64,000 nt of DNA, taken from Candidatus Parcubacteria bacterium. Lineage in GTDB: Bacteria; Patescibacteriota; Minisyncoccia; Phycocordibacterales; Phycocordibacteraceae. The DNA is taken from contig JAXDML010000009.1 of assembly GCA_034666125.1 (NCBI GenBank), positions 975 to 64,974 of the forward strand, read 5' to 3'. This document shows positions 1 through 64,000 of the stretch, in pieces (the first letter of the stretch is position 1; the number at the start of each line of letters is the position of its first letter). Below the pieces are notes generated by a model that searched no databases, had not been told where the DNA came from, and was given only the letters and a program-made list of their open reading frames with translations. Both the position numbers and the translations under genes were made by a program.

Positions 1-590
1 CCTGTCCTTGAGACTGTCCTTGAGTCCTCCGCGCATCTGTTGCTTTCGCTTTCGGCAGAACTTCCCGTCGCATGATCGGAGAAACAGGAGCCGGGACCTG
101 CCCGAGTACCGGCCTTCCCGTCTGCGCATGCATGTCCCTCGCGAGCGTGGCGAGGCTCGGCATCTCATCAAGGAGCAGGTGCGGCTCTTCGTAGCTCGCG
201 ACCTCTTGGAGGAGGCTGTGCGCTTCGCGTGCGATGAGATCCGCATTCATGGTGGACAGGATTCCTCCGCTTCGCGCGATTCCGAGGATGCTCGACAGCG
301 TGAGAAGCTCCCGAGAAAGCTCGTCCCGGCTGTCGGGCGGCGGGAGGATGGCCGCATCGATGAGTCCGATAGCGACGTCTTCGAGACGCTCGCGGAGCGC
401 GGGCGCGTTCGAGAACGCGGGCGCGATGAGGTGGATGGCCTTCGCGAGCCTCTCAGCCTTCTTATAGAGGTATACACGACGGATGTCCTTATCGAAGATG
501 TTGGAGAATATGCTCTTGTCTAGGACAAGGTCGCCCAATTCCCCGCTTCCGCGGTTAGTCCTGAGTTCCCTGTTCTGTCCTTTATCCTGC
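1..590 (-). CDS. Hypothetical protein, 5' portion only (ATG at about 588-590); the ORF runs off the window start with no stop
   Basis: Manual reverse-strand translation gives about 196 codons with no stop and normal amino-acid composition (MQDKGQNRELRTNRGSGELGDLVLDKSIFSNIFDKDIRRVYLYKKAERLAKAIHLIAP...). The + strand ORF 8..523 is Arg-rich and antisense-like. No family recognised. Confidence 0.3.
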
Positions 591-800
591 ATAGTTTCTT
601 TAAGGGACACTATACGCCCCTCGTCCTATTTAGCAACGTCTTAGACAGATCCTCACATGTCGCATGAGTGCGGAGCGAACGGGACATGCCGTTTCGGCCG
701 ACTTGAGGGAGGCCAAGGGAAACCGCATGGGAACCGTGAGTGAGCAACGAAGGCGAGCATGTGAGGGTCTGTCGCCGGCAGGTGCTAAAATGTCTTTGTA

Positions 801-2981
801 ATGGCTAAGAAGAAGGGGCGGAAAGCGCGGGACGCCGACAACTACAAAGCGGTCATGAAATGGACCGCCGCTATTCTTTGTATAGCGCTCGGTCTCCTCC
901 TCGCCCTCGGGGCCGCGGGTCAGGCTTTCGGCCTCATGCTTGCCGGCGACATCGGGAATATGATCTTCCTCTCCGCATGGGGTGGGTTCGGCGTCGGTGC
1001 CCTCGCCCTGCCCTTCCTCGCCATCCTGGTCGGCGTCGGGATCCTCAAGAACGACGTCTTCGTGGGGCCGTTCACGGCGATCGGCATCGCGCTCATCGCC
1101 CTTTCCCTCCTTACGCTCTTCGGAGTACTGACGGACGCGTTCGGAGGAGCGTTCGGACGCTTTCTCGGCGCGGAAGCCGTGCGGCTCTTCGGCTTCGGCG
1201 GCGCGTTCGTCATTCTTCTTGCTCTTGTGTTGGTCGGACTTGGTATCGTGACCGATATCGTCGCGCTCTGGCAGAGGCTCATGGAGATGGGGAGCGGTGC
1301 ACGCGACCGGCTCGGGAACGTGCGCATCTCCTTCCCGTCCGGCAGCAAGGAGGCTGAGGACGACGAGGAAGTGCCCGAAGAGGAGTACATAGAGGAAGAG
1401 CCCGTTGCCCCGGACGAGGAGGTACCCGATGCCGACCCGATCGTAACGATCTTCAACGAGAACGAGACGACTTCCGCGAAGGCCGTTCCCGCTATCCCGA
1501 ACTTCGACGCGGAGTACAAGCCCCCTCCCCTGGCGCTCCTCGGAGCCGATAAAGGGAAGCCTGGCGTCGGCGACATCAAGGCGAACGCGAATATCATCAA
1601 GCGGACCTTCCAGAACTTCGGCATCTCCGTGGAGATGGACGAGGTGTCAGTCGGCCCGACCGTAACCAGATACGCCATCAAGCCCGCAGAGGGCGTGCGC
1701 CTCTCCAAGATCATCAGCCTGCAGAACAACCTCGAGCTCGCGCTCGCCGCGCATCCGGTGCGTATCGAGGCACCCATTCCCGGCAAATCCCTCGTCGGCA
1801 TCGAGGTGCCGAACGCATCCAAGGCCATGGTCGGTCTCGGCGGCATCCTTTCGGCTCCCGAATGGAACTCGAGCAATAAGCCGATACTGGCGGGACTCGG
1901 ACGCGACATCACCGGCACTCCGCACTACGTGAACATCGCGAAGATGCCGCACGGCCTCATCGCGGGCGCGACCGGCAGCGGTAAATCGGTCGCCATCCAT
2001 GCGATCATCACTTCCCTGCTGTATCGGAGCGGCCCGAACGCGCTCAGATTCATCATGATCGACCCGAAGCGCGTGGAGCTGACTATGTATAACGGTATCC
2101 CGCACCTCCTGACACCGGTCATCACGGACCCCAGGAAGGCCATCCTGGCCCTCAAATGGGCGGCAAAGGAGATGGACCGCCGGTACAACATCCTCGAGGC
2201 CGAGAAGAGCCGCGACATAGATACATATCATAAGAACGTCTTCGAGCCCGCGAAGAAGAAAGGCCAAAAGGAACTTCCCGAAGCCATGCCGTACATCGCC
2301 ATCGTCATCGACGAGCTCGCCGACATCATGCAGACATACCCGCGCGAGCTCGAAGCCTGCATCGTCAGGCTCGCCCAGATGTCGCGCGCCGTGGGCATCC
2401 ACCTGATCCTCTCCACCCAGCGCCCGTCGGTGAACGTCATTACGGGGCTTATTAAGGCGAACGTGCCGACGCGCATGGCGCTTCAGGTGGCGAGCCAGAT
2501 TGACTCGCGCACCATCCTCGACGGTGCGGGCGCGGAATCCCTGCTGGGCGCCGGCGACATGCTCTACCTCGCTAGCGACATGCAGAAGCCCGTGCGCATA
2601 CAGACCGCCTACATCGCCGAAGCCGAAGTACGCAAGATCGTCGATTTCATAAAGAGGAACAACGCCGGAAGCCTCGGCGCGCTCGACCTCGGCAACGCGA
2701 ACGGCGGCATGCCTGCCGAACCGAACGAGGCCATCATGCTCGCGATGGAGGACGACTCGGACGATGACCTCTACCCCGACGCGAAGGCGGCAGTAGAGGA
2801 AGCCGGACGCGCCTCCACGTCGTACCTGCAGCGTAAGCTCCGCATCGGCTACTCGCGCGCCGCACGTCTTATGGATATCCTTGAGGAGAAGGGCGTCATC
2901 GGTCCGGCTGACGGCTCGCGTCCCCGCGATGTGCTTTCGTCCTCGGGTACTGCGCGCTCGGATGAAGAGGAGGTATTCTAG
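801..2981 (+). CDS. ftsK: DNA translocase FtsK/SpoIIIE
   Basis: N-terminal multi-TM region, acidic/Pro linker, motor domain with Walker A (GATGSGKSV), Walker B (IVIDELAD) and C-terminal winged-helix gamma domain (YLQRKLRIGYSRAARLMDILEEKGVIG). Confidence 0.9.
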   Translation: MAKKKGRKARDADNYKAVMKWTAAILCIALGLLLALGAAGQAFGLMLAGDIGNMIFLSAWGGFGVGALALPFLAILVGVGILKNDVFVGPFTAIGIALIALSLLTLFGVLTDAFGGAFGRFLGAEAVRLFGFGGAFVILLALVLVGLGIVTDIVALWQRLMEMGSGARDRLGNVRISFPSGSKEAEDDEEVPEEEYIEEEPVAPDEEVPDADPIVTIFNENETTSAKAVPAIPNFDAEYKPPPLALLGADKGKPGVGDIKANANIIKRTFQNFGISVEMDEVSVGPTVTRYAIKPAEGVRLSKIISLQNNLELALAAHPVRIEAPIPGKSLVGIEVPNASKAMVGLGGILSAPEWNSSNKPILAGLGRDITGTPHYVNIAKMPHGLIAGATGSGKSVAIHAIITSLLYRSGPNALRFIMIDPKRVELTMYNGIPHLLTPVITDPRKAILALKWAAKEMDRRYNILEAEKSRDIDTYHKNVFEPAKKKGQKELPEAMPYIAIVIDELADIMQTYPRELEACIVRLAQMSRAVGIHLILSTQRPSVNVITGLIKANVPTRMALQVASQIDSRTILDGAGAESLLGAGDMLYLASDMQKPVRIQTAYIAEAEVRKIVDFIKRNNAGSLGALDLGNANGGMPAEPNEAIMLAMEDDSDDDLYPDAKAAVEEAGRASTSYLQRKLRIGYSRAARLMDILEEKGVIGPADGSRPRDVLSSSGTARSDEEEVF

Positions 2982-3020
2982 GACTTTTCAAGCCACTCGT
3001 AACGTTTAAGTCAGTGACGG

Positions 3021-3043
3021 CCGTCTGGGACGACGTTGGAATC
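3021..3043. repeat. Copy 1 of conserved 25-bp site (CCGTCTGGGACGACGTTGGAATC), immediately 3' of the stop of the 3045..3509 gene
   Basis: Direct sequence comparison with copies at 3531, 4135, 4798 and 42263; the core CTGGGACGAYGTTGGAA is shared by copies 1, 3 and 4, with one substitution each in copies 2 (CTTTGG) and 5 (GACAAT). Confidence 0.6.
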
Positions 3044-3044
3044 T

Positions 3045-3509
3045 TTATGCCTTGTAGACTGGCAATACTGTAGACCCCTCAGGAATAACGTACTGGTCCG
3101 AAAATTCCTCAATAAAGGCCAGCTCCTTTTCTACACGCTTTGGCCGGCTTCGATTATGAATATTTCGGACACATGACGCACGGTCGTTTTCAAAGAATCT
3201 GAATTCGACTTCTGTAGTCGCGTTTAGTTTTGAGAGCAGTCGTCCCATCCCTTCCTGAGCCTCTCTCAGACGAGCCGGATCGCAGAAAAGTATATCCGCA
3301 ATAACGATATCCCTCCCTTCTTGCAAGGCAGCTTGTATATCCTCAAAGTATGCGCTTCCCTCAAACTCTAAAGACTTGCGCGGCCCAGTGGTCGCAGATT
3401 TATAGAAATCGTCGCATATAAGAGCATTGCCGAATTCCTTTTGGTGCGTTTCAAGATAGGTAGTCTTTCCTGACCCCGGTAAACCGGTAATAAAGAGTAT
3501 CTTGGGCAT
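3045..3509 (-). CDS. Small P-loop NTPase, kinase-like (154 aa)
   Basis: Walker A GLPGSGKTT at the N-terminus. Local GC is noticeably lower than the flanking genes. Confidence 0.55.
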   Translation of the reverse strand: MPKILFITGLPGSGKTTYLETHQKEFGNALICDDFYKSATTGPRKSLEFEGSAYFEDIQAALQEGRDIVIADILFCDPARLREAQEGMGRLLSKLNATTEVEFRFFENDRASCVRNIHNRSRPKRVEKELAFIEEFSDQYVIPEGSTVLPVYKA

Positions 3510-3518
3510 GCGTTCAGT

Positions 3519-4112
3519 CTACTCTACGAACTGGCCGCCTGGGACGACTTTGGAACCCTGGTCTGCAAATAAATAACTAAAGGCTTGTTCGCGCGGCTTC
3601 TCAAAGTCATGAGAGATATCGAAATATTGAATCCCGTACTTTCCGCATTCTGCTTCTAAGTACTTACTGAACTGGATCATTTCCTCAATTAGCTTCAGCA
3701 TTTCCTCGTCAGAATGGCCCTTCGTCCAATCAACTTGCCCTTGGTGATGAACTCTCACCAGAGCGAGCTTCTCTTCCTTGTTTAGTGCTGCATACCCGAT
3801 AAAACAACTTCTAATCTGATGACCTTCAAGCATTAGTTCACTTACTTGGCTTGGCAGGATCGAATCACCCTCAATGAGGAAGTCGCGCTCCTCGTGGAAG
3901 AAGAACCCCAGAAGAGGTTTCGCCACAGGCCACATCCGTTCAGCCCGTTCAATGAAGGGCTGGTCGTAGGCAATACCGAGTTGCGGCGTTCCATTGGCTA
4001 AACCGCCAAATAAAGCATCGAGTGGGAAATAAGGAACTCCCTTTTCAGAAACTGCTCTACGGGCAAGCAGCGTTTTCCCCGAACGCGAGGCCCCACCGAG
4101 TATATGGATCAT
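3519..4112 (-). CDS. Small P-loop NTPase, kinase-like (197 aa), a paralogous type
   Basis: Walker A GGASRSGKT. Low-GC. The repeat site overlaps its last codons. Confidence 0.55.
   Translation of the reverse strand: MIHILGGASRSGKTLLARRAVSEKGVPYFPLDALFGGLANGTPQLGIAYDQPFIERAERMWPVAKPLLGFFFHEERDFLIEGDSILPSQVSELMLEGHQIRSCFIGYAALNKEEKLALVRVHHQGQVDWTKGHSDEEMLKLIEEMIQFSKYLEAECGKYGIQYFDISHDFEKPREQAFSYLFADQGSKVVPGGQFVE
3531..3557. repeat. Copy 2 of the conserved site (CTGGCCGCCTGGGACGACTTTGGAACC)
   Basis: Sequence identity to the other copies; overlaps the 3' end of CDS 3519..4112. Confidence 0.55.
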
Positions 4113-4134
4113 GGAGAAAGTATACCTTCTGCGT

Positions 4135-4160
4135 CTGACTGCCTGGGACGATGTTGGAAA
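4135..4160. repeat. Copy 3 of the conserved site (CTGACTGCCTGGGACGATGTTGGAAA), lying between the divergent starts of CDS 3519..4112 and CDS 4225..4779
   Basis: Sequence identity to the other copies. Confidence 0.55.
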
Positions 4161-4224
4161 TTTTTATTGTGTAAATCGAGATTCTCAGTATAATCCAGAA
4201 GGACATTAGCGAAAGGAGGCCCGC

Positions 4225-4779
4225 ATGTCTGAGGGATATCTCTCATGGAGACGGGCCGCCTTTTGGCCACGTTACGAATCGGGGAAGGACAAAGGAATTG
4301 CCAGGGACGCAAGTCTCGTTTTCTTTGCAATCCTCACAATTTCATGTCTGTTCCGAGCAGTGTGGGGAGGACACCGGACCAACCTTCTCTGGCCACCCCT
4401 GGTTTACGCCGCATTCGGCGCGCTCTGGTGGATGGTTCTCATGGGTACGCGATGGTGGGGAAGATTCACTGCGCGACATCCGAAGGTCGCAAAGACGATC
4501 GACATCATCACCTTGATAACCGCGTGGGAGATTCGCCTGTTCATGGCGAGCGGCGGAGTGTCAAAGTGGCTTAAGAGATGGTGGTGGTGCCTTATGGGAA
4601 TATATTTGCTCGGACTTTATGGCTGGCAAGGTGAATTGCTCAGTCGGACGTACGGCATCGCCCTAATAATTACCGCCGAGGTCCTAAGCGAACTGACGGG
4701 CCTCTACCTCGCCTGGCAGGTTTGGAAGAGGCCCAAGGGTCCAGTCGAGCAAAGTGCGACCGAGCCGCCCCGGAATTAG
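4225..4779 (+). CDS. Trp-rich integral membrane protein (184 aa, about 4 TM)
   Basis: Strong SD (AAAGGAGG) 6 nt upstream of the ATG; hydrophobic helices. Low-GC. Confidence 0.55.
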   Translation: MSEGYLSWRRAAFWPRYESGKDKGIARDASLVFFAILTISCLFRAVWGGHRTNLLWPPLVYAAFGALWWMVLMGTRWWGRFTARHPKVAKTIDIITLITAWEIRLFMASGGVSKWLKRWWWCLMGIYLLGLYGWQGELLSRTYGIALIITAEVLSELTGLYLAWQVWKRPKGPVEQSATEPPRN

Positions 4780-4797
4780 GGCGGCATTTCTTTATTG

Positions 4798-4825
4798 CTG
4801 GCAGTCTGGGACGATGTTGGAACGC
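4798..4825. repeat. Copy 4 of the conserved site (CTGGCAGTCTGGGACGATGTTGGAACGC), 19 nt after the stop of CDS 4225..4779
   Basis: About 30-nt near-identity with copy 5 at 42263. Confidence 0.6.
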
Positions 4826-4896
4826 TGCTTCATAAACTCGTCACGCAAGCTCATCTATACTTTTCAGGTGCGCAGAACTAAAAACAACTAGCTAGT

Positions 4897-5154
4897 ATGT
4901 CTACTATCGTAAATAATCCAAACGGAGACAACGGTAACAGCTCGGCAGGATGGATTGTTGCCATTGTGGCAATTGTCATTCTTCTTCTGCTTGCCTTCTT
5001 CGTTTTCGGCGGCGACGCTGACGACGCACGTGATGCGGTACAGGATGTCCCTCAGAAGGTAGAAAACCGCGTCCAGAACGTCGATGTCCCTACCCCAATG
5101 AACAACACATTCAACAGCACCACCACGGTGAACTCCACCACAACCAATCCTTAA
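4897..5154 (+). CDS. Small membrane protein (85 aa), N/T-rich tail
   Basis: One TM helix (WIVAIVAIVILLLLAFFVF), followed by a terminator hairpin. The overlapping antisense ORF 4888..5193 is less plausible. Confidence 0.4.
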   Translation: MSTIVNNPNGDNGNSSAGWIVAIVAIVILLLLAFFVFGGDADDARDAVQDVPQKVENRVQNVDVPTPMNNTFNSTTTVNSTTTNP

Positions 5155-5168
5155 GCTGATCTGAGTGC

Positions 5169-5205
5169 AATGTCCCCGAACCGTCGGGGACATTTGCTTA
5201 TTAAT
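5169..5205 (+). terminator. Rho-independent terminator-like hairpin (AATGTCCCCGA..TCGGGGACATT) followed by a T-rich run
   Basis: Perfect 11-bp inverted repeat followed by TGCTTATTAATATCTT. Confidence 0.4.
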
Positions 5206-5284
5206 ATCTTGGCGTACTGAGTTTCGAACTAATTCGTGGGACGTAAATATACAGTTTTTCAGTAAATCGTTATAATTCCTTCAT

Positions 5285-5605
5285 ATGTTCATCCGCTATT
5301 CGGCCGGTATCATACTCCTCCTGGTCCTCGGATACGGCTCCGTGAAGGCCTGGCCGCTCCTTCGGGGCCCGGAAATACGCCTTGAAACGGAAGTCACCGG
5401 GTCCGCGCTGGGAGTCATCACCCTCTCCGGGCGCGCCCTCCATACCGAGACCCTGCTCCTGAACGGCGGCATCCTGCTTATCGACGGCGAAGGGCGCTTC
5501 GAGAAGACCCTGACGCTCCCGCCCGGGGGCGCTATACTGTCTTTAACGGCGACGGATCGCTTCGGCAGGAGCGTCTATGAGCGACGTGAGGTGTTCGTTC
5601 CTTAG
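5285..5605 (+). CDS. Hypothetical exported/membrane-anchored protein (106 aa)
   Basis: N-terminal hydrophobic segment (IILLLVLGYGSVKA). Precedes recA. Confidence 0.45.
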   Translation: MFIRYSAGIILLLVLGYGSVKAWPLLRGPEIRLETEVTGSALGVITLSGRALHTETLLLNGGILLIDGEGRFEKTLTLPPGGAILSLTATDRFGRSVYERREVFVP

Positions 5606-5634
5606 TAAGTCTTATTCATTAGTTTGATTTTCAT

Positions 5635-6699
5635 ATGCCAGTAAAAAAAGCAGCAAAGAAGCCATCGAAGCCGGTCGCTACGACCGCCGAGGTCAAGGAG
5701 CTCTCGGGAGACGCGGAGGGCAAGCGGCGCTCCATCGACCTCGCGATCAAGGACATCAAGACCAAGTTCGGTGACGAGGCCATCATGACATACGGCTCCG
5801 GCAAGGTGGCCGCGATGCCGTTCATCCAGACCGGCTCCATCGGGCTCGATAGCGCGCTCGGTATCGGGGGACTTCCCCGCGGACGTATCGTCGAGATCTT
5901 CGGCCCGGAGTCGTCAGGTAAGACGACGCTCGCGCTGCACGTCATCGCCGAAGCGCAGAAGACGGGCGGCGTGTGCGCGTTCGTCGACGCAGAGCACGCG
6001 CTCGACCCGCAGTACGCCAGGAAGATCGGGGTGAAGCTGGAGGAGCTGCTCATCTCGCAGCCGGACACCGGCGAGCAGGCGCTCGAGATCGTGGAGTCCC
6101 TCGTGCGGGCGAACTCCATCGACGTCATCGTCATCGACTCGGTCGCGGCGCTCACGCCGAAGGACGAGATCGAAGGCGACATGGGCGCGCATCACGTGGG
6201 CAAGCAGGCCCGGCTCATGAGCCAGGCGCTCCGCAAGCTCACTGCCATTACTGCAAAGAGCCGCACCATCGTCATCTTCATCAACCAGATCCGCATGCAG
6301 ATCGGCGTCATGTTCGGGAACCCCGAAACGACTCCCGGCGGCAAGGCCCTCAAGTTCTATACCTCAGTGCGCCTCGATATCCGCAGGATCGCGCAGATCA
6401 AGAAGGGCGAGGAGGTCGTGGGCGGGCGTACCCGCGTGAAAGTCGTGAAGAACAAGGTGGCGGCGCCGTTCAAGACGACCGAGTTCGACCTCATGTACAA
6501 CGAGGGCATTAGCCGCGAGGGCGAGATCATCGCGCTCGGCGAGAAGTTCGACATCATCCAGAAGTCCGGGACGAGCTATAGCTATGGCGAGACGAAGCTC
6601 GGCCGCGGGTACGACGCGACGCGCACGTTCCTCCGCGAGAACAAGCCGATCGCCAACGAGCTCCTGAAGCAGATCAGGGTGAAGCTGGCGGAAGCGTAA
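5635..6699 (+). CDS. recA: Recombinase RecA
   Basis: Walker [10 protein letters not shown] and the canonical RecA core ([37 protein letters not shown]). Confidence 0.95.
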
Positions 6700-6705
6700 T
6701 AGCCC

Positions 6706-7032
6706 TTAATCCGTCGGGAAATCCAGCTCTTTTTCGGGAATACCGCGCGATTTCCCGTATGCAACTGCGTCCTCGAGCGACCCGGGATCCGATCGCCTTA
6801 CCCGGAAGGTCTTTTCCTTGAATAGGACAAGGAACTCGTCTTCGCCCGGGGTCCAGAGGTGGATGTACCATGGGCCGTCCGCAAGGCAGCGGGCGAGGTC
6901 CGGGACCCGTCCCTGTTCTACGAGAACGTCGTGGAGTACCCGGTCCCCTTCCCGCCAGGTCCGGGTTATCTGTACCTGGGACAGCATGTCCTTATCGTCC
7001 AGGCTCTGTTCGATGATCGTGCCTTTCAACAT
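6706..7032 (-). CDS. Hypothetical protein (108 aa), third gene of the ECF sigma operon
   Basis: ORF in a tight array with the anti-sigma gene. Start chosen at MLKGTII to avoid overlapping it. Confidence 0.4.
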   Translation of the reverse strand: MLKGTIIEQSLDDKDMLSQVQITRTWREGDRVLHDVLVEQGRVPDLARCLADGPWYIHLWTPGEDEFLVLFKEKTFRVRRSDPGSLEDAVAYGKSRGIPEKELDFPTD

Positions 7033-7034
7033 AG

Positions 7035-7361
7035 TTAGGTGTAGCGCTGCTGATCCGGGATCATGAACCGCGCGCATTCGCGCGCCAGCCAGAGTCCGGC
7101 AAGGAGGGCGAGGACGACGAGCGCCTGCACGGCGAACGTCGTATTCAGGAAGGCGGCTTCGGCGAAGCGCAGGATGGAAGAAAGGTCCGCCGCAGGCACG
7201 TTGCGGAACACCTGCGCGACGAACACTTCCCTGCCGAGCATATACAGGGAGATACCGAGGAGCGCGATGGCGCCTGCGGCGTTGCTCGTGAACGGGCGCA
7301 CGGCGTGCACGAAGCGCACGCGGCGCATCACGTTCCGGCTGAGGTTACTGCTGTTGGTCAT
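7035..7361 (-). CDS. Putative membrane-anchored anti-sigma factor
   Basis: Immediately downstream of and overlapping the ECF sigma gene. C-terminal TM helix (ALVVLALLAGLWLA). Confidence 0.45.
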   Translation of the reverse strand: MTNSSNLSRNVMRRVRFVHAVRPFTSNAAGAIALLGISLYMLGREVFVAQVFRNVPAADLSSILRFAEAAFLNTTFAVQALVVLALLAGLWLARECARFMIPDQQRYT

Positions 7362-7911
7362 AGGCTTGTTTGAAAAGTTTTTTAGCACGGTGGACCCGGG
7401 TCTTCACGGCCGGGACAGAGCTCCCTTCGAGCCTCGCTATCTCGTCCTGTGTCTTCCCCTCAATGAATTGTAACCGCAGGATGCGCGCCGCGGTTACAGG
7501 CAGCTTCGAGAGGGCGGCGAGCACCTCGCTCCGTATCGACAGGTCCTCAAGGAAATCGGACGCGTCCGGAAGCCGCTCGTACGCTTCCGGTTCGAGGGCC
7601 TGCGTGCGCTCACGGGCCTTCTTCATCTTCCCGTAGCGAGTATAGCAAAGACGGATGAGGATCGCGTATGCCCATGAGGAAAAGGAGGCTCCCTCCTGGG
7701 CCTTGAACCGATCGGCATAGATATAGATACGGGTGAAGGTATCCTGCACGACCTCCTCGGCATCTTCCTTCGCGTAGACAATGCTCTTCGCCTTCCGCAG
7801 GAAGGCGTCCTCATACCTGACGACGAGCACCTCGAAAGCGTCCGGCTTCTTCTGCGAAAGCCGGAGTATCTGTTCGTCTGACAGCGAGTCGAGATCCTTT
7901 GAATACGGCAT
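7345..7911 (-). CDS. ECF-type RNA polymerase sigma-70 factor
   Basis: Sigma-70 region 2 (AQEGASFSSWAYAILIRLCYTRY) and a region 4 HTH (QDEIARLEGSSVPAVKTRVHRA). Confidence 0.8.
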   Translation of the reverse strand: MPYSKDLDSLSDEQILRLSQKKPDAFEVLVVRYEDAFLRKAKSIVYAKEDAEEVVQDTFTRIYIYADRFKAQEGASFSSWAYAILIRLCYTRYGKMKKARERTQALEPEAYERLPDASDFLEDLSIRSEVLAALSKLPVTAARILRLQFIEGKTQDEIARLEGSSVPAVKTRVHRAKKLFKQAYDQQQ

Positions 7912-7935
7912 GGTTCTCCTGTATGATACCCCTCT

Positions 7936-8511
7936 ATGGCCGTCCTCTCATACAACGAGATCACCCAGAAGAAAGTCATCGAATACAACAACGAACCGTA
8001 CGAGGTCCTCTCCTCGCACGTCTTCCGGATGCAGCAGAGGAAGCCCGTGAACCAGACCAAGCTCCGAAGCCTGCTCTCGGGCAGGGTTCTCGAGATATCC
8101 TTCCACCAGAGCGAGACCGTCAAGGAAGCCGACATCGGCACGATGAAGGCCGTATACCTCTACACGAACCGAGGCGAGTCCTGGTTCGCGGAGGAAGGCA
8201 ATCCCAAGAACCGCTTCTCCTTCCCCGAGGACGCCGTGCACGACAAGGCACGGTGGCTCAAGACCAACTCGCCGGTCGATATGATGACATACAAGGAGCA
8301 GCCCGCGACGGTGAAGATCCCCATCAAGATGGACCTCAAGGTGACCGACGCTCCGCCTGCAGTGAAGGGCGACACGGCAACGGGCGGTAGTAAGGTGGTG
8401 ACGCTCGAATCCGGCGCGACCGTACTCACTCCCCTCTTCATCAATCCCGGAGATATCATCCGCATCAACACCGACACTGGCGAATATGTGGAAAGGGTCG
8501 AAAAGGCCTAG
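7936..8511 (+). CDS. efp: Translation elongation factor P
   Basis: EF-P three-domain pattern with the KGDTATGGSK motif and C-terminal OB folds. Confidence 0.8.
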   Translation: MAVLSYNEITQKKVIEYNNEPYEVLSSHVFRMQQRKPVNQTKLRSLLSGRVLEISFHQSETVKEADIGTMKAVYLYTNRGESWFAEEGNPKNRFSFPEDAVHDKARWLKTNSPVDMMTYKEQPATVKIPIKMDLKVTDAPPAVKGDTATGGSKVVTLESGATVLTPLFINPGDIIRINTDTGEYVERVEKA

Positions 8512-8701
8512 GACCGGAAGGTATAGTTAGTATCGGAGAGTCCGGTTTCCAGCCCCTCCCCGTTCGGGCCCGATCGGTGATGCGGTTGCGGATTCAATTC
8601 CGGGTAGGGATCCGGGCTGTCTTGCTCTTGAGCTGCCACCCCGGATCCCATTCGCCCTGTCCGCTTTTCTAGCGGGCATATGTTTTTCCATAATCAAGCG
8701 C

Positions 8702-8731
8702 AATGAAACCGCCCTATCGGGCGGTTTCATT
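8702..8731. terminator. Perfect 13-bp stem hairpin (AATGAAACCGCCC tatc GGGCGGTTTCATT) between convergent efp and CDS 8777..9445
   Basis: Inverted repeat seen directly. No strong T-tract, so likely a bidirectional terminator or RNA-stability element. Confidence 0.35.
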
Positions 8732-8776
8732 GCGTACGCACAGTCTGATTAACGCCTTTAGAGGCACGCAATCGGA

Positions 8777-9445
8777 CTAACCCTTACGATCTATTTGCGC
8801 TTCGCAGGCAGCCGTTCCTCCTTTGCCGAAGAAATTAAGCCTGTAGGTCGCGCTCTGTTCCGGCTTGTGTGTCAGACTGCCCTTTGGCTTGTAGCGCTTC
8901 TTCTGGTGGATGTCGAAGCCGTGCGCATAGTCAACCGTGAGAAGCGCATAGTCCGCCGCTACGCTCGTCCACGCGAGTTTTACGGACCCATTAACCTTAT
9001 TCTTGGACTTGTCGACGGCTTTGAGCGTACAGGTCGGCTTGCCTGTATTAGGTATTTCAAGAGAACGTTTAGTTTTTTTGACCGTAACTTTGAGCGTTTC
9101 CTGGTCTGAGTATATGACCTGTCCCTGATCGATACTTCGCCCGTCCTTATATTTAAGCTGGGTGCAGTACAACATATACTTCGTTGTTTTCTGCGGAGTA
9201 AGCGTAAGCTCCCCGTATTGTCCCACGTTATCCCTCAGCAATTTCCCATCGTTATTCGTATCATCTCGCAACTGACAATTGGGTTTCCCCGAGACATTCC
9301 AGATCAGGGTAACGCTTTCGCCGGACAAGATCTCTGCAGAACTTGAGGTGAAGAGGTTAATACGTACTTTTGAAGCGGCGCCAGCGGTAGAAGGCACTAG
9401 GAAAATACACGCAAGGAGAACGACGGAAAATATGTTTCTATGCAT
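8777..9445 (-). CDS. Secreted hypothetical protein (222 aa)
   Basis: Signal peptide (MHRNIFSVVLLACIFLVPSTAGAAS). Confidence 0.5.
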   Translation of the reverse strand: MHRNIFSVVLLACIFLVPSTAGAASKVRINLFTSSSAEILSGESVTLIWNVSGKPNCQLRDDTNNDGKLLRDNVGQYGELTLTPQKTTKYMLYCTQLKYKDGRSIDQGQVIYSDQETLKVTVKKTKRSLEIPNTGKPTCTLKAVDKSKNKVNGSVKLAWTSVAADYALLTVDYAHGFDIHQKKRYKPKGSLTHKPEQSATYRLNFFGKGGTAACEAQIDRKG

Positions 9446-9448
9446 GCC

Positions 9449-9835
9449 TCAAACTTTAGCATTTTCTGGAGATTTGGCAAGGCGGCTCCCGAGCCGTAAA
9501 GCGATATACAGCAGTACGCCGTAAAAGACGAAGCCAAATATTCCGAGAAGAACCGCGCCGCGCAGGGAAAGCTCTTGCACCATACCGGGGAAGGCCAGTA
9601 CCAGGCCACCTGCCAGAGAGATAAAGTAGATACCTATAACTTTGGCGCATTCTAACCTCGCTATCTTTTCTCGCTTGATAGACGAATGGATCAACCCGAG
9701 AGCCACCGCAAATACTAGAGGAATAATGAGGGTGGCAAAGCCGACTGGCACGAACTTATGAGAGATGCCGCTTAGTACAACCAACAGGAGCCCGAGGGTG
9801 TAGCCGCTTACCACTATCCTTTTAAGGATGTTCAT
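9449..9835 (-). CDS. Small integral membrane protein (about 4 TM)
   Basis: Hydrophobic profile. Confidence 0.5.
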   Translation of the reverse strand: MNILKRIVVSGYTLGLLLVVLSGISHKFVPVGFATLIIPLVFAVALGLIHSSIKREKIARLECAKVIGIYFISLAGGLVLAFPGMVQELSLRGAVLLGIFGFVFYGVLLYIALRLGSRLAKSPENAKV

Positions 9836-9885
9836 ACCTGAATTCTAATCCGGAAAGAATGTGTATTTGCATCTGAGTCTAATAA

Positions 9886-9913
9886 CTCACAAACCGCCCA
9901 AATGGGCGGTTTT
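9886..9913 (-). terminator. Rho-independent terminator downstream of the rpsF-ssb-rpsR operon
   Basis: AAACCGCCC aaat GGGCGGTTT hairpin; on the minus strand it is followed by TTTGTGAGTTATT. Confidence 0.5.
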
Positions 9914-9942
9914 GCGAGGACGCACAGTTGGCGAGCCTTTAA

Positions 9943-10149
9943 CTAGGCAGCTAGGTACGGCAGGAGCGCCATATAGCGCGCGCGCTTGATGGCGAGCGCG
10001 ATCTCGCGCTGGCGGGAGGCCGAGATGCCCGTGCGCTTCTTGCCCATGATCTTCGCGTGCGGATTCATGAACTGACGGAGGTAGGGTACGTCCTTGTAGT
10101 CGACGAACTTCTTGTTCTCTATCTCTTCGCGTTCTGCCTGGTGTGCCAT
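9943..10149 (-). CDS. rpsR: 30S ribosomal protein S18
   Basis: Conserved S18 core (DYKDVPYLRQFMNPHAKI, GISASRQREIALAIKRARYMALLPY). Confidence 0.9.
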   Translation of the reverse strand: MAHQAEREEIENKKFVDYKDVPYLRQFMNPHAKIMGKKRTGISASRQREIALAIKRARYMALLPYLAA

Positions 10150-10193
10150 GATTGCGTAAACTTACTATATACAAATGATTCGGTCAAAATTCC

Positions 10194-10655
10194 CTAGAAC
10201 GGGATGTCCTCCGGATTGATCTCATCGTCCGGATACTGGATGGAGTCGCCGCCCGCGCTTCCGGCGTCCTGCGAACCTCCATCGGCGGCGGGGGCCTGTC
10301 CCTTGTCATACGAACCTCCACCGACGCCGGCCGCCTGCGGACCGAACTGGAAGTTATCGACGACGATCTCGGTGCGGTACTTCTTTTGTCCTTCCGCTTC
10401 CCACGAACGCGTCTGGATGCGCCCTTCGACGAAGACCGGCCGGCCTTTCTTCAGGTACTGCCCCATGACCTCCGCGGTGCGCCCGAAGGCGACGATGTTA
10501 TGGAACTCGGTCTGTTCCTGCTGCTGCCCTTCCTTGTTCTTGAAGGTGCGATTGGTGGCGAGTCCGAAGGTCGCGACCTGCTGGCCGCTTGGGAGCGCGC
10601 GGACTTCCGGGTCGCGGGTAAGGTTGCCGTAGAGAAAGGCTTTGTTGAGGTACAT
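10194..10655 (-). CDS. ssb: Single-stranded DNA-binding protein
   Basis: OB-fold SSB core (NKAFLYGNLTRDPEVR..) and the acidic C-terminal tail DDEINPEDIPF. Confidence 0.9.
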   Translation of the reverse strand: MYLNKAFLYGNLTRDPEVRALPSGQQVATFGLATNRTFKNKEGQQQEQTEFHNIVAFGRTAEVMGQYLKKGRPVFVEGRIQTRSWEAEGQKKYRTEIVVDNFQFGPQAAGVGGGSYDKGQAPAADGGSQDAGSAGGDSIQYPDDEINPEDIPF

Positions 10656-10686
10656 CGGATTAAGGGATTAGATGCTAATTCCTGAA

Positions 10687-11211
10687 TTATACACCCGCCT
10701 CTTTGAGCGCGGCATCGAGTTCTACCTCCGCAGCGTCGTCTTCGGAGGCAGGTTGTTCAAGAGCGGCGCGCGCGAAGAGCTCATGCATCTCGGCTGCATG
10801 CTTGGCGGCGTCCTTAGTCGTGCGGATATCGAGGTGGCGGATGATGTTCGACTGGGAGCGGACGAACTCGCCGATATCCTCGTGTCCTGCGCCGTCGGCC
10901 TCGTATGCGATCCAGCAGAAGAACGCGCTGTCGAAGTCGCGGCGCCCGGTCGTTTCCTGGCGGGAAATGGTGTAGGCAAGCGGCACTTTCGTGGGTTCGC
11001 CTTCGGCGACGACCGTCCCGATGGCCGTGATGCGGTCACGGATGCCCTGGTACGCCTTCTTTGCTTCCTCCTGGGGAAGCTCGCCATCGAGATGAAAACC
11101 GAGTTCGTAGACGCGGGTTTCCGTGAGGTCACCCTCTTCAGCGGCCTCTATGCCTTCGATCGATTCATTATTTTCTGCCTGATTTGCCATATGATTAGCC
11201 GATACTAGCAC
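10687..11211 (-). CDS. rpsF: 30S ribosomal protein S6 with acidic extensions
   Basis: S6 core (RVYELGFHL..) in the conserved rpsF-ssb-rpsR order. Confidence 0.75.
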   Translation of the reverse strand: MLVSANHMANQAENNESIEGIEAAEEGDLTETRVYELGFHLDGELPQEEAKKAYQGIRDRITAIGTVVAEGEPTKVPLAYTISRQETTGRRDFDSAFFCWIAYEADGAGHEDIGEFVRSQSNIIRHLDIRTTKDAAKHAAEMHELFARAALEQPASEDDAAEVELDAALKEAGV

Positions 11212-11241
11212 GGCAGTAAAAAGCCCGCAAACGCGCCGTTT

Positions 11242-12045
11242 CTATGCAATAGCTGCAGGCAAGCTAAAGAGTTTCCTCGCGTTCTGGAGGATATCCACAC
11301 GGACGGTTTCCGGGTCCTCGTTCCGGATACCGGCGATCGCTTCCACGACCCGTATGACGGCCCGCGGGTCGTTACGCTTCCCGCGATTCGGGGCGGGAGC
11401 CACGTACGGCGAATCGGTCTCGGAAAGGATGTGCGTCCCGGGGACGAAGCGCACGACATCGTCATAATCGCGGGCGAAGGTGAGCACGGCCGTGAAGGAG
11501 AGCGTGAAATCAAGTTCGATGAGCGTCCGCGCCTCTTCCACGCCGCCGACGAAGAAATGGATGTTGCCCCGGAAGCCGTCGCCGTATTCCTTCTTCGCGC
11601 TCGTGAGGATATCGATGAGGTCGCGGTACGCGTCATTCGTTCCTTTCGCCGGGCGTGCATGGATCATGAGCGGCTTTCCCGTCTCTCCGGCAAGCGCCAC
11701 GTGCGCCTCGAACACTTCGAGCTGTTTTGTTTTCGTGACTTCCGGGTCCTCCGGGCGATAGTTGTCGAGTCCGCACTCCCCTATCGCTACGACCCGAGGG
11801 TCCTTCGCAAGCTGTCGGTACGGCTCAATGTCCGTAAACTCGTGAGCCGAGTTCGGATGGAGTCCGACGCTTGCCCACAAGCTCCCGCTCGGGCGCACGA
11901 GCTCAAGGGCGGCTGCGGACGATTCTTCGTCGACTCCGACTACGAGCCCGCCGACGCCCTGCTCCTCCATTGACGCCAGCAATCGCTCGCGATCCTCATC
12001 ATACTGCGGGAACTGGATGTGGCAGTGCGCGTCGAAATACCGCAT
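11242..12045 (-). CDS. tatD: TatD-family metal-dependent DNase/hydrolase
   Basis: N-terminal DAHCH metal-binding motif and TIM-barrel hydrolase pattern. Confidence 0.85.
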   Translation of the reverse strand: MRYFDAHCHIQFPQYDEDRERLLASMEEQGVGGLVVGVDEESSAAALELVRPSGSLWASVGLHPNSAHEFTDIEPYRQLAKDPRVVAIGECGLDNYRPEDPEVTKTKQLEVFEAHVALAGETGKPLMIHARPAKGTNDAYRDLIDILTSAKKEYGDGFRGNIHFFVGGVEEARTLIELDFTLSFTAVLTFARDYDDVVRFVPGTHILSETDSPYVAPAPNRGKRNDPRAVIRVVEAIAGIRNEDPETVRVDILQNARKLFSLPAAIA

Positions 12046-12047
12046 GG

Positions 12048-13475
12048 CTAATCCAATCGCGGGAACAGGTTCTCCGGCTTCTTGTTCTCGCGGACCGTAG
12101 TAAGAATGGCTTCGGAAGTCGCGGGCATGGCGGGAGCGAGATGCGCGGCGACCTTCGCGAGGTGCCGGACGAGCTTCTCGATGTCGGCGAGCGCCTCGGC
12201 CTTCGTGGACTGGTCCTTGATTTTCTTATACGGCTCCGTGCTCGTCATGTACTCGTCGCCCTTGCCGATATGCTCGAAGATAAGGTCCATCGCTTCATTG
12301 AAGCGGTATGCTTCCACCTTCTTGAAGAAGGCGTCCTCGACGCTCATATCCTCGTCGGTGAGTACGACCGGACCCGGCAGATGCTCCTCCGCGAGCTTCA
12401 TCACCCGCGCGACCAGGTTACCAAGGCCGTTCACCAAGTTCGCCGTGTATGCCTCCCTCAGCCCTTCCTCCGTAACATCCGAGTCCTCGAAGGGATGCAC
12501 GTGCCGGAGCACCAGGTACCGGACAGCGTCCACGCCGTACGTGTCCGCAAGCGCCACAGGATCGATGACGTTCCCCAAGGACTTCGACATCTTCTGCCCG
12601 CCGGAATTGATGAACCCGTGTATGAATATCTGCCTGGACGGCGCGACTCCGGCCGACATGAGCATCGCCTGCCACATCGCCGACTGCTGGCGCAGGTTGT
12701 CCTTCCCGGCGAGCTGTATGCCCGGCCACCACTTCTGGAATCCACCTTCCTCCCGCGGCCAGTTGATGACGGAAATATAATTCACGAGCGCATCGAACCA
12801 CACGTACATGACATGCTCATCGTCCCCCGGCACCGGCACGCCCCACGGGAGCTTCTCCTTACGTCGGCTGATGCTGAAGTCCTTCAGGCCGCGTTCCACG
12901 AATGAGCGGATCTCGTTCATGCGCACGTCGGGCACGACGAAGTCGGGTCGCGCGGCGTAGAGCTTCAGGAGCGGCTCCTGGTACTTCGAGAAACGAAAAT
13001 AGTAATTCTCCTCCTTAATGAGCTGTATCTCGAGATGCGGATGTATGACGCACCGTCCGTTGTCGAGTTCCGAGTCGGTCTTCTCGAGCTCGCACCCGAT
13101 GCAGTATTTCACTTCATACATCGCCTTATAGATGTCGCCGGCCTGCTCGCAGCGCTTCCAGAACGCCTGCGCGGCCGCCTTGTGTCCCGGGCTCGTCGTC
13201 CTCGTGAACGCGCTGTACGAGATGTTCAGGCGGTCCACGAACGCCTTGAACCGCGCCGCATACTCGTCGACGTACGCCTGCGGGTCCTTCCCCGTTTCCT
13301 GCGCCTTCTGCAGGATCTTGGTGCCGTGCTCGTCGGTGCCGGTATTGAAGAATACTTCCTCCCCCCGCAGTCGTGCGGCGCGCGCGAGCACATCCGCCTC
13401 GACGAATTCGAGCGCGGTACCGAGGTGCGGGTCCGCGTTCACGTATGGAAGCGTCGTCGTGAAGTACTTCGCCAT
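12048..13475 (-). CDS. metG: Methionyl-tRNA synthetase (short form, no C-terminal tRNA-binding domain)
   Basis: HIGH-like motif (PYVNADPHLGT) and KMSKS; class I fold. Confidence 0.9.
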   Translation of the reverse strand: MAKYFTTTLPYVNADPHLGTALEFVEADVLARAARLRGEEVFFNTGTDEHGTKILQKAQETGKDPQAYVDEYAARFKAFVDRLNISYSAFTRTTSPGHKAAAQAFWKRCEQAGDIYKAMYEVKYCIGCELEKTDSELDNGRCVIHPHLEIQLIKEENYYFRFSKYQEPLLKLYAARPDFVVPDVRMNEIRSFVERGLKDFSISRRKEKLPWGVPVPGDDEHVMYVWFDALVNYISVINWPREEGGFQKWWPGIQLAGKDNLRQQSAMWQAMLMSAGVAPSRQIFIHGFINSGGQKMSKSLGNVIDPVALADTYGVDAVRYLVLRHVHPFEDSDVTEEGLREAYTANLVNGLGNLVARVMKLAEEHLPGPVVLTDEDMSVEDAFFKKVEAYRFNEAMDLIFEHIGKGDEYMTSTEPYKKIKDQSTKAEALADIEKLVRHLAKVAAHLAPAMPATSEAILTTVRENKKPENLFPRLD

Positions 13476-13483
13476 TATGTCGT

Positions 13484-14539
13484 TTATGCCAACTCGACCG
13501 CCTCGCGCTTGCCGCGGTCGTAATCGTTCAGGAACTCGCGGAGCGCCGCCGCGACCGGAATGGCGATGAGTACGCCGAGGAATCCGGCGAGCTCGTACCC
13601 GGTGATGAGGGCGAGGATGACGAGCAGGGGCGGTATGCCCACCACCTTATTCACCACCAATGGATGTATCAGATGCGACTCGAACTGGTTGATGATCACG
13701 TAGAGTCCGGCGACGATGAGTGCGAGGGTGGTGCCGCCCGTGGAGAACGCGACCGCGATGGCCGGCAGCGCCGAGAGGAACGAGCCGAAGATCGGCACGA
13801 GCATCATCGCGGCGGTGAATACCGCAAGGAGGAACGAGTACGGAATGCCAAGTATAAGAAGGCCGAGATACGCGATGACGCCGCCGATGACGGACGAGAG
13901 GAGCTGTCCCTGCATCCACTGGCCGATCTTCTTCTGCGCGCGCAGCCAGAGCCCCACGACGTACTCCTCGCGGTTAGCCGGCGTGATGAGGCGGAGGAAG
14001 TCCTCGACGCCCGTGTCCCGCATCGCGAAGTAGAACGAGAGGACCACCAGGAGGATGAAGGACACGATACCGCCAAAGAACGCCGCCATGAGCTTGAACG
14101 CGCCTTCCGACGAGCCGGTGAACGCGGAACGAAAGGTAAGAATGGAATTGAATATCGACTCGGCGCCGGTCGAGCTCTGCGCGGCTGGCACAAGCTGCGA
14201 CAGGTCGCCGAACGGTCCCGGGAGATTGAGCGAGCCCAGGTACTGCGGGATGAGCGAGAAGATACCCTGGATGTCGCTCAGTATCGGCGGGAGGAAGAAG
14301 TACACGATGCCGAACAGGGAGCCGAAGACGGCGACATACATGCCGAGGACGGCGAGCACGCGCGGTATGCGATGCCGCACGAAGAAGAGCACGCCCGGCT
14401 CGATCGCCGAGGCGATGACGATCGCGGTCAATACCAGGAGTGCGAGCTCACGCAGGGTCCAGACGGCATACGCCAGGGCCCCGATGATGATCGCCCGGAT
14501 GAACGTGCTCGATTGGATGGATATGACCTTCGCGTCCAT
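13484..14539 (-). CDS. AI-2E family transporter (PerM/YhhT-like permease)
   Basis: About 8 TM helices with the typical family architecture. Confidence 0.65.
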   Translation of the reverse strand: MDAKVISIQSSTFIRAIIIGALAYAVWTLRELALLVLTAIVIASAIEPGVLFFVRHRIPRVLAVLGMYVAVFGSLFGIVYFFLPPILSDIQGIFSLIPQYLGSLNLPGPFGDLSQLVPAAQSSTGAESIFNSILTFRSAFTGSSEGAFKLMAAFFGGIVSFILLVVLSFYFAMRDTGVEDFLRLITPANREEYVVGLWLRAQKKIGQWMQGQLLSSVIGGVIAYLGLLILGIPYSFLLAVFTAAMMLVPIFGSFLSALPAIAVAFSTGGTTLALIVAGLYVIINQFESHLIHPLVVNKVVGIPPLLVILALITGYELAGFLGVLIAIPVAAALREFLNDYDRGKREAVELA

Positions 14540-14574
14540 ATAGTGCCTAGCGTAGCACTAAGGCCCTTTCGCGG

Positions 14575-15960
14575 CTACGCGAGCGCGTCACGAAGCCTCT
14601 CGGCGACCTCGGCGACTGAAAGCCGCTCCTGTTCCCCGCTGTCGCGGTGGCGGAGCGTGACCGTGTCCGTAAGGCTCGGATTCTCGCCGAGCGTGTCGAA
14701 GTCGACCGTGATGCAGAACGGCGTGCCGATCTCGTCCTGGCGGCGGTACCGTTTGCCGATGTTCCCGTTATCGTCCCAGGCGATCGCCGGATGCACCTTG
14801 CGGAGCAGATCGCGCACTTCGCGCGCCTTCTCCACCAGTTCCGGCTTGTTCTTCAGGAGCGGCGACACCATCGCCTTCACCGGGGCCACTTTCGGCGCGA
14901 GCGCGAGGTACGTGCGCGTCTCGCCGCCGAGATCGTCTTCGCGGTATGCGTCGAGGAGAATGAATAGGAACGCGCGTCCCACGCCGCCCGAGGTCTCGAT
15001 TATCCACGGCATGATCTTCTCTCCCGACTCATCGATATACGTCATGGGCACGCCCGAATATTCCTGATGTCGACGCAGGTCCCAGTCGCCGCGGTGATGG
15101 ATGCCCCATGCCTCCTTCCATCCGAACGGGCTCTGATATTCGATATCCCATGCTTCCTGCGCGTAGTGCGCGCGTTCGTGCTCCTCGTGCTGCCTGAAGC
15201 GCAAATTCTCCTCCCGGATGCCGAGCCCCCGATACCAGTCCATGCTGCGCTGCTTCCAATATTCATACTGCTTCTTCCCTTCTCCGGCTTCCGGACGGAT
15301 GTAGTACTGAAGCTCCATTTGCTCGAATTCGCGTACGCGAAAAAGGAAGTTCCCGGGGACGATCTCATTGCGGAACGCCTTGCCTATCTGTGCGATGCCG
15401 AACGGCAGCTTCGGATGCATCGAGTCGAGCACGTTCTTGAAGTTCACCTGCACGCCCTGGGTAATCTCGCCGCGAAGGTATACGGACTCCTTTTGGCCTT
15501 CGACCGCGCCGATGCCGGCTTCGACCAGAAGATTGAAGACCTTGGGTTCCGTAAGCGGGTTACCGTCAGGACTCTTCATCCCTTTCTCCGCCATGAGCTT
15601 TCCCATGTCTTTCACGGAAAGGTTATGCGTATCCACACCCGCATCTTCAAGCAAATGGTCGGCACGATAACGCTTATGCGTTACCTTGTCCTCGACCAGC
15701 GGGTCGGTGAATCCTTCCGTATGACCGGAAGCCTCCCATACGCGGGGTGTCATGAGGATCGATGCGTCGACGCCGTAGACGTCATCGCGCTCGTATACAA
15801 AGTTCTGCCACCAAGAGCATTTGATGTTCTCGTTAAGAGCGACGCCGAGCGGACCGTAGTCATACGTACCCGCAAGCCCGCCGTATATCTCGGAGCCCGG
15901 AAATACGAATCCGCGCCTCTTGCAAAGCGAAACGATCTTCTCCATCAGGTTCTCTTTCAT
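14575..15960 (-). CDS. glyS: Glycyl-tRNA synthetase, alpha2 (eukaryote/archaeal-like) type
   Basis: Class II motifs and anticodon-binding domain. Start set at MKENL because the longer ORF would overlap the upstream gene. Confidence 0.85.
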   Translation of the reverse strand: MKENLMEKIVSLCKRRGFVFPGSEIYGGLAGTYDYGPLGVALNENIKCSWWQNFVYERDDVYGVDASILMTPRVWEASGHTEGFTDPLVEDKVTHKRYRADHLLEDAGVDTHNLSVKDMGKLMAEKGMKSPDGNPLTEPKVFNLLVEAGIGAVEGQKESVYLRGEITQGVQVNFKNVLDSMHPKLPFGIAQIGKAFRNEIVPGNFLFRVREFEQMELQYYIRPEAGEGKKQYEYWKQRSMDWYRGLGIREENLRFRQHEEHERAHYAQEAWDIEYQSPFGWKEAWGIHHRGDWDLRRHQEYSGVPMTYIDESGEKIMPWIIETSGGVGRAFLFILLDAYREDDLGGETRTYLALAPKVAPVKAMVSPLLKNKPELVEKAREVRDLLRKVHPAIAWDDNGNIGKRYRRQDEIGTPFCITVDFDTLGENPSLTDTVTLRHRDSGEQERLSVAEVAERLRDALA

Positions 15961-15967
15961 ATATAGG

Positions 15968-17869
15968 TTATTGCGTGACCAGGCCCTCTCCGGAACGATA
16001 TGCCGGATCTTCCGAGAACTGCGCCGTGAGGCGCTCACTCTTTACCGAGACCGGCCCCTGCGTAAAGCGGTCGGTCGCGGTAAAGGTCTGCTCCGGTATC
16101 AGGACGGGACTGATCCCGACCTGGGAAAGGCTCGGCAGGAAGGCGATCTGGAACGAGGCCTTTCCGGTCGCGCCGCCGGCCAGGTCGTTCAGCCGCCAGG
16201 TCACGGTACGCGTACGCTCGTCATACGTCACGCTGCCCGCAGGGCTGACCGCGCCCGTGAAGCGGACGTACGAAGGAAGGACCATGACCGCCTGCGCGCC
16301 GGCGATGGCGTTGACCGAATTCACGGCCGACAGTTCGACGGTATACGTCGTTTCCGCATTCGCCTTCGGCGGCACCGGGCCGGTATTCGTGAACGGCCCG
16401 ACGCTTCGGAGGAGACGCGAGGTGAAGTTCACGCTCGTGCCGACCTTCACCGTCTTCGTGACCGTGGACGAGACCGCCTCCGGCACGCCCGTCTGGCTGA
16501 GGCGGTTCCCCGCGATGGAGACGGTAAGCATCACGACCGGGCTCGGGACGCCGGCAAGCGCCGCGGCCGATTTCGGAATGAACGAGAATGAGCCGTTCCC
16601 CGTGTCGCCCGGAAGGAGCTGCACGAGCCCGGGGTCCGTATCCTTCGAGAAGAGCAGGGTCGAGTCGCTCGAACGGTAGAAGCCGCTCTGCGCGAAGACC
16701 TGCGCCGGATCGAACCCGCTGCCCGAGAACCGTACGCTTATCTGCGCGTCCGACACCGGAACGTTAAGGTTGTTCTTCCACGAGAGGGTCCCGTTCACGG
16801 ACTGCCCGGGCGGCGCGAGTACCGTGTCCGCCGTATCGCGGTTGAGCGACAGGATCGTCGCGAGGAACGGCCGCGCGACCTGCACGAGCGCGTCCGTACT
16901 CGCGTACGGGAGCGCGATTGTCGTCGCGTCGGCGGACGTGCGTGTACCGGCGCTGATGCGGAACACGCGCTCGTCCGTATCCTGCCCCGTAAGCACCCCG
17001 TTTATGCTGACGTTCTGCTGCGCCCCCGGAGCGAGCGTGCCGAGGCTGAAGAGCGTTCCCGTGGACGGACGCGGGATGGTGTTCGTGGGCGTGAATCCTG
17101 GGGGATAGCTCACCTCGACGCCCACATTCTCGAGCGGCGTCGGCGCGTTGCTCCGCGCCGTCACGACAAGCGTGAACGGCTCCCCCGATGCCGCTTCCCT
17201 CGGCGCGGCGACGGTGAGCGAGAGCGGCGAGGTCGTCACCGTCACCGTATACTCCCCTTCCGTGACGAAAGACGCATTCGACGCTTCGGCCTTGTACTCC
17301 ACGCGTATCGGCACCGTAAGCACCTGGTTCTGGGCGCCGAACAGGACCGCGTTCACCGTGCGCGACGCTTCCGCACCGGGGCCGAGATCGCCGAGCGTGT
17401 CGGTGTAGTGGTCGAAAGGCTGCGTTTTGTCGACCGCCTGCCGGGTGCCCGCAGGCAGGTCGATGACGATGTTCGTGTTCGTGATGGTCGCCGGATTATT
17501 GTTCTTCACCTTCACGACGATGGCCACCGTGTCCCCGCTCCCGATCGAGGGAGGCCCGTCGGTGTCGATGGCCACGTTCTCCGCCGAGATGGAACGCGAC
17601 CCGTGCAGGAACAGGAAGGCGGCGACGCCGCCGGCGATGAGGAAGAATCCCACGGCGACCACGAGAAAACGGCTCGTCCACGGCATGGCCGCCCATCCGC
17701 GCGGGGTCTTCACGATTGGAGGAGGCGGAGGCGTCCAGCCCTGTTGAACGGGTACCGGACGCTGGATGTCGTGGCGCAAGGGTTGCTGCACCGCGGACTC
17801 GACTGGTCCCGGCGCATAGAGGCGCTTCCGCATCTCCTCAAGCGGGCTGTCGGCGTCTTCGGGAGGCAT
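15968..17869 (-). CDS. Large T/S/V-rich surface protein with N-terminal TM anchor (633 aa)
   Basis: N-terminal hydrophobic anchor followed by beta-rich, low-complexity repeats. First gene of a nine-gene surface operon. Confidence 0.55.
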   Translation of the reverse strand: MPPEDADSPLEEMRKRLYAPGPVESAVQQPLRHDIQRPVPVQQGWTPPPPPIVKTPRGWAAMPWTSRFLVVAVGFFLIAGGVAAFLFLHGSRSISAENVAIDTDGPPSIGSGDTVAIVVKVKNNNPATITNTNIVIDLPAGTRQAVDKTQPFDHYTDTLGDLGPGAEASRTVNAVLFGAQNQVLTVPIRVEYKAEASNASFVTEGEYTVTVTTSPLSLTVAAPREAASGEPFTLVVTARSNAPTPLENVGVEVSYPPGFTPTNTIPRPSTGTLFSLGTLAPGAQQNVSINGVLTGQDTDERVFRISAGTRTSADATTIALPYASTDALVQVARPFLATILSLNRDTADTVLAPPGQSVNGTLSWKNNLNVPVSDAQISVRFSGSGFDPAQVFAQSGFYRSSDSTLLFSKDTDPGLVQLLPGDTGNGSFSFIPKSAAALAGVPSPVVMLTVSIAGNRLSQTGVPEAVSSTVTKTVKVGTSVNFTSRLLRSVGPFTNTGPVPPKANAETTYTVELSAVNSVNAIAGAQAVMVLPSYVRFTGAVSPAGSVTYDERTRTVTWRLNDLAGGATGKASFQIAFLPSLSQVGISPVLIPEQTFTATDRFTQGPVSVKSERLTAQFSEDPAYRSGEGLVTQ

Positions 17870-17915
17870 ATATAGGGAGTATAACGTACGACGACACGGA
17901 TCCCGACGCTGGAAA

Positions 17916-18872
17916 TTACTTTTGGGTCTTGAGCTTCTTCTCGACGATGCTTTCGACGTCTGCGAGGTCTTTCTCGAACTGGTCGATGAAATCGATCTCT
18001 TTCTTCGTGAGCGACGAATCCGGAAGGCGTTTCAAGCGCGCGAGATGCGCGTTCAAGTCCTTGCGCAGGAGTCCGAAGGAGCGATGGACTACGTCGCCTT
18101 GCGCGAGACGGCGCATCCGCTCTCCGTAAAGGAAGCGCGAAATGCCGTATGCGCCCGCGAGTGCGAGTGCGACCAATCCGATGACGGCGAGAATGAGTAT
18201 GAGAAACGGAGAGAACTCGCGCGCGACACCGGTGGAGATCGTGGGGACTTCAGAAAGTGCGGGCTCGACCGAAGCGGAAGTGGTCGCGGTCTCGTCAGTA
18301 ATATCCGGTTGACCGACCTCTTCCGTCTTAGGCATCGGTACCGGCTTAGGTTTCGATACGGGAACGGAAGGCTCGACGGCAGGAGTCACCGGCGAAGCCA
18401 GAGAAAGCGTGCGCGGACCGGCGCTCGTCAATACATTGGTGCCTCGTCCGTCGTTGGCGAGCACCGACGCGCTTCCGAACGAGAGAGTCGCCGTACCCGG
18501 CGCCTTCACCTGGAACACGAAGGTGATGACACGGCCTCCCTGCCCGGAGTATCCGGGATTCGGGACGATGCCCTCGAGCGAAGCGGTGCCGGCGGAATTG
18601 GAAAAGCTCGGTTCCTCGGCCCAGAACGTAACGATGCTGCCTGCTTTCGATATGGAAAGGAGCGTGAGCTTGTCCGTCGGGAAGTTCACGCGCGCGGAAA
18701 TGCCGTTCAGCGACTCGCCGCCCTGAGCCGATACGAGCACCGACACCGACACTGTCTGCCCGACAGTTCCCGAAGCGCCCGTGAACGACAGGGTCGCCGC
18801 GTGCGCAGGAAGAGCGAAGAGGAGTAGTCCTATGACGACGAGAGCACGGTACGTAAAAGCATTAGCGTGCAT
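17916..18872 (-). CDS. Secreted protein with C-terminal TM anchor and charged cytoplasmic tail
   Basis: Signal peptide; C-terminal TM (FLILILAVIGLVALALAGAYGI); about 80-aa K/E-rich tail. Confidence 0.5.
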   Translation of the reverse strand: MHANAFTYRALVVIGLLLFALPAHAATLSFTGASGTVGQTVSVSVLVSAQGGESLNGISARVNFPTDKLTLLSISKAGSIVTFWAEEPSFSNSAGTASLEGIVPNPGYSGQGGRVITFVFQVKAPGTATLSFGSASVLANDGRGTNVLTSAGPRTLSLASPVTPAVEPSVPVSKPKPVPMPKTEEVGQPDITDETATTSASVEPALSEVPTISTGVAREFSPFLILILAVIGLVALALAGAYGISRFLYGERMRRLAQGDVVHRSFGLLRKDLNAHLARLKRLPDSSLTKKEIDFIDQFEKDLADVESIVEKKLKTQK

Positions 18873-19755
18873 GGAAGCGGTGGCGGACGAAGGCGAGGAC
18901 TGCGCCGAGGAGGAACAGCACTATCAGTATAGCGAGCCATGGTGAGCCGTACCACGGCGTCGGGTGCGTCGGCGGCAGGGTCACGATGCGCTCGTTACCC
19001 GCGCGATCGACCGCTTTCACATGCACGTACGAATGCAGTCCCTGGTCCGTAAGGCGGTAGGGGGATTCGGCGTGCGCAAAGTTCCCCGGACGCGCCGTGC
19101 GCGTTTCTCCGACTTCGTAGTGATCTACCCCCGATGCAAGGTCGTTCGCCGCGAAGGCGACGAAGAAAGCTCCATCGAAGATGTCCGTGGACGAGGCGAC
19201 CTCCGGTTCGAACTCTTCGGGTAGCGTCGTGTCGGGAACCGGTTCCACCTGCTCTTCCCCGCCTGCCTGTATCGTGAAAACGGCATCGCCAGTCGTTACC
19301 GCAACCATCGTCCCCTTCCCGTCGTTGAGGAACGCGCGGCCGGACGGACCGAGCGTCGCGCGCGCGGGCCCCTCATCGGTCGCCCGGAGCAGGAGCGTGT
19401 ACAGGGTCCCCGGATGCCCGCCTTCCCAGAACGGGCTCAGCACCCCGCGGAAGCCGCCGGGTATGACGCCCGAGAAGGAGCTTGCCTGCCCTCCGGCACT
19501 TGGCCGCTCTACCCAAAGCGGTACTATCGATCCTTCTTCCTGAACGCCCGTGACGGCGAGATTGTCTGACACGAGGACGGTCCCCTCGACGGCATTCACG
19601 TCCTCTCCTTCGGTGTCGAGCATAAGCGTGACCGATATGGTATCGCCGACATGCACCGTCCCCTCCGGAGCTTGGAGGTAGAGGCGCGCGGCGAAGGATG
19701 TCGCTGGCAGCGCAAGCAGCATGAGAAGTGCGACGATGAGAGATGAGTAGCGCAT
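18862..19755 (-). CDS. Secreted protein with C-terminal TM anchor
   Basis: Signal peptide; C-terminal TM. Confidence 0.5.
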   Translation of the reverse strand: MRYSSLIVALLMLLALPATSFAARLYLQAPEGTVHVGDTISVTLMLDTEGEDVNAVEGTVLVSDNLAVTGVQEEGSIVPLWVERPSAGGQASSFSGVIPGGFRGVLSPFWEGGHPGTLYTLLLRATDEGPARATLGPSGRAFLNDGKGTMVAVTTGDAVFTIQAGGEEQVEPVPDTTLPEEFEPEVASSTDIFDGAFFVAFAANDLASGVDHYEVGETRTARPGNFAHAESPYRLTDQGLHSYVHVKAVDRAGNERIVTLPPTHPTPWYGSPWLAILIVLFLLGAVLAFVRHRFHAR

Positions 19756-19757
19756 AG

Positions 19758-20672
19758 CTAGCCTGTCCAGTGGTACGCCATGATGCTGAAGTCGACCAGG
19801 TTCACGACGCCATCACCGTTCAGGTCGGTCGTTGATGGCGGGCCGGACTTCTTGAACCAGAAGGCGAGGATGGAGAAATCGACAATGTTGATGCGGTTGT
19901 CGCCGTTCAGATCGTTCTCTCCTGCGGCCGCCCCCGGTAGTGCGTTCTCGCCGACGCTGAATACGGCAGTGTTCGAGAGCCCGCTCACGGTCCCTGAAAT
20001 GGTCGTGCGCGACTGCGCCTCGTGGCGTCCGTCCTCGAGCAGGTCGGTCAGGAAGGTGTAGGCATAGATGCCTGCCGCGTCGGCTGCAGCGACAAAGGAG
20101 AGTTTGTTTACGGAGTTCACGGTGATCGACACATTGCCGGACGGCGCGGTCTGGCCGAGGATCGTGATGGGCTCGCCGCGCGCGACAGTGCTGCGGTTCA
20201 CGGCGATGGTCGGCGCGATGAATATGCCCGACACGGTCGTGATGAGGTCGGTGGTCACGCTGATCGGGAAGGACTGCGTGGCCGAACGGACGCCGTTGCG
20301 GTCGGTCGAGTAGAGGCCGTACGTATGGTTCCCGGGCGCGACGTTCTGGAGCGTAAAAGAGAAGGTCGCATCGCTTCCGGCGATGCTCGAGCCGCGGCGG
20401 GAGCCCTTTTCAAGGATGGTCACGGTGCTTCCGGGGTACGCGCGCCCGGAGAAGACGACCGTCGCCTTGCCTTTGGGAACGGCGCCGCTTCCCCCACCCC
20501 CTCCACCCCCGCCACCACCACCACCACCACCACCGCCCGAAGGAGCGCCAGGGACGGTCGCGGTGATGGTCACGCTCTGCTGCACCGACTGGCCGTAACT
20601 GGTGATCGGTACGACGCCGAGCAGGAGGACGAGGCCTAGGAGCGCGGCTGCTGTGCCTTTGCGATGATCCAT
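19758..20672 (-). CDS. Secreted beta-rich protein with a 16-residue poly-Gly linker and a C-terminal dockerin-like module
   Basis: Signal peptide. G16 run. Two dockerin-type Ca-binding repeats (DLNGDNRINIVDFSILAFWF and DLNGDGVVNLVDFSIMAYHW). Confidence 0.55.
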   Translation of the reverse strand: MDHRKGTAAALLGLVLLLGVVPITSYGQSVQQSVTITATVPGAPSGGGGGGGGGGGGGGGGSGAVPKGKATVVFSGRAYPGSTVTILEKGSRRGSSIAGSDATFSFTLQNVAPGNHTYGLYSTDRNGVRSATQSFPISVTTDLITTVSGIFIAPTIAVNRSTVARGEPITILGQTAPSGNVSITVNSVNKLSFVAAADAAGIYAYTFLTDLLEDGRHEAQSRTTISGTVSGLSNTAVFSVGENALPGAAAGENDLNGDNRINIVDFSILAFWFKKSGPPSTTDLNGDGVVNLVDFSIMAYHWTG

Positions 20673-21592
20673 CGGTTATACCGGCGCAGGCCGTGGCGAA
20701 GGAGCGGGAGCAGCAGGACGATCACCACCAGGACGATGAGCAGGAGGTGCCAGGGGAACATGAAGACCCAGGCGGAGTCGCTCGCTTCTCCGTCGACACC
20801 GTACGCTAGAGCGAGCTTCGCACGATAGGGACCGAAAGCGAAGTGCTTCAGTTCATAGCCAGCTGCGGCGAAGAAGCCGGACGGGCGCGCTTCCGCCGTG
20901 TCTCCCCAGGAGGTCTCGAACTTGCGTACGCTTCCGGGAAGCACGTTCCCTTCTCCGGGGTTGGCGGGAATCACCCCCTTCTTGAGGCCTATGAGATTCC
21001 GGATGACGACTTCGCCGCGCGGATTCACGCGGTCGCCACCGTTATTGGTGAAGCGGTATGAAAAGCCGGCGGGCAGGCTCACGTTGAAGAATCCGTCCGC
21101 GGCAAAGTCCGACACGCCGCCGGCTTCGGATACGTCCCCCGAAACCCGGAGGAGGAGGAGCACGCCGACCTTCGCGCCGATCGACACCTGCGCGTCGCCC
21201 GGTGGTACGGTCGAAAGGAAGATGGCTGCGAAGTGCCCGCCCGCGTCGGCGTCGGCCGGAATGGCGATGCTGAATGCCACGGCCTGCTTCTCGCCTTGCG
21301 CGAGCGTGACCTCCGAAGGGACCGATACCCAGGAAGCAAGGCCCGTATCGCCGTCCACGAAGTTCGGCGTGCCGGTCTCGCCGCGCGCCTCGAAATTCTG
21401 GGCGGACGTGTAGAAGGTCCGGCTTCCCGTTTCCTCGTTGAGGAGGACGAACTCGCCCGTGACGGTCGTTCCGGGGTCGCCCGTAAGCTCCATGCGCGCC
21501 GGCGCGATGGTCAGCGCCTGCGCGACGCTCGAAAATGCGAAGAAGAGCGCCGCCGCCGCGATGAACGGCTTAGAAGTTAGCCGTCGCGACAT
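20636..21592 (-). CDS. Secreted protein with C-terminal TM anchor
   Basis: Start set at MSRRL with a signal peptide; C-terminal TM (HLLLIVLVVIVLLLPLL). Confidence 0.5.
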   Translation of the reverse strand: MSRRLTSKPFIAAAALFFAFSSVAQALTIAPARMELTGDPGTTVTGEFVLLNEETGSRTFYTSAQNFEARGETGTPNFVDGDTGLASWVSVPSEVTLAQGEKQAVAFSIAIPADADAGGHFAAIFLSTVPPGDAQVSIGAKVGVLLLLRVSGDVSEAGGVSDFAADGFFNVSLPAGFSYRFTNNGGDRVNPRGEVVIRNLIGLKKGVIPANPGEGNVLPGSVRKFETSWGDTAEARPSGFFAAAGYELKHFAFGPYRAKLALAYGVDGEASDSAWVFMFPWHLLLIVLVVIVLLLPLLRHGLRRYNRWIIAKAQQPRS

Positions 21593-22646
21593 AGTTGAGG
21601 CTCGCGGTGTAAGTACCTGCCTCGGTCGTCGGTGCGATGTTGGCGATATAGTGGAGCGAATAGGTCTCGGTTGCGGTTGCGGAGCTTCCTGTCGCGAAGG
21701 TCGCTGCCGCGCCTGCGGTGCCGTCGTACCCGAAGGAAGAGCCGGTTGCATAGGTCGGGTCAATTGTACCATTAACGCCGCCGGCCTTCGTGGTGTAGAT
21801 GCCGAACTGCTCGGTACCGGTGCTCGAGGTAGCGGGAGTCGAACCGTTGGCGGTGATGGTGTTACCAGCGTTCTGCTGGCTGGTGAGCGTCGCGCCCTGC
21901 ACGCTGACTGAATACCCGGACGGCGCGTTCGTCGCCACCGCGAGCGTGTGCGCGACCACGTCGGAACCGGAACCGGTCGAAGTGTTCGCGTAGCGCGCGT
22001 TCCCCGAGTCGAGCGTACCGAAGGAGATCGAGTTCGAGTTGACCGCGAAGGTGATCGACTGGTTGACCGTACCCGACACGACGACCGTATCGTCGGTAAG
22101 GAGCGTCGTCGTTATGTTGCCGGTGTCGCCGTTCACGTTCAGCGTGGTTACGTGACTCGCTGCGGTCGAGGCGTTGATCGAGTTCGTGCTGTCATACGTG
22201 ATGATACCCTTCTGGCCCGCCGAAAAGGCCGCGGCGCCGGTACCGTCGGTCGCGTTCGTAAGCGTGAGTATGCGGTTCTGGGTTCCGGAGAACACCGCTC
22301 CCCAGGCGGATGCCGAAGGCGACGCTGCCAAGGTCTCGGTCGATTCGGCACCGGTGGTCGCGCCGTGCGTGAACGTGAGCGAGGCGATCGTCTTGCTCGT
22401 AAAGTTGAAGTCGGACGGGAAGGTGATGACGATCGTCTGGCCTGCACCGGTAACGCCGGTTGGGGTGGTGAATCTGATGATGTGACTTGAAGCCGTACTG
22501 ATCTTGACCGACGACATGGTGTCGGAAAGGCCGGAAAGCGCTGCGGCTTCGGCGGATGGGCTATAAAATCCGCTGGTGAAGCACAGGACGGCTAGGGCGA
22601 GTACCGCGCCAAGGGCACGATTTGAAAGGAACTTCGGGAGTTTCAT
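21570..22646 (-). CDS. Secreted T/S/G/A-rich surface protein, C-terminus ..YVATANF (paralog A)
   Basis: Signal peptide. Paralogous to 22717..23703, sharing N- and C-terminal motifs. Confidence 0.5.
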   Translation of the reverse strand: MKLPKFLSNRALGAVLALAVLCFTSGFYSPSAEAAALSGLSDTMSSVKISTASSHIIRFTTPTGVTGAGQTIVITFPSDFNFTSKTIASLTFTHGATTGAESTETLAASPSASAWGAVFSGTQNRILTLTNATDGTGAAAFSAGQKGIITYDSTNSINASTAASHVTTLNVNGDTGNITTTLLTDDTVVVSGTVNQSITFAVNSNSISFGTLDSGNARYANTSTGSGSDVVAHTLAVATNAPSGYSVSVQGATLTSQQNAGNTITANGSTPATSSTGTEQFGIYTTKAGGVNGTIDPTYATGSSFGYDGTAGAAATFATGSSATATETYSLHYIANIAPTTEAGTYTASLNYVATANF

Positions 22647-22716
22647 GCCCCTATTATAGGGGTCTATGAAGACTTTATGAAAAGTTGCGATTCAAAGGTG
22701 GGGATAAGTCAAGTCC

Positions 22717-23703
22717 CTAGAAGTTGGCCGTAATGACGTATATAAGGCTGCCTGTATAGATCCCCGACTCGGTCTGCGGGGCGATGTTCGCCAGATATCG
22801 TGTGGAATACGTCGTATCCACGCCGTTCCCCGACGTGGCGCTCGCGACCTGGCTCGGCGTCGTGGCGTTGGCCGCATAGGCGAATCCGGAGGCTGCGTAC
22901 GGCGAGGTGACGGTGCCGACACCCCCGGTCGCCGTCATCCTGAGCCCGAATTGCTCGGTACCGGCCGCAGAAGCCGTATTCGTGCCCCCGATGGCGCTCA
23001 CCGTATAGATACCTGAGGTCAGGGTCGCTCCCTGGACCGTAAGGGTATACCCAGAACCTGCGGTCGTGTTCGCCACGATGGTGTGCGCCGCGATCTCGGT
23101 ACCCGAGCCGAGGGTGTCGCCGGTAGCATGGCGCGCCGCTCCCGAGGCAAGGGTACCGAAGCCGATGCTCGAATCCGAGATCGTGAAGGAGAGGGTCGGT
23201 CCCGTACCGACGGCAGTGCCGCATATCTTCGTCGCGTATGCGGACGTGTCTCCGGCGTGCGCGTTCGTGGCGGCCGTCATGGAACCGAGCGTCGTGTCCT
23301 GCCCCGTGCAATTGGATGCCTGGTACGAGACCGCCACCGTGCCGCCTGCGGGCACGGAGAGGCAGGCGTTCGTGCCGTAGTTCGCCTGCGTGTTCTGTTC
23401 GATGTGCGAGTTCGTATTTCCCGTGAGCTTCGCCACGGTGGCGTTCGTGCCGGTACACGTGTTCGCGAGTCCCGATACGCCGCTGCAGCACATCACCGAG
23501 TTCGCGTATCCTGCGGTCGACTGGCTCGGAAGCTCGGTGTGGGCGTTGCTTGCTCCCGACAGCCTGAGCGCGATGACGCTCGGCGACGTACATGCTGCGG
23601 CGGTCGTAACGGAGCACGAGAGCGTGCCCGCACGCACGGGGAAGGAGTAGCTTATAGCGAGGATCGAGATGAGAGTGGCGAGACCGAGGAAACGCGGCAT
23701 CAT
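22717..23703 (-). CDS. Secreted T/S/G/A-rich surface protein, C-terminus ..YVITANF (paralog B)
   Basis: Signal peptide. Paralogous to 21570..22646. Confidence 0.5.
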   Translation of the reverse strand: MMPRFLGLATLISILAISYSFPVRAGTLSCSVTTAAACTSPSVIALRLSGASNAHTELPSQSTAGYANSVMCCSGVSGLANTCTGTNATVAKLTGNTNSHIEQNTQANYGTNACLSVPAGGTVAVSYQASNCTGQDTTLGSMTAATNAHAGDTSAYATKICGTAVGTGPTLSFTISDSSIGFGTLASGAARHATGDTLGSGTEIAAHTIVANTTAGSGYTLTVQGATLTSGIYTVSAIGGTNTASAAGTEQFGLRMTATGGVGTVTSPYAASGFAYAANATTPSQVASATSGNGVDTTYSTRYLANIAPQTESGIYTGSLIYVITANF

Positions 23704-24707
23704 TGCGAGGTGCGTACGAAGACGCTTGGGATGGGGACCGCGGTGACTCCCGCGGCGCCTCCGGTGAACGTTGACGGGAGCGCTCCAAAGGTGAAAGCGA
23801 CGCTCCAGCCGAGGTTCGGCGCGGTGCCGAGCGCCGAGGGGTAGCCCAGGATCGGAACGAGCGAGGCGACGGCGAAAGTGCGGATGGTCGGAGCCGTCGC
23901 GTTCGTGACGTACGCGAGCCAGTACATGCCGGGGTCGAGCGTTACCGGCAGGCCGGTCGTATACGTCTTCACGCCGGTGGTCGCGCCCGACTGCGTACCG
24001 GCGTCAACGACGAGCGCCCCAGGATACAGGTTCCCGTTATCGGCGTAGATGCCGATGCGCGGCGTGCTTCCCGTGCCGAGGGTCGTCACGTTGATGGCCA
24101 TCTGGTCGATGGTCGTGATCTTGCTTATGACGAACGGGATCGCGAAGAGCGTGTTCGCGGCTGGTGCGCCGGTGGTGAGGGCGGTTCCGGTCACTTCGGC
24201 GGTGTACCACTGGTTAAGCGTCGAACCCTTGGTCCGGTACGCGGAGATATCGAAGTCGCGGCGCTGGAGGGTGCGCCAGTTCGTGCCATCGGATTGAAGC
24301 GTTACCGACTCGCCGCGCTGCGCGAGCTGTATCGTCAAAAGTCCGTCGATGGTCTCCGAAGCGTTCGGGTCGATCGTCACCAGGTTCGCGAGTGCCGCGT
24401 CGATCTTCTTTATGAAATACACCTGTTTGGGGGTGGTTGCCGAAGCTGCGGGAAGCGTGAGGGTGATCGCGCCCGAGGTCGCGTCCGCAAGAACGACGGT
24501 CTCGGTCGCGGTCAGGGTCGCGTTACCGGTCTTAGTGACCTGGTTGAGATCAAGGTCACTGAAGGCATGTCCCGGGTTCGGCGTCGTTGCCAGCACGAAA
24601 CGGACGATCGAGAACGTGATGCCGATAAGGAGTACCGCGCTCAACAGCACGTTGAGCGGCGTGACGAAACGGGAGGCCTTACTCGGCCGGAGGCGCATCT
24701 GGTGCAT
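23700..24707 (-). CDS. Membrane-anchored secreted beta-rich protein
   Basis: N-terminal TM (LNVLLSAVLLIGITFSIV). Confidence 0.5.
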   Translation of the reverse strand: MHQMRLRPSKASRFVTPLNVLLSAVLLIGITFSIVRFVLATTPNPGHAFSDLDLNQVTKTGNATLTATETVVLADATSGAITLTLPAASATTPKQVYFIKKIDAALANLVTIDPNASETIDGLLTIQLAQRGESVTLQSDGTNWRTLQRRDFDISAYRTKGSTLNQWYTAEVTGTALTTGAPAANTLFAIPFVISKITTIDQMAINVTTLGTGSTPRIGIYADNGNLYPGALVVDAGTQSGATTGVKTYTTGLPVTLDPGMYWLAYVTNATAPTIRTFAVASLVPILGYPSALGTAPNLGWSVAFTFGALPSTFTGGAAGVTAVPIPSVFVRTSQ

Positions 24708-26199
24708 CGTTTTCTAATGGTACTACGGGCTCCGGCTCGGGTTCCGGGCTCTCAACAGGCGGCCCCGGATCCTCGTCCGGCGGTACCTCGATCACCGGCA
24801 CCGGAGAAGGCTCCCCTTCTGCGGGCGGGACCTCGGACGTGGTCGACGCGGTCGAGGACGCAAGACGTGCCGCGAGTATGCCCGGGATGTCCTCAGGGAG
24901 CGCGACGGTGACGAGCGTCTGGCCGAGGGAGCCGCGCGCTATGCACTGGGACAGGTACAGATTGCTGCAGTGCCATTTCTGCGTGGTGTTAACGAGCATG
25001 AAGCGCCCCGGGAAAAGCGTTTTCGCTTCGAGAGCGACCGTGCCGTCGTCCCCGACGATAGCCGCGTACACGTTCGACGCTTCCGGTGCGGTATCCGGAT
25101 CATCGAGCCAGTACACCTGGACGGCGCTACGGGGCTCCGAACTGCTGATGACCATGAGGTCCGTCATGGCATAGAGGTCCTTGTCGGCGAAGAAGCGTGT
25201 CACGGCAAGCGGATCGTAACCAACGCGCAGCTCCATCCCGTCGAGGTACACCGGCGGCGCGCCGTCCAGGGTCGCGCTGCTCCGCACGCTTATCTGGAAG
25301 CTCGACAGATTGGTCCAGGACGTCTCGGGCGGGACCGGGATAGAGAAGGTCGTCGGCACGACGTGCTCCTTGTCGAACGTGCCGAGCGAATGCCAGGTGG
25401 TGCCGTCGAGCGTGTAGCGGACCTCGATGAAGGCCGCGTTCGGAAGGACCACGGGCACCTCTTCGGGCGGCGCGGGTCCGTCCGGAAGCGGATCCGGTTC
25501 GGGGGCCGGAGGCTCTTCCTCCTGCGCATATGCGGTGGCGACGAGACGTTTCAGCAGCGACACGGGACCCGGGTCTGCGGCAGGCTCAGGAGTGGATTCA
25601 GGAGCGGTATCTGCCGGTTCTTCAACGGGCGGCTCCGCAGGCGGAGCTGGAGGTTCTTCCGATGCCGGAGCCTCTTCAAGAGGCGTGTCCTTGGGCTCGA
25701 TAAGCTCGAACGACGGCTCACTCCCTGCGGGGGCATCGAGCACCTCCCGGCTCGACGAGGCGAAATCCTCTCCCGAAACGACCGGCGGGTCCTCCGCTCG
25801 CTCAGTGCTCCATGCGAGGAGAAGCGTGAGGGTCTTCGGCTCCGTCCCCGGAGGGATATCCGCGGTGAAGCCGCCGCAGAATATCTCGGACACCGTGTCG
25901 GCAGGCAGGATCGCCGAGGATCCTTCGGCGAAGGCGTGCAGGTTCGATGCGTCTTCGGTCAGTTCGCCCTGCGCGCGCTCGGGATTGTCCCATCCCCCGA
26001 GGCAAGCGCTCGGGTACAGGGTCAGCGTCTCTGCGTTCAATACGGAACGTATGAAAAGGAAGCTTGAGCCGCCGGCGAGGACCAGCATGGTGACCGAAAA
26101 GACCACGAAACGCCTCGAGAGACGCCGCGTACGTGCAGGAATAGAGGGCTGGATATCGTGATACAGCCGGCTCTTAGGTCTTCGGCGGAAGAGACTCAT
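24679..26199 (-). CDS. Membrane-anchored Pro/Glu-rich surface protein (506 aa)
   Basis: N-terminal TM; long P/E/A-rich low-complexity region. Confidence 0.5.
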   Translation of the reverse strand: MSLFRRRPKSRLYHDIQPSIPARTRRLSRRFVVFSVTMLVLAGGSSFLFIRSVLNAETLTLYPSACLGGWDNPERAQGELTEDASNLHAFAEGSSAILPADTVSEIFCGGFTADIPPGTEPKTLTLLLAWSTERAEDPPVVSGEDFASSSREVLDAPAGSEPSFELIEPKDTPLEEAPASEEPPAPPAEPPVEEPADTAPESTPEPAADPGPVSLLKRLVATAYAQEEEPPAPEPDPLPDGPAPPEEVPVVLPNAAFIEVRYTLDGTTWHSLGTFDKEHVVPTTFSIPVPPETSWTNLSSFQISVRSSATLDGAPPVYLDGMELRVGYDPLAVTRFFADKDLYAMTDLMVISSSEPRSAVQVYWLDDPDTAPEASNVYAAIVGDDGTVALEAKTLFPGRFMLVNTTQKWHCSNLYLSQCIARGSLGQTLVTVALPEDIPGILAARLASSTASTTSEVPPAEGEPSPVPVIEVPPDEDPGPPVESPEPEPEPVVPLENDAPDAPPAE

Positions 26200-26273
26200 T
26201 AGAGGTACAGGGAAAGGCTTCCCTAGTAAAAGTGTAGCACTCGCTTCATGAAGCTTCCGAACTTCCCTTTCAC

Positions 26274-26840
26274 CTATAGACCGCTCGCGATGATGCCGTT
26301 ATTTACCCTGGCGATATAGGTTTTTCGTCCGTTCTCGACCGCCGCAAGCGCCTCCTTCCCGTAGTCGCAGAATGTCCCCGGCATCTCGCCCGCGTCGAGT
26401 CCTAGGATGTGGAGCACGCGGAGAGCCGCCAGGCACTCCGCCGCGTCCTGTTCCTCCTCCGGAAGTTTCGCGAGCGCGTCCGCGAACGAGAGCGCTTCCG
26501 TGTAGAGACGCGGTTCGGCCTCCTCCCCATGCGACAGACGCTGCATGAGTTCCGAGACGCGGGCGAAGCGTTTGCGGCTCTCGAAGGAGAGTTCCTTCGA
26601 CCAGTCGCGGAGCGAAAGCGCCCCCGCGAGGCGCCAGCCATCCTTCGCACGTATGAGCGCGATGTTGCTTTCCATCAGGGTCTGGAGCCCGGCAGCCATC
26701 TTCGAGCCCGGCTTCCGGAGTCCTGCCGTGCGCGCCCGGATGATCCCGAAGTCCGGAGTCGCGAGCACGACCGAGGCGTCGTGCTCCTTCACGGGATGGC
26801 GCGCGAGCACGAGGACCTCCGTACGGTACTTATGCTGCAT
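26274..26840 (-). CDS. recO: RecO-like recombination mediator (short, 188 aa)
   Basis: N-terminal OB-fold pattern typical of RecO (EVLVLARHPVKEHDASVVLATPDFGIIRARTAGLRKPGSKMAAGLQ). No zinc finger. Confidence 0.55.
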   Translation of the reverse strand: MQHKYRTEVLVLARHPVKEHDASVVLATPDFGIIRARTAGLRKPGSKMAAGLQTLMESNIALIRAKDGWRLAGALSLRDWSKELSFESRKRFARVSELMQRLSHGEEAEPRLYTEALSFADALAKLPEEEQDAAECLAALRVLHILGLDAGEMPGTFCDYGKEALAAVENGRKTYIARVNNGIIASGL

Positions 26841-29800
26841 GGATATCGAACGCCACCCTCCCTATCGAAAGTTCGGCTGCATACGCTGCGTCGGCGGGTG
26901 CGTCGAAGGCGATATCCGTAACGCCCGGGAGGGTTCCGGTGAGGGTATCCTTCGCGGTAGCGCTCGCGCGTACGTGCGCGAGGTCCTTCGGCGAGAATCC
27001 TTCCTCCTTCCGCGCGTCGGCAAGCGCGCGCATGAATTCCCGCACGTCCCCTTCCCGCACGAGTTCCGGCGTGAGTTCCGTGTCGAGCGACGCTTCCGCA
27101 GCCCCGGTACGTATCTCCTTAACGTTCACTTCCTCCGCAAGAAGGGTCTGCAGTTCAATTGAAAGTTCTCCCGGTATCGACAGCGCCGCGAGCGGCTGAC
27201 GCACCTTGATGTTCGCCTTCTGGCGGAGCATGAGGCCTTCCGATGCAAAGGCTCGTGCGCGCTCCATGCCGAGCATAAGTCCCGTATCATCCGGCGTACC
27301 GCCGAACACTTTCTTCAAGAAGCCGACTCGCTCTACCTCAGGCCAATCAGCAAGGTGCACGCTTTCGGGGTCGTTCTCCCCTTTTACGCCCCGGTATACC
27401 TCATCGGCGACGAAGGGCATCACCGGGGCTATGACCTTTGAGAGCTCCAGGAGCACATGGCGGAGCGTATGAAGCGCCGCCTGCTTGTCGGTCTCGTGCG
27501 CGCTCTTCACGCGATCGCGCGACCGGCGCACGTACCACGTCGAGAGGTCGCTGACGAAGTCGCGCATCGGACGGACCGCACGGGGCATCTCGTACCGGTC
27601 GAAGGCGTCGGTCGCGGTGGCGGTGAGCTCCCTGAGACGCGCAAGTATCCACCGGTCGAGCGGATGTGCTGCGAAGTCGGGAGTCGCCGTATCGTCAAGG
27701 TCGTCCTTATAGAGGGCGTAGAACGCGTGGATATTGCGGAGCATGTTGACGGTCCGGTTCTGCGCCTCCTTTACCTCCTCGTCGCGGAACACCAGGTCCT
27801 CCGCCTGCATGACGACGCTTCCCATGAGGTAGAGGCGGAACGCGTCGGCGCCGTACGTGTCGAAGAGCGCATACACATCCGTATAGTTCCTCTTGCTCTT
27901 CGAGAGCTTCTCGCCATCGGAGCCGAGAATGTTGCCCGTCACCGCGACGTTCTTGAAAGGCGCCCGATCGAAGAGCTCGACCGACATCGCATGCATGTAA
28001 TAGAACCAGGCGCGCGTCTGCGCGATGTATTCGGAGACGAAATCGCCCGGCGAGCAGTTCTCGAACTCCGCGCGGTTCTCGAACGGGTAATGGTATTCAG
28101 CGAACGGCATGGATGCCGATTCCACCCAGCAGTCGACCACTTCTGGTATGCGCGTGAGGGGCCTTCCGTCCTCTGATTCGAGACGTACCTCGTCGATATA
28201 CGGGATGTGGAAGTCGAGCTCATAGTCGCGATTGTGCGGGATCGGGACGAAGTTCAGATCGACTACCTTCCCGCGCTCAGGATACGCGATGCGTACGGCG
28301 CGGTCCGGCAAGGCGCCCTCAACGACGGCATAAAGTGCCCACAGCGGCTCCCCGTGCGAGATGATCAGGATGTTTTTGCTCTGATATTTCTCCTCAAGCG
28401 AGTATAGAAAGTCGCCCACGCGCTTGCGCACATCATTGATGGACTCCCCTCCATCGGGACCTTGATAAAAGCGTGAAAGGTCGCCTTCCGGGGTATCAGG
28501 ATATATCTCAAAGAATTCCTTGAGGGGCCGTCCATTGAATACGCCGTGGTTGTATTCCGCTATAGCACCTTCCTCTATGACCTGCTGAGGTGCGAGTCCG
28601 AGCTCCTTCGCGACGATATCAGCCGTCTCGCGCGTGCGTACGTACGGCGAGGTGACGATAAGGTCGATATTCTTTTCCTTGAGACTTCCCGCTGCCTTTT
28701 TGACCTGTTCCTTCCCCTCTTCCGTAAGATGAACAGGATCGTGCGGGTCAGCGCTGATCAGGCTGTCGCGATTGCTATCTGCTTCTCCATGCCGGAGCGT
28801 ATAGTACGCATTACCGCTCTTCTTCCTACGAGCCTTCAACTCTTCGAGCGAGCCGATGACCGTTACGTTCCCGTCCGCGTCCTTCCATATGGGAAGCGGA
28901 CTCGCCCAGAACCGGTTGCGGGAGATGGTCCAGTCAGGAGCGCTTTCGAGATTGTGCTTGAAACGTCCGTGCTTAAGGTGCGCGGGCGACCAGGCGATCT
29001 TCTCGTTCTCCTCAAGAAGACGCTGCTTCACTGACTGGATGTCGATGAACCAGCTCGACACGGCGTTATATATAAGAGGAGTGCCGCAACGGTAGCAATG
29101 CGGGTACGAGTGGGTATGGCGTGCTTTCGCGAAAAGTAGCTCTCGTGTTTCGAGATCCGCCTTAATCTCAGTCTCTGCTTTCTTTATGTACTTGCCGCGC
29201 AGGAATTCCGGGGCATCGTCGTTATACGTCGCGTTCGGGTTCAAGAGCGGTATCATCGGCAATCCTTCCTTAAGCCCGAGCGCGTAGTCGTCCTCACCGT
29301 ATATGACCGCCGTATGCACGATGCCGGTGCCGTCCTCAGCCGTAACGAAAGCAGCTGAAAGGACTTCCCACTTCTTCCCGGCATGTGCCGCGACTTTCGG
29401 AATCTCATAGAGCGGCTCGTATGCAAGGCCTACGAGTTCGCTGCCCTTGAAGGATTTCTCCTTCGTTCCGAACTCGCCTGCAAGCTCCGCCGCTTCCGCG
29501 AAGTATTGGGTCGACATAATGTAGTGGCCTTTTGTGAGATGTAGGATCCCGCCTCCGACTTCCTGGTTACGGTCCGTACCAACACGTACAAGGACGTAGT
29601 CGATGTCTTGCCCGACGGCGAGCGCGACATTTCCGGGAAGCGTCCACGGCGTCGTCGTCCACGCAAGGAGAGAGGTATCCTCTGGCAGCTTGTCCGAACT
29701 CCTTATCTTGAACTTCGCCGTCACCGCTTCCTCGGTGATGTCCTTATACGTATTGTCCATCGCGATCTCGGCCTTGGCGAGCGGCGTTTCGCAGTGCGGA

Positions 29801-30342
29801 CAGTACATGAGCACTTTCCTGCCCTCGTACAGGCGCCCTTTCTTATGTATCTCCTTGAGGGCCCACCATACCGATTCGATGAACGCGCTGTCCATCGTCT
29901 TGTATGAGTTATCGAAATCGACGAATCGCCCGACACGCTCGACGTAGCGCTTCCAGTCGTGCACGTACTCGAGCACCTTCGAGCGCGCGATGTCATTGAA
30001 CTTCTCGACGCCGAGCTCGAGGATATCCTTCTTGGACTTGAGTCCGAGCTCCCGCTCTACGATGGACTCTATGGGAAGGCCGTGCGTATCCCACCCCCAT
30101 CGGCGACGCACGCGGTATCCGCGCATCGTCTTGTACCGCGGAACCACGTCCTTGGAAACCGAGGAAAGGAGCGAGCCCTGGTGGGGCAACCCCGTGGCGA
30201 ACGGCGGGCCGTCGTAGAAGACGAACTCGCCCTTAGGCGCGGGTTTCTCGAGCGTCTTTTCGAATATCTTGCTCTGCTGCCAGAACGCGAGCACTTCTTC
30301 CTCGCGCCGCGCTACGTCGGACTTTCCCCGTTCTTCGGTCAT
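26830..30342 (-). CDS. ileS: Isoleucyl-tRNA synthetase (eukaryote-like type) carrying an inserted histidine-phosphatase (RHG) domain
   Basis: PPFATGLPHQGS (HIGH-type), TPWT editing-domain motif, KLSKS, anticodon-binding domain. Residues about 510-700 form a complete histidine-phosphatase fold (RHGEADSN ... TSPYVRTRETA ... ISHGEPL). Confidence 0.9.
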   Translation of the reverse strand: MTEERGKSDVARREEEVLAFWQQSKIFEKTLEKPAPKGEFVFYDGPPFATGLPHQGSLLSSVSKDVVPRYKTMRGYRVRRRWGWDTHGLPIESIVERELGLKSKKDILELGVEKFNDIARSKVLEYVHDWKRYVERVGRFVDFDNSYKTMDSAFIESVWWALKEIHKKGRLYEGRKVLMYCPHCETPLAKAEIAMDNTYKDITEEAVTAKFKIRSSDKLPEDTSLLAWTTTPWTLPGNVALAVGQDIDYVLVRVGTDRNQEVGGGILHLTKGHYIMSTQYFAEAAELAGEFGTKEKSFKGSELVGLAYEPLYEIPKVAAHAGKKWEVLSAAFVTAEDGTGIVHTAVIYGEDDYALGLKEGLPMIPLLNPNATYNDDAPEFLRGKYIKKAETEIKADLETRELLFAKARHTHSYPHCYRCGTPLIYNAVSSWFIDIQSVKQRLLEENEKIAWSPAHLKHGRFKHNLESAPDWTISRNRFWASPLPIWKDADGNVTVIGSLEELKARRKKSGNAYYTLRHGEADSNRDSLISADPHDPVHLTEEGKEQVKKAAGSLKEKNIDLIVTSPYVRTRETADIVAKELGLAPQQVIEEGAIAEYNHGVFNGRPLKEFFEIYPDTPEGDLSRFYQGPDGGESINDVRKRVGDFLYSLEEKYQSKNILIISHGEPLWALYAVVEGALPDRAVRIAYPERGKVVDLNFVPIPHNRDYELDFHIPYIDEVRLESEDGRPLTRIPEVVDCWVESASMPFAEYHYPFENRAEFENCSPGDFVSEYIAQTRAWFYYMHAMSVELFDRAPFKNVAVTGNILGSDGEKLSKSKRNYTDVYALFDTYGADAFRLYLMGSVVMQAEDLVFRDEEVKEAQNRTVNMLRNIHAFYALYKDDLDDTATPDFAAHPLDRWILARLRELTATATDAFDRYEMPRAVRPMRDFVSDLSTWYVRRSRDRVKSAHETDKQAALHTLRHVLLELSKVIAPVMPFVADEVYRGVKGENDPESVHLADWPEVERVGFLKKVFGGTPDDTGLMLGMERARAFASEGLMLRQKANIKVRQPLAALSIPGELSIELQTLLAEEVNVKEIRTGAAEASLDTELTPELVREGDVREFMRALADARKEEGFSPKDLAHVRASATAKDTLTGTLPGVTDIAFDAPADAAYAAELSIGRVAFDIHAA

Positions 30343-30364
30343 AATCTACCCATCCTAGCGTTCT

Positions 30365-30402
30365 GTATATAAAAAGGAAATGGCCGGCGCTCTGCGCCGG
30401 CC
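30365..30402 (-). terminator. GC-rich hairpin (GGCCGGCGC tct GCGCCGGCC) plus T-run, 25-40 nt upstream of the ileS start; terminator or attenuator-like
   Basis: Inverted repeat seen directly; the minus strand is followed by ATTTCCTTTTTATATAC. Confidence 0.35.
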
Positions 30403-30426
30403 GTGCCTCTTTCGGGGGTGACGCGA

Positions 30427-30642
30427 TCAACGTCGCGTAATCATTACCGGCACCTTCCCTTTGCCGGTGCTTTTGCCCTGACGGGCGATGATGCGGCACG
30501 ACAGGACTTTGCTCGTTCCCCCACAGCTAACTTCGAAGGTACCGGGGAAATGCGCTGCCCTGACAGTGGTGGTGGCGGTGGCTCCGGGTCCGGCTCGCAA
30601 TTGTTGGTGGATTGCCGGTGAAACTAAAATCTTCTTGCACAT
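30427..30642 (-). CDS. Small Cys-containing hypothetical protein (71 aa) with a strong SD
   Basis: AAGGGAGG 6 nt upstream of the ATG (MCKKILVSP...). No family recognised. Confidence 0.45.
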   Translation of the reverse strand: MCKKILVSPAIHQQLRAGPGATATTTVRAAHFPGTFEVSCGGTSKVLSCRIIARQGKSTGKGKVPVMITRR

Positions 30643-30716
30643 GAAGAACCTCCCTTGTCGCCATTGGGGCAACCTATAGAGTCTACTCCCGCGAGCTTAA
30701 AATTCAAGCAAGATAT

Positions 30717-32402
30717 CTACATCCTTTCCGGTACGGGAATGCCGAGCAGCCACAGCCCATTCTTCATCGTGTTGGCGAACGCACGCACGAGCGAGAGCTT
30801 GTGCGCCTCGTAGTTGCCGCCGATGATACGCTCCTTCGCATAAAAAGAATTCCACTCGCCCGCAAGCTGGGTGAGGTACTGCGCGACGACATGCGGCGCT
30901 TCGAGTGATTGTGCCTTTTTCACGACTTCCGGGAAACGCGTGATGAGACGTGCGATATCGTACGCCTCATCCGGCACATCGGTCGAATCCGCCGCTTCGC
31001 CCGCGTTCGCGAGTATGGACATCGCGCGCACGTACGCGTACTGGAGATACGGCCCCGAATCGCCGTCGAGTGAAAGCGATCTTTCCGGGTCGAAGGCGAT
31101 GTTCCCGCCGAGCGCGCTTCGCAGGATCATGTACTTAAGTGCGCCGACGGCGACCTGCTCGGCGACGACCGGATCGGGATTGCGCTCGTTCGCCGCCGTT
31201 ATGAGGTCGCGTATGACCTCTGCTGCCGTGATGACGTTCCCTTTGCGCGACGACATCTTTCCGGTGGTGAGACGCAAAAGCCCGTGCGCGATGTGGGAGG
31301 TCTTAGCGGCGAGCTTCGGGGCGATATCCTCGAGTGCGGCAAGCACTACCTTGAAGTGGCTTATCTGCTCCACTGCCGTTACGATCACCACTCGATCCGT
31401 CTCGACGCGCTCCTCCTTAAGGAAGGCGAGGCCGATATCCTTCGTCTCGTAGGTCGGATTCCCGCGCGAGGTGATGAAGACGAGAGTGAAGAGCCCTTTC
31501 TTCTCTCCCTTATATACGATTGCTCCCTCGCTTTCCTCGAAGATGCCCTGCGCGAGGCTGTCGCGCACGACACGGACGCCGGTGCGGGTCGTATCGCTGT
31601 CAAAGAACGTATAGTCATGACGCGTGCCGAGTATCTTAAAAAGCCGCTCGAATTCCTCCATGGAGACTTCCCTGCCTTTCTGCCATATATATAGGAGCGC
31701 ACGGTCGTCTTCCGGAAGCGCCGCCGCCTCTTCCTGCCTGTCAACGATCTCGTATATCTTCGTATTCAGGCCGTCTATTTCTGCTTTTGCCGTCTCGCTC
31801 TCCTCATACGCCGTCGCACCCCGTGTGTACGCCTTTCCTATCTCGCCGGCGGACGCGATATCCGTAATGCCATCCTTCCGGAGCGCCCATAACGCCTTGG
31901 CTACCTGCGGCCCCACGTCCCCGCCGAACGTGTCGCGGAGCGTATGTGCGCCCGAAGCTTCAAGCAGCCTCGAGAGCGATTCGCCCACGATCGCGCCGAC
32001 CAGGTGCCCGAGGTGCATCTCCTTGAACGGATTCGGATTGCCATATTCGATCATCACTCGCTCCCCTTTCCGGATGTCATTACGACCCCACACTTCTTTT
32101 GCTTCCATGGCGGCTTCGAGTTCGCGCGCGATCGCCTCACCCGAAAGCGTGATGTTCACGAAGCCCGGTCCTGCCGCCTCGACATTCGCTGCGTCTGCGC
32201 CGAGCGCGCCTCGTAATGCAGGAACGAGCGCATCCGCGATCTCGCGAGGCGGCTTGCCGAGCGCCTTGCTTGCGGCCATCGCCGCATTCGTCGCGAAGTC
32301 GCCGTGGGAGAGCTCCGCCGGCCATTCGATGGCGAACCCGACCTCGCTTGCTCCGAGCTTCGCGATCTCGGCCCCGATAACGCTTCGTATCCGTTCGATC
32401 AT
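30717..32402 (-). CDS. argS: Arginyl-tRNA synthetase
   Basis: N-terminal Add-1 domain, HVGH-type motif (MHLGHLVG), DALR anticodon-binding domain. Confidence 0.9.
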   Translation of the reverse strand: MIERIRSVIGAEIAKLGASEVGFAIEWPAELSHGDFATNAAMAASKALGKPPREIADALVPALRGALGADAANVEAAGPGFVNITLSGEAIARELEAAMEAKEVWGRNDIRKGERVMIEYGNPNPFKEMHLGHLVGAIVGESLSRLLEASGAHTLRDTFGGDVGPQVAKALWALRKDGITDIASAGEIGKAYTRGATAYEESETAKAEIDGLNTKIYEIVDRQEEAAALPEDDRALLYIWQKGREVSMEEFERLFKILGTRHDYTFFDSDTTRTGVRVVRDSLAQGIFEESEGAIVYKGEKKGLFTLVFITSRGNPTYETKDIGLAFLKEERVETDRVVIVTAVEQISHFKVVLAALEDIAPKLAAKTSHIAHGLLRLTTGKMSSRKGNVITAAEVIRDLITAANERNPDPVVAEQVAVGALKYMILRSALGGNIAFDPERSLSLDGDSGPYLQYAYVRAMSILANAGEAADSTDVPDEAYDIARLITRFPEVVKKAQSLEAPHVVAQYLTQLAGEWNSFYAKERIIGGNYEAHKLSLVRAFANTMKNGLWLLGIPVPERM

Positions 32403-32429
32403 TGAAATGAGTGTACCAAATTAGGAGTA

Positions 32430-33767
32430 CTAGGCGGGAATGGGATAGTCCTTCGTGAATTCGCGTATCTCGTCACGAATAACCCCTAATTCTTTATTAC
32501 TCTTCAGGGATTCATTAAATTCTTTAAGGTACGCAGTGCGTTCCTTCATATCGGTCGGCAGTCTGCGATCGCCTACGGCTTCTACGACGCGCGCTATCCA
32601 TTCGGCCACTTTTCCCATTTCCTTTTCCTTCATTCCGCGGGTAGTAAGGGCGGGGGTGCCGAGGCGGACTCCGCTCGGATAGAACGGTGATGCCGGATCC
32701 TTAGGCACGGTGTTCTTGTTCGCCGTCATTCCGGCCGCTTCCATCGCGTCGCTTACGAATACCCCGCCCCCGGGACCGAGTATCGGCGCGAGGTCCATAA
32801 GGAGGAGATGATTCTCCGTTCCGCCCGATACGAGCGTAAGCCCGTGCTTCTTTAGCCCTTCGGCGAGCGCCTTGGCGTTTGCCACTACCTGGTGGCCGTA
32901 CGCTTTGAACTCCTCGGTCGTCGCTTCCTTAAGCGCGATGGCGATGGCGGCAGTCTGGTGATCGTGCGGGCCGCCCTGGAGACCCGGGAATACGGCCTTG
33001 TCGAGCTTGGCCGCGAGGTCGGGATCCTTCGCCAGGCCGCGTTCGGTCGTCATGATGATGCCGCCGCGCGGGCCGCGAAGCGTCTTGTGGGTCGTGGTCG
33101 TGACTATGTGCGCATGCGGGACCGGGGACGGATGCGCGCCTGCCGCGATAAGGCCCGCGACGTGCGCGATGTCCGCCGCGAAGTATGCTCCGACCGAGTC
33201 CGCTATCTCTGCGAACTTCTCGTACTCATACAGGAACGGATATGCCGTCGCGCCTGCCCAGATAAGCTTCGGCGCATGCTCCTTCGCGAGCGCCCACACC
33301 TCGTCCATGTCGATGCGTCCGTCTTCCCGCACGTGGTACGGGACGCTGTTATAAAAGATGGCGGTCGCCGAGATCTTCCACCCGTGGGTCAGGTGCCCGC
33401 CGTCCGGAAGGTTGAGTCCCATGATCGTGTCGCCCGGATTCGCGGTCGCGAGGTACACCGCGAGGTTGGCGGGGCTTCCGGAGTACGGCTGCACGTTCGC
33501 GTGCGCGACGCCGAACAGCGACTTCGCGCGCTCGATCGCGAACGTCTCCACCTGATCGATGAACTCGTTGCCGTTGTAGTAGCGTTTGCCCGCGTACCCT
33601 TCCGAGTACTTGTTCGTGAGGATGCTGCCCATCGCCTCCATGACGGCTGCTGAGGCGTAGTTCTCGGATGGTATGAGCTCGAGCCCTTCAGCCTGTCGCT
33701 TCTCCTCGCCTACTAGGGCGTGATATATGTCCTCGTCTTCGTTCCTGATGTGAGCGTAGGGATCCAT
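32430..33767 (-). CDS. glyA: Serine hydroxymethyltransferase
   Basis: SHMT signature (TTTTHKTLRGPRGG), PLP lysine and overall conservation. Confidence 0.9.
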   Translation of the reverse strand: MDPYAHIRNEDEDIYHALVGEEKRQAEGLELIPSENYASAAVMEAMGSILTNKYSEGYAGKRYYNGNEFIDQVETFAIERAKSLFGVAHANVQPYSGSPANLAVYLATANPGDTIMGLNLPDGGHLTHGWKISATAIFYNSVPYHVREDGRIDMDEVWALAKEHAPKLIWAGATAYPFLYEYEKFAEIADSVGAYFAADIAHVAGLIAAGAHPSPVPHAHIVTTTTHKTLRGPRGGIIMTTERGLAKDPDLAAKLDKAVFPGLQGGPHDHQTAAIAIALKEATTEEFKAYGHQVVANAKALAEGLKKHGLTLVSGGTENHLLLMDLAPILGPGGGVFVSDAMEAAGMTANKNTVPKDPASPFYPSGVRLGTPALTTRGMKEKEMGKVAEWIARVVEAVGDRRLPTDMKERTAYLKEFNESLKSNKELGVIRDEIREFTKDYPIPA

Positions 33768-33782
33768 GGTCAGATCATATAG

Positions 33783-34475
33783 TCAGGGCTTGAGGAGCGC
33801 GAGTACGGCCTGCACGATCTCTCCGTGAATGTCCTCTCGCGCACGCATGGTGCCGTCCTTTTCGCAGTCGACGACCCTCCAGTTCGGCTCATGCGAGGCG
33901 AGCCACGTCGCGGTCTCATGGCTTCGTTCCAGATACGCCCGATCGTCCTCGACCGTATCCTTTTGCCCGTCATCAAGGGACGAGTTCTTCGATGCGCGTT
34001 TCTGTAAGAGGAGTTCGAGGCTTATGTCCAGGGGAACGCGCAAATAAAAGATGGCATCGGGACGCGGAACGCCGAGTACGCCGTGCTCGATGAGCTCGAG
34101 CCACGAGAGGAACCGCTTCCGTTCCTCGACGTCGGCGATCTTGCCGCCTTGGTGTATCTGATTGGCGCTCGTGAAGCGGTCGGCGACCACAACGGTTCCG
34201 GCTTCCAGGTGCTTCCGGATAGCGTCGGAGGATTCGAACCGGTCGAGGGCGTACAGCGTGGACGCGATCTTCGGGTCGAGGTTCACGAAGTCGCCGTGCC
34301 GGCCCGACAGGCATTCGCCGATGAGCGTGCCGAAGACGTTCCGGTCGTATGCAGGGAAATCAACGCGTTCGGCCGGCACGCCCTTCGCGTTCAGGTACTC
34401 CGCAAGAAGCCGCGACTGGGTCGCCTTTCCCGAACCGTCGTTGCCGTCGAAAACGAGTAGAAGTCCCTTGCGCAT
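33783..34475 (-). CDS. tmk: Thymidylate kinase
   Basis: P-loop DGNDGSGKATQ, DRF motif (ADRF), typical length. Confidence 0.85.
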   Translation of the reverse strand: MRKGLLLVFDGNDGSGKATQSRLLAEYLNAKGVPAERVDFPAYDRNVFGTLIGECLSGRHGDFVNLDPKIASTLYALDRFESSDAIRKHLEAGTVVVADRFTSANQIHQGGKIADVEERKRFLSWLELIEHGVLGVPRPDAIFYLRVPLDISLELLLQKRASKNSSLDDGQKDTVEDDRAYLERSHETATWLASHEPNWRVVDCEKDGTMRAREDIHGEIVQAVLALLKP

Positions 34476-34481
34476 GATTGG

Positions 34482-34910
34482 TTACAGGCCGGTCGTGCCG
34501 TACGCGCCGCGGTCGGGACTCCCCAGTGACGCCTCTTCCTTCCAGGTGACCCGGTCATACGGAAGCACGACGATCTGCGTCACGCGTTCTCCGCGCTTCA
34601 CCTCCACGGGCGCGTCGGTGAAGTTGTAGAGCGCCGCATGATACTCGTCCTTATCTCCCGCGTAATCCTCGTCAAGGATACCGATGCCGTTCGCGAGCAT
34701 GAGACCGCGCTTCTGCAGCGAGCTTCGTGCGGCCATGAGCACGAAGTGTCCGGGCGGCGGCTGTATGGCAACGTTCAACGGGAATACCGTTATGGATTTC
34801 GGGGCTACGGTCGCGGTCTCGCGCACGCACAGATCCATGGCGGAGGCGCCTGCCGTCTTGTACTCGGGGAGCGGCAGGTCCGCATCCATCCTCTTTATAG
34901 GCACCTTCAT
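34482..34910 (-). CDS. dut: dUTP diphosphatase
   Basis: dUTPase motifs (AGASAMDL, PGHFVLMAARSSL, GIGILDEDYAGD). Confidence 0.85.
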   Translation of the reverse strand: MKVPIKRMDADLPLPEYKTAGASAMDLCVRETATVAPKSITVFPLNVAIQPPPGHFVLMAARSSLQKRGLMLANGIGILDEDYAGDKDEYHAALYNFTDAPVEVKRGERVTQIVVLPYDRVTWKEEASLGSPDRGAYGTTGL

Positions 34911-34959
34911 GAGGCCAGTGTATCACCGTAAGGAATTGGGCTATACTTTTCAGACTTCC

Positions 34960-35862
34960 ATGAAGAACCCCATCACGCTCACGAAAATCCACTCCCTGAA
35001 CGAGCTCAAGGACATGCTCCGGAAGATCTCCTACCGCGGCGTGTATACGTCGGACGGCGAGAAGGTCCTGCCGTACAAGGACGCCCGGTTCTCTATCACG
35101 ACGGTGTACCCGCAGTCGTCCCCAGGGTCTTCTCCGCACATACGGATCGGCAGGCGTCGGGAACCTCTCTTCACACCCCAGCCGACGATCTATGAGAACC
35201 AAACGAAGACGCTCGAGGAGGCGGACAAGTTCCTCCTGGCGCACGACATGAAGATGAGCAGCTTGCGGGGAGCGGTCGAATACGCCTGGGAGGGGCGTGG
35301 CGAATTCCATATGCTCCCCCCGGTCATCGAGAAGCACTCCTACTACCTGAAGAACGGGTACCTCGACCTCCCGCACCTGCTCAAGCGGTTCAAGGGTCTT
35401 CGCGTAAAAGATGCCGCGGGGAACCTGCATCCGCTCTCGGAGCGTACCCTACGCTCCTTCTATATCGACGAGGTGAGCAGCATCGACCATTTGGATGTCT
35501 TCAACTCGAACGTACCGATCATCAACTACGGCCTCGGACATAACGGGGTGTTCACGTTCTATATCGTCTGCGACGGAGCCCATCGCCTCGACTACGTGCT
35601 CGAGAAGATCAAGCAGCCCATGAACGTCCTCCTGGTAGAGCCGGCGACCGACGAGGAGACCCTGTATCCCTATTACGCCTTCCCGGTCCCCTTCCGCCCG
35701 TCGCTGCGGCTCTCGAGCAAGCAGTCGGAGAAGATGTACCATCGGCTGGAACGCGACAAGATCCATCTTTTCAACGACTTCATACGGAAGGTCCTGCATT
35801 ACGACTGGGAGTCGGCCGGACTCAAGGTGAGCAAGCTGCGGTCTAACGTGGAGATCTATTGA
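34960..35862 (+). CDS. Hypothetical protein (300 aa), first gene of the putative nucleotide-modification island
   Basis: Start at MKNPI. Normal composition, while the overlapping antisense ORF is R/L-rich. No family recognised; contains GHNGVFTFYIVCDGAHR. Confidence 0.5.
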   Translation: MKNPITLTKIHSLNELKDMLRKISYRGVYTSDGEKVLPYKDARFSITTVYPQSSPGSSPHIRIGRRREPLFTPQPTIYENQTKTLEEADKFLLAHDMKMSSLRGAVEYAWEGRGEFHMLPPVIEKHSYYLKNGYLDLPHLLKRFKGLRVKDAAGNLHPLSERTLRSFYIDEVSSIDHLDVFNSNVPIINYGLGHNGVFTFYIVCDGAHRLDYVLEKIKQPMNVLLVEPATDEETLYPYYAFPVPFRPSLRLSSKQSEKMYHRLERDKIHLFNDFIRKVLHYDWESAGLKVSKLRSNVEIY

Positions 35863-35871
35863 GCCTGCCCT

Positions 35872-36750
35872 ATGGATGCTCCTGCCGTCGATTCCGCTCT
35901 CGCCCGGTCGCTCGAGCTCTCCCTGCCGCCCGGCACGCAGGCAGTGACTGGTTCGGTCGCCGTCTCAAGGGACGGAACCTGCTATTCAGCAGGCTCAGTC
36001 GGGTCGCAGACCCATCTGCTCGACATCCCTTCCGAACTCGCCGCGCTCGTGCGGGCCGTGCAGCATAACGACGTACATATCAAGGAGGTCCGCACAGTTA
36101 CGACCGATCCCCTCGCGTCGGTCTCGCCGCTGGTGCTGAAGATACTGGCTGACCATGGCACGCGCATCGGCACCGCCATGCGATATGTCGTACAGGATAC
36201 GTCCGGGAAGATCCTGTTCGAGAGCGCCGACGTGCGCGAGCTTCTCCCGTGGTACACCGAACCGGGTACGGCTCTCGCTTCGCTAATGCAACGCACGGCG
36301 GGACCTGCGAAAAGCCGGCTCGACGAAGCGTCCGGACTGTCCATCGAGTTGCAACTACGGTCGTGGGCGCTGAGGGGCCGCGAGCGGAACTTCCCGACGT
36401 ACGACGCCGCTTCCGGGTATGGCGCGGCGGTCCTTACGAAGACCGGCGACATCTACTATGGTGGGCAATACTCGACTTATGAGCACCGCCTCGGCGTGCA
36501 TGCGGAGATGGGCGTGCTCCTGAACGCGCTCATGGACGGTGTGCGTGACATCACCCACATCGGGGTTGCCTCCTCCAAATTCCCCGACACTCCGTGCAGT
36601 CCGTGCGGATGCTGCCGCCAGCTCATGGCCGAACTCTCGCTGAAGTGCGGACTCTCGCCTGTCGTATATCTTTTCGCGTCAGAGAACGAGGAATTCGCGT
36701 TATATACCCTGGACGAGCTGTTACCTGCACAATGGACAAACAAGAAATGA
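35872..36750 (+). CDS. Tandem-duplicated cytidine/deoxycytidine deaminase-fold protein (degenerate N-terminal repeat, catalytic C-terminal repeat)
   Basis: C-terminal half: GAAVLTKTGDIYYG ... HAEMGVLLNAL ... SPCGCCRQL ... ELLP matches the cytidine deaminase H/C/C zinc motif. N-terminal half has the same fold pattern but the zinc ligands are replaced (IPSE, SPLVLKIL). Confidence 0.75.
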   Translation: MDAPAVDSALARSLELSLPPGTQAVTGSVAVSRDGTCYSAGSVGSQTHLLDIPSELAALVRAVQHNDVHIKEVRTVTTDPLASVSPLVLKILADHGTRIGTAMRYVVQDTSGKILFESADVRELLPWYTEPGTALASLMQRTAGPAKSRLDEASGLSIELQLRSWALRGRERNFPTYDAASGYGAAVLTKTGDIYYGGQYSTYEHRLGVHAEMGVLLNALMDGVRDITHIGVASSKFPDTPCSPCGCCRQLMAELSLKCGLSPVVYLFASENEEFALYTLDELLPAQWTNKK

Positions 36751-39152
36751 CTACCACAGCACGTCCCCAATTCCCCATAGTTGATGCGTTACTGCTCACG
36801 CCGCCCGAGGCCGCCGATGGCCACATCGGCATCTGCACGAATACTGCGGCGCCGGGACAGGTGTTCAACGACATCTCCGAGGAGAACCGTCCTGCGGTCT
36901 CGGTCCTGGGCCCTCTGATCGTGAGCCGCGACGGGACCGAACGGATGATCCTGAATGCGCTTGTGCATCCGACCGTCACGTATCTCATCCTCTTTTCCGA
37001 GGAGTCGCTCACCTTCTCTCCGAGCACCAATCTGCTGCTTGCCCTGATGCACGGTCTCGACGGCACGCGCGAGGGAAACTACATCGCCAAGGGAGAAGCC
37101 GCCTCGGCCCACCTCCCGAACCTTTCCAAGGACATCGTGGACCTGTTCCGCGAGAACATCACCGTGCTGCCGCTCTTCATGTCGCAGAACAAGCAGAGCG
37201 CGGCGATTACTGCCGAATATCTTGAATGGCTCGGGTCCCGCGTGCCGGAAGACGTCCTCTCCTTCCTTAAGGAGGCGAACTCGAAGGATAAGAAATACTA
37301 CGATGCGCTGAACGGGCTCATCACGCTCCTCAAGTCGGTACCGCAAAAGAAGAAGGCTATGGTCGAGCTCGATCCCAAGGACTTCCAGCAGCTGCAACCA
37401 CCCAAGATAGCCATCCCGGAAGACCACGCCCCCTCGCCAGCCCTCTTCCGCGTCACGCTCGAAGACAACCTCCTTCGTCTCGACATCGCGGTCGGCGGCA
37501 AATCGTACTTCATGCGCGGAGATGACGACTTCCGCATCGAATATTCCCTGATGAAGTTCCTGGCCGAACGCAAAGAATTGCTTACGCCGCGCGAACAGCT
37601 CCTTATCGGCGCCGAGCTCAACCGCCTCAACGTCGAACGGACTGCCGGCATCGTTTCTGAGCCATTCATAGTGCCAAGTGACGTCGCAGGCACTGAAGAG
37701 ATACTCCTTGAGCCGGCTACGGATCTTATCCCTGACCAGGAGTATTACTACAAGATAGGATTGAAGGACGACGAAGTCTCGGTGATGTGCATGGCCTTCG
37801 ACATCTGCACCGAGGTCTTCGACCTGCGCTCGAAGGGCGCGACCGGGCTCTTCGACTGGCTGGCCGAGAAGGACCGCTTCCAGGTGTACGAGATGGATAT
37901 CCTGCACCGCATGGACGTGGGTGGGCAGATCGGGCGAGCCGTCATCGCCGCGCGCTTCGGCTACTCGTTCGTACAGGACTTCTCGAGCATTTTCAAGGTG
38001 AACACTGAGACCCTGCCGCTCCTGGCCGCCGAAGGCGACTCGTTCCTCGACGTGCACCGCTCTACGCTGCTCAAGGTCTATACCGAAGGCATCACCGAGG
38101 AACACGGGGACGCACGCAAAGGCCTGTCGCGCACCGCGATCGCGCTGGCGATCTATCGTAACGCCAGGCAGGCCTTTGACCGTCTTCCCGAGATCTACAA
38201 GCAGGGCGACCTCTCGACCGAGGAGATGCGCGCGGCATATAAGGCGCAGCTCCTGCGCCTCGATCATGACGGTGACTACAGCTACGGCGAGCGCACGCGG
38301 GTCCATTTCGGTTTCGATCAGCTCGAGAGGGCGATCTCGATACTGCAAAAGGATCCTTCCCGACCTACGCTCATCCAGCGATTCGATCCGACCGTGGACA
38401 TGGGCGCGTCGCTCGATCCGGATACCGGACGGGCGGTCTATACGCATGATCCGTGCCTGACCCACGATGTCCTCTTTTGTATAGACGGGAAACTGCATTC
38501 GTTCCATATCGCTCGCGCGCATAACCTGGCGAACGCGTACCCTGAGAACGTCTTCGGTCTCTTCGATGCATACGCGAGTACCGTACGGGAGGCTCTCAAG
38601 CTCGATTCCGGCGACCTGTACATGCTCTCGAGCCGCGGGAACATCCTTCTTCTCACGGAAGAACAGCGGGTGCGCAAGATCATCGCCGAACCTTCCAAGC
38701 CTATCGGCGAGGTCGACCGCGCGAGCGGGCCGAGACTCTTCGGGGAGAACGTGCGCACCGCAGCAGGGATGGGCGGCGTATCCTACAGCACGGCCCCGCT
38801 TGAGGAAGTTCCCCTGTATGCGCATCCGGTCATCGAGCGCGTGAAAGCCTTCGAAGGCGTCGATACCCTTGCGCGCGCGACCGGCTATCTTAAGCAGAAG
38901 GGCGGCAGTCACAACAATCCGATCCTCACCACGTACCAGGCCGGGCACTCCGATCCGCAGGCAGACCATCTCGCGTTCTTTCAGGCGAATGTCTTCGGCG
39001 AGAAGCTCCACGCGACCGCTGTCTTTACCAATCATGAGCCCGTGCCGGCAGACGACCTGAAGCTCGTTTCGGCCCTTGCCACGACGTACGCGAAGGTCCT
39101 GGACGTCCCGCTCGGGAATGGAAGTATCTTTTACATCAATGGAAACGCCTGA
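36747..39152 (+). CDS. Large fusion protein: about 375-aa domain of unknown function fused to a divergent thymidylate-synthase/pyrimidine-hydroxymethylase (ThyA-fold) domain
   Basis: ATGA start/stop overlap with the preceding gene. ThyA-like blocks FGYSFVQDF, DQLERAISILQKDPSRPTLIQRFDP (compare DQI..[16 protein letters not shown]), DPCL catalytic Cys (compare PCH), HIARAHNLANAYPENVFGL (compare YQRS.D..LG.PFNIASY). The antisense 748-aa ORF is rejected on composition. Confidence 0.6.
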   Translation: MTTTARPQFPIVDALLLTPPEAADGHIGICTNTAAPGQVFNDISEENRPAVSVLGPLIVSRDGTERMILNALVHPTVTYLILFSEESLTFSPSTNLLLALMHGLDGTREGNYIAKGEAASAHLPNLSKDIVDLFRENITVLPLFMSQNKQSAAITAEYLEWLGSRVPEDVLSFLKEANSKDKKYYDALNGLITLLKSVPQKKKAMVELDPKDFQQLQPPKIAIPEDHAPSPALFRVTLEDNLLRLDIAVGGKSYFMRGDDDFRIEYSLMKFLAERKELLTPREQLLIGAELNRLNVERTAGIVSEPFIVPSDVAGTEEILLEPATDLIPDQEYYYKIGLKDDEVSVMCMAFDICTEVFDLRSKGATGLFDWLAEKDRFQVYEMDILHRMDVGGQIGRAVIAARFGYSFVQDFSSIFKVNTETLPLLAAEGDSFLDVHRSTLLKVYTEGITEEHGDARKGLSRTAIALAIYRNARQAFDRLPEIYKQGDLSTEEMRAAYKAQLLRLDHDGDYSYGERTRVHFGFDQLERAISILQKDPSRPTLIQRFDPTVDMGASLDPDTGRAVYTHDPCLTHDVLFCIDGKLHSFHIARAHNLANAYPENVFGLFDAYASTVREALKLDSGDLYMLSSRGNILLLTEEQRVRKIIAEPSKPIGEVDRASGPRLFGENVRTAAGMGGVSYSTAPLEEVPLYAHPVIERVKAFEGVDTLARATGYLKQKGGSHNNPILTTYQAGHSDPQADHLAFFQANVFGEKLHATAVFTNHEPVPADDLKLVSALATTYAKVLDVPLGNGSIFYINGNA

Positions 39153-39828
39153 CTATCTGAACGACATACGCGTGGTCGGCTTCGATCTCGATCAGACGCT
39201 GTACCCGAAGTCCCCGGTCATCGACGAGATGATCCAGTCCTACCTGTACCTGAAGATCGCCGAGCACATGGGCGTAAGCCTGGCCGAGGCCGAGAAGCTT
39301 TTCAAGGGCCGGTACCGCGGCGGGGCGGGCATGAGCGGCCGGGAGACCCTCGAAGACCTCGGTCTTCCGAACGCGTCGGACCTCGTGCAAGAGGCGCTTG
39401 AGCACGCCGACCTTACCTCGGTACTCGTGCCCGACCAGGAGACGAACCTCTTACTGGCTCGCGCGCGGGAGGCTTATGAAGGCATGGATCTCATTACGGG
39501 CTCTAACCTGGAGCAGACTCGAAAGAAGCTCGTCGCGCTGGATATAGGAATGGACGCCTTTTCACATGTCATCACTCAGGATGACGCATGGAAACTGAAC
39601 GGCGACGCGTACCGGCTTTGGCTTTCGTACTATCCGCATCTGGAACCGCATCAGTTCCTGTACGTCGGCGACCGCGCGCGAAGCGATCATGAGGTACCGG
39701 CCTCCCTCGGCATACGCACCTGCCTCGTGTACGTAGAGTCCCCGGACGTCGCCTTGCCTGCCCTGCAGCTCGTGAATCTTCGGGACCTCCGTGACATGCT
39801 TCCGCTGAAAGGTCCGACAGCCAACTAG
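39139..39828 (+). CDS. HAD-superfamily phosphatase
   Basis: Motif I VGFDLDQTLY (DxDxT) and motif IV YVGDRARSD. Overlaps the upstream stop by 14 nt. Confidence 0.65.
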   Translation: METPDYLNDIRVVGFDLDQTLYPKSPVIDEMIQSYLYLKIAEHMGVSLAEAEKLFKGRYRGGAGMSGRETLEDLGLPNASDLVQEALEHADLTSVLVPDQETNLLLARAREAYEGMDLITGSNLEQTRKKLVALDIGMDAFSHVITQDDAWKLNGDAYRLWLSYYPHLEPHQFLYVGDRARSDHEVPASLGIRTCLVYVESPDVALPALQLVNLRDLRDMLPLKGPTAN

Positions 39829-39925
39829 CCCGTCAGGCCGCGATTCTGCTTTCTCCACCCCTGTGGATAGGTGCCTCCGGATCCGCTATACTTCCAGTAG
39901 ATGCAACTTGAACCTGGAGGGTTCC

Positions 39926-40744
39926 ATGGAACTCAACGCACACGATGGCTTGGCTCAAGCCGAACTGTGGCCGGATGTTCTCTCCTTCCATGGGAGAACG
40001 TACGACCACGCAGACGCGGCGACGGCGATCCTCTCGCGGGAAACGCCGAAGCCTATCGGCATCCGGATCCAAGGCCTCCGGCCAGGAGACGTTAAGGTCG
40101 CGAAGAACGGCCTGATCCGTTTCAACTCCGAGGTTTCTCCGGAACAGCAGATCGCGTGGGCGCTTAACGTGCCGCGCGATCCAGAATTCGACGAGGAGGA
40201 CGACGGAATCATCCTGAAGGACGAGAACGACAGGAAGAATTACCTCCATTATCGGCCGGACCTGGAGAAGCTGCTGCTTGCGCTCAGGGGCATCACGCCC
40301 ACGAGGTGGCAGCGGGAGTGGTTCGCTGCGTGCAATCGCATCCGTACCGCGTGCGTGACCCATCTGATCGGTTTGGCACGCCAGATGGATGTCGTCCGGC
40401 CCGGCTATGGTTTCGAAGAACGGGTCACGGATTACTCGGACCAGCACGTGGTCCGGGTACTGAACTACGTGCCGCGGGAGGGGATCATCGCGAAGCCCCA
40501 CACGGACCGCTGCGCGATCACCTTCCATCTGGCAGAATCCGCGCCAGGTCTGTGCGCGTACAACGTCTACGAACGCCGGCCGTACGCAACGCCGAAGACG
40601 CCGTGCGCGCTTTGCTTCTCCGGCCAACAGCTGGAGCGGGTCACGCGCGGCGCAGTTCCCGCCGTCTATCACGAAGTGGAAAACAACACTCCGGGCAGGA
40701 TGCGCTGGGCACTCGTCTTCTTCGGGAAGATGCGTCCGAAATGA
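39926..40744 (+). CDS. 2-oxoglutarate/Fe(II)-dependent dioxygenase
   Basis: HxD...H facial triad (KPHTDRCAITFHL ... YHEV) and the 2OG-binding Arg (RMRWALVFF). Confidence 0.7.
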   Translation: MELNAHDGLAQAELWPDVLSFHGRTYDHADAATAILSRETPKPIGIRIQGLRPGDVKVAKNGLIRFNSEVSPEQQIAWALNVPRDPEFDEEDDGIILKDENDRKNYLHYRPDLEKLLLALRGITPTRWQREWFAACNRIRTACVTHLIGLARQMDVVRPGYGFEERVTDYSDQHVVRVLNYVPREGIIAKPHTDRCAITFHLAESAPGLCAYNVYERRPYATPKTPCALCFSGQQLERVTRGAVPAVYHEVENNTPGRMRWALVFFGKMRPK

Positions 40745-40751
40745 ATGGGTT

Positions 40752-40777
40752 CCGGCTTCGGCCGGGCCCTTTTTACT
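40752..40777 (+). terminator. Terminator for the + strand island (CCGGC ttcg GCCGG then GCCCTTTTTAC)
   Basis: Hairpin plus T-tract directly after the dioxygenase stop. Confidence 0.45.
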
Positions 40778-40780
40778 TAT

Positions 40781-40822
40781 ACGTAACAAAGACCCGCAGG
40801 ACCTTGTCCCGCGGGTCTTTGC
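40781..40822 (-). terminator. Terminator for rplK (AAAGACCCGCAGG..CGCGGGTCTTTG); T-run on the minus strand
   Basis: Convergent back-to-back terminators in the 90-bp gap. Confidence 0.5.
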
Positions 40823-40832
40823 TTTAAGAAAA

Positions 40833-41252
40833 CTACTTCACCTCTATCCCCATCGACTTCGCGGTCCCTTCTACCATGCGCTCCGCGGCTTCGATGCTGC
40901 CCGCGTTCAGGTCAGGCATCTTGGTCTCCGCGATCTCGCGGACCTGGGCCTTGGTGAGCGTGCCGGCGCGCTTGAGCGGGGTCTTGCCCGAACCCTTATC
41001 GATGCCGACGGCTTTCAAAATGAGGCGGGACATGGGAGAGACCTTGAGCACGAAGGTGAACGTGCGGTCGTCGTACACGGTCATATCGACCGGGATGATG
41101 ACGCCCGGCATATCCTTGGTCTGCTCGTTGAACTTGTTCACGAAATCGCCGATGTTGATGCCGGCGGGTCCGAGCACGGTACCGACGGGCGGAGCGGGGG
41201 TCGCCTTCCCTCCCGGGATCTGGAGCTTGATCTTCTTTACTACCTTAGCCAT
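40833..41252 (-). CDS. rplK: 50S ribosomal protein L11
   Basis: Strongly conserved L11 sequence ([26 protein letters not shown]). Confidence 0.9.
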
Positions 41253-41275
41253 ATGAATGTGTAACGGACTGTACC

Positions 41276-41845
41276 TTAGAGTTTCCTAATCTGCAAAAAG
41301 TCGAGCTCGACCGGGGTCTCGCGGCCGAACATGGCGACCATGACCTTCACCTTGCCGCGCTCCTCGTCAATCTCGCCGATCTTCCCCTCGAGGTCCTTGA
41401 ACGGGCCGTCCATGATGACGATCGGATCGTCCTTCACGAGGTCGATGCGGTGCTTCGGCGCCTCCTGATCCATGCGCTTCATGAGGGTCGCGACCTCGGA
41501 TTCCTCCATGGGAACCGGCGTCACTCCCGAACCCACGAAGCCCGTCACGCGCGGGGTGTTGCGCACGACGAACCACGAGTCCTCGTCCACCACCATGTTC
41601 ACGAGGATATATCCCGGATAGATCTTCTCCTCCTCGATGACGCGCTTGCCGCCCTTCACCCGGATCTTCTTCTCGGTCGGGACCACGACCTGGAAGATTT
41701 TGTGTTCCATGCCGAGCGACTCGATGCGCTGTTTGAGGTTACGTTCGACAGCGTTCTCGTATCCGGCGTACGTATGGATGGTGTACCAGCGGGGCTCCTG
41801 GCTTGCCGCTTCGTCGGAGAATTCGGGGGTGGTGCGCGTATCCAT
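41276..41845 (-). CDS. nusG: Transcription termination/antitermination factor NusG
   Basis: NGN domain ([14 protein letters not shown]) and KOW motif. Confidence 0.9.
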
Positions 41846-41847
41846 GA

Positions 41848-42030
41848 TTAAGAGATTAGGAAACCGACGCCTTTCGTGAAGAAATGATCGAGTATGGCGA
41901 TGAGCACTGCGGTTATCGCGGCGATGAGTATGATGAGCGCGAGATGCGTTAGCGACTGGCGCTTGGTCGGCCAGACGACATGCGAGAGCTCGGCGCGCAC
42001 GTTCTTGAGGTAGGTGACGAATGAAGTCAT
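41848..42030 (-). CDS. secE: Preprotein translocase subunit SecE
   Basis: 60 aa with a single TM, in the conserved position upstream of nusG. Confidence 0.7.
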   Translation of the reverse strand: MTSFVTYLKNVRAELSHVVWPTKRQSLTHLALIILIAAITAVLIAILDHFFTKGVGFLIS

Positions 42031-42262
42031 GGAATGGGATAATCAGCCCAAATTAAAAAAGACCCCCGGGCCTTCAATGAATACAGGATACTATGGCAGA
42101 TTTGGGGTGTCAATTACCGTATTTGGAACGAAGCTGGAACCTTACTTGGGGCTTATCTTATCGTGAACGTGAGCCCTCTATCTGGAGACTCTCTATACAC
42201 GCCTGCCGTTGTAGCAAATTGGTAAATGCTGGGCTTCGCGAATGGTCCCGCCGGGATGATGG

Positions 42263-42290
42263 TTGGCAGTCTGGGACAATGTTGGAACCG
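42263..42290. repeat. Copy 5 of the conserved site (TTGGCAGTCTGGGACAATGTTGGAACCG), abutting the NUDIX gene stop
   Basis: About 30-nt near-identity with copy 4. Confidence 0.6.
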
Positions 42291-42725
42291 CTACTTAACT
42301 TCCTCGGTGTAGCTAATACTATCAATATAGTTCTTCAGAAAAGTCCGGTGAAAATCAAGGGTATCTTCAGGCAATTTGTTTATGGGATAAAATTGCCATC
42401 CCTCACACTTATGCGGTTCACAATTTTTTATTTCACCTTCGTATTTTTCACACAAGACTGCAAATCCAAGGAATAAGACTCTCTCTTTTACGTAATGAAT
42501 AGAATTTACCGTAATCACGTTACCTTTCAGCATTGTAACGCCAACCTCTTCTTCAAGCTCGCGCTTAGACGCTTCTAAAATATTTTCCCCATTTTCTATT
42601 TGACCCCCAGGTAATGCGAAATAGCCCGAATGACTTGTATTAGTTCTTTTTCCTAAAAGAACTTTGTCTCCATTTAGTACAATTACTGCAACTCCTGCAT
42701 CAAGATTTGATGGATGGTTTCCCAT
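42291..42725 (-). CDS. NUDIX hydrolase
   Basis: Nudix box GGQIENGENILEASKRELEEEVG. Gene is markedly low-GC. Confidence 0.8.
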   Translation of the reverse strand: MGNHPSNLDAGVAVIVLNGDKVLLGKRTNTSHSGYFALPGGQIENGENILEASKRELEEEVGVTMLKGNVITVNSIHYVKERVLFLGFAVLCEKYEGEIKNCEPHKCEGWQFYPINKLPEDTLDFHRTFLKNYIDSISYTEEVK

Positions 42726-42768
42726 ACCCGAAGTATACCTAATCTACAGATTTACTTTGCAACTCTAG

Positions 42769-42789
42769 CTGGCAGACTACGTTTTGAAC
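42769..42789. repeat. Degenerate/truncated copy of the conserved site (CTGGCAGACTACGTTTTGAAC), upstream of the NUDIX gene
   Basis: Shares CTGGCAG..CT..ACG..TT.GAAC with the consensus; weaker. Confidence 0.3.
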
Positions 42790-42794
42790 TTTTA

Positions 42795-42840
42795 TGTGCA
42801 CGAAAGCAGAACCGTCCGAAAGGGCGGTTCTGCTTTTGCA
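42795..42840 (-). terminator. Hairpin terminator (AAAGCAGAACCGTCC gaaa GGGCGGTTCTGCTTT) downstream of the SIMPL gene
   Basis: 15-bp stem; flanking T-runs on both strands. Confidence 0.45.
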
Positions 42841-42855
42841 AACTATATAAGGCTT

Positions 42856-43665
42856 CTATTTGATCTCGTACGTGATGCTGACGTTCACGACCGATTCGTT
42901 CTGTCCTTGCGGAAGCGGGACAGCAGGGCGCGCCGCCATATCCATGGCTACCCCTCCGAAAGCTTTGTTCATGCTTTCGTACATCGGCATCGCATCGCCG
43001 TTCTCGCTGAAGGAAACAACGTCGCCGAGACGCACATGGAGCTGTTTGGCGAGGATATGAGCCTTCTCGCGCGCGACCTCGATGGCCTTGCCGCGCGCTT
43101 CCTCCATGACCTCTGAGTCGTCGTCCACCTGGAAGTCGGGCCCGGTGGTGTTCTGTACGCCTGCGGTGCCGAGCGCGGCGAGCACGCCAGCCGCCAGGTC
43201 GGTATTCCGAATCTTCACCGTTACCGTCTGGCTTACCTGGTACCCGACGATCTTCGGCGAGCCCTGCACGCACGGGAAGCCCGGACGGCATGGCTGGAGG
43301 GTCTCGTACTGCGGATTCGTCTGATACCCGGCCGCCTGCACGTCCTTGTCCTCGATGCCGAGCGCGCGGATGGCATCGAGCGCGGCGGTCGCCTTCCTGC
43401 TTGCCGCGTCCTGCGCCTCGGCTACGGTGCCCGCGGTCTCCTGCACCGTGAATACGACGTGCGCGATGGTCGGCGGGGTCTCGGCCTTACCGGTGCCGGT
43501 GACCGTGACCACGTTCGGACCGGCATACGGCGACTTGCCCATGCGGTCGAAGGCGTCGACCGTCTTCGCGAGGAGGAAGAGCGCGAGGAGAACGAGTACC
43601 GCGACGACCGCGTACCCGAGCAATTTCCCCTGGTCGTTGACGAATTTCTTCAAGGTTTCGTTCAT
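42856..43665 (-). CDS. SIMPL-domain (DUF541/YggE-like) periplasmic protein
   Basis: N-terminal TM, then the SIMPL pattern (VTVTGTGKAETPPTIAHVVFTV..). Confidence 0.65.
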   Translation of the reverse strand: MNETLKKFVNDQGKLLGYAVVAVLVLLALFLLAKTVDAFDRMGKSPYAGPNVVTVTGTGKAETPPTIAHVVFTVQETAGTVAEAQDAASRKATAALDAIRALGIEDKDVQAAGYQTNPQYETLQPCRPGFPCVQGSPKIVGYQVSQTVTVKIRNTDLAAGVLAALGTAGVQNTTGPDFQVDDDSEVMEEARGKAIEVAREKAHILAKQLHVRLGDVVSFSENGDAMPMYESMNKAFGGVAMDMAARPAVPLPQGQNESVVNVSITYEIK

Positions 43666-43726
43666 ATGCTGATTAGTTAAGTATGCGGTAATTGTAGCAC
43701 CTTAGGATGGGCGTATACTTCCCTCC

Positions 43727-44836
43727 ATGACGCTCCGGGCTGCCTTTTTACTGACGATTTTCCTGCTTTTTTCTCCTTTCGGGGCGCTTGCCCAGGAAGC
43801 CGAACCCGACCCATACATACCTGATGTCGAAATCATCGCGAAGGCACGGGTCCTTGAGGTAACCGGTACGCAGGCTGCTACTCTTCCCGGTACGAATGTG
43901 GAGGACGATTCGCAGACCCTGGTCGTGGAGATCCTCGAGGGTTCTGAGAAAGGCGTACGCGCCACCTTCGAGAACGACTTCACGCAGCTTGAGGTCGGTG
44001 ACGTGTTCTATGCACGGCACATCGTAAGCGCGGACGGGAGCGAGATGTGGTCGGTATCGGATCCCTACCGCCTTCCGGTCTTGCTCGCGCTCGCCGCGGT
44101 ATTTCTCGTACTCCTGCTTCTCTTCGGCGGTTCGCAGGGCATACGGGGGCTCGCAAGCCTCATCGGAAGCCTCTTCCTCATCTTCTATCTTCTACTACCC
44201 GGCATCTACGGGGGCCACTCCCCCATTCTCATTTCGATCGGCGTCTCGTCGCTCATCATCCTCGTCGGCTCGTACATCACGCACGGCTTCAACCGCGCGA
44301 CTTCAAGCGCCGTACTTGGCATGATCGCGACAGTCGTCGTTACGGGACTTGCCGCGTACTGGGCAGTGCACGCCGGGAACTTATCGGGCTTCACGACCGA
44401 AACGAACGCCTATCTCAATTTCAGTACCGACGGGCGCATCAATATGGTGGGGCTCCTCTTCGGCGGCATCATGATCGGTCTTCTCGGCGTCCTTTACGAC
44501 ATCGCAATAGGCCAGGCAGTTGCGATCGACGAACTATACCGGGCACAGCCGGCCTTAACGCGCGTCGAGGCGTACCGACGAGGCCTCAGGATAGGGCGTG
44601 AACACATAGGGGCACTGGTGAATACGCTCGCCATCGCCTACGTGGGCGCCTCCCTGCCCCTTCTCCTTCTTTTACAGCAATCAAACGTGAGTATCGCCTA
44701 CGTCCTCAACGGCGAAGTCTTCGCTACCGAGATCGTTCGCATCCTCATCGGCAGCATCGGACTTATCCTCGCAGTCCCCTTGACCACGTTCATCGCTTCG
44801 CGCATGCTGTACGGTATCGCCGCCCACTCCCACTAA
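43727..44836 (+). CDS. YibE/F-family integral membrane protein
   Basis: Signal peptide, an extracytoplasmic domain, then about 7 TM helices. Confidence 0.6.
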   Translation: MTLRAAFLLTIFLLFSPFGALAQEAEPDPYIPDVEIIAKARVLEVTGTQAATLPGTNVEDDSQTLVVEILEGSEKGVRATFENDFTQLEVGDVFYARHIVSADGSEMWSVSDPYRLPVLLALAAVFLVLLLLFGGSQGIRGLASLIGSLFLIFYLLLPGIYGGHSPILISIGVSSLIILVGSYITHGFNRATSSAVLGMIATVVVTGLAAYWAVHAGNLSGFTTETNAYLNFSTDGRINMVGLLFGGIMIGLLGVLYDIAIGQAVAIDELYRAQPALTRVEAYRRGLRIGREHIGALVNTLAIAYVGASLPLLLLLQQSNVSIAYVLNGEVFATEIVRILIGSIGLILAVPLTTFIASRMLYGIAAHSH

Positions 44837-44893
44837 CTAGTGCTTGAACCTCTTGTTATCCATCCGCTTCATCAAATAACTACTACCTGACCC

Positions 44894-45649
44894 ATGCTTG
44901 CGACCATCTTATACGCGCTCGGGAGCGTAGCGATCATCAGCCTCATCTCGCTCGCAGGGGTCTTCACCCTGTCCATGAACGCGGAGCGCCTGCGTACCGG
45001 GCTCTTCGTCCTCGTCTCGCTCGCCGTGGGAGCGCTCCTGGGCGACGCGTTCATCCACCTCATACCGGAAGCGTTTGAAACGACGAGCGATCCGGTCATG
45101 CTGTCGCTCGCTATCATCGGAGGGATACTCGCATTCTTCGTTATCGAGAAGGTGCTCCACTGGCATCATCACCAGGGCATCGAAGACTCGGAGCCCCAGA
45201 TACATCCGGTCGGCCGTATCATCCTCTTCTCCGACGGTTTTCATAACTTCATCGATGGCCTCATCGTGGGACTTGCGTACACCGTGAGCATCGAGGTTGG
45301 CATCGCCACGACCATCGCGGTCATCCTGCATGAGATACCGCAGGAGATCGGCGACTTCGGCGTACTGCTCCACGCGGGCTATACGAAGTCGAAGGCGCTC
45401 TGGCTCAATTTCCTTTCCGGGCTTCTGGCCATCATCGGAGCCGGTACTGCGCTCGTGCTCGGCGAGGTCGCGGAGCCTCTCACTCTCTTCCTGGTTCCCA
45501 TTACTGCTGGCGGCTTCATTTATATAGCCCTGTCGGATCTCATTCCGGAACTCCACAAGATGAAGTCGGCACGCAAGTCCTTCATCCAGCTCGTGGCAAT
45601 ATGCATCGGCGTCGGCGCGATGTTCCTTCTGCTCAGTCTTGAGGGATAG
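44894..45649 (+). CDS. zupT: ZIP-family zinc/metal transporter
   Basis: ZIP signature HEIPQEIGDFGVLL and a His-rich loop. Confidence 0.8.
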   Translation: MLATILYALGSVAIISLISLAGVFTLSMNAERLRTGLFVLVSLAVGALLGDAFIHLIPEAFETTSDPVMLSLAIIGGILAFFVIEKVLHWHHHQGIEDSEPQIHPVGRIILFSDGFHNFIDGLIVGLAYTVSIEVGIATTIAVILHEIPQEIGDFGVLLHAGYTKSKALWLNFLSGLLAIIGAGTALVLGEVAEPLTLFLVPITAGGFIYIALSDLIPELHKMKSARKSFIQLVAICIGVGAMFLLLSLEG

Positions 45650-45652
45650 CGT

Positions 45653-46312
45653 TTAGTTTCCCTGGAACGTGCCGAGCATGCGCAGGAGCGCGCTGTGCTC
45701 CGGCAGGTCGGCGACGACGAGATCCGGATTCATCCACTCGGTCACGTCGTGCTCGACGATGTCGAACCGGAGCACGTCGTTCTCGCGTACGAGGAAGTAC
45801 GAACTCTGTACCAAGGCCTCGAACCGCTCGATCACGGTACTGCGGTACGACTTCCCTCCCGCGTTCACCGTCGTGAAGCGAGTCAGGTCCTCGGCCTGCA
45901 TATCGACGGGCTGGTACCGGGTATTCGCGAGGATTACCTGCTCGGCGGTCTGTCCTGCGGGAATCGGGTACCGCTTCACGTGTATGGTATGCGGCGCGTT
46001 CTCGGAAAGGCTGGGCTTCTCGAAGATCCGGAGCGTTTCCTGGTCGGGAGCGCCCGAAAGGAGTTGGGTATAGCCGGAAGGGACGGCGAACGAGACGCCG
46101 GCTTCGGGAATCTCCACGTTCGGGAAGGCGCACGGAGCGAAGCTGCAGTCCGGGCCTGAACGCCCGACCGACGAACCGTCCGGACAGATACGCGCCTCCA
46201 TCGTGCACGCCGTTACGTCCGTCTGATCCGGCTGCTCCATGGTGTACCGATACACGAATCCTCCGAGTCCGAGAACGACGATAAGCACCAATAAGAGAGC
46301 GAGTTGTTTCAT
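45653..46312 (-). CDS. Exported hypothetical protein
   Basis: Signal/anchor MKQLALLLVLIVVLGLGGF. Confidence 0.5.
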   Translation of the reverse strand: MKQLALLLVLIVVLGLGGFVYRYTMEQPDQTDVTACTMEARICPDGSSVGRSGPDCSFAPCAFPNVEIPEAGVSFAVPSGYTQLLSGAPDQETLRIFEKPSLSENAPHTIHVKRYPIPAGQTAEQVILANTRYQPVDMQAEDLTRFTTVNAGGKSYRSTVIERFEALVQSSYFLVRENDVLRFDIVEHDVTEWMNPDLVVADLPEHSALLRMLGTFQGN

Positions 46313-46323
46313 GGAAATAAGTA

Positions 46324-46722
46324 TTAGCGGTTAACGATGAGATCCCGGATCTCCTCGAGCACTTCGAGCTCCGGGCTTTTCTGCTCGGGCGCTACGGCTC
46401 CGTCCTGCCGCTCTTCGCGCGCGAGCCGCACCAGGCGGTTGATGAACCTGACGAAGAGGAAGAGCGCCAGTGCGGTGATGAGCAAGTTCACGACCGCCTG
46501 AATGAAGAGCCCGTACGCGATCACCGCGTCGCCGCCGAGCTCGATGCCAAGCTTGCTGAAGTCGATACCTCCCATGAGGAGCCCGATCGGCGGGGTGAGC
46601 ACGTTGGTCACGAGCGAGTTCGTGACCGCCGTGAACGCGGCGCCGATGACGACGCCGACCGCCAGGTCGACCACGTTGCCGCGCAATGCGAATGTCTTGA
46701 ATTCTTCGAGGAAGGATTTCAT
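46324..46722 (-). CDS. mscL: Large-conductance mechanosensitive channel
   Basis: MscL conserved N-terminus (FKTFALRGNVVDLAVGVVIGAAF). Confidence 0.9.
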   Translation of the reverse strand: MKSFLEEFKTFALRGNVVDLAVGVVIGAAFTAVTNSLVTNVLTPPIGLLMGGIDFSKLGIELGGDAVIAYGLFIQAVVNLLITALALFLFVRFINRLVRLAREERQDGAVAPEQKSPELEVLEEIRDLIVNR

Positions 46723-46735
46723 ATCTAGTTACCGG

Positions 46736-46809
46736 GGCGACCTGTGGGGCTCGAACCCACGACCGTCGGTACCACAAACCGATGCTCTACCAGCTGAGCT
46801 AAGGCCGCC
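46736..46809 (-). tRNA. tRNA-His (anticodon GTG) with a genomically encoded G-1; CCA not encoded
   Basis: Manual folding gives an extra 5' G pairing with discriminator C73, a GCTCAGCTGGTAGAGC D-arm, the anticodon loop TTGTGGT and a GGTTCGAGCCC T-arm. Confidence 0.8.
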
Positions 46810-46841
46810 ATGCACGTGCGATTTATAACACGAAATACGCG

Positions 46842-47411
46842 CTACTTGTAGCGCGGCGTCTCGCGCGGAATGCCCGAGCTCTCGTTCGCGAAGCGTGCGA
46901 GTGCGAAAAGGAGCGATGACAAGCGGTTCAGATAGGCTTTCGTATTCGGAGATATCTTCCGCAGACCAAGCTCCGCGACGCCGATGACCCGCCGTTCCGC
47001 GCGACGCGAGATCGTGCGCGCCACATCGAGCGTTGTCGAGAGCTCCGTGCCTCCGGCGACCGTGAAGTTCGTGATGGGCGGCATGAGCTTCTCGAGCGTG
47101 TTGATGATGAGTTCCGACTGCGTTACCTTCGGCTTGGCTACTTTCTTGGGCGCACCCGCTACCTCCGCCTGCACGATGAACAACGTCTGCTGGATATCGG
47201 CAAGGATATCCGACGTTCTGCGCGTACGCGCCCCGAGCGGCACCATCGGGTCGGGTCCGCCTGCGGCCCGCACCTTCGCGAGGCCGAGATACGAGTTCAG
47301 CTCGTCGAGCGTGCCGAGCGCCTCGGGCAGCTCGGACGACTTCGAGATGCGCTGCTGGTCGCAGCCGAAGGTCTTCGTCGTCCCGCCGTCGCCTTTGCCG
47401 GTATAGAGCAT
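46842..47411 (-). CDS. PduO-type ATP:cob(I)alamin adenosyltransferase
   Basis: N-terminal YTGKGDGGTT...DELNSYLG signature. Confidence 0.8.
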   Translation of the reverse strand: MLYTGKGDGGTTKTFGCDQQRISKSSELPEALGTLDELNSYLGLAKVRAAGGPDPMVPLGARTRRTSDILADIQQTLFIVQAEVAGAPKKVAKPKVTQSELIINTLEKLMPPITNFTVAGGTELSTTLDVARTISRRAERRVIGVAELGLRKISPNTKAYLNRLSSLLFALARFANESSGIPRETPRYK

Positions 47412-47482
47412 GGGAGAAGTATAGCAACGTGCGGCCCTTTCTTTTTGGCCGTCCTTTTCGTATAGTAAGCGGGTTCATGCCT

Positions 47483-47567
47483 GCCCAGGTGTTGAAATTG
47501 GTAGACAAGCATCCTTGAGGTGGATGTGCCGCAAGGCGTGGAGGTTCAAGTCCTCTCCTGGGCACCA
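47483..47567 (+). tRNA. tRNA-Leu (anticodon GAG), long variable arm, CCA encoded
   Basis: Acceptor GCCCAGG/CCTGGGC, anticodon loop TTGAGGT, variable arm GTGCCGCAAGGCGTG, T-arm GGTTCAAGTCC. Confidence 0.85.
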
Positions 47568-47721
47568 GATAGGACAGAGCGCTTCAAAAGGACGTTAAAA
47601 GCGTCCTTTGCGCTATATTCTACAAGGCTGCGGTTCTCGAACGTGAGTTCGTAAAATACCTGCATGACAAGCGGGAGAACATATCCCTTAAGCTGTGTTT
47701 CAACGAAAGGACGCATAATCG

Positions 47722-49041
47722 TTAGGGCTTCCTATCAACGCTGAGGACGTTGTGCAGCCGTCCGGCTGCTTGCATGCCGCTCGTGAACGCGCCTTCGATA
47801 AAAGCGCCACCGATGTAGTCTCCTGCAAATACTAGAGGTTCGCTAGTCGTTTCTTCTTCCTCGATAAAACGCTCGAGCTTCCTGAAGTATCCCTTTTCTG
47901 CAGTGGGCAAAGCCTCGTCCCGATGCCAGATAAAGCTTGAGAGCGGGGTCGCACCAGGCCTGAAAATGTCTTTCTCCACGTGGCGTGACCCGTCGGTAAG
48001 CGTCTTGAAGATGGTTGCGTTGTCTTTCCCGCGCAACTCCTTGCCGACCCCGTATACCTTTACCCAGCCGACGCGTTTCCCGCGAACGCTGGTACTGCCC
48101 GCCACGGGAGACCCTTCACTACTTGGAAAGACGATACCTCTGGATCCAGGAAGGTCTTCTTTGCGGAACGTACGGCCGACGTATGTGGTAGACGAATATC
48201 GAATACTGTCTATAAACGTCTTGCGCTCCGGGGGCAGGTTCGGGAAGAGTTTTGCAGCAACCGTGGCGGTTGTGGCACACACAATACCGTCTGCATGCAA
48301 AACTCGCTCGTTGTCGTCGTGCGTTACCGTTACTTCGTAGGAACCATTCGGGCGTCTATCCACCTGCGTCGCGGTATGTTCCAAAAGAACCGTACTTCCT
48401 TCGGCCGCCTTTTCCGGAATCCGTTGCAGTCCGCCGCGCATCGTATACGTCCCTCGCGTAAGAACGGCCTTGCCCGCGACGAGCAACAGGCCTTCGCTCG
48501 TCTGCGCGACGTCTTCCGGTGGCCAGTACCAGGTGCCGGTCAGAGCCGGTTGTATGAAGTAGTCAAAAAGTTCGGCGCCTTCCGGAGTCGCTCGGTAGTC
48601 GCCGATGGAAACATCGTCGTACCGGGCAAGTTTCCATGGATGGTGTATATCAATTGATCTCCAATTCCTTAATACTTTCGCGAGAAAAAGAAATCCTTTC
48701 CATTTTGCTTTCCATGAAAGCAGTGTGGTGCCGAAAATCGTACGCAGGCCAAGAAACCGAACCTTTCCTCCCCGTACGATTCCCGCAGAGGCGTGGGGGT
48801 TGCGACAAAGATCTTTATGTAAACCACTCTCCCGCAGGAAGCGGAGCGTATTTGCGTATATATCCATGACGAATCCCGCGCCCTGCTCTAGGACAATGCC
48901 GTCAGTCAGTTTGCTCTTCATGCGTCCTCCCAAACGGTCATTTTTCTCGACGATCGTGACGTCATAGCCCCGTCTGCGGAGGAAGTGGGCAGCGGAGGTG
49001 CCGGCCATGCCTCCGCCTATGACAATAATCCTTTGGCTCAT
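47722..49041 (-). CDS. FAD-dependent oxidoreductase (amine oxidase / protoporphyrinogen-oxidase-like)
   Basis: N-terminal dinucleotide-binding motif IIVIGGGMAGTSAAHFL..VTIVEKNDRLGGR. Confidence 0.75.
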   Translation of the reverse strand: MSQRIIVIGGGMAGTSAAHFLRRRGYDVTIVEKNDRLGGRMKSKLTDGIVLEQGAGFVMDIYANTLRFLRESGLHKDLCRNPHASAGIVRGGKVRFLGLRTIFGTTLLSWKAKWKGFLFLAKVLRNWRSIDIHHPWKLARYDDVSIGDYRATPEGAELFDYFIQPALTGTWYWPPEDVAQTSEGLLLVAGKAVLTRGTYTMRGGLQRIPEKAAEGSTVLLEHTATQVDRRPNGSYEVTVTHDDNERVLHADGIVCATTATVAAKLFPNLPPERKTFIDSIRYSSTTYVGRTFRKEDLPGSRGIVFPSSEGSPVAGSTSVRGKRVGWVKVYGVGKELRGKDNATIFKTLTDGSRHVEKDIFRPGATPLSSFIWHRDEALPTAEKGYFRKLERFIEEEETTSEPLVFAGDYIGGAFIEGAFTSGMQAAGRLHNVLSVDRKP

Positions 49042-49155
49042 GCCTGTAACATTAGCAGGTCTTTAAGAACGTCAGCCCCTCCATCCGGCTCAGGCTCTCT
49101 CTGACGAGAGGGTAGATAGTGAGGAGTTCGGAAAAGAGGTAGTCTGGGGCACCCG

Positions 49156-51588
49156 TTACGCGGGCGTACGCTTGATTCCCGCATCGATGCGATGCTCGCG
49201 ATGGTTGAGGAATTTCGCCAACCCTTGCTTCGCTATTTCCGATACGATGAAATACACGAGTGCGATTCCTAGGATGATGCTGAGGTGCGTCGTCGTTGGC
49301 GGAGTGAATTCGAAGAAAGCCGCGGTAAGCGGGATAAAGGGGAGAGCGATCGCAAGCACGAAAGCGAACGCGGAGATCCCGGTGATGAGCGGAGCCGGCC
49401 ATCCGGCCCGGAAGATGGGGAGCATGGAGCGGATGGAGAAGAGCAGCAGCAGCTCGGTGATGACACTTGCGACGAACCAGTTGGTCTGCAGCACGGCAGG
49501 AGAGATCGTATAGAAAAGTCCGAAGTACAGGAAATCGAAGAGCGTGCTCACAAGACCGAGTACCGCGAAGGTGACGTAGAGCGAGCGGAAATCATATTGT
49601 TGCGGCTTCTTGATCTCCTCCTTGCTGACGCGATCGAAGGCGATCGCCATCATCGGAACGTCGGAAAGGAGGTTCAGGAGGAGGAGCTGTTTCGGGAGCA
49701 TGGGCAGGAAGGCGATGAACAGGGAGCCGACGGCCACCGCATAGAAATTGCCGAAGTTCGACACCATCGTGGCGCGGATGTACTTCAGGGTATTCACGTG
49801 GGCCTCGCGCCCCAGCCGGACGCCCTCCACGATAACGCCCAGGTCGCTCTTAAGGAGCACGATATCGGCGGTCTCGCGCGCGACATCGGAGGCTGACTGC
49901 ACCACCATCGAGACGTTCGCCGCCTTGAGTGCGGGAGCGTCGTTGATGCCTTCGCCCAGATACCCGACCGTGTACTGCTCCTTAAGGAGCTTGATGATCT
50001 CGAGTTTCTGCTCGGGCGTGGTACGCGCGAAGACGCGGATGGTACGGGCGCGCTCGCGCTGCGCGCTTGCCGGAAGCGCGAGGAAATCCTTCGCCTCGGT
50101 AACATGAGCGTGTTCGGTCACCAGGCCGATATCGCGTCCGACTGCTTCGGCCACCAGGCGCGCGTCACCCGTAATGATCGTAAGGGCGATGCCCAGCTCT
50201 TCGGCGGCCTCCACGGTAGCGCGTGCGGTAGGCTTCAGGGTATCGCTGAAGGAGACGAGCCCGCCGAATCGCATGCCGCTGCCGTCGTCGTAACTCAGTC
50301 CCAGCACCCGATGACCGTGCTCCTCTTCCTTCGTAAGCCACTCCCCGAACGTGCCGCGATCGGCAAGCCCGTGATCGACGAAGTACTCCGGGCTGCCGCG
50401 GCGTATTTCGAGCATGCTGCCGTCCGCGCGCTTCAAGGTCACGCTATTGATGCGGGTCGCCGGGTCGAAGGGCTCCTCCTTGAGGAGCTCGTAGGCGCCA
50501 AGTTCGGATCTCTGGTCCGGAGAGACCGCTTCGTCGGTCGCGCGGTCGAAGGGTTCGGGAATGCGTTCGTTGAGGCTGCACGCCGCGAGTCGGCAGAGAA
50601 GAACCGGATGGAACGGAGCGTTCGGCGCAACGTAGGCGTTCTGGTATACGAGCTTATTCTCCGTAAGCGTTCCGGTCTTGTCGCTGCACAGCAGATCGAT
50701 GGATCCGAGGTCCTGGACCGACGTGAGGCGCTTCACGATCACGTCCTTCTTCGCCAGCTGCAACGCGCTGCTCGAGAGGGAGAAGGTCATGACGAGCGGC
50801 AACGCCTCGGGAATGACCGATACGGCAAGGGCTATCGCGAAGATAAGGAGGTGGACTATGTCCCCGGGACCTTCGATGAGCACGTTGGCAACGACTACGA
50901 ATATAAGGACGATACTTGTCGAGCGCAGAATGAAGGTGCTGATGCGGTCGATATTATTGGTGAACTGGCTTTGGACCCGTATTTCCGAAGAGGTCTTCGC
51001 GATACCCGCAAGCCGGGTCCGGGCTCCCGTAGCCGTCACTTCCGCAAGCGCGCTTCCACGAACGATAGTGATGCCCTGCAAGATCGTCTGTTCATCGGTC
51101 CCCGACCCTTCAATAACAGCAGTCTTCACGACGGGCACGCTCTCCCCGGTGAAGGTCGTCTCGTCCACGAGGAAGTTGTCCGCCTCCCGCACGACGGCAT
51201 CGGCGGGAACGATATCGCCGACCTGGAGCTTGACGAGGTCTCCGGGCACGAGTTCGTCCACGGTCACGTCCTGATACGTCCCGTCTCGGCGCACGGTGAC
51301 GGTCTGCCGGAGATACGACTTGAGCTTGCTGGCTGCGGCATTCGACTTGTATTCCTGGAACAGGCTCAGGCCCACGCCGAGGACGATGAAGAGGACGATG
51401 AAGGCGGCGTCAAAAAGCTCGCCGAGGGCGAGCGTCACTATCGCGGCGACGAGGAGCACGATATTGAACGTGCTGCGCGCCTGCCGCGCCAAGAGGCGCA
51501 GAAAGGTAAATTGCGGAACCGGAAGGCTGTTGGGACCATATATTCCGTGTCGTTTGCGCGCTTCCGGAGTCGTGAGGCCCTCAAGCAT
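49156..51588 (-). CDS. Cation-transporting P-type ATPase
   Basis: DKTGTLT phosphorylation motif, TGDAR, GDGINDAPAL hinge, 10-TM architecture. Confidence 0.9.
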   Translation of the reverse strand: MLEGLTTPEARKRHGIYGPNSLPVPQFTFLRLLARQARSTFNIVLLVAAIVTLALGELFDAAFIVLFIVLGVGLSLFQEYKSNAAASKLKSYLRQTVTVRRDGTYQDVTVDELVPGDLVKLQVGDIVPADAVVREADNFLVDETTFTGESVPVVKTAVIEGSGTDEQTILQGITIVRGSALAEVTATGARTRLAGIAKTSSEIRVQSQFTNNIDRISTFILRSTSIVLIFVVVANVLIEGPGDIVHLLIFAIALAVSVIPEALPLVMTFSLSSSALQLAKKDVIVKRLTSVQDLGSIDLLCSDKTGTLTENKLVYQNAYVAPNAPFHPVLLCRLAACSLNERIPEPFDRATDEAVSPDQRSELGAYELLKEEPFDPATRINSVTLKRADGSMLEIRRGSPEYFVDHGLADRGTFGEWLTKEEEHGHRVLGLSYDDGSGMRFGGLVSFSDTLKPTARATVEAAEELGIALTIITGDARLVAEAVGRDIGLVTEHAHVTEAKDFLALPASAQRERARTIRVFARTTPEQKLEIIKLLKEQYTVGYLGEGINDAPALKAANVSMVVQSASDVARETADIVLLKSDLGVIVEGVRLGREAHVNTLKYIRATMVSNFGNFYAVAVGSLFIAFLPMLPKQLLLLNLLSDVPMMAIAFDRVSKEEIKKPQQYDFRSLYVTFAVLGLVSTLFDFLYFGLFYTISPAVLQTNWFVASVITELLLLFSIRSMLPIFRAGWPAPLITGISAFAFVLAIALPFIPLTAAFFEFTPPTTTHLSIILGIALVYFIVSEIAKQGLAKFLNHREHRIDAGIKRTPA

Positions 51589-51635
51589 ACGGTCATTATA
51601 GGGTATGGAATTCCCTGCCGATCGAGTAATCCCGA

Positions 51636-51678
51636 ACTGAAGCGAAAAGCCCCGCAGCGTAGCTGCGGGGCTTTTCGC
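51636..51678 (-). terminator. Terminator downstream of rplS (GAAAAGCCCCGCAGC gta GCTGCGGGGCTTTTC)
   Basis: 14-bp stem, then TTTTCGCTTCAGTT on the minus strand. Confidence 0.45.
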
Positions 51679-51689
51679 TTATCCGTACG

Positions 51690-52289
51690 TTACGAAACCT
51701 TCGTTTCCCCGGTCTCCGCTTCGGGAGCAGCCACCGCTTCCTCCACCTCCGGAGCTTCGGGCGCGCCCGCCTCCTCCTCTGCAGGGGCAGCCTCCGTACC
51801 GTCGGGCTTCTGCATCGGGTCGGCTTTCCGTACTTCCTCGACGGTCACTTCCGTTTCTTTCGGCTTCTCTTCTTCGGCGAAGTCGGTGGTCGAGATTTTC
51901 ACGAGGCGCATGTTGCGCAGTTGGCGGCGTACCTCGCGCGCGACCTTCTCGCGGATGAAGTAGAGCTTGGCGCGGCGGACCTTCGAGCGGCGCACGATCT
52001 CGATCTTCTCGATGAACGGCGCATAGAGCGGGAATATCTTCTCGACGCCGACGCCTGACATGGTCGCGCGGACGGTGAAGGTCGCACCGGCTTCGGTGCC
52101 GTGCTTCACGGCGAGCACGAGCCCCTCGAACACCTGGATGCGAGCGGTCTTGGTGGTGGTCTCCTTCTTGTTCGCCGCCTTGCCCTTCTTGAATTCGACG
52201 ATCTTCTGGTGGACACGGACCGTATCGCCCGGACGGATACCGAGCTTTACGCGCTCCTCGGTTTTAACGGGAGTTATTACGTCAGACAT
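51690..52289 (-). CDS. rplS: 50S ribosomal protein L19 with an about 80-aa Ala/Glu/Pro-rich C-terminal extension
   Basis: L19 core ([30 protein letters not shown]) plus a low-complexity tail. Confidence 0.85.
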
Positions 52290-52337
52290 GATTGCGGAAC
52301 TGTATCACGCCGCCTATATAAACGCAAAAGACGTTCT

Positions 52338-53054
52338 TTAGTTGAATTTGCGGGCTGCTTGAGCGAGGTCCTCCGGTAGTGGAGACTCGATACTGAGCCG
52401 TTCGCCTGCAGGAGTCGGCAGGTCAAGCTTCGCCGCATGGAGCCCGAGCCGCGAAAAGCCGAGGTCGCAGGCGTGATTCTTCGGGGCATACAGCGGGTCG
52501 CAGACGACCGCGTGATGGATGGCCTTCAGATGGACCCGTATCTGGTGCGTGCGGCCGGTCTCGGGCGACACCTCGAGCAGGGAGTGGGTGCCGATATCCC
52601 CGAGCACCCGGTATCGCGTGATCGCCTCGCGCATACGACCTTTCGCCTTCGGCTGGGCGGAGCGCAATCGGAAATCTTTCCGTGAGCGCCCTATGGCGAA
52701 GTCGATCGTTCCCTGCGCCTCCTTGGGTACGCCGTACACGAAGGCAAGGTACGTCTTGCGGGCTTCACGCTCCTGGAAGGCATTCTTCAGGAAGGCGTGG
52801 GACTCGTTCGTTTTCGCGAGCACGAGCACGCCCGACGTGTCGCGGTCGAGCCGGTGCACGACGCCCGGCCGGGTGATCTCCGTGCCGTCCTTGAGCCGCT
52901 GCGTCTCGCCCACGTTCGCGGACTCCGGGTACCGCGCGGCGAACCAGTCGCTCACGGTTTCCTCGGTAGTGACTCCATCCGGGTGCGTCATCACGCCTGC
53001 GGGCTTGTCGACCGCGACAAGATCGTCGTCCTCGAAGAGGATGGAGAGTTCCAT
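52338..53054 (-). CDS. RluA-family pseudouridine synthase
   Basis: Catalytic Asp motif HRLDRDTSGVLVLAKT. Confidence 0.8.
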   Translation of the reverse strand: MELSILFEDDDLVAVDKPAGVMTHPDGVTTEETVSDWFAARYPESANVGETQRLKDGTEITRPGVVHRLDRDTSGVLVLAKTNESHAFLKNAFQEREARKTYLAFVYGVPKEAQGTIDFAIGRSRKDFRLRSAQPKAKGRMREAITRYRVLGDIGTHSLLEVSPETGRTHQIRVHLKAIHHAVVCDPLYAPKNHACDLGFSRLGLHAAKLDLPTPAGERLSIESPLPEDLAQAARKFN

Positions 53055-53076
53055 CGCTCAACCCTAGCACAGTCCT

Positions 53077-53346
53077 TTATATGATGCGGAAATCGTCGTA
53101 GTCCCCTTCTGAAGGGACGCACGAGTGCGTTACATCGGTGACGTTCGCGAGCTCGGGACCTTCCTTGAGATGCTCTATAAGAAGGTCGAGCTTCTCGCGT
53201 GGTCCTTCGGCAATTACATGAACGGTGCCGTCCGGAAGATTCTGCGCGGTGCCCGCAAGGTCGAGCGCTTTGGCCTGGCGCGTAACGAAGTCGCGGAACC
53301 ATACGCCCTGCACCTTTCCCGACACGACCGCCTCGAGCCGCTCCAT
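53077..53346 (-). CDS. acyP: Acylphosphatase
   Basis: VSGKVQGVWFRDFV signature; 89 aa. Confidence 0.8.
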   Translation of the reverse strand: MERLEAVVSGKVQGVWFRDFVTRQAKALDLAGTAQNLPDGTVHVIAEGPREKLDLLIEHLKEGPELANVTDVTHSCVPSEGDYDDFRII

Positions 53347-53347
53347 G

Positions 53348-54727
53348 CTAGTACTGGCGCAATACGTACGCGACCATCTCCTGCATGTCCTTCTTCACGT
53401 CCTGCGAATCAAGGAGCACGAAGGCGACCGAGCGCTCCACTCCCTGTATCGTCACGTTGTATACGGCAATGGCCGTATTCCCCGCTGCGAGCGTCTGTCC
53501 CACCTTGCCGCCCAGGAACTCGGCGTTCGGGACGCCGAAATTATTGAAATTCTGGAGGTCGCCATATATAGGAGCGCCATATGCGCTCGTATTCAGTTCC
53601 CCCGTGCTTATCTTCAGCACGAAGCTCCGGTTGTTGTACACGTATTTCAGGAGCACGAAGAGGTCCTCGGCGGTCGAGACGTTCTCGAACTTGCGGCCTG
53701 CCGGATCGGCGAAGTGCGTCGACGCCATGCCGATGGATTCCGCCTTCTTATTCATGAGGTTCACGAAGCGGTCCGGGCCGACGCTCCGCGCGAGCGCCTC
53801 CGCCGCCTCGTTCGAGGACTCCATGAGAAGCGGGTAGAGGAGCTGGAACGCCTGGACGCTCTGTCCCGGCTGGAGTCGGGGGCGCGAGGTGTCGACGATC
53901 ATCGTCTGCGTGATCCCGATCGGCTTGTCGAGATTGATATATTCGGCCGAGACGAGCGCGGTCACGAACTTCGTCAGGGATGCGATCGGAACTACCTCCC
54001 TCGAGCTTTTTTCGGCGAGGACCGAATTGCTCCGCAGGTCCGCAGCGAGGAACGCGGCCGCAGACACGTTCGGCTGCTTTTTCGCATACGTAAAGGAATC
54101 GCTCCCGAAGTCCTGCTCGAAGACGATGACCGGCGTTCCTACCTCGACCAGGTCGTACACCGCCTGCGCGTCCTCGTTGGAGAGCCGGATGCACCCTCCG
54201 GAGAACTGCGAGGACACCGGCGAGCCGTCCGGATGATACGGCCACCCGTGTATGAAGAAATTTCCCTGGAAGGCCATGCTCCAGGGCTGGTACACGGAGC
54301 CGAAGGACGAGAAATGATTCTCCTCCTTCGTCTCGATGCGGTACACGCCCGCAGGCGTCTCCCACCACGACCCTTCGCGGCCTTTCGTGAGTATCTTGAA
54401 TTCTTTCGCCACTTGTCCTTCCTTATATACGCGGATGACCATGCTCGAGAGATCCGCCTCGACGAAGGTCGCCCCTTCGGCGACAAGCCGGTTCTTCACC
54501 GTGTTGAAATGGTCTATGTTCGAGAGCGATGGGGACGAGCCGAATTCGAGGGCGGTCAACGGCTTGGGCACATGTCGGAAGAGCGAGTCGGTGCCGTTCG
54601 CATACGCATACCAGGATACGCCCCCGGCGATCACGACCAATACGCCGAGAATACTCGCTATCGCCCACAGCGGCACGCCGCGTTTCCAGAAAGGTGGCCG
54701 GGCTTGCGGCGCGTACGGTTCGTTCAT
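53348..54727 (-). CDS. Fusion of an L,D-transpeptidase (YkuD) domain and a D-Ala-D-Ala carboxypeptidase (S11/PBP5-like) domain, N-terminally membrane-anchored
   Basis: YkuD motifs (IHGWPY ... SGGCIRL) followed by the SxxK (ASLTK), SxN (SSN) and KTG-like motifs. Start moved to MNEPY because the longer ORF overlaps tRNA-Val. Confidence 0.7.
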   Translation of the reverse strand: MNEPYAPQARPPFWKRGVPLWAIASILGVLVVIAGGVSWYAYANGTDSLFRHVPKPLTALEFGSSPSLSNIDHFNTVKNRLVAEGATFVEADLSSMVIRVYKEGQVAKEFKILTKGREGSWWETPAGVYRIETKEENHFSSFGSVYQPWSMAFQGNFFIHGWPYHPDGSPVSSQFSGGCIRLSNEDAQAVYDLVEVGTPVIVFEQDFGSDSFTYAKKQPNVSAAAFLAADLRSNSVLAEKSSREVVPIASLTKFVTALVSAEYINLDKPIGITQTMIVDTSRPRLQPGQSVQAFQLLYPLLMESSNEAAEALARSVGPDRFVNLMNKKAESIGMASTHFADPAGRKFENVSTAEDLFVLLKYVYNNRSFVLKISTGELNTSAYGAPIYGDLQNFNNFGVPNAEFLGGKVGQTLAAGNTAIAVYNVTIQGVERSVAFVLLDSQDVKKDMQEMVAYVLRQY

Positions 54728-54786
54728 GGAGGCAGTATAACGCAGCGTCTTCAAAAAACGCGCCGTTTGGGGTATCGTGCAGCTAT

Positions 54787-54859
54787 GCGCGCTTAGCTCA
54801 GTTGGTAGAGCGCCCCGTTTACACCGGGATGGTCGCAAGTTCGAGTCTTGCAGCGCGCA
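54787..54859 (+). tRNA. tRNA-Val (anticodon TAC); CCA not encoded
   Basis: Acceptor GCGCGCT/AGCGCGC, D-arm GCTCAGTTGGTAGAGC, anticodon loop TTTACAC, T-arm GCAAGTTCGAGTCTTGC. Confidence 0.8.
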
Positions 54860-54860
54860 C

Positions 54861-56126
54861 TTACTTTCGATGCCGTAACCGGTGAGGTTTCCGGGGCGTC
54901 CGTCCGGTAACGATCGGGACGGGACTGCGGCGCGCGAGGAACTGGAACGAGGCCCAAGTGAGGAAGAGCAGCGCCGCGCCCGAGGCGATCGTCCAGGACG
55001 GACCTACGAGCATATAGAGGACTCCTGCTGCGGCGGGGCCGATCGCCCACCCGAGATCCTGGGCGAGATTGATGACGCTCGCGATCAGGCCGTCGCTGTC
55101 ATGGTCGCGGTCGAGCGCATGAAGCCAGGACCAGAGCGATATGCTCGCCATCTCGTCGCCCGTGGTCGCGAGGAATCCGAAGATGAGGAAGAGCCAGTTG
55201 AAGCTGAAGCTCAGTACGAACGCCGATATGGAAAAGAGGAGGACGCCGAAGAAGACCAGGGTGCGCTTGTTCCCGCGGTCGGCGATGCTCCCCAGCGCGA
55301 AACCGAGCGCCACGACCGCGAAGTCGAATATGCCGAGCCCGAGACTCAGGATCCCGGCTTCGGCCTGATGGGCGATCACGATGGGTACCACGAACCAGAC
55401 GAGTCCGTAGAAGATCGATGAGGTAAGGCTCAACGCAACGAGCATGAAGCAGGCGGGGTTGAGCTTCTTAAGTACGCGCACCGATTTGAACAGGGACGTG
55501 CGCCTGATGTAATGGTGCTGCGTCTCTATCTTCTTCCGTGCAGGAAGCCGGCCCAGATCCTTGGGGCTCATCCACAGTGCCAGGAGCGCGATCGCCAGGA
55601 GCGCGAAGATGAGGGCGCCCATGGCCTGGGTGGGTATGCCGAGGACCAGTCCCAGTATCGCGCTCGCGCACACCACCCCGAGCGAGCCGAAGACGTCGCG
55701 GAAGGATATGAACTTGCCGGCGTCCTCATCCGGCGCATGGGATAGGACGTAGGCGTTCACGCCCGGACCGAAGAAGAGCCATCCGAGTTCCCCGATGGCG
55801 AAGGTGACGATGAAGGTGACTACGTTGAAGTCGAGTACGAGCACGAGCGCTCCCAGGAGGAACAGGATCGTGGTGATCTTAAGGAGCCGCTTATACCCGA
55901 AGCGGTCGAGCAGATGCCCTGCGGGCACATCGAGCAGCATCAGTACGAAAGAACCGGCACCGAGGATGAACCCTACCGCCCATATCGGCAGTACCCGCTC
56001 CCCGAGCGGCGCCAAGAGCGTGTAATGAAGGCCGCCACCGAATTTGAAGAAGAAAAGGAAAAACCAGAATGGCAGGAATGCCGTGAAGAGCTTCCTGACC
56101 CGATGCACTGTTGCGGCACGCGTCAT
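54861..56126 (-). CDS. MFS transporter
   Basis: 12-TM profile. Start moved to MTRAAT because the longer ORF overlaps tRNA-Leu. Confidence 0.7.
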   Translation of the reverse strand: MTRAATVHRVRKLFTAFLPFWFFLFFFKFGGGLHYTLLAPLGERVLPIWAVGFILGAGSFVLMLLDVPAGHLLDRFGYKRLLKITTILFLLGALVLVLDFNVVTFIVTFAIGELGWLFFGPGVNAYVLSHAPDEDAGKFISFRDVFGSLGVVCASAILGLVLGIPTQAMGALIFALLAIALLALWMSPKDLGRLPARKKIETQHHYIRRTSLFKSVRVLKKLNPACFMLVALSLTSSIFYGLVWFVVPIVIAHQAEAGILSLGLGIFDFAVVALGFALGSIADRGNKRTLVFFGVLLFSISAFVLSFSFNWLFLIFGFLATTGDEMASISLWSWLHALDRDHDSDGLIASVINLAQDLGWAIGPAAAGVLYMLVGPSWTIASGAALLFLTWASFQFLARRSPVPIVTGRTPRKPHRLRHRK

Positions 56127-56159
56127 GATTTCACGATAGCATGCTGGCGAGAACTCCGG

Positions 56160-56243
56160 TGCCCGGGAGAGGACTTGAACCTCCACGCCCTTGCGGGCTC
56201 TACGACCTGAACGTAGCGCGTCTACCAATTTCGCCACCCGGGC
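56160..56243 (-). tRNA. tRNA-Leu (anticodon CAG), long variable arm; CCA not encoded
   Basis: Acceptor GCCCGGG/CCCGGGC, anticodon loop TTCAGGT, variable arm, T-arm GGTTCAAGTCC. Confidence 0.8.
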
Positions 56244-56276
56244 AATGCGGGAACTGTACCACCAAACGTAGGGTAC

Positions 56277-56822
56277 CTAAAAGAGCAGCACCTTGAACGC
56301 CAGGAGCACAAGGACGAGCGCGCCGAGGAGCTCTATCTTCGTCCCGACCAGGTGCCGGCTCCTCCTCCCGACGTACACGCCCGCGAGCGACATGAGGAAC
56401 GTGACCAAGCCGATGATCGCGGACGTAGGCAGGACCGAGACGGGAAGGAAGTTGAACGTGATGCCGATGACGAGCGCATCGATGCTCATCGCGAAGGCGA
56501 GGACGAGCAGTACCCGCATGTGCAGGATGTCCTTCTCGCGCGCGGTGTCTTCCTGCCTAAGCGCGTCCCGCAGCATCTTGAGCGCAACCAAGAGAATGAG
56601 CACGAAGCCGACGATGTGCCCATATTCGGTCAGGTATCCCCTGAACCAGTAGCCTGCCGCCCAGCCGAGAAGCGGCATGACCGCATGAAAAGCGCCGAAG
56701 AAGAAGGCGATCACGAGCGCTTTACGGATGTTTATCCTGTTCAGTACTCCCGCACCGACCGACACGACCACCGCGTCGAGCGAGAGGCTCAGGGCCAGGA
56801 GGAGTATCTCGAGAGCCGACAT
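56277..56822 (-). CDS. mntP: MntP-type manganese efflux pump (6 TM)
   Basis: Size and topology; conserved FGAFHAVMP segment. Confidence 0.65.
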   Translation of the reverse strand: MSALEILLLALSLSLDAVVVSVGAGVLNRINIRKALVIAFFFGAFHAVMPLLGWAAGYWFRGYLTEYGHIVGFVLILLVALKMLRDALRQEDTAREKDILHMRVLLVLAFAMSIDALVIGITFNFLPVSVLPTSAIIGLVTFLMSLAGVYVGRRSRHLVGTKIELLGALVLVLLAFKVLLF

Positions 56823-56831
56823 AGCGACACC

Positions 56832-59135
56832 TTATATCGAAAACTCGGGTATGTCCTGCCCCTGCGCGGCCGGCAGCGTGAACGCGAAGGTGCTTCCCTC
56901 TCCGAGTGCGCTCTTCTCGAGCGTGACGGTCCCGTGCATCGCGGTCATGATGAGCTTCGATATATAGAGGCCGAGACCCGTGCTCTGGTTCGCCTTCCGC
57001 GCGAGCATGTTCTCGCCGGCCTGCTCGAACTTCCTGAAGAGACGGGACTGGTTGTGCGGGGAGATGCCAATGCCCGTATCGGTGACCGAGACCTTCACCG
57101 TATCACCCAAGGATTCCGTACGGACTGTGACGCTTCCCGTATCTGTAAACTTAAGGGCGTTCCCGATAAGGTTGTCGAGCACCTGCTCCACCCGGTCCCG
57201 GTCACCGACGACGCGCGTATTGGTCCCGGGGATGGGCGGGACGCTTGAGAGCTTGAGCTTCCTCTCGATCGCCATCTTCTCCAGGTTGCGAATAGTCTTT
57301 TCGACCACTTCGCAGACGTCGAATTCTTCCTTCTTGGTCTCCATCTTTCCCTGCTCGAGCTGCGAGACCTCGAGGAAATCACGGACGATGGAGATGAGGC
57401 GGAGGCTCGAGTCGTAGATATCCTTCAGCATCGCTTTCTCTTCGGCCTCCTGCGGCATCCTCTCCTTCTTCAGGAGCATATCGGAGTTCCAGCGGATAGC
57501 CGTAAGCGGCGTGCGCAGCTCGTGCGAGGCGATGGCGAAGAACTCTTCGCGGCTGCGCTCCGTATTTTTTGCTTCGGTGATATCCTCGATGACGAGCACG
57601 AAGCCGATCACTTCCGCAGATGTCTTCCCTTCCGCCAGGACCGGAGCGCAGAGGAAACGGAGGTACTTCTTCCCGAACGATACGCACTTATTTTCCGTGA
57701 TCTTCCCGGATGCGCGTGCGCCGCGCACGAAAGCGAGCAGGTCGAAGGCGTCTGTGTTCTCTCCGCTCGTTTGCGTGAATAGCGGTGCAATACCTTCGAG
57801 AGCGTCCGGCGTTTCCGTAAGACCGAGTACCGCGGTCAATGCTGGGTTGCGGAACAGTATCCTATTCTCCATGTCCGTAATGACGAAGCCGAAGGTGAGG
57901 CTGTCGATCGATGCCGCGAGCCGTGCCTTCTCGTCGCGCAGTTCCCGGGTCCGCTCCACGACCATCTCCTCCGCACGCTCCTTACCGTGCTTGATATCCT
58001 CAAGGAGTGCCACGACCTCTCTCTTGGACTTCGCCTCCGCATCCTGCGCCGCAGACAGCCATCCGAGCATCCGGTTTATCTTGTCGGCGAGCCTGCCGAT
58101 GTCGTCCCGCACGTCGCCGCCGACCCGCATGGAGATATCCTTCTCGTTGTTTATCTTTTCCACGTCTCGCGTAAGCGACACGAAGCGTCGCACCACGAAC
58201 TTCTCGAGGAGCCCCGTCATCCCGAGGCCGAACAGGAGGAGCGCAGCCGCGCCGATAATGAGAAAGAAGACGAGCGTTCCCTGCCCCTGCGTGTGAATGG
58301 GCCGCGGCATCTCGATACGGAGTATGAGGATAGGATTCCCGTACACGTCGTAGAGCAGACGATATCCGTGGATGACTTCGTCCGATACCGGAGTTATAAC
58401 ATTCGGATTTGCCTTCGAGAGGAAGCGCTTCGCTTCCTGCACGTCTTCGGGCAGCACGTTGCCTTCGAACGGGAATACCTGTATCGCCAGATGCGTGACG
58501 TCCGCGAAGTCCTGCACCTTCCGCTCATCGAGGAACCGGAGCATGGACACCGACGCATTGATCGGGCCGGTGTTGTCGTTCTTGAGTACCGGCTTCGAGA
58601 CGATCACCGCGGGGCCTTCCGGAAGCATCACCAGTCCTTTGGTGAAGTGCTCCGGGTCGCCGTGCACTATCAGGTCCCTATGATTCTCGAGATACGCCAC
58701 TACCGTCGAGGAGGAGACTTCCGTCTCCTGTTCCAGGTCGAGGACGTGCGCAAGGAAGATCCTGCCTTCGTTGTCGGCCAGAAAGAAGCCGTTCTGATCC
58801 TGCCGTACGAAGCCGAGCGCGAAGAGCGTCTCCTCCTCGAAGACCGGGTCGCGGGTGAGCGTGTAGTCGTAGAGGTCGCTCCACGGCGACCAGTCCTGCA
58901 GGTTCAGGAACCAGTTGTCCTCGAACTCCCGGACGGTATCCGTCGCGCGGTCGAGGTTCTGGAGCACGTCGTCGCGCTCGATGGCGAGATAGCTCCGGGT
59001 GAGCACCTGGGTGGCGATCGCGTACATCAGGACGCAGAGCACCACGACGCTGACGGCGATGACCGAGAGTATCTTCGCACGCACCGACAGGTATCGTTTT
59101 TCCTTCATGCAAACAGTAACTTTATAGTACCGCAC
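56832..59135 (-). CDS. Sensor histidine kinase (TM, extracytoplasmic domain, HAMP, PAS-like, HisKA, HATPase_c)
   Basis: H-box (FFAIASHELRTPLTAI), N/G1/G2 boxes (DNLIGNALKFT, DTGIGI, GLGLYISK). No response regulator within the window. Confidence 0.85.
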   Translation of the reverse strand: MRYYKVTVCMKEKRYLSVRAKILSVIAVSVVVLCVLMYAIATQVLTRSYLAIERDDVLQNLDRATDTVREFEDNWFLNLQDWSPWSDLYDYTLTRDPVFEEETLFALGFVRQDQNGFFLADNEGRIFLAHVLDLEQETEVSSSTVVAYLENHRDLIVHGDPEHFTKGLVMLPEGPAVIVSKPVLKNDNTGPINASVSMLRFLDERKVQDFADVTHLAIQVFPFEGNVLPEDVQEAKRFLSKANPNVITPVSDEVIHGYRLLYDVYGNPILILRIEMPRPIHTQGQGTLVFFLIIGAAALLLFGLGMTGLLEKFVVRRFVSLTRDVEKINNEKDISMRVGGDVRDDIGRLADKINRMLGWLSAAQDAEAKSKREVVALLEDIKHGKERAEEMVVERTRELRDEKARLAASIDSLTFGFVITDMENRILFRNPALTAVLGLTETPDALEGIAPLFTQTSGENTDAFDLLAFVRGARASGKITENKCVSFGKKYLRFLCAPVLAEGKTSAEVIGFVLVIEDITEAKNTERSREEFFAIASHELRTPLTAIRWNSDMLLKKERMPQEAEEKAMLKDIYDSSLRLISIVRDFLEVSQLEQGKMETKKEEFDVCEVVEKTIRNLEKMAIERKLKLSSVPPIPGTNTRVVGDRDRVEQVLDNLIGNALKFTDTGSVTVRTESLGDTVKVSVTDTGIGISPHNQSRLFRKFEQAGENMLARKANQSTGLGLYISKLIMTAMHGTVTLEKSALGEGSTFAFTLPAAQGQDIPEFSI

Positions 59136-60303
59136 GACGCTCCGCTTGAAGTCGTATCTGTTCCGCTAAAGGAGCGAGGCGGTATCGACCGGCAGCCTTT
59201 ATGGTCACTTGAGTACCCTGGACCGCGGACATACGGATCTTCTCCGCAAGCGCCGCGTATCCGGACGGCCTCACCCTCTGTAGCCGAGGCTCGTGTGCGC
59301 GTAAAAAGCCGAAAGCTCTCTCCGGTCCGACGAAATACAGCTCGTCAAAGTCCTGCAGCAACTCTGCGATACGAGCATAGTGTCCTTGCACATCGAGGAG
59401 GAGCGGATGCATCGCGCTGAGAACGACGATACGCCGTCGCGCAGGCAGGGAGAGAGCGTACTGAAGCGTGCTTCGGACGCAGTACGGGACGGCCTTGTAC
59501 GTATCCGATACGACCGTTATCCCTCCCTGCAGGGAGACCCGGATACGATCGGAGGGCGGCTCGTACGTATCGATCACCTCTTGAGCTCCGCCCGTTCCAT
59601 TCGTTAGGATCAGCAGGCACGTTATCGCATGCCCCAGGGCCTCCCGGTGCGCGGGTATGAAACTCCCATGCCTCGGACGAAAGACCGCTCGCGTACTATC
59701 GCCTTCGAGTATCTCGACCTCCCGGTCGCTGAAATCGAACTCGACCAGGCGGACATCACTCGCGCTCGTCCGCGCAAGCGAACGGAGAGTCGCAAGACTC
59801 GGATTGGCACGGCCGAGGATAACGGGACCTTCCGGAGACAGCGCGGCGAGCAGCCTGCCCTTATCTTCGAGTATGTCGCGCAGAGGCCGCGCCCACTCGA
59901 CAGTATCCAGGTCCGTGAGGAAGACCATGTGCGGCGCGAGACGATCCGTGAACCATGTCGTATCAGACCTCCAGTCGGCTCCGAGCTCGATACATACGTA
60001 CGCATCCTTCGGAGCCGTTCCCGTAAGCACACGGAAGAGGCCGCGAAGGGAATGCAGCCGTATCGGTTCCTCGATACCCAGGAGCGCAAGGACTATGCCG
60101 AGCTCGTTGGTATAGCCGTACGGCAACGCGATGACGGTCCTGCCCGACTGCGAGAGGGCATGCCGTACCGCAAGCCGGGCAAGCGTCTTGCCCGCCGTTC
60201 CGGAAAAGACGAGTATCTTGAGGTCGTTGCGCGTACAGCTTCCCTTCCGCACCAGGAAGATGACGTCGGCGGCTATGCGGATGAGAGCGTTCCGAAAAGA
60301 CAT
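59122..60303 (-). CDS. murF: Mur ligase family protein, MurF-like
   Basis: Divergent P-loop (FSGTAGKT) and a C-terminal domain pattern (VSDTYKAVP ... compare DDSYNANP). Confidence 0.55.
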   Translation of the reverse strand: MSFRNALIRIAADVIFLVRKGSCTRNDLKILVFSGTAGKTLARLAVRHALSQSGRTVIALPYGYTNELGIVLALLGIEEPIRLHSLRGLFRVLTGTAPKDAYVCIELGADWRSDTTWFTDRLAPHMVFLTDLDTVEWARPLRDILEDKGRLLAALSPEGPVILGRANPSLATLRSLARTSASDVRLVEFDFSDREVEILEGDSTRAVFRPRHGSFIPAHREALGHAITCLLILTNGTGGAQEVIDTYEPPSDRIRVSLQGGITVVSDTYKAVPYCVRSTLQYALSLPARRRIVVLSAMHPLLLDVQGHYARIAELLQDFDELYFVGPERAFGFLRAHEPRLQRVRPSGYAALAEKIRMSAVQGTQVTIKAAGRYRLAPLAEQIRLQAERRAVL

Positions 60304-61520
60304 CGTGCGTACGTGGCTTCAGTATATAAGCGGCGACTTCGTCTCGGACCCGCGATCACCGACTCGGATCCCTTGCCGGTCAGCAGCAGGGCGTCCCCCG
60401 GACCGAGCAGCTTCTTTGCCAGAGCGATTGCGTCCTCCCTCTTGCGGACCGTATGCACTTCATGCGCGTCGGAAAAGCCCTTCCGGATGCCGTAAGCGAT
60501 GCTCTCTTCACGCTCATCGAACGGATTCTCTTCAGTAACGATGCTCACGTCCGCGTACCGCTCCGACAGCGCGGCGAGCAGCGGCCGCTTGTAACGATCC
60601 CTTCCCCCGCCTGCCGCGCCGAACACGTGAATGACCTTCCCCGTAGTCTTCCGGCGCACGAAGGAGAGTTGCGATTCGAGCGCGGCCAGCGTATGCGCGT
60701 AGTCGACGATAACGAGAGGGCGTGCGGATACGATCTCGCAGCGTCCGGGAACCGGCGCCTGCACACGCATCGCCTCCTTCACGTCATTAAGGGATGCGCC
60801 AAGCGCGGTAGCGAGACCTGCGGAGAAAAGTATATTGCGCGCGGCGAACGGACCGCCGAGAGACGCAGTCACGACTGCGCGCTCGTTCCTTCGAACGATC
60901 GTGAGCGTGGTGCGTGTCAGCGTCGACACGATTCCCGTTGCGCGCAGGTCGCCGTTTCCTCCGCAGATCCGCATCATAAGGCCGTGCGGCAGGCGATCTC
61001 GAAGGATGTTCAGAGCGTCTTCCGAAACGACAAGTCCCAGGCTGCCCGGGAGCAGCTCGCGAGCAAGCGATGCCTTCGACTCGCGATAGCGCTCGAAGCT
61101 CCCATGTGCCTCGACGTGTTCGGGCGTCACGTTCGTGACCCCTACGAGCATGAAGCCGATGAAGCGATGTCGGTGCTGGAGCATTCCCTGGGACGTGACC
61201 TCGATGACGGCATGGGTCGCTCCGTTCGCGATCGCCGCCGCAAGGAATCGGTGGAGTCCCATACGGCCGGGCGTGCTTATCTTGGTCTCGTTCCTCCGTT
61301 CCGTCAGTCCGTCATGTATCGAGACCGATGAGTAGTGCGCGACCCGATGGCCTGCGGACCGAAGGATGCCTGCCGTGAAGGCAACCGAGGAGCTTTTGCC
61401 GTCCGTTCCCGTGATCCCGACAGTGACGATTCGCTTACCGAGCCTTCCGAAGCGCAGGAATGCGAAGGCGGGGTATACGATATGGAGCCCGTTCTTAAGC
61501 CGCTGGATCGACATGGTCAT
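60273..61520 (-). CDS. murE: Mur ligase, MurE-like (UDP-MurNAc-tripeptide synthetase)
   Basis: P-loop GITGTDGKSS and the DYAHT motif (VIVDYAHTLAAL). Confidence 0.75.
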   Translation of the reverse strand: MTMSIQRLKNGLHIVYPAFAFLRFGRLGKRIVTVGITGTDGKSSSVAFTAGILRSAGHRVAHYSSVSIHDGLTERRNETKISTPGRMGLHRFLAAAIANGATHAVIEVTSQGMLQHRHRFIGFMLVGVTNVTPEHVEAHGSFERYRESKASLARELLPGSLGLVVSEDALNILRDRLPHGLMMRICGGNGDLRATGIVSTLTRTTLTIVRRNERAVVTASLGGPFAARNILFSAGLATALGASLNDVKEAMRVQAPVPGRCEIVSARPLVIVDYAHTLAALESQLSFVRRKTTGKVIHVFGAAGGGRDRYKRPLLAALSERYADVSIVTEENPFDEREESIAYGIRKGFSDAHEVHTVRKREDAIALAKKLLGPGDALLLTGKGSESVIAGPRRSRRLYTEATYARCLFGTLSSA

Positions 61521-62857
61521 AGGCAGGTATCGACATCATACAGAAATGGCCGCAACTCGCGCGCACACTCTGGGACGTAGTCTCCTTCGACGGGCCGCGC
61601 GAGAATATAGGCCGGCTGAGGGAAACTCGCCAGGAAGGCGCGTTCGAACTGCGGTTCGGCGTGGCTCCAGTAGCGGTTCCATTCCTCGGTCGCATGCGGC
61701 TCCTTGAAGATCCCCGGTGCATGGACCTCGACGATACTCCATCCGTGCGCCCAGGGAAGGAGCGCCGGCGAGGTGACGACGGCGCTGCCCTTAGGTAGAG
61801 CCGAGAGCGTCCGCACCGTTTCCTGTATGTCCGGGGATATAGACGCTTCAGAATGCTTCTGAAGCCAGAACATGGGAAAGGCGGCGGCGATGACGAGGAC
61901 CGCTCCTGCAAGGGGCGCTAGGGAGCGAGCCCGAACACGGAACCATCCATAGGCGACGAGCGCCCCGTATGCGGCCGGGACGGCCAGGAGAAGATCGAGA
62001 AAGACATACACGCGGCTGTAAAAAGGGAGCCGGAGGATGACGAACAGGAGCAGTATGCCGAGCGAACCCAGTAGGACATGGTTCCTCTTGGCGACGGGAA
62101 GAAAACTGCGCACGCCGAGTACGACGAATGCAAAGAGCGGTACCGACCAGAGAAGGTACTCGGATGGCGAGATGAAGAGGCTCACGGGCGGAGATGCCAC
62201 TTTTTGCGCCACGTGCGGATGAAGCAGGAGGTATGCTGCCGCGACCGCCGTTACCGAAAAAGCATATGCGAGAGGGATGCTTCTCGTGAAGAACGCCCGA
62301 GTGAGGAAACCTGTCCCGGCGAGGACGATATATAGGACGGAGCTTGTCTGGTGCGTCAGTACTATGAGGATGCCCAGGCAGGCACCGAGGGCGTAGCGGC
62401 GAGTCTCGAAGGCGAGGACCCCGAAAAGGAACAGGGGCAAAGCTGCCGCCTGCTTAAAGAAGAATGCCTGTTGCGCCGAGAACTGGACCGCTGAAAGGAT
62501 ATATAGAAGGGTCGCTGCAACGGCTCCACGATTCCCCGTATAATGCTTCGTGAAGAAGTAGACGCTGATTACGCCGGCTATGCCGAGTCCAAGGTACGTA
62601 CCGTAGAGGGCAACATCGGGGTTGCGAACGAAAAAGTGGACCAGGTCGAGAAGGATCCGCGGAAGGAAGACCGTATGATCGAGCCCCGGGACCGGGGTAT
62701 TCGGGAACGAGACGAACGGCTCGAGGAGGTAGCGTCTGTAGAGGCCGCTATCGTAGCCGTATCCGAACGGGCCGAACCGCACGAACGTTACGAGCCAGAT
62801 AGCGAGGCCGGCAGAACAGAGGATCGGAAGAGCAATCGCCGTCCTCGCGTACCGCAT
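61517..62857 (-). CDS. Polytopic membrane protein (about 12 TM), possibly a GT-C-fold glycosyltransferase-like protein
   Basis: Hydrophobicity only. Confidence 0.45.
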   Translation of the reverse strand: MRYARTAIALPILCSAGLAIWLVTFVRFGPFGYGYDSGLYRRYLLEPFVSFPNTPVPGLDHTVFLPRILLDLVHFFVRNPDVALYGTYLGLGIAGVISVYFFTKHYTGNRGAVAATLLYILSAVQFSAQQAFFFKQAAALPLFLFGVLAFETRRYALGACLGILIVLTHQTSSVLYIVLAGTGFLTRAFFTRSIPLAYAFSVTAVAAAYLLLHPHVAQKVASPPVSLFISPSEYLLWSVPLFAFVVLGVRSFLPVAKRNHVLLGSLGILLLFVILRLPFYSRVYVFLDLLLAVPAAYGALVAYGWFRVRARSLAPLAGAVLVIAAAFPMFWLQKHSEASISPDIQETVRTLSALPKGSAVVTSPALLPWAHGWSIVEVHAPGIFKEPHATEEWNRYWSHAEPQFERAFLASFPQPAYILARPVEGDYVPECARELRPFLYDVDTCL

Positions 62858-62859
62858 GC

Positions 62860-64000
62860 CTACTTAGGCTCGATCGCGATGGTCCGAAGCACCGCCGCGA
62901 CGATATGTTCCCTCTCCTGAGCCGTGAGCGCTTCTTCGTTCGCTACCTGTTGCGGATAGTCCGAGAAGATAAAGGAGACCACCGCATTGCCTTTGACCGC
63001 CTGGTATTCGTACTGGATTTGCGTTGCCCGGTAGTCACTGCATGTGCCAAGGCCTTTCAGAGGACCGATGAACTTCACGGACATCCCTTCGATCGTGAGC
63101 ATCTTCGATGCGGCATGCGAATTGCGTGTTCCAGAGGCCGACACTTGCTCCCTGAATTCTGCAGGGGTCAGTACGGTGAGCACCTTGCCCCAATCTTCGG
63201 GAACGTACCCTTCTCTCGGCGTAGTGGCGTTGAGCTTCGGGTACACGCCTGGCTGTAGCTTGATAGATACCCCGGTATTCCCTGCTCCGAATCCGAAGTC
63301 CATATCCGCGTAAGTTTCCTCAAGCCCGCACAGCTGTTTGTGATAGAGCGGCGTTACGCTGGTTTCGCTCTCAAGCTGAGTATCGCGATCTCCCCAGCTC
63401 TCCCCTACGGGACTGAGTCCGGGAAGGACGAACGATACGCGCGCGGTATCCATAGGATACTCGGGGTCATCGGCGCTCGTGAATTGCTGGCTGAAATTGC
63501 CCGACTCGTCCCGATACGCCGGGGTGACAAACGTAAGCACATAGCGATGAGAGTAGATGGTCAGGTACCGCTCGAACCTTTTTCCTTGCAAATCCGTCCC
63601 GGCAAGGCGCATAGCGCGATACCGCTCTCCGTCAGGCACTATAGATAGCGACGAAATATCTCCTACGTCCTTGAGCTCGACGATCTTGTTGATCTGTATA
63701 TAGGAAGAGGTGTCGGACTGCATTACCTCGAAGTCGACCAGGTACGTCTTATTTCCCGAAACGAACGTGCCGACCCCGACCTGAGAATAGTTGGTGCCCA
63801 GATACACCAAGTGCCGGAGCGCGGTCTTGCCCTGTCGTGTGATTTCCTGGCAAAGGCCGTTATCGTCGATCTTCGCCGTGTAGATCTCGTTGTCGATCCA
63901 GCCTTGCGCGTAGCGGTCGTCGCAACTGATCGTGTCTGCCGCGCCGAATTGCCGGATGAACTCTTCATAAAAAGCCGCGTTGTCCTCGGAGCCGTAGGGC
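62860..64000 (-). CDS. Hypothetical protein, 3' portion; the reading frame continues without a stop to the window end
   Basis: The track ORF begins at a TTG at 63810, but the frame stays open upstream through position 64000 (...PYGSEDNAAFYEEFIRQFGAADTISCDDRYAQGWIDNEIYTAKIDDNGLCQEITRQGKTALRHLV...). Confidence 0.4.
   Translation of the reverse strand, partial: PYGSEDNAAFYEEFIRQFGAADTISCDDRYAQGWIDNEIYTAKIDDNGLCQEITRQGKTALRHLVYLGTNYSQVGVGTFVSGNKTYLVDFEVMQSDTSSYIQINKIVELKDVGDISSLSIVPDGERYRAMRLAGTDLQGKRFERYLTIYSHRYVLTFVTPAYRDESGNFSQQFTSADDPEYPMDTARVSFVLPGLSPVGESWGDRDTQLESETSVTPLYHKQLCGLEETYADMDFGFGAGNTGVSIKLQPGVYPKLNATTPREGYVPEDWGKVLTVLTPAEFREQVSASGTRNSHAASKMLTIEGMSVKFIGPLKGLGTCSDYRATQIQYEYQAVKGNAVVSFIFSDYPQQVANEEALTAQEREHIVAAVLRTIAIEPK

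Follow-up and report, generated by a model that had tools for sequence, protein, structure and literature searches.

The window, a 64,000-nucleotide stretch of DNA from a tiny symbiotic Candidatus Parcubacteria bacterium, encodes an 801-aa multidomain protein of the thymidylate synthase (ThyA) family (hereafter BIG; 36747..39152, + strand). Judged by its profile matches and alignments, BIG carries a genuine, divergent ThyA fold, and it is the third gene of a conserved four-gene cassette. In our view the best explanation, held at about even confidence and resting on sequence comparison, is that BIG is a pterin-dependent, pseudo-dimeric ThyA-type enzyme that would convert a uracil nucleotide to dTMP within a pyrimidine module. 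What is new here is the conserved four-gene context, as the domain fusions themselves already occur in archaea.

The BIG reading frame translates without interruption and all homologues are ~800 aa long, in agreement with the 801-aa protein of an initial annotation of this DNA. Its domain order is MtrA-(PterinBD')-PterinBD-ThyA-ThyA', and an AlphaFold model built from 35 input sequences reached a pLDDT of 84.6 and a pTM of 0.78. When invariance was scored over 46 CPR and DPANN sequences, 97 residues proved identical in all bacterial and archaeal members, and among them are the nucleophile Cys and the Arg, Asn, and Tyr that bind the substrate.

BIG contains a methanogen-type ThyA domain with a changed active site

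The catalytic ThyA-fold domain (residues 427-650; 38025..38696, +) was recognized through profile and hhalign matches. Specifically, residues 434-607 match the NCBIfam family TIGR03283 (E 1.6e-12, 47.4 bits; cut-off 174.55), and residues 420-660 align with short archaeal ThyA (hhalign 99.7%, E 3.4e-25, 201 columns), which upholds the divergent ThyA fold proposed initially. BIG derives from this short, methanogen-type ThyA lineage, yet its score lies so far below the TIGR03283 cut-off that, though homologous, it is not an equivalog. The hhalign match to E. coli ThyA was only 63%, and a Pfam search of BIG gave no match to PF00303 even at E<=10; the homologues P0076 and P0114 have a precomputed PF00303 match. 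Four of the five ThyA blocks listed in the initial annotation are colinear with E. coli ThyA in the hhalign alignment, in which DQLERAISILQKDPSRPTLIQRFDP pairs with a 21-residue E. coli block, DPC570L with PC146H, ARAHN with QR166SCD, and PEN601 with PFN177. The remaining block, FGYSFVQDF (residues 404-412), had been misaligned with FGHQMRFNL: it falls in the PterinBD-like domain, ThyA begins at ~427, and the Arg21 equivalent is R462. The domain boundaries given there were ~45 residues off.

The predicted nucleophile, Cys570 (codon TGC, 38454..38456, +; alignment and codon check), lies in an invariant D-P-C-L motif. It corresponds to Cys146 of E. coli ThyA, and R462, Y513, R590, and N601 correspond to Arg21, Tyr94, Arg166, and Asn177; all five residues are invariant in 46/46 bacterial and archaeal sequences, so the catalytic Cys and the uracil-specifying Asn are retained as first proposed. 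It is an established rule that Asn at the N177 position confers uracil specificity, and that Asp confers cytosine specificity in dCMP/CMP hydroxymethylases and hydroxylases (PMC13326640). The cytosine-type Asp was not found in BIG, where N601 is invariant. Of the features that define the ThyA superfamily, BIG has the alpha/beta fold and a Pro-Cys nucleophile colinear with the Arg166 and Asn177 equivalents; the residues with which a bona fide TS contacts the pterin, the 3'-OH, and the phosphate (Asp169, His207, Tyr209, and the Arg126/Arg127 pair) are missing. They are replaced invariantly at Asp169 (Asn593), His207 (Asn632), and Tyr209 (Leu634), as are Ser167 (Ala591) and Phe176 (Glu600), and the RR loop has decayed, with its second Arg lost and R539 conserved in less than 70% of sequences. 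Because canonical residues are invariantly replaced, the sugar and pterin contacts of BIG are unlike those of any characterized TS, and because the replaced positions are themselves invariant, they point to a selected, different active site. The change of His to Leu in the PCH motif, also reported initially, is real and carries no special meaning: loss of this His is the rule in the ThyA clade of BIG, and 59/59 remote relatives have L, I, M, or some further non-His residue after Cys.

Accessory domains and a degenerate second ThyA half flank the catalytic domain

The first ~375 residues, previously described as novel and without a family, instead comprise an MtrA-like domain and PterinBD-DUF4346-like module(s) known from ~480-aa archaeal ThyA fusions. 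The MtrA-like Rossmann domain (residues 25-160; 36819..37226, +) resembles MtrA in sequence and adopts its Rossmann-like fold, while its scores stay below the MtrA cut-offs (PF04208, 16.6 vs 25 bits; NF002126, 28.2 vs 161; TIGR01111, 13.1 vs 249). The corrinoid subunit MtrA of methyl-H4MPT:CoM methyltransferase (5laa, 8q3v) uses His84 as its cobalt ligand and Glu54 as the hydrogen-bond partner of this His (PMC4915002). Both are missing in BIG, in which the sequence alignment places an invariant Phe90 and a Ser60 at these positions. BIG also differs from MtrA in having no membrane anchor and in the fusion of this domain to ThyA. Residues R61, D62, G63, E65, R66, M67, N70, and H74 are invariant in the BIG domain, and Asn70 is the equivalent of the tail-binding Asn64 of MtrA.

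Downstream of this domain, residues 325-418 (37719..38000, +) form a PterinBD-DUF4346-like domain that matches the C-terminal domains of PF14251-positive archaeal fusions (hhalign 96.7-97%, E 1e-10 to 4e-10). A Pfam search of BIG returned no direct PF14251 match; the paralogues P0152 and P0146 match this ~86-residue domain directly, at the position equivalent to BIG 325-418. With moderate confidence, residues ~228-304 (37428..37658, +) probably represent a degenerate first copy: they match the C-terminal PterinBD of archaeal MtrA-ThyA fusions (hhalign 75.8%, E 2.3e-5), and in the AlphaFold model they form three strands followed by two helices. Pfam and NCBIfam profile searches found no DHFR or kinase domain fused to BIG, which disposes of the bifunctional alternative raised in the initial annotation, and a tblastn search with E. 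coli FolA gave no match either in the window or across 58 loci.

The last ~150 residues had likewise been left without a family. We found that residues 696-799 (38832..39143, +) are a truncated, degenerate second ThyA core, which carries DPQ instead of DPC and hence has no catalytic Cys. This half aligns with short archaeal ThyA (hhalign 95.6%, E 1.3e-8) and with the ThyA domain of BIG itself (hhalign E 0.0014), a BLASTP cross-match adds support, and a tandem-ThyA relative exists (P0168). Whereas the RR loop of the ThyA domain proper has decayed, the corresponding Arg126/Arg127 loop position of the C-terminal half is occupied by the invariant H722, N723, and N724. Canonical ThyA is normally an obligate homodimer, and the sequence suggests that this internal degenerate half is an intramolecular substitute for the dimer partner. 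With the half in place of a second subunit, BIG would be a single-chain pseudo-dimer that has one live active site, into which the H722-N723-N724 loop may enter as Arg126'/Arg127' do in ThyA.

BIG differs from its closest relatives in active site and architecture

The closest family is the methanogen-type short archaeal ThyA of TIGR03283 (~200 aa, MJ0757-like), with which BIG has in common the minimal ThyA fold, the motifs P-C-[L/M] without His, Y-[ST]-Y-G-x-R, R-x-x-[DN], and P-x-N-x-[FY]-G, and a W/F-D-P strand after the RR loop. In BIG, however, Asp169 of TIGR03283 is Asn, S-A-H-I-Y (His207, Tyr209) reads S-R-G-N-I-L, the second RR-loop Arg is gone, and ThyA forms part of an 801-aa chain that contains four additional modules. 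The hosts also differ, as BIG occurs in Patescibacteria and DPANN archaea and TIGR03283 ThyA in methanogens.

All three domain families of BIG are found in archaeal MtrA+ThyA+PterinBD-DUF4346 fusions of ~420-540 aa (P0160, P0165, P0170), which are common in archaea but uncharacterized. One such protein (~480 aa) passes the TIGR03283 cut-off, and one cluster is labelled Thermoprotei. The archaeal fusions that we read have Phe at the His84 position as BIG does, and the ThyA domains form one clade. In contrast to BIG, these proteins are ordered MtrA-ThyA-PterinBD and retain Asp169, His207, and Tyr209, they lack the extra degenerate ThyA half, and the one locus examined is without the BIG cassette partners (ParB-CE/CDA/HAD). 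Distant paralogues of ~810-900 aa (P0146, P0152, P0155, P0156, P0158, P0175) have a BIG-like order of MtrA-PterinBD-ThyA-C-terminal ThyA-like and the PCL motif, but are only ~24-30% identical to BIG and keep Asp169 (RAHD/RSHD). At the one paralogue locus examined (L059), a ParB-CE gene lies directly upstream of P0152, and we saw neither a CDA-like gene nor a HAD gene.

BIG also departs from canonical ThyA (E. coli, Brucella 3ix6), including DHFR-TS, whose Asp169, His147, His207, Tyr209, and Phe176 are all unconserved in BIG. The phage flavin-dependent dCMP 5-hydroxylase AfhB (9iqu, 9iqc), T4 dCMP hydroxymethylase, and the CMP hydroxymethylase MilA have Asp at N177 where BIG has Asn, are 9-18% identical to BIG over structural alignments, carry no MtrA or PterinBD domains, and come from phage or antibiotic-pathway contexts.

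BIG is part of a conserved four-gene cassette

The unusual functional context that had been suspected for a ThyA domain in a protein three times the normal size is borne out by this cassette. Its first gene (34960..35862, +) encodes a 300-aa ParB-CE-like (ParB/Srx-fold) protein with an invariant C-D-G-x-H-R-x-D motif and ~50% identity between bacterial and archaeal members; its fold matches include the small-molecule kinases SerK and SbnI (Z <=4.8). The second (35872..36750, +) encodes a two-lobed, 292-aa cytidine-deaminase (CDA)-like protein, identified by profile and structure matches, with a degenerate N-terminal lobe and a C-terminal lobe that bears invariant H210-x-E212 and C245-G-x-C248-R-Q; it matches the B. 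subtilis CDA 1ux1 (E 6e-12), and its family is that of the nucleoside deaminases (CDA), not that of the dCMP deaminases. The fourth (39139..39828, +) encodes a HAD phosphatase with a conserved DxDxT motif and a weak likeness to pyrimidine 5'-nucleotidase (TIGR01993, E 6.6e-10, below cut-off). A codon check showed that the ATG of BIG and the stop codon of the preceding gene overlap as ATGA, and the inferred HAD start codon gives a 14-nt overlap with the end of BIG; these overlaps suggest translational coupling. The cassette is conserved in 35/35 and 37/38 bacterial loci and in 9/10 and 11/11 archaeal loci, and gene fusions occur within it (CDA-like+BIG, P0126; BIG+HAD, P0127).

Next to the cassette lie a divergently transcribed dUTPase (34482..34910, -; Pfam PF00692, E 6.9e-19), a dTMP kinase (Tmk; 33783..34475, -), and a serine hydroxymethyltransferase (SHMT; 32430..33767, -; Pfam PF00464, E 7e-157). 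SHMT supplies 5,10-methylene-tetrahydrofolate and dUTPase supplies dUMP. Each of these two genes is found within 6 kb of the cassette in 14/42 bacterial loci, and Tmk adjoins it at the window locus only. Overall, the cassette is surrounded by housekeeping genes (ArgRS, L11, NusG), and no glycosyltransferase, N-glycosidase, or other tailoring genes accompany it. Only ~53 of 185,579 GTDB species, all Patescibacteria and DPANN, carry the BIG gene, so it is not a TS used by CPR bacteria at large. The family was not found in IMG/VR, and PADLOC gave no matches. Our search for canonical ThyA and ThyX covered the window and 6-kb flanks.

Proposed function and alternatives

We propose that Cys570 attacks a uracil nucleotide, most likely dUMP, at C6. 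Arg462, Arg590, and Asn601 would hold the nucleotide, and the activated C5 would then accept a one-carbon unit from a methylene-tetrahydropterin to give dTMP. In bacteria with BIG the donor is probably 5,10-methylene-THF from the neighbouring SHMT. The MtrA-like domain, which has no His to bind cobalt, may serve together with the PterinBD-DUF4346-like module(s) for accessory pterin handling; equivalent domains are fused to archaeal ThyA. The ParB/Srx-fold member would be a putative nucleotide-binding or phosphotransfer enzyme. Together, the four genes could allow ultra-small Patescibacteria and DPANN archaea, which are poor in biosynthesis, to make thymidylate from salvaged (deoxy)nucleosides and nucleotides of cytosine or uracil. 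The nearby dUTPase and SHMT, and the adjacent Tmk in the window, lend dTMP synthesis contextual support. Against it count the invariant replacement of several ThyA residues, the scores far below curated cut-offs, the small number of species with the gene, and the tightly linked ParB/Srx-fold enzyme, for which classical dTMP synthesis has no use. A bolder and rather doubtful extension is that the cassette is an unrecognized, self-contained pyrimidine pathway exchanged between Patescibacteria and DPANN, pairing a pseudo-dimeric ThyA with an obligatory ParB/Srx phosphotransferase in a nucleoside-level thymidylate route or in the making of a non-canonical C5-modified pyrimidine. If true, the chemistry or organization of the cassette would be unprecedented for any ThyA-fold enzyme.

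Among the rivals to dTMP synthesis, the least improbable, which we nevertheless consider unlikely, is that BIG makes not dTMP but 5-hydroxymethyl-(d)UMP or some other pyrimidine modified at C5, in the manner of dUMP/dCMP hydroxymethylases, MilA, and BcmA. The ParB/Srx, deaminase, and HAD proteins would then tailor it by phosphorylation, deamination, and dephosphorylation into a modified end product, which may be a nucleoside, a cofactor, or a DNA base. The initial annotation had raised a hydroxymethylase or a 'different acceptor', which we consider possible but do not favour. This rival gains from the invariant changes at residues (N593, N632, L634, E600) whose counterparts in true TS contact the pterin and the sugar 3'-OH, from a ParB/Srx partner retained even at the distant L059 locus and with the small-molecule kinases SerK and SbnI among its fold matches, and from a sparse, domain-crossing distribution typical of accessory modules. 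Moreover, the polar H567 and D568 sit just before Cys, and in hydroxymethylases the L143 position is taken by Asp or Glu (PMC13326640). Among the archaeal-type sequences that we read, however, the −3 position also frequently carries Asp, Glu, or Ser (P0160, P0165, P0170, P0179, P0192, and P0202), so that the L143 rule may not transfer to the BIG clade. The neighbours dUTPase, SHMT, and Tmk also speak for TS substrate supply and dTMP use, and the housekeeping surroundings, the absence from viral contigs and defence-system models, and the lack of further tailoring genes fit poorly with a modification pathway.

Less probable again is a pathway at the nucleoside level, with the four enzymes acting one after another: HAD would dephosphorylate dCMP to dC, and the CDA-like protein would deaminate dC to dU. 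The substrate that BIG then methylates would be deoxyuridine, or one that it binds without the phosphate clamp of four arginines usual in ThyA, and a ParB/Srx kinase would finally make dTMP. The nucleoside family of the deaminase, the 5'-nucleotidase likeness of HAD, the fusions that link CDA-like, BIG, and HAD, the His-Asn-Asn in the loop expected to provide Arg126'/Arg127', and the small-molecule kinases within the ParB/Srx fold are all consistent with such a route. Yet two of the four arginines that bind phosphate, Arg462 and Arg590, are invariant, no ThyA-fold enzyme is known to use a nucleoside, and a kinase activity of the ParB-CE-like protein is inferred purely from those low-scoring fold matches. 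We give very little weight to a corrinoid on the MtrA-like domain, which would make BIG a cobamide-dependent methyltransferase that passes a methyl group from methyl-Co(III) to the Cys-activated C5. The clear likeness to MtrA in sequence and fold and the invariant Asn70 favour it, but the cobalt ligand and its partner are replaced (Phe90, also found in the archaeal MtrA-ThyA fusions read, and Ser60), the PterinBD domains and the SHMT neighbour favour a pterin donor, and CPR and DPANN organisms are not known to make cobamides. Least credible of all is a catalytically dead ThyA relic that acts as a scaffold or regulator: BIG does fall under every curated family cut-off and has lost several canonical residues, but its nucleophile and substrate-binding residues are among those invariant across bacteria and archaea, and the replaced positions are just as constant.

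BIG contains a divergent ThyA-fold domain

The gene for the 801-aa multidomain ThyA-family protein, here called BIG, is an uninterrupted 801-codon open reading frame (ORF) at window 36747-39152 (+), in a region of about 60% GC. An alternative in-frame GTG start upstream would extend the product to 852 aa; we chose the ATG at 36747 because it overlaps the stop codon of the preceding gene (ATGA) and because its homologues, more than 120 in number, share a length of about 800 aa and align from residue ~8. P0001, a 'hypothetical protein' from a Candidatus Parcubacteria MAG, is 100% identical to BIG. An antisense ORF of 748 aa at 36789-39035 (-), opposite nearly all of BIG, was dismissed as most probably non-coding and an artefact of 60% GC facing a strongly conserved gene.

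The resemblance to ThyA proposed in the initial annotation proved to be real. TIGR03283, the NCBIfam model of methanogen-type thymidylate synthase, matches BIG residues 434-607 (E 1.6e-12) with 47 bits, far below its equivalog cut-off of 174.6; a Foldseek search with a confident AlphaFold model built from 35 homologues (pLDDT 84.6, pTM 0.78) supported the resemblance; and domain-wise profile comparison with hhalign aligned residues 420-660 with eleven stand-alone short archaeal ThyA proteins over 201 colinear columns (99.7%, E 3.4e-25). The short archaeal sequences match E. coli ThyA at 97.4%, and the BIG domain does so directly at 63.4% (E 6.8e-5), so that both comparisons of this domain exceed the 50% profile probability named beforehand as the floor for the resemblance. 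All three approaches were required to make the link, as a PDB profile search with the full-length BIG alignment returned only MtrA and no ThyA. Four of the five sequence blocks originally aligned to ThyA are correct, and the fifth, FGYSFVQDF against FGHQMRFNL, falls outside the ThyA domain, which starts at about residue 427.

We mapped BIG onto E. coli ThyA by sequence alignment, in which R462, Y513, C570, L571, R590, N593, N601, N632 and L634 correspond to Arg21, Tyr94, Cys146, His147, Arg166, Asp169, Asn177, His207 and Tyr209, respectively. All nine are invariant across 46 aligned sequences from bacteria and archaea, and the invariant set includes the nucleophile, two phosphate-binding arginines, the general-base tyrosine and the uracil-specifying asparagine. 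The loss of the histidine that follows the catalytic cysteine, pointed out in the initial annotation, is not distinctive: in the 59 remote relatives whose motif could be recognised this residue is Leu (50), Ile (4), Met (2) or some other residue (3), and never His.

Flanking domains and a second ThyA core

The flanks of this domain, first described as novel, have MtrA-like, PterinBD-DUF4346-like and second ThyA-core homologies; a known DHFR or kinase fusion was set aside, as BIG has no such domain. We compared the MtrA-like domain with MtrA in a gap-free alignment, taking residue roles from the literature (PMC4915002). The cobalt ligand of MtrA, His84, and its partner Glu54 (PMC4915002) are replaced in BIG by the invariant Phe90 and by Ser60, respectively, and the G-x-E-[KR]-M-I-x-N motif and MtrA Asn64 (Asn70 in BIG) are kept. 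MtrA-style cobamide binding by this domain is therefore disfavoured, both His84 and Glu54 being missing.

When 1.84 billion representatives were searched exhaustively with a profile, only ~8 clusters of the full-length BIG family at 50% identity were recovered, as well as a distant family of ~810-900 aa with the same layout. Many proteins of ~420-540 aa combine MtrA, thymidylate synthase (TIGR03283, PF00303) and PterinBD-DUF4346 (PF14251) according to NCBIfam and Pfam, and one cluster of these fusions includes a member labelled as a Thermoprotei archaeon. BIG residues 325-418 form a PterinBD-like domain that matches the PterinBD domain of these fusions (96.7-97%, E 1e-10 to 4e-10), and residues ~228-304 are probably a degenerate extra PterinBD copy (75.8%, E 2e-5). 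A 522-aa MtrA and ThyA fusion from the cluster with the Thermoprotei-labelled member (P0169 cluster; L061/L062 6001-7569) has a resolvase, a PD-(D/E)XK protein and numerous small genes lacking annotation as neighbours, in a region that resembles an archaeal virus or mobile element.

BIG residues 696-799 form a truncated second ThyA core, which hhalign matched both to short archaeal ThyA (95.6%, E 1.3e-8) and to BIG's own ThyA domain (E 0.0014). The catalytic Cys of this copy is Gln (D-P-Q), and an invariant His722-Asn723-Asn724 occupies the position of the Arg126-Arg127 loop, which in ThyA extends into the active site of the partner subunit. The corresponding loop of the catalytic domain has decayed, with the second Arg lost and the first less than 70% conserved. 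A decayed loop in the live domain together with an invariant loop in the dead copy is the pattern expected of an intramolecular pseudo-dimer with one live site, which BIG may thus represent. Covalent ThyA duplication does occur in BIG's clade, because the archaeal-type relative P0168 (786 aa) is a covalent ThyA dimer, with two tandem methanogen-type ThyA domains (~203-349 and 515-683) beside MtrA-like and PterinBD domains.

BIG belongs to a conserved four-gene cassette

The cassette consists of four genes, closely packed and overlapping, of which BIG is the third. It is preceded by genes for a 300-aa ParB-CE-like protein (34960-35862; Pfam PF24392, 26.7 bits against a cut-off of 23) and a two-lobed, 292-aa cytidine-deaminase-like (CDA-like) protein (35872-36750), whose C-terminal lobe matches B. 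subtilis CDA (E 6e-12) and in which H-x-E and C-G-x-C-R-Q are invariant. The fourth gene (~39139-39828) encodes a HAD phosphatase that weakly matches TIGR01993, a pyrimidine 5'-nucleotidase model. Genes for dUTPase (34482-34910), dTMP kinase and SHMT are transcribed divergently from the cassette. A 2OG-Fe(II) oxygenase gene (39863-40744 (+), 293 aa, PF03171 E 1e-5) separates the HAD gene from rplK/nusG; none of the 58 related loci has a counterpart, the best PDB match (E 0.013) is not a close one, and the gene seems to be a lineage-specific insertion beside the pyrimidine module.

The model of the ParB-CE-like protein (pLDDT 78.5) gave weak fold matches (Z ≤4.8), the top eight of which all have the ParB/Srx fold: sulfiredoxin, PadC, a ParB-N nuclease, the hypothetical protein Atu1540, the serine kinases SbnI and SerK, and KorB. 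The protein also has an invariant C-D-G-x-H-R-x-D motif of ParB/Srx type, and may plausibly have a nucleotide-binding or phosphotransfer role. PDB sequence searches returned only weak matches to MRE11 and GppA, which we regard as spurious.

Scanning one genome per GTDB species, we found 53 BIG loci, 42 labelled Patescibacteria-type (Parcubacteria, Kaiser-, Zambryski-, Nomura-, Vogel- and Sungii-bacteria and others, a few with implausible bin labels) and 11 labelled archaea, nearly all DPANN (Woesearchaeota, Nanoarchaeia and Iainarchaeum). Where sequence was available, the ParB-CE-like and CDA-like genes lie upstream of BIG in 35/35 bacterial and 9/10 archaeal loci, and the HAD gene lies downstream in 37/38 and 11/11, respectively; gene order is permuted in one archaeal locus. 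Archaeal BIG members have 39-46% full-length identity, the ParB-CE-like proteins of bacteria and archaea are ~50% identical, and the whole cassette shows 40-50% identity between Patescibacteria and DPANN archaea. Genes for dUTPase and SHMT each occur within 6 kb in 14/42 bacterial loci. Two metagenomic proteins, P0126 (1111 aa; CDA-like and BIG) and P0127 (981 aa; BIG and HAD), are candidate fusions that would lend Rosetta-stone support to a physical or functional complex. Three cassette contigs (L038, L042 and L049) carry the MAG titles 'Gammaproteobacteria' or 'Methanosarcinales', which are probably binning or labelling errors, because the contigs agree with the Patescibacteria or DPANN versions in sequence and in gene order. 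In one Nanoarchaeia locus (L043), the CDA-like gene and BIG are separated by a SMODS-associated NUDIX (Sa_NUDIX) gene on the other strand, at 5176-5883 (-), and L048 and L054 have similar gaps of 700-850 bp. A distant paralogue, P0152 (877 aa, MtrA-PterinBD-ThyA, 27% identity; L059/L060 2586-6729), is encoded directly downstream of a 245-aa Parb-CE gene at a locus that lacks the CDA-like and HAD genes, which suggests that ParB-CE and the large ThyA-like protein are the ancestral pair.

The co-occurrence of ParB-like, deaminase, ThyA-like and 2OG-oxygenase genes raised the idea of a phage DNA-hypermodification or defence module. This reading is unsupported: the PADLOC defence-system models gave no match, no relatives were found in IMG/VR, the sole PHROG match is a weak one to thymidylate synthase, the flanks are housekeeping genes, and none of the 58 other loci has the oxygenase.

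Proposed function

The neighbourhood of BIG includes genes that make dUMP and methylene-THF and a gene that consumes dTMP. We consider it very probable that BIG catalyses a Cys-dependent C5 transfer with a uracil nucleotide as substrate, and give even chances to dTMP as its product. Cys570 would attack C6 of dUMP, and C5 would receive a methylene from a tetrahydropterin that the MtrA-like and PterinBD modules may bind or position, with the C-terminal half-domain standing in for the second subunit. The cassette could then turn salvaged cytosine and uracil (deoxy)nucleosides and nucleotides into thymidylate in cells with minimal biosynthesis. No canonical ThyA or ThyX was found in the 64-kb window or in the 6-kb flanks of the loci. 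BIG is not a general CPR thymidylate synthase, because only ~53 GTDB species carry the gene.

The main rival, which we hold to be a real if lesser possibility, is that BIG makes a different C5 product. BIG carries invariant substitutions at the positions of Asp169, His207, Tyr209 and Phe176, two polar residues (His567 and Asp568) precede the Cys, and the ParB/Srx partner is obligatory while having no place in classical dTMP synthesis; set against these are the neighbouring genes for dUMP, methylene-THF and dTMP metabolism. A nucleoside-level pathway, with all four cassette enzymes acting in series, is a more speculative variant that we judge rather unlikely. Cobamide-dependent methyl transfer, for which the MtrA-like domain might speak, is highly improbable given the residues that this domain has lost, and it is scarcely credible that BIG, with its invariant nucleophile, is a dead scaffold.

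Relation to known enzymes

By fold and motifs BIG is a member of the ThyA superfamily, nearest to methanogen-type ThyA, but it does not reach the curated cut-offs for TIGR03283, PF00303 or any MtrA model; several residues that define bona fide thymidylate synthases are missing, as are those that define corrinoid-binding MtrA. The fusion of MtrA, ThyA and PterinBD is not new, archaeal examples being already visible in databases. Our literature searches (the fusion, DUF4346/PterinBD, ParB-CE and CPR thymidylate synthase) found no description of the archaeal fusions, the BIG family or the cassette. What appears to be new is an 800-aa architecture that includes a dead half of ThyA, a changed set of active-site residues, and a four-gene module that is strictly conserved, includes a ParB/Srx-fold enzyme and seems confined to, and common to, Patescibacteria and DPANN archaea.

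Thymidylate synthesis is essential and a classic drug target, for which only the ThyA and ThyX enzyme families are known. Archaeal ThyA-type enzymes are almost uncharacterised (PMC9931769). The BIG family would add a single-chain pseudo-dimer answer for an obligate-dimer enzyme, a fixed partnership of ThyA with MtrA-like and PterinBD domains that bears on the use of non-folate or scavenged pterins, and a strictly conserved, unexplained coupling with a ParB/Srx-fold enzyme. Patescibacteria and DPANN are two radiations of tiny symbionts for which nucleotide salvage is obligatory, and a cassette common to both therefore offers a testable handle on DNA-precursor synthesis and inter-domain gene transfer.

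Other genes in the window

Four further ORFs, at 24679-26199 (-) (506 aa), 45653-46312 (-) (219 aa), 46729-47565 (-) (278 aa) and 53225-54796 (+) (523 aa), matched no Pfam family at E≤1e-4. The catalytic domain of the isoleucyl-tRNA synthetase at 26830-30342 (-) (1170 aa) is interrupted midway by a complete histidine-phosphatase (His_Phos_1) domain (residues 514-687), and the same insertion is present in the 1174-aa orthologue of a distant relative (L001).

Follow-up and report, generated by a model that had tools for sequence, protein, structure and literature searches.

In a 64,000-nucleotide stretch of a Paceibacterota (Patescibacteria/CPR) chromosome, hereafter the window, the NUDIX hydrolase gene adjoining secE is of foreign origin and forms a single-gene cassette inserted between SIMPL and secE. 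It belongs to an array that lies between the terminator of SIMPL and the promoter of secE, and two kinds of short site delimit it: a ~34-nt cassette site (F) and a ~25-nt head site (T). The reading I hold to be fairly probable is that of an integron-like cassette system, served by an unlinked site-specific recombinase, in which the NUDIX gene is the intact cargo of a short array. A wider proposal is that Paceibacterota possess an integron-like system for capturing genes that has not been described before, with the tRNA-Gln end or a portable 25-nt mimic of it as primary site, a 34-nt non-palindromic cassette site and an unlinked recombinase possibly new in kind or specificity, the secE-adjacent NUDIX unit being one of its cassettes; for this the chances appear evenly balanced.

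The SIMPL-secE gap in related genomes

The comparison set comprised 80 relatives (833 kb), 72 of which have both SIMPL and secE on the fetched locus. A NUDIX gene between the two was found in none of the 80, and in 54 of the 72 SIMPL abuts the secE promoter, the gap measuring 85-251 nt and holding the terminator and the promoter only. A preliminary description of this DNA, which had the gene interrupting an otherwise conserved secE-proximal region and suggested comparing secE neighbourhoods, is borne out on this point; the finding it named as fatal to its view, a NUDIX gene of ordinary GC at this position in all relatives, contrasts with no carriers and a gene GC of 0.375.

Both host boundaries of the insertion are shared with relatives. 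On one side stands the hairpin terminator of SIMPL (42803..42836), present 3' of the SIMPL stop in essentially all relatives, at the same position. Since it lies upstream of NUDIX on that gene's strand, it is not the NUDIX terminator; the hairpin that had been thought to follow the gene does exist, but it belongs to SIMPL and falls outside the cassette. On the other side is the secE promoter (42085..42113, minus strand; TTGACA, 17 nt, TATCCT), likewise kept in relatives. A supposed third copy of the site at 42094-42129 (TGGCAG...TTGGAAC) was rejected, being this same promoter; as the promoter is kept in relatives with an empty gap, its likeness to the site is due to chance.

The same gap is occupied in two relatives. 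In L003 it contains a T site, four other genes and at least three F sites, the T homologue (GGTTCGAAACCTAGTCTGCCAAC) standing at the equivalent place, and in L048 a T-like site and an F site accompany different cargo; these loci gave the sole matches to the F and T profiles at E < 0.1 in the 833 kb of relatives. No target motif was present in the empty gaps examined. Arrays in one gap in three lineages, with no target motif where the gap is empty, would fit transfer through the flanks, that is, an explanation in which the sites are kept for another reason (for example, binding of a host protein) and RecA exchanges the genes, via the 30-nt sites or the flanking genes, after natural transformation. 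The recA gene beside the window's other array is in keeping with this, as are the recA and competence-type functions common in the Patescibacteria group. Nevertheless, ~30 nt is the lower limit for RecA exchange, and neither the strict T-then-F polarity and the mimicry of tRNA-Gln described below, nor the upkeep of a GC-rich 34-mer in genomes of 36% GC, is explained by it, which makes RecA-dependent exchange very unlikely.

The NUDIX cargo gene

The cargo gene (42291-42725, minus strand) encodes a MutT/NUDT1-like protein of 144 aa. Its predicted product belongs to the NUDIX hydrolase superfamily by domain and box alike: the match to Pfam NUDIX (PF00293; E 6.6e-20, 71.9 bits, cut-off 21.1) spans profile positions 4-133 of 134, and the translation, read by eye, contains an intact Nudix box (GQIENGENILEASKRELEEEVGV) in which the pattern GX5EX7REUXEEXGU is satisfied by G-QIENG-E-NILEASK-RELEEEVGV. 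Set against MutT/NUDT1-type enzymes, then, the fold is matched over its full length and the box is intact, with an identity of at most 40% to the closest homologue outside the strain. The nearest homologues carry the source names 8-oxo-dGTP diphosphatase or Nudix hydrolase 1; the 40%-identical one adjoins tRNA genes, with no F site at its locus. The sole near-identical copy comes from the same strain in another sample (100% identity, two samples). The cassette is known from one strain only, which leaves this particular unit putatively mobile.

The marked AT-richness relative to neighbouring genes that had first drawn attention to the gene was confirmed. Against a mean of 0.598 over the window, its GC is 0.375 (z = -5.0), no other 435-nt stretch of the 64 kb is lower, and its GC3 is 0.31 as against 0.74-0.86 in secE, nusG and SIMPL.

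Upstream of the gene, a 5' leader (42726..42765, minus strand) carries a putative promoter of the cassette's own, with a -10-like TATACT (42732-42737) separated from the ATG by 6 nt and TTGCAA another 19 nt upstream; owing to the 19-nt spacer it was missed by the consensus scan. At other loci, -10-like elements are common shortly 3' of T or F sites.

The sites bounding the cassette

The F site reads aAAGGTTCCAACATCGTCCCAGACnnCCAGCAA. Its fifth copy in the window (42259..42293, minus strand; TAGCGGTTCCAACATTGTCCCAGACTGCCAACCA; F profile E 1.3e-08) includes the NUDIX stop: the TAG at 42291-42293 is 2 nt from the core of the copy (42259-42288), and that core is identical to copy 4 (4794-4823) at 27 of 30 positions. 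The gene thus ends at copy 5, which shares some 30 nt with copy 4, just as the preliminary description had it.

The degenerate copy placed about 45 nt upstream of the gene proved to be something else. A sequence is indeed there, CTGGCAGACTACGTTTTGAAC (42770-42790), with 44 nt between it and the ATG downstream. Against a profile derived from the heads of arrays at other loci it scores best in the window (E 0.0098), and it represents a separate conserved class, T, rather than a decayed F. The whole head site (42766..42791, minus strand; AAGTTCAAAACGTAGTCTGCCAGCTA) is where the array starts on the SIMPL side.

Between copy 5 and secE, an ORF-less spacer of 113 nt (42146..42258) is probably what is left of an older cassette. 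It is missing from the empty gap of L002, it has no Rfam match, and ORF-less spacers similar to it occur at L084. It is followed by a degenerate terminal F site (42123..42145, minus strand; GTAAGGTTCCAGCTTCGTTCCAA...) that abuts the -35 box of secE and is the sixth-best F-profile match in the window (E 0.0096), the only one below E = 1 besides the five copies; terminal F copies are decayed at L085 and L174 too. The cassette is accordingly solitary in that it holds the one intact cargo gene, but the 113-nt remnant and a third, degenerate site are also present. An Rfam scan of 41800-43000 returned nothing relevant.

The 64-kb window holds five copies of the site, all on a single strand (23-nt pattern, up to 3 mismatches), where 100 shuffles gave none. 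Counting the degenerate one there are six, on the same strand and confined to two variable regions.

Cassette arrays in metagenomes

A metagenome scan recovered at least 119 F sites at 59 loci, on a single strand at each locus. They are arranged as direct repeats of up to 8 copies, and in related genomes the arrays consist of 1-8 single-gene units with F at the end of each. The 85 inter-site units have a median length of 499 nt (13 of them without an ORF of at least 50 aa), and the most frequent cargo family is NUDIX itself (5 of 83 ORFs), the remainder including HAD, glyoxalase, DUFs and similar small genes. A logo of 112 unique F sites displays ~34 conserved nt and nothing kept outside them, and this conservation extends over genomes of 36% to 60% GC; on such comparative sequence evidence F is a real and selected site.

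Turnover of content is documented by the loci L085 and L174, whose flanks are common on both sides (85% and 97% identity) and whose cassettes differ, six standing in the former and two different ones, one a NUDIX gene, in the latter. Circular cassette contigs were sought and none found, contig ends are not enriched at F (13 of 88 within 130 nt, 10.8 expected), and neither an excision junction nor a single-cassette empty/occupied pair was seen in the comparative data. Taken as a whole, the comparative data identify the units as cassettes and suggest their mobility. The idea, put forward from the window alone, that the site delimits mobile single-gene cassettes draws support from the relatives, from the shared platform in L003 and L048 and from the metagenome arrays.

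It might be asked whether F is instead a regulatory or RNA element that accompanies accessory genes, such as an operator, terminator or processing signal, with no role in mobility. Some 10 F sites have a promoter module in common next to them, and -10-like boxes or reverse terminators occur within 10-40 nt of many; yet the orientation of the ORFs is independent of that of the site (30 co-oriented, 42 reversed), which speaks against a promoter or terminator role of F. The distance to the -10-like box varies, folding predicts no structure (z +0.5 to +1.0), Rfam has no match to F, and the sites fall on presence/absence boundaries among relatives. I give this explanation the least credence of all. 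In particular, a sigma-54 or -35 promoter reading was rejected, the GG/GC spacing not fitting, and the variable distance from site to -10-like box (0 to ~15 nt) weakens any promoter reading further.

The head site and tRNA-Gln

In 24 of 25 cases the first F has a T site 5' of it on its own strand, and no T site is on the opposite strand. Eight T sites lie inside tRNA-Gln genes called by ARAGORN, and arrays start at the last base of such a gene at L084, L086, L087, L111, L176, L167 and L171, among others. The head site of the window resembles a real tRNA-Gln 3' end (GGTTCGATCCCTAGTCTCCCAGC). The T site of L003 matches the tRNA-Gln 3' end at 19 of 23 positions, and F is related (21 of 25 positions aligned by eye) but has a fixed insertion of ~5 nt. 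Relative to T, which is ~25 nt long, F has ~5 extra bases in mid-site and four substitutions. T is an imitation of the T-loop and 3' acceptor strand of tRNA-Gln; the head in the window (42766-42791) is such a mimic and not a tRNA gene. Arrays are also found at many places without a tRNA, behind a stand-alone T.

The link to tRNA-Gln, together with partial tRNA-Gln duplications at L084 and L167, which are classical footprints of integration, raises the alternative that the sites are passive scars: integrase-bearing islands would have entered tRNA-Gln repeatedly and decayed, leaving T and F as att repeats and the NUDIX unit as a fossil. That no integrase is found at the arrays now, and that terminal F copies are decayed, would agree with this. 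Scars, however, would hardly keep an F core almost free of variation among over 100 copies and across genomes of 36-60% GC, and one that is consistently unlike the tRNA sequence; nor do they account for a regular single-gene unit size (median 499 nt), for cassette content that is wholly different between loci with 97%-identical flanks, or for the many arrays away from tRNAs. On this weighing the passive origin is unlikely.

Searches for a recombinase and for published precedent

No recombinase or transposase was found in the window, in the 10 kb upstream of it, or among ~230 ORFs around the 59 arrays, within the best 25 Pfam families per batch; the ORFs around the arrays had been clustered and Pfam run on 150 + 10 + 83 ORFs. 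What recurs beside the arrays are housekeeping genes such as dnaX, and no recombinase does.

The ends of the units invite comparison with IS91/ISCR elements, which have unlike, non-inverted ends and in which one-ended events give nested units with a common origin end. A large HUH transposase gene is part of these elements, and they do not usually insert precisely at the 3' end of a tRNA. A T-to-F unit could accordingly be transposon-like, with unlike direct ends (T as origin, F as termination) acted on in trans by an HUH/rolling-circle or other transposase, the extra F sites being products of one-ended read-through, as known from IS91/ISCR. Such a scheme agrees with the single T at the head and the several F sites in one orientation, with ends free of dyad symmetry, and with the behaviour of the stand-alone T, which arrives with the insertion (it is absent from the empty sites of L002 and L099) at intergenic targets of various kinds, in many cases right at a TAG. 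Distinct direct ends are compatible with IS91/ISCR or IS200/IS605 (HUH) elements, but no HUH or other transposase lies near any array among the Pfam families listed, both ends are devoid of the subterminal hairpins used by such enzymes, and the precise start of arrays at the tRNA-Gln 3' end, at no fewer than 8 loci, is typical of integrases. A transposon-like unit is decidedly unlikely.

A viral origin was rejected, the 17-mer matches in more than 100 viral contigs all belonging to an unrelated conserved phage protein gene, and the specific F pattern had no viral match. Neither INPHARED phages nor PLSDB plasmids contain a match to F. The sequence of the site was found in no paper of the published literature, and the titles and abstracts found on cassettes, integrons and genomic islands in Patescibacteria/CPR do not describe the F/T system; a paper on HGT in Patescibacteria mentions neither integrons nor tRNA nor cassettes. 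The integron-like F/T cassette system is widespread in ultra-small Patescibacteria and apparently undescribed so far.

Comparison with known cassette systems

With integrons and CALINs the arrays have much in common: mostly single-gene cassettes, each ended by one recombination site, a uniform orientation of these sites, a primary site of another kind at the head (T corresponding to attI), and small cargo of diverse or unknown function whose content turns over between related genomes. The one-orientation array with a distinct head site, which characterises integrons, was found here at least 119 F sites and 59 loci strong, with T in 24 of 25 cases. The sites themselves differ. An attC is a 55-140-nt hairpin defined by structure (R''-L''...L'-R'), whereas F is ~34 nt and non-palindromic: the 112-site logo has neither dyad symmetry nor a conserved partner arm within +/-45 nt, and single-strand folds of the five window copies are no stabler than shuffles (z -0.9 to +1.0). 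F thus lacks the inverted repeat or hairpin of attC, and an attC-like hairpin reading was rejected. Among the families listed no IntI gene lies beside the head, although a CALIN does not require IntI. Moreover, integron cassettes are mostly promoterless, co-oriented and driven from Pc, whereas the cassettes described here (30 co-oriented, 42 reversed) appear to bear promoters and terminators of their own, and their head imitates a tRNA 3' end.

Elements that integrate specifically at tRNA 3' ends, such as the tycheposons of Prochlorococcus (bioRxiv 10.1101/2020.12.28.424599) and streptococcal cis-mobilizable elements, offer a second parallel. They share with F/T arrays the repeats related to a partial tRNA between successive insertions, newer insertions pushing older ones outward, and cargo-only units without an integrase, but are elements of 3-15 kb with integration and replication modules, as compared with the ~0.5 kb single genes found here. 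F, in addition, is a fixed derivative of the tRNA end and not a copy of it, and arrays occur at many non-tRNA sites behind a mimic of that end. Integration at the 3' end with the tRNA left intact is seen at the ARAGORN-called tRNA-Gln loci; an integrase encoded by the element is not, the ~0.5 kb units having one small cargo gene each.

The Xer-dependent dif modules of Acinetobacter plasmids, like IMEX, are small modules with ~28-nt sites and a recombinase encoded outside the module. Two 11-nt arms in inverted orientation make up a dif-like site, and successive sites alternate in direction; F has no dyad, its copies are all direct, and no PLSDB plasmid matches it. Nor do the sites resemble MITE or REP sequences, which are inverted or palindromic and occur in both orientations, the six copies in 64 kb being on one strand and devoid of a dyad.

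Proposed mechanism

In the integron-like reading, the gene of the site-specific recombinase would lie elsewhere in the genome, and the enzyme, by nature directed at the tRNA-Gln 3' end, would insert a circular cassette bearing one F site at a T site. Excision or shuffling would proceed by F-by-F or T-by-F recombination, much as an integron integrase acts on attI and attC. The CCAGC end of the sites is the probable place of the crossover; the 5-nt difference in spacing may let the enzyme tell T from F. Cassettes carrying their own promoters and terminators would work in either orientation. Read toward secE, the array in the window consists of T, the NUDIX cassette with its F, and a probable 113-nt dead cassette with a decayed F, after which comes the secE promoter. 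The chemistry of recombination, the circular intermediate and the trans-acting recombinase are what I infer from the arrangement of the sites. This simple model, a cassette entering a pre-existing T, does not explain the stand-alone T, which comes with the insertion. The sites are also without the dyad symmetry expected of tyrosine- or serine-recombinase core sites, a counterpoint to the recombinase model.

Patescibacteria have tiny genomes with few recognised mobile elements and much strain-level variation in gene content. If the integron-like reading is true, the cassette system would account for part of this variation, and would represent a second, independently built answer to the problem that integrons solve, with a bearing on the evolution of gene-capture platforms from tRNA-targeting integrases; a recombinase/site pair working on short asymmetric sites could also serve biotechnology. 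Being searchable, the simple 34-nt signature would then allow accessory genes to be mapped directly in thousands of MAGs.

The second array of the window

The other four F copies of the window, all on the minus strand, make up array A. Copy 1 (3013..3042; E 4e-08) marks its distal end, 31 nt after the ftsK stop; copy 2 (3527..3556) overlaps the C-terminus of a P-loop gene of 197 aa (3519-4112); copy 3 (4131..4160) is matched by pattern and profile; and copy 4 (4794..4823) matches the consensus perfectly (E 5e-10). A gene 62% identical to the P-loop gene occurs at L127, in a genome of 40% GC, with an F site directly 3' of it, which is evidence that gene and downstream F site may travel together as a P-loop cassette shared by the window and L127. 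At the position predicted for the head, 5209..5232 (minus strand; TTAGTTCGAAACTCAGTACGCCAA) is tentatively read as a probable, degenerate T-type head of array A, with ~18 of 25 T-consensus positions by eye and a weak, partial profile match (E 7). The recA gene adjoins this array.

An AT-rich insertion at the SIMPL-secE junction

The window, part of the 232-kb JGI 3300044738 contig Ga0467041_0000032, has a GC content of about 60% and belongs to a Paceibacterota (Patescibacteria/CPR) genome, the closest relatives of its NusG being found in MAGs labelled Candidatus Paceibacterota or Parcubacteria. Its minus strand carries, in order, rplK, nusG, secE (41848-42030), a 144-aa ORF (42291-42725) and SIMPL/DUF541 (42856-43665). 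The product of the ORF is a NUDIX domain protein of full length (PF00293, E 6.6e-20), and its Nudix box is intact. The ORF is indeed AT-rich relative to its neighbours: with a GC of 0.375 (window mean 0.598, z = -5.0) it is the lowest 435-nt stretch of the 64 kb, and its GC3 is 0.31, as compared with 0.74-0.86 in secE, nusG and SIMPL. The protein is 100% identical only to that of the same strain in SRR24887408, the next-best match being 40% identical.

Eighty loci around nusG, taken from one-genome-per-species contigs, were compared. SIMPL and secE are both present on the compared locus in 72 of the 80; in 54 of these 72 the gap between them measures only 85-251 nt, the SIMPL terminator hairpin being followed directly by the secE promoter (TTGACA, 17 nt, TAGTAT), and a NUDIX homologue lies in the gap in none of the 80. 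In L002, the closest relative, whose NusG is 94% identical, the gap is clean and 125 nt long; no target motif was found in the empty gap. Eighteen relatives have 0.5-3.4 kb of inserted sequence carrying unrelated genes. Profiles of the cassette site (F) and of the head site (T), made from independent site copies, were run across all 833 kb of relatives, and the only matches with E < 0.1 fell inside the SIMPL-secE gap, namely in the relatives L003 and L048; in L003 the inserted sequence is 2.95 kb long and comprises four different genes together with one head site and at least three cassette sites. The gap is used by the site system in three lineages. Given the absence of NUDIX, the prevalence of short gaps and the sites in L003 and L048, the NUDIX gene is therefore an insertion into a conserved junction, into which the same system loaded other genes in other lineages. 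The comparison of secE neighbourhoods proposed in the preliminary description thus bears out its claim that the gene interrupts an otherwise conserved region, as opposed to being carried there by all relatives.

The 5' leader of secE-nusG-rplK (42031-42084, minus strand), from promoter to secE ATG, contains a hairpin (42058-42075) and a T-run, GAAGGCCCGGGGGTCTTTTTTAATTTGG, kept in nearly all of about 70 relatives; it matches no Rfam family, and the terminator-like element could be an attenuator.

Two classes of site

A repeat search of the window yielded a 30-nt family whose five copies, at 3013, 3527, 4131, 4794 and 42259, share the plus strand, and a 23-nt pattern with up to three mismatches matches exactly these five, none being expected. 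Copy 5 agrees with copy 4 at 27 of 30 positions, and only 2 nt separate its end from the stop codon of the NUDIX gene; that the gene ends at copy 5 had been noticed. A sixth, degenerate copy (42123-42145; F profile, E 0.0096) abuts the secE -35 box. The logo of 112 unique copies reads AnAAAgGTTCCAACATCGTCCCAGACnSCCAGCAA, conservation being absent beyond this span of about 34 nt. The stop codon of the previous gene lies within a few nt upstream of an F site, and what follows the site is typically either a -10-like box with an ATG or, in reverse complement, the terminator of a gene in convergent orientation. In the window the orientation of the site is constant, whichever strand the adjacent gene occupies, which argues against a promoter or terminator role; that the site is a purely regulatory element is very improbable. 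The logo has no dyad symmetry and the folds of the F sites are no more stable than those of shuffled sequence (z +0.5 to +1.0; -0.9 for copy 4, neighbouring terminator hairpin included), therefore they are not attC sites. No Rfam family matched.

About ten F sites have an inverted short F-like element (GTCTGGACAGAACCCTAGCAT...) some 22 nt upstream (L131, L152, L153, L135, L124, L185, L048 at 1228-1262 and L085 at ~10985-11030), which forms a promoter/5'-UTR module common to reverse-oriented cassettes with different genes. In three loci (L163, L181, L182) a sub-variant of F (…GTCCCAGATGGTGCAC) adjoins a gene for a PLD-like nuclease at the margin of a defence-like island, and in L181 this site precedes a tRNA-Leu cluster by about 100 nt.

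The sequence 44 nt upstream of the NUDIX start, CTGGCAGACTACGTTTTGAAC on the plus strand and GTTCAAAACGTAGTCTGCCAG on the minus strand, had been taken for a degenerate copy of the same site; it is present, but as a member of a separate class, T, not as a decayed 30-mer. L003 has GGTTCGAAACCTAGTCTGCCAAC at the same position, directly after the SIMPL terminator, and in several metagenome loci the array begins immediately past a tRNA-Gln gene with the 3' end GGTTCGATCCCTAGTCTCCCAGC. The T site corresponds to the T-loop, 3' T-stem and 3' acceptor strand of tRNA-Gln, and its best profile match in the window is 42766-42791 (E 0.0098). Aligned by eye with T, F has about 5 extra nt mid-site and four substitutions.

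Among the loci listed, 59 site-bearing ones (360 kb) contain 25 T-like matches, of which 24 lie upstream of the first F site on the same strand, at 100-840 nt, and one downstream; none is on the strand opposite to F. A transposon whose two ends differ, of the rolling-circle or another type, might be brought to mind by two such different sites, but is an unlikely source of this arrangement. Eight of the 25 are inside real tRNA-Gln genes, while the others are stand-alone imitations, which often have the TAG stop codon of the preceding host gene as their exact starting point; these come together with the insertion, empty alleles being without T. A second, partial tRNA-Gln 3' copy, 35-130 nt past the intact gene and before the first F, is seen in two loci (L084, 7879-7935; L167, oriented position 5345) and is a classical integration footprint.

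Because a T and a sixth F profile match could be placed, the local order towards secE is SIMPL terminator, T, a leader with a -10-like TATACT, NUDIX, F, an ORF-less remnant of 113 nt, a decayed F and the secE promoter. The NUDIX gene is, with high confidence, a cassette, and the observation is confirmed as a whole; the idea that the site delimits mobile single-gene cassettes stands with three corrections, i.e. there are two site classes, the hairpin attributed to the cassette (42803-42836) is the SIMPL terminator and thus host sequence, and the cassette is not strictly solitary, being followed by the remnant unit and the decayed F.

In array A (2985-5280, between ftsK and recA) F copies 1-4 separate four lower-GC cassettes, which encode an AAA_33 kinase-like protein, a 197-aa P-loop protein, a 184-aa membrane protein and an 85-aa protein. 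It is headed by a probable, degenerate T-type site (5209-5232), a weaker candidate than 42766-42791. L327, an independent assembly of the same strain (SRR24887408), equals window 1-4823 and terminates at the final base of F copy 4. A third low-GC patch (8777-9835, 0.49-0.50), between efp and rpsR, has two minus-strand genes, for a 222-aa Ig-like protein and a 128-aa membrane protein; the profile scan of the window placed no F or T site there.

Distribution, cargo and turnover

Metagenome contigs scanned with a 17-mer from the F site gave at least 120 loci, and the extended site is present in at least 57; about 25 were rejected as an unrelated protein-coding gene, and a few more as chance singletons. 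The 17-mer, TTCCAACRTYGTCCCAG, occurs inside a highly conserved phage/prophage protein gene with flanks GCGGCCGTCGAAGG...ACAACAGCCTGATCCAGGGACGCGTCTTCCATCCGC (viral contigs L202-L321 and about 25 metagenome loci), a coincidental match by which naive site searches would be contaminated.

At least 119 profile-significant F sites fall in at least 59 loci (window and L003 included), on a single strand within each locus, with up to eight copies in 5 kb (L090) and five each in L085, L136 and L152. Host genomes range from 36% to 60% GC; at the lower end (L179), the best named relatives of a flanking protein are Patescibacteria/Paceibacterota. The 85 inter-site units among the loci listed have a median length of 499 nt (10th-90th percentile 323-912), and their largest ORF is co-oriented with the site in 30, reversed in 42 and missing in 13. 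Among Pfam families in 83 cassette ORFs NUDIX is the commonest (5), followed by HAD and glyoxalase (2 each) and many single small enzymes and DUFs.

Turnover is evident between L085 and L174, two loci whose flanks are 85% (left, uracil-DNA glycosylase gene) and 97% (right) identical: L085 has T and six cassettes, L174 T and two different ones, the first being another NUDIX gene. In L099 the glycosylase gene has no T behind it, and a T-cassette-F unit sits upstream of mnmA. Homologous exchange after transformation is a highly unlikely account of the arrays. The P-loop cassette of the window has a 62%-identical homologue in L127 (40% GC), where an F site again immediately follows the gene while the upstream leader is not conserved; each F site is therefore linked to the gene on its upstream side, a gene with its downstream F being comparable to the ORF-attC of integrons.

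A putative mechanism

Integrases, resolvases and transposases were looked for in the window, in the 10 kb upstream of it and in about 230 ORFs near the arrays, and none was among the families listed. Searches of IMG/VR viral contigs, INPHARED phages and PLSDB plasmids with the specific F pattern gave no match, the ends of 44 whole contigs show no enrichment at F sites, and circular cassette contigs were not found. The system is one of site-specific gene-cassette arrays which do not qualify as integrons and lack the integrase that tRNA-targeting elements carry. Decayed classical islands, in which a lost integrase and a tRNA-Gln start would be at home, are an unlikely explanation. The site sequence is in no paper of the library searched, such arrays are described in none of the titles and abstracts that came up for cassettes, integrons and genomic islands of Patescibacteria/CPR, and a paper on horizontal transfer in Patescibacteria (aquifer genomes) mentions neither integrons, tRNA nor cassettes.

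The best account, and a reasonably probable one, is conservative site-specific recombination, because the polarity from T to F is strict, all sites of a locus point one way, arrays can start precisely at the 3' end of tRNA-Gln genes and turnover is at the level of cassettes. Cassettes would be moved by a recombinase whose primary target would be the tRNA-Gln 3' end and which would act in trans on F-bearing cassettes. Since conservation in T as well as in F extends through CCAGC, with divergence directly after it, and since the tRNA is left intact and F moves with its upstream gene, the crossover probably occurs at the CCAGC end of the sites. Functionally, the proposed T x F would resemble attI x attC of integrons, and an evolutionary likeness to the tandem accretion at tRNA attB sites (tycheposon preprint, bioRxiv 10.1101/2020.12.28.424599) is proposed.

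In L127 a gene for a 552-aa fusion of an RVT_1 reverse transcriptase and a trypsin-like protease (4281-5942) separates the F array from the tRNA-Gln gene; the product is probably a defence-type reverse transcriptase carried as cargo.
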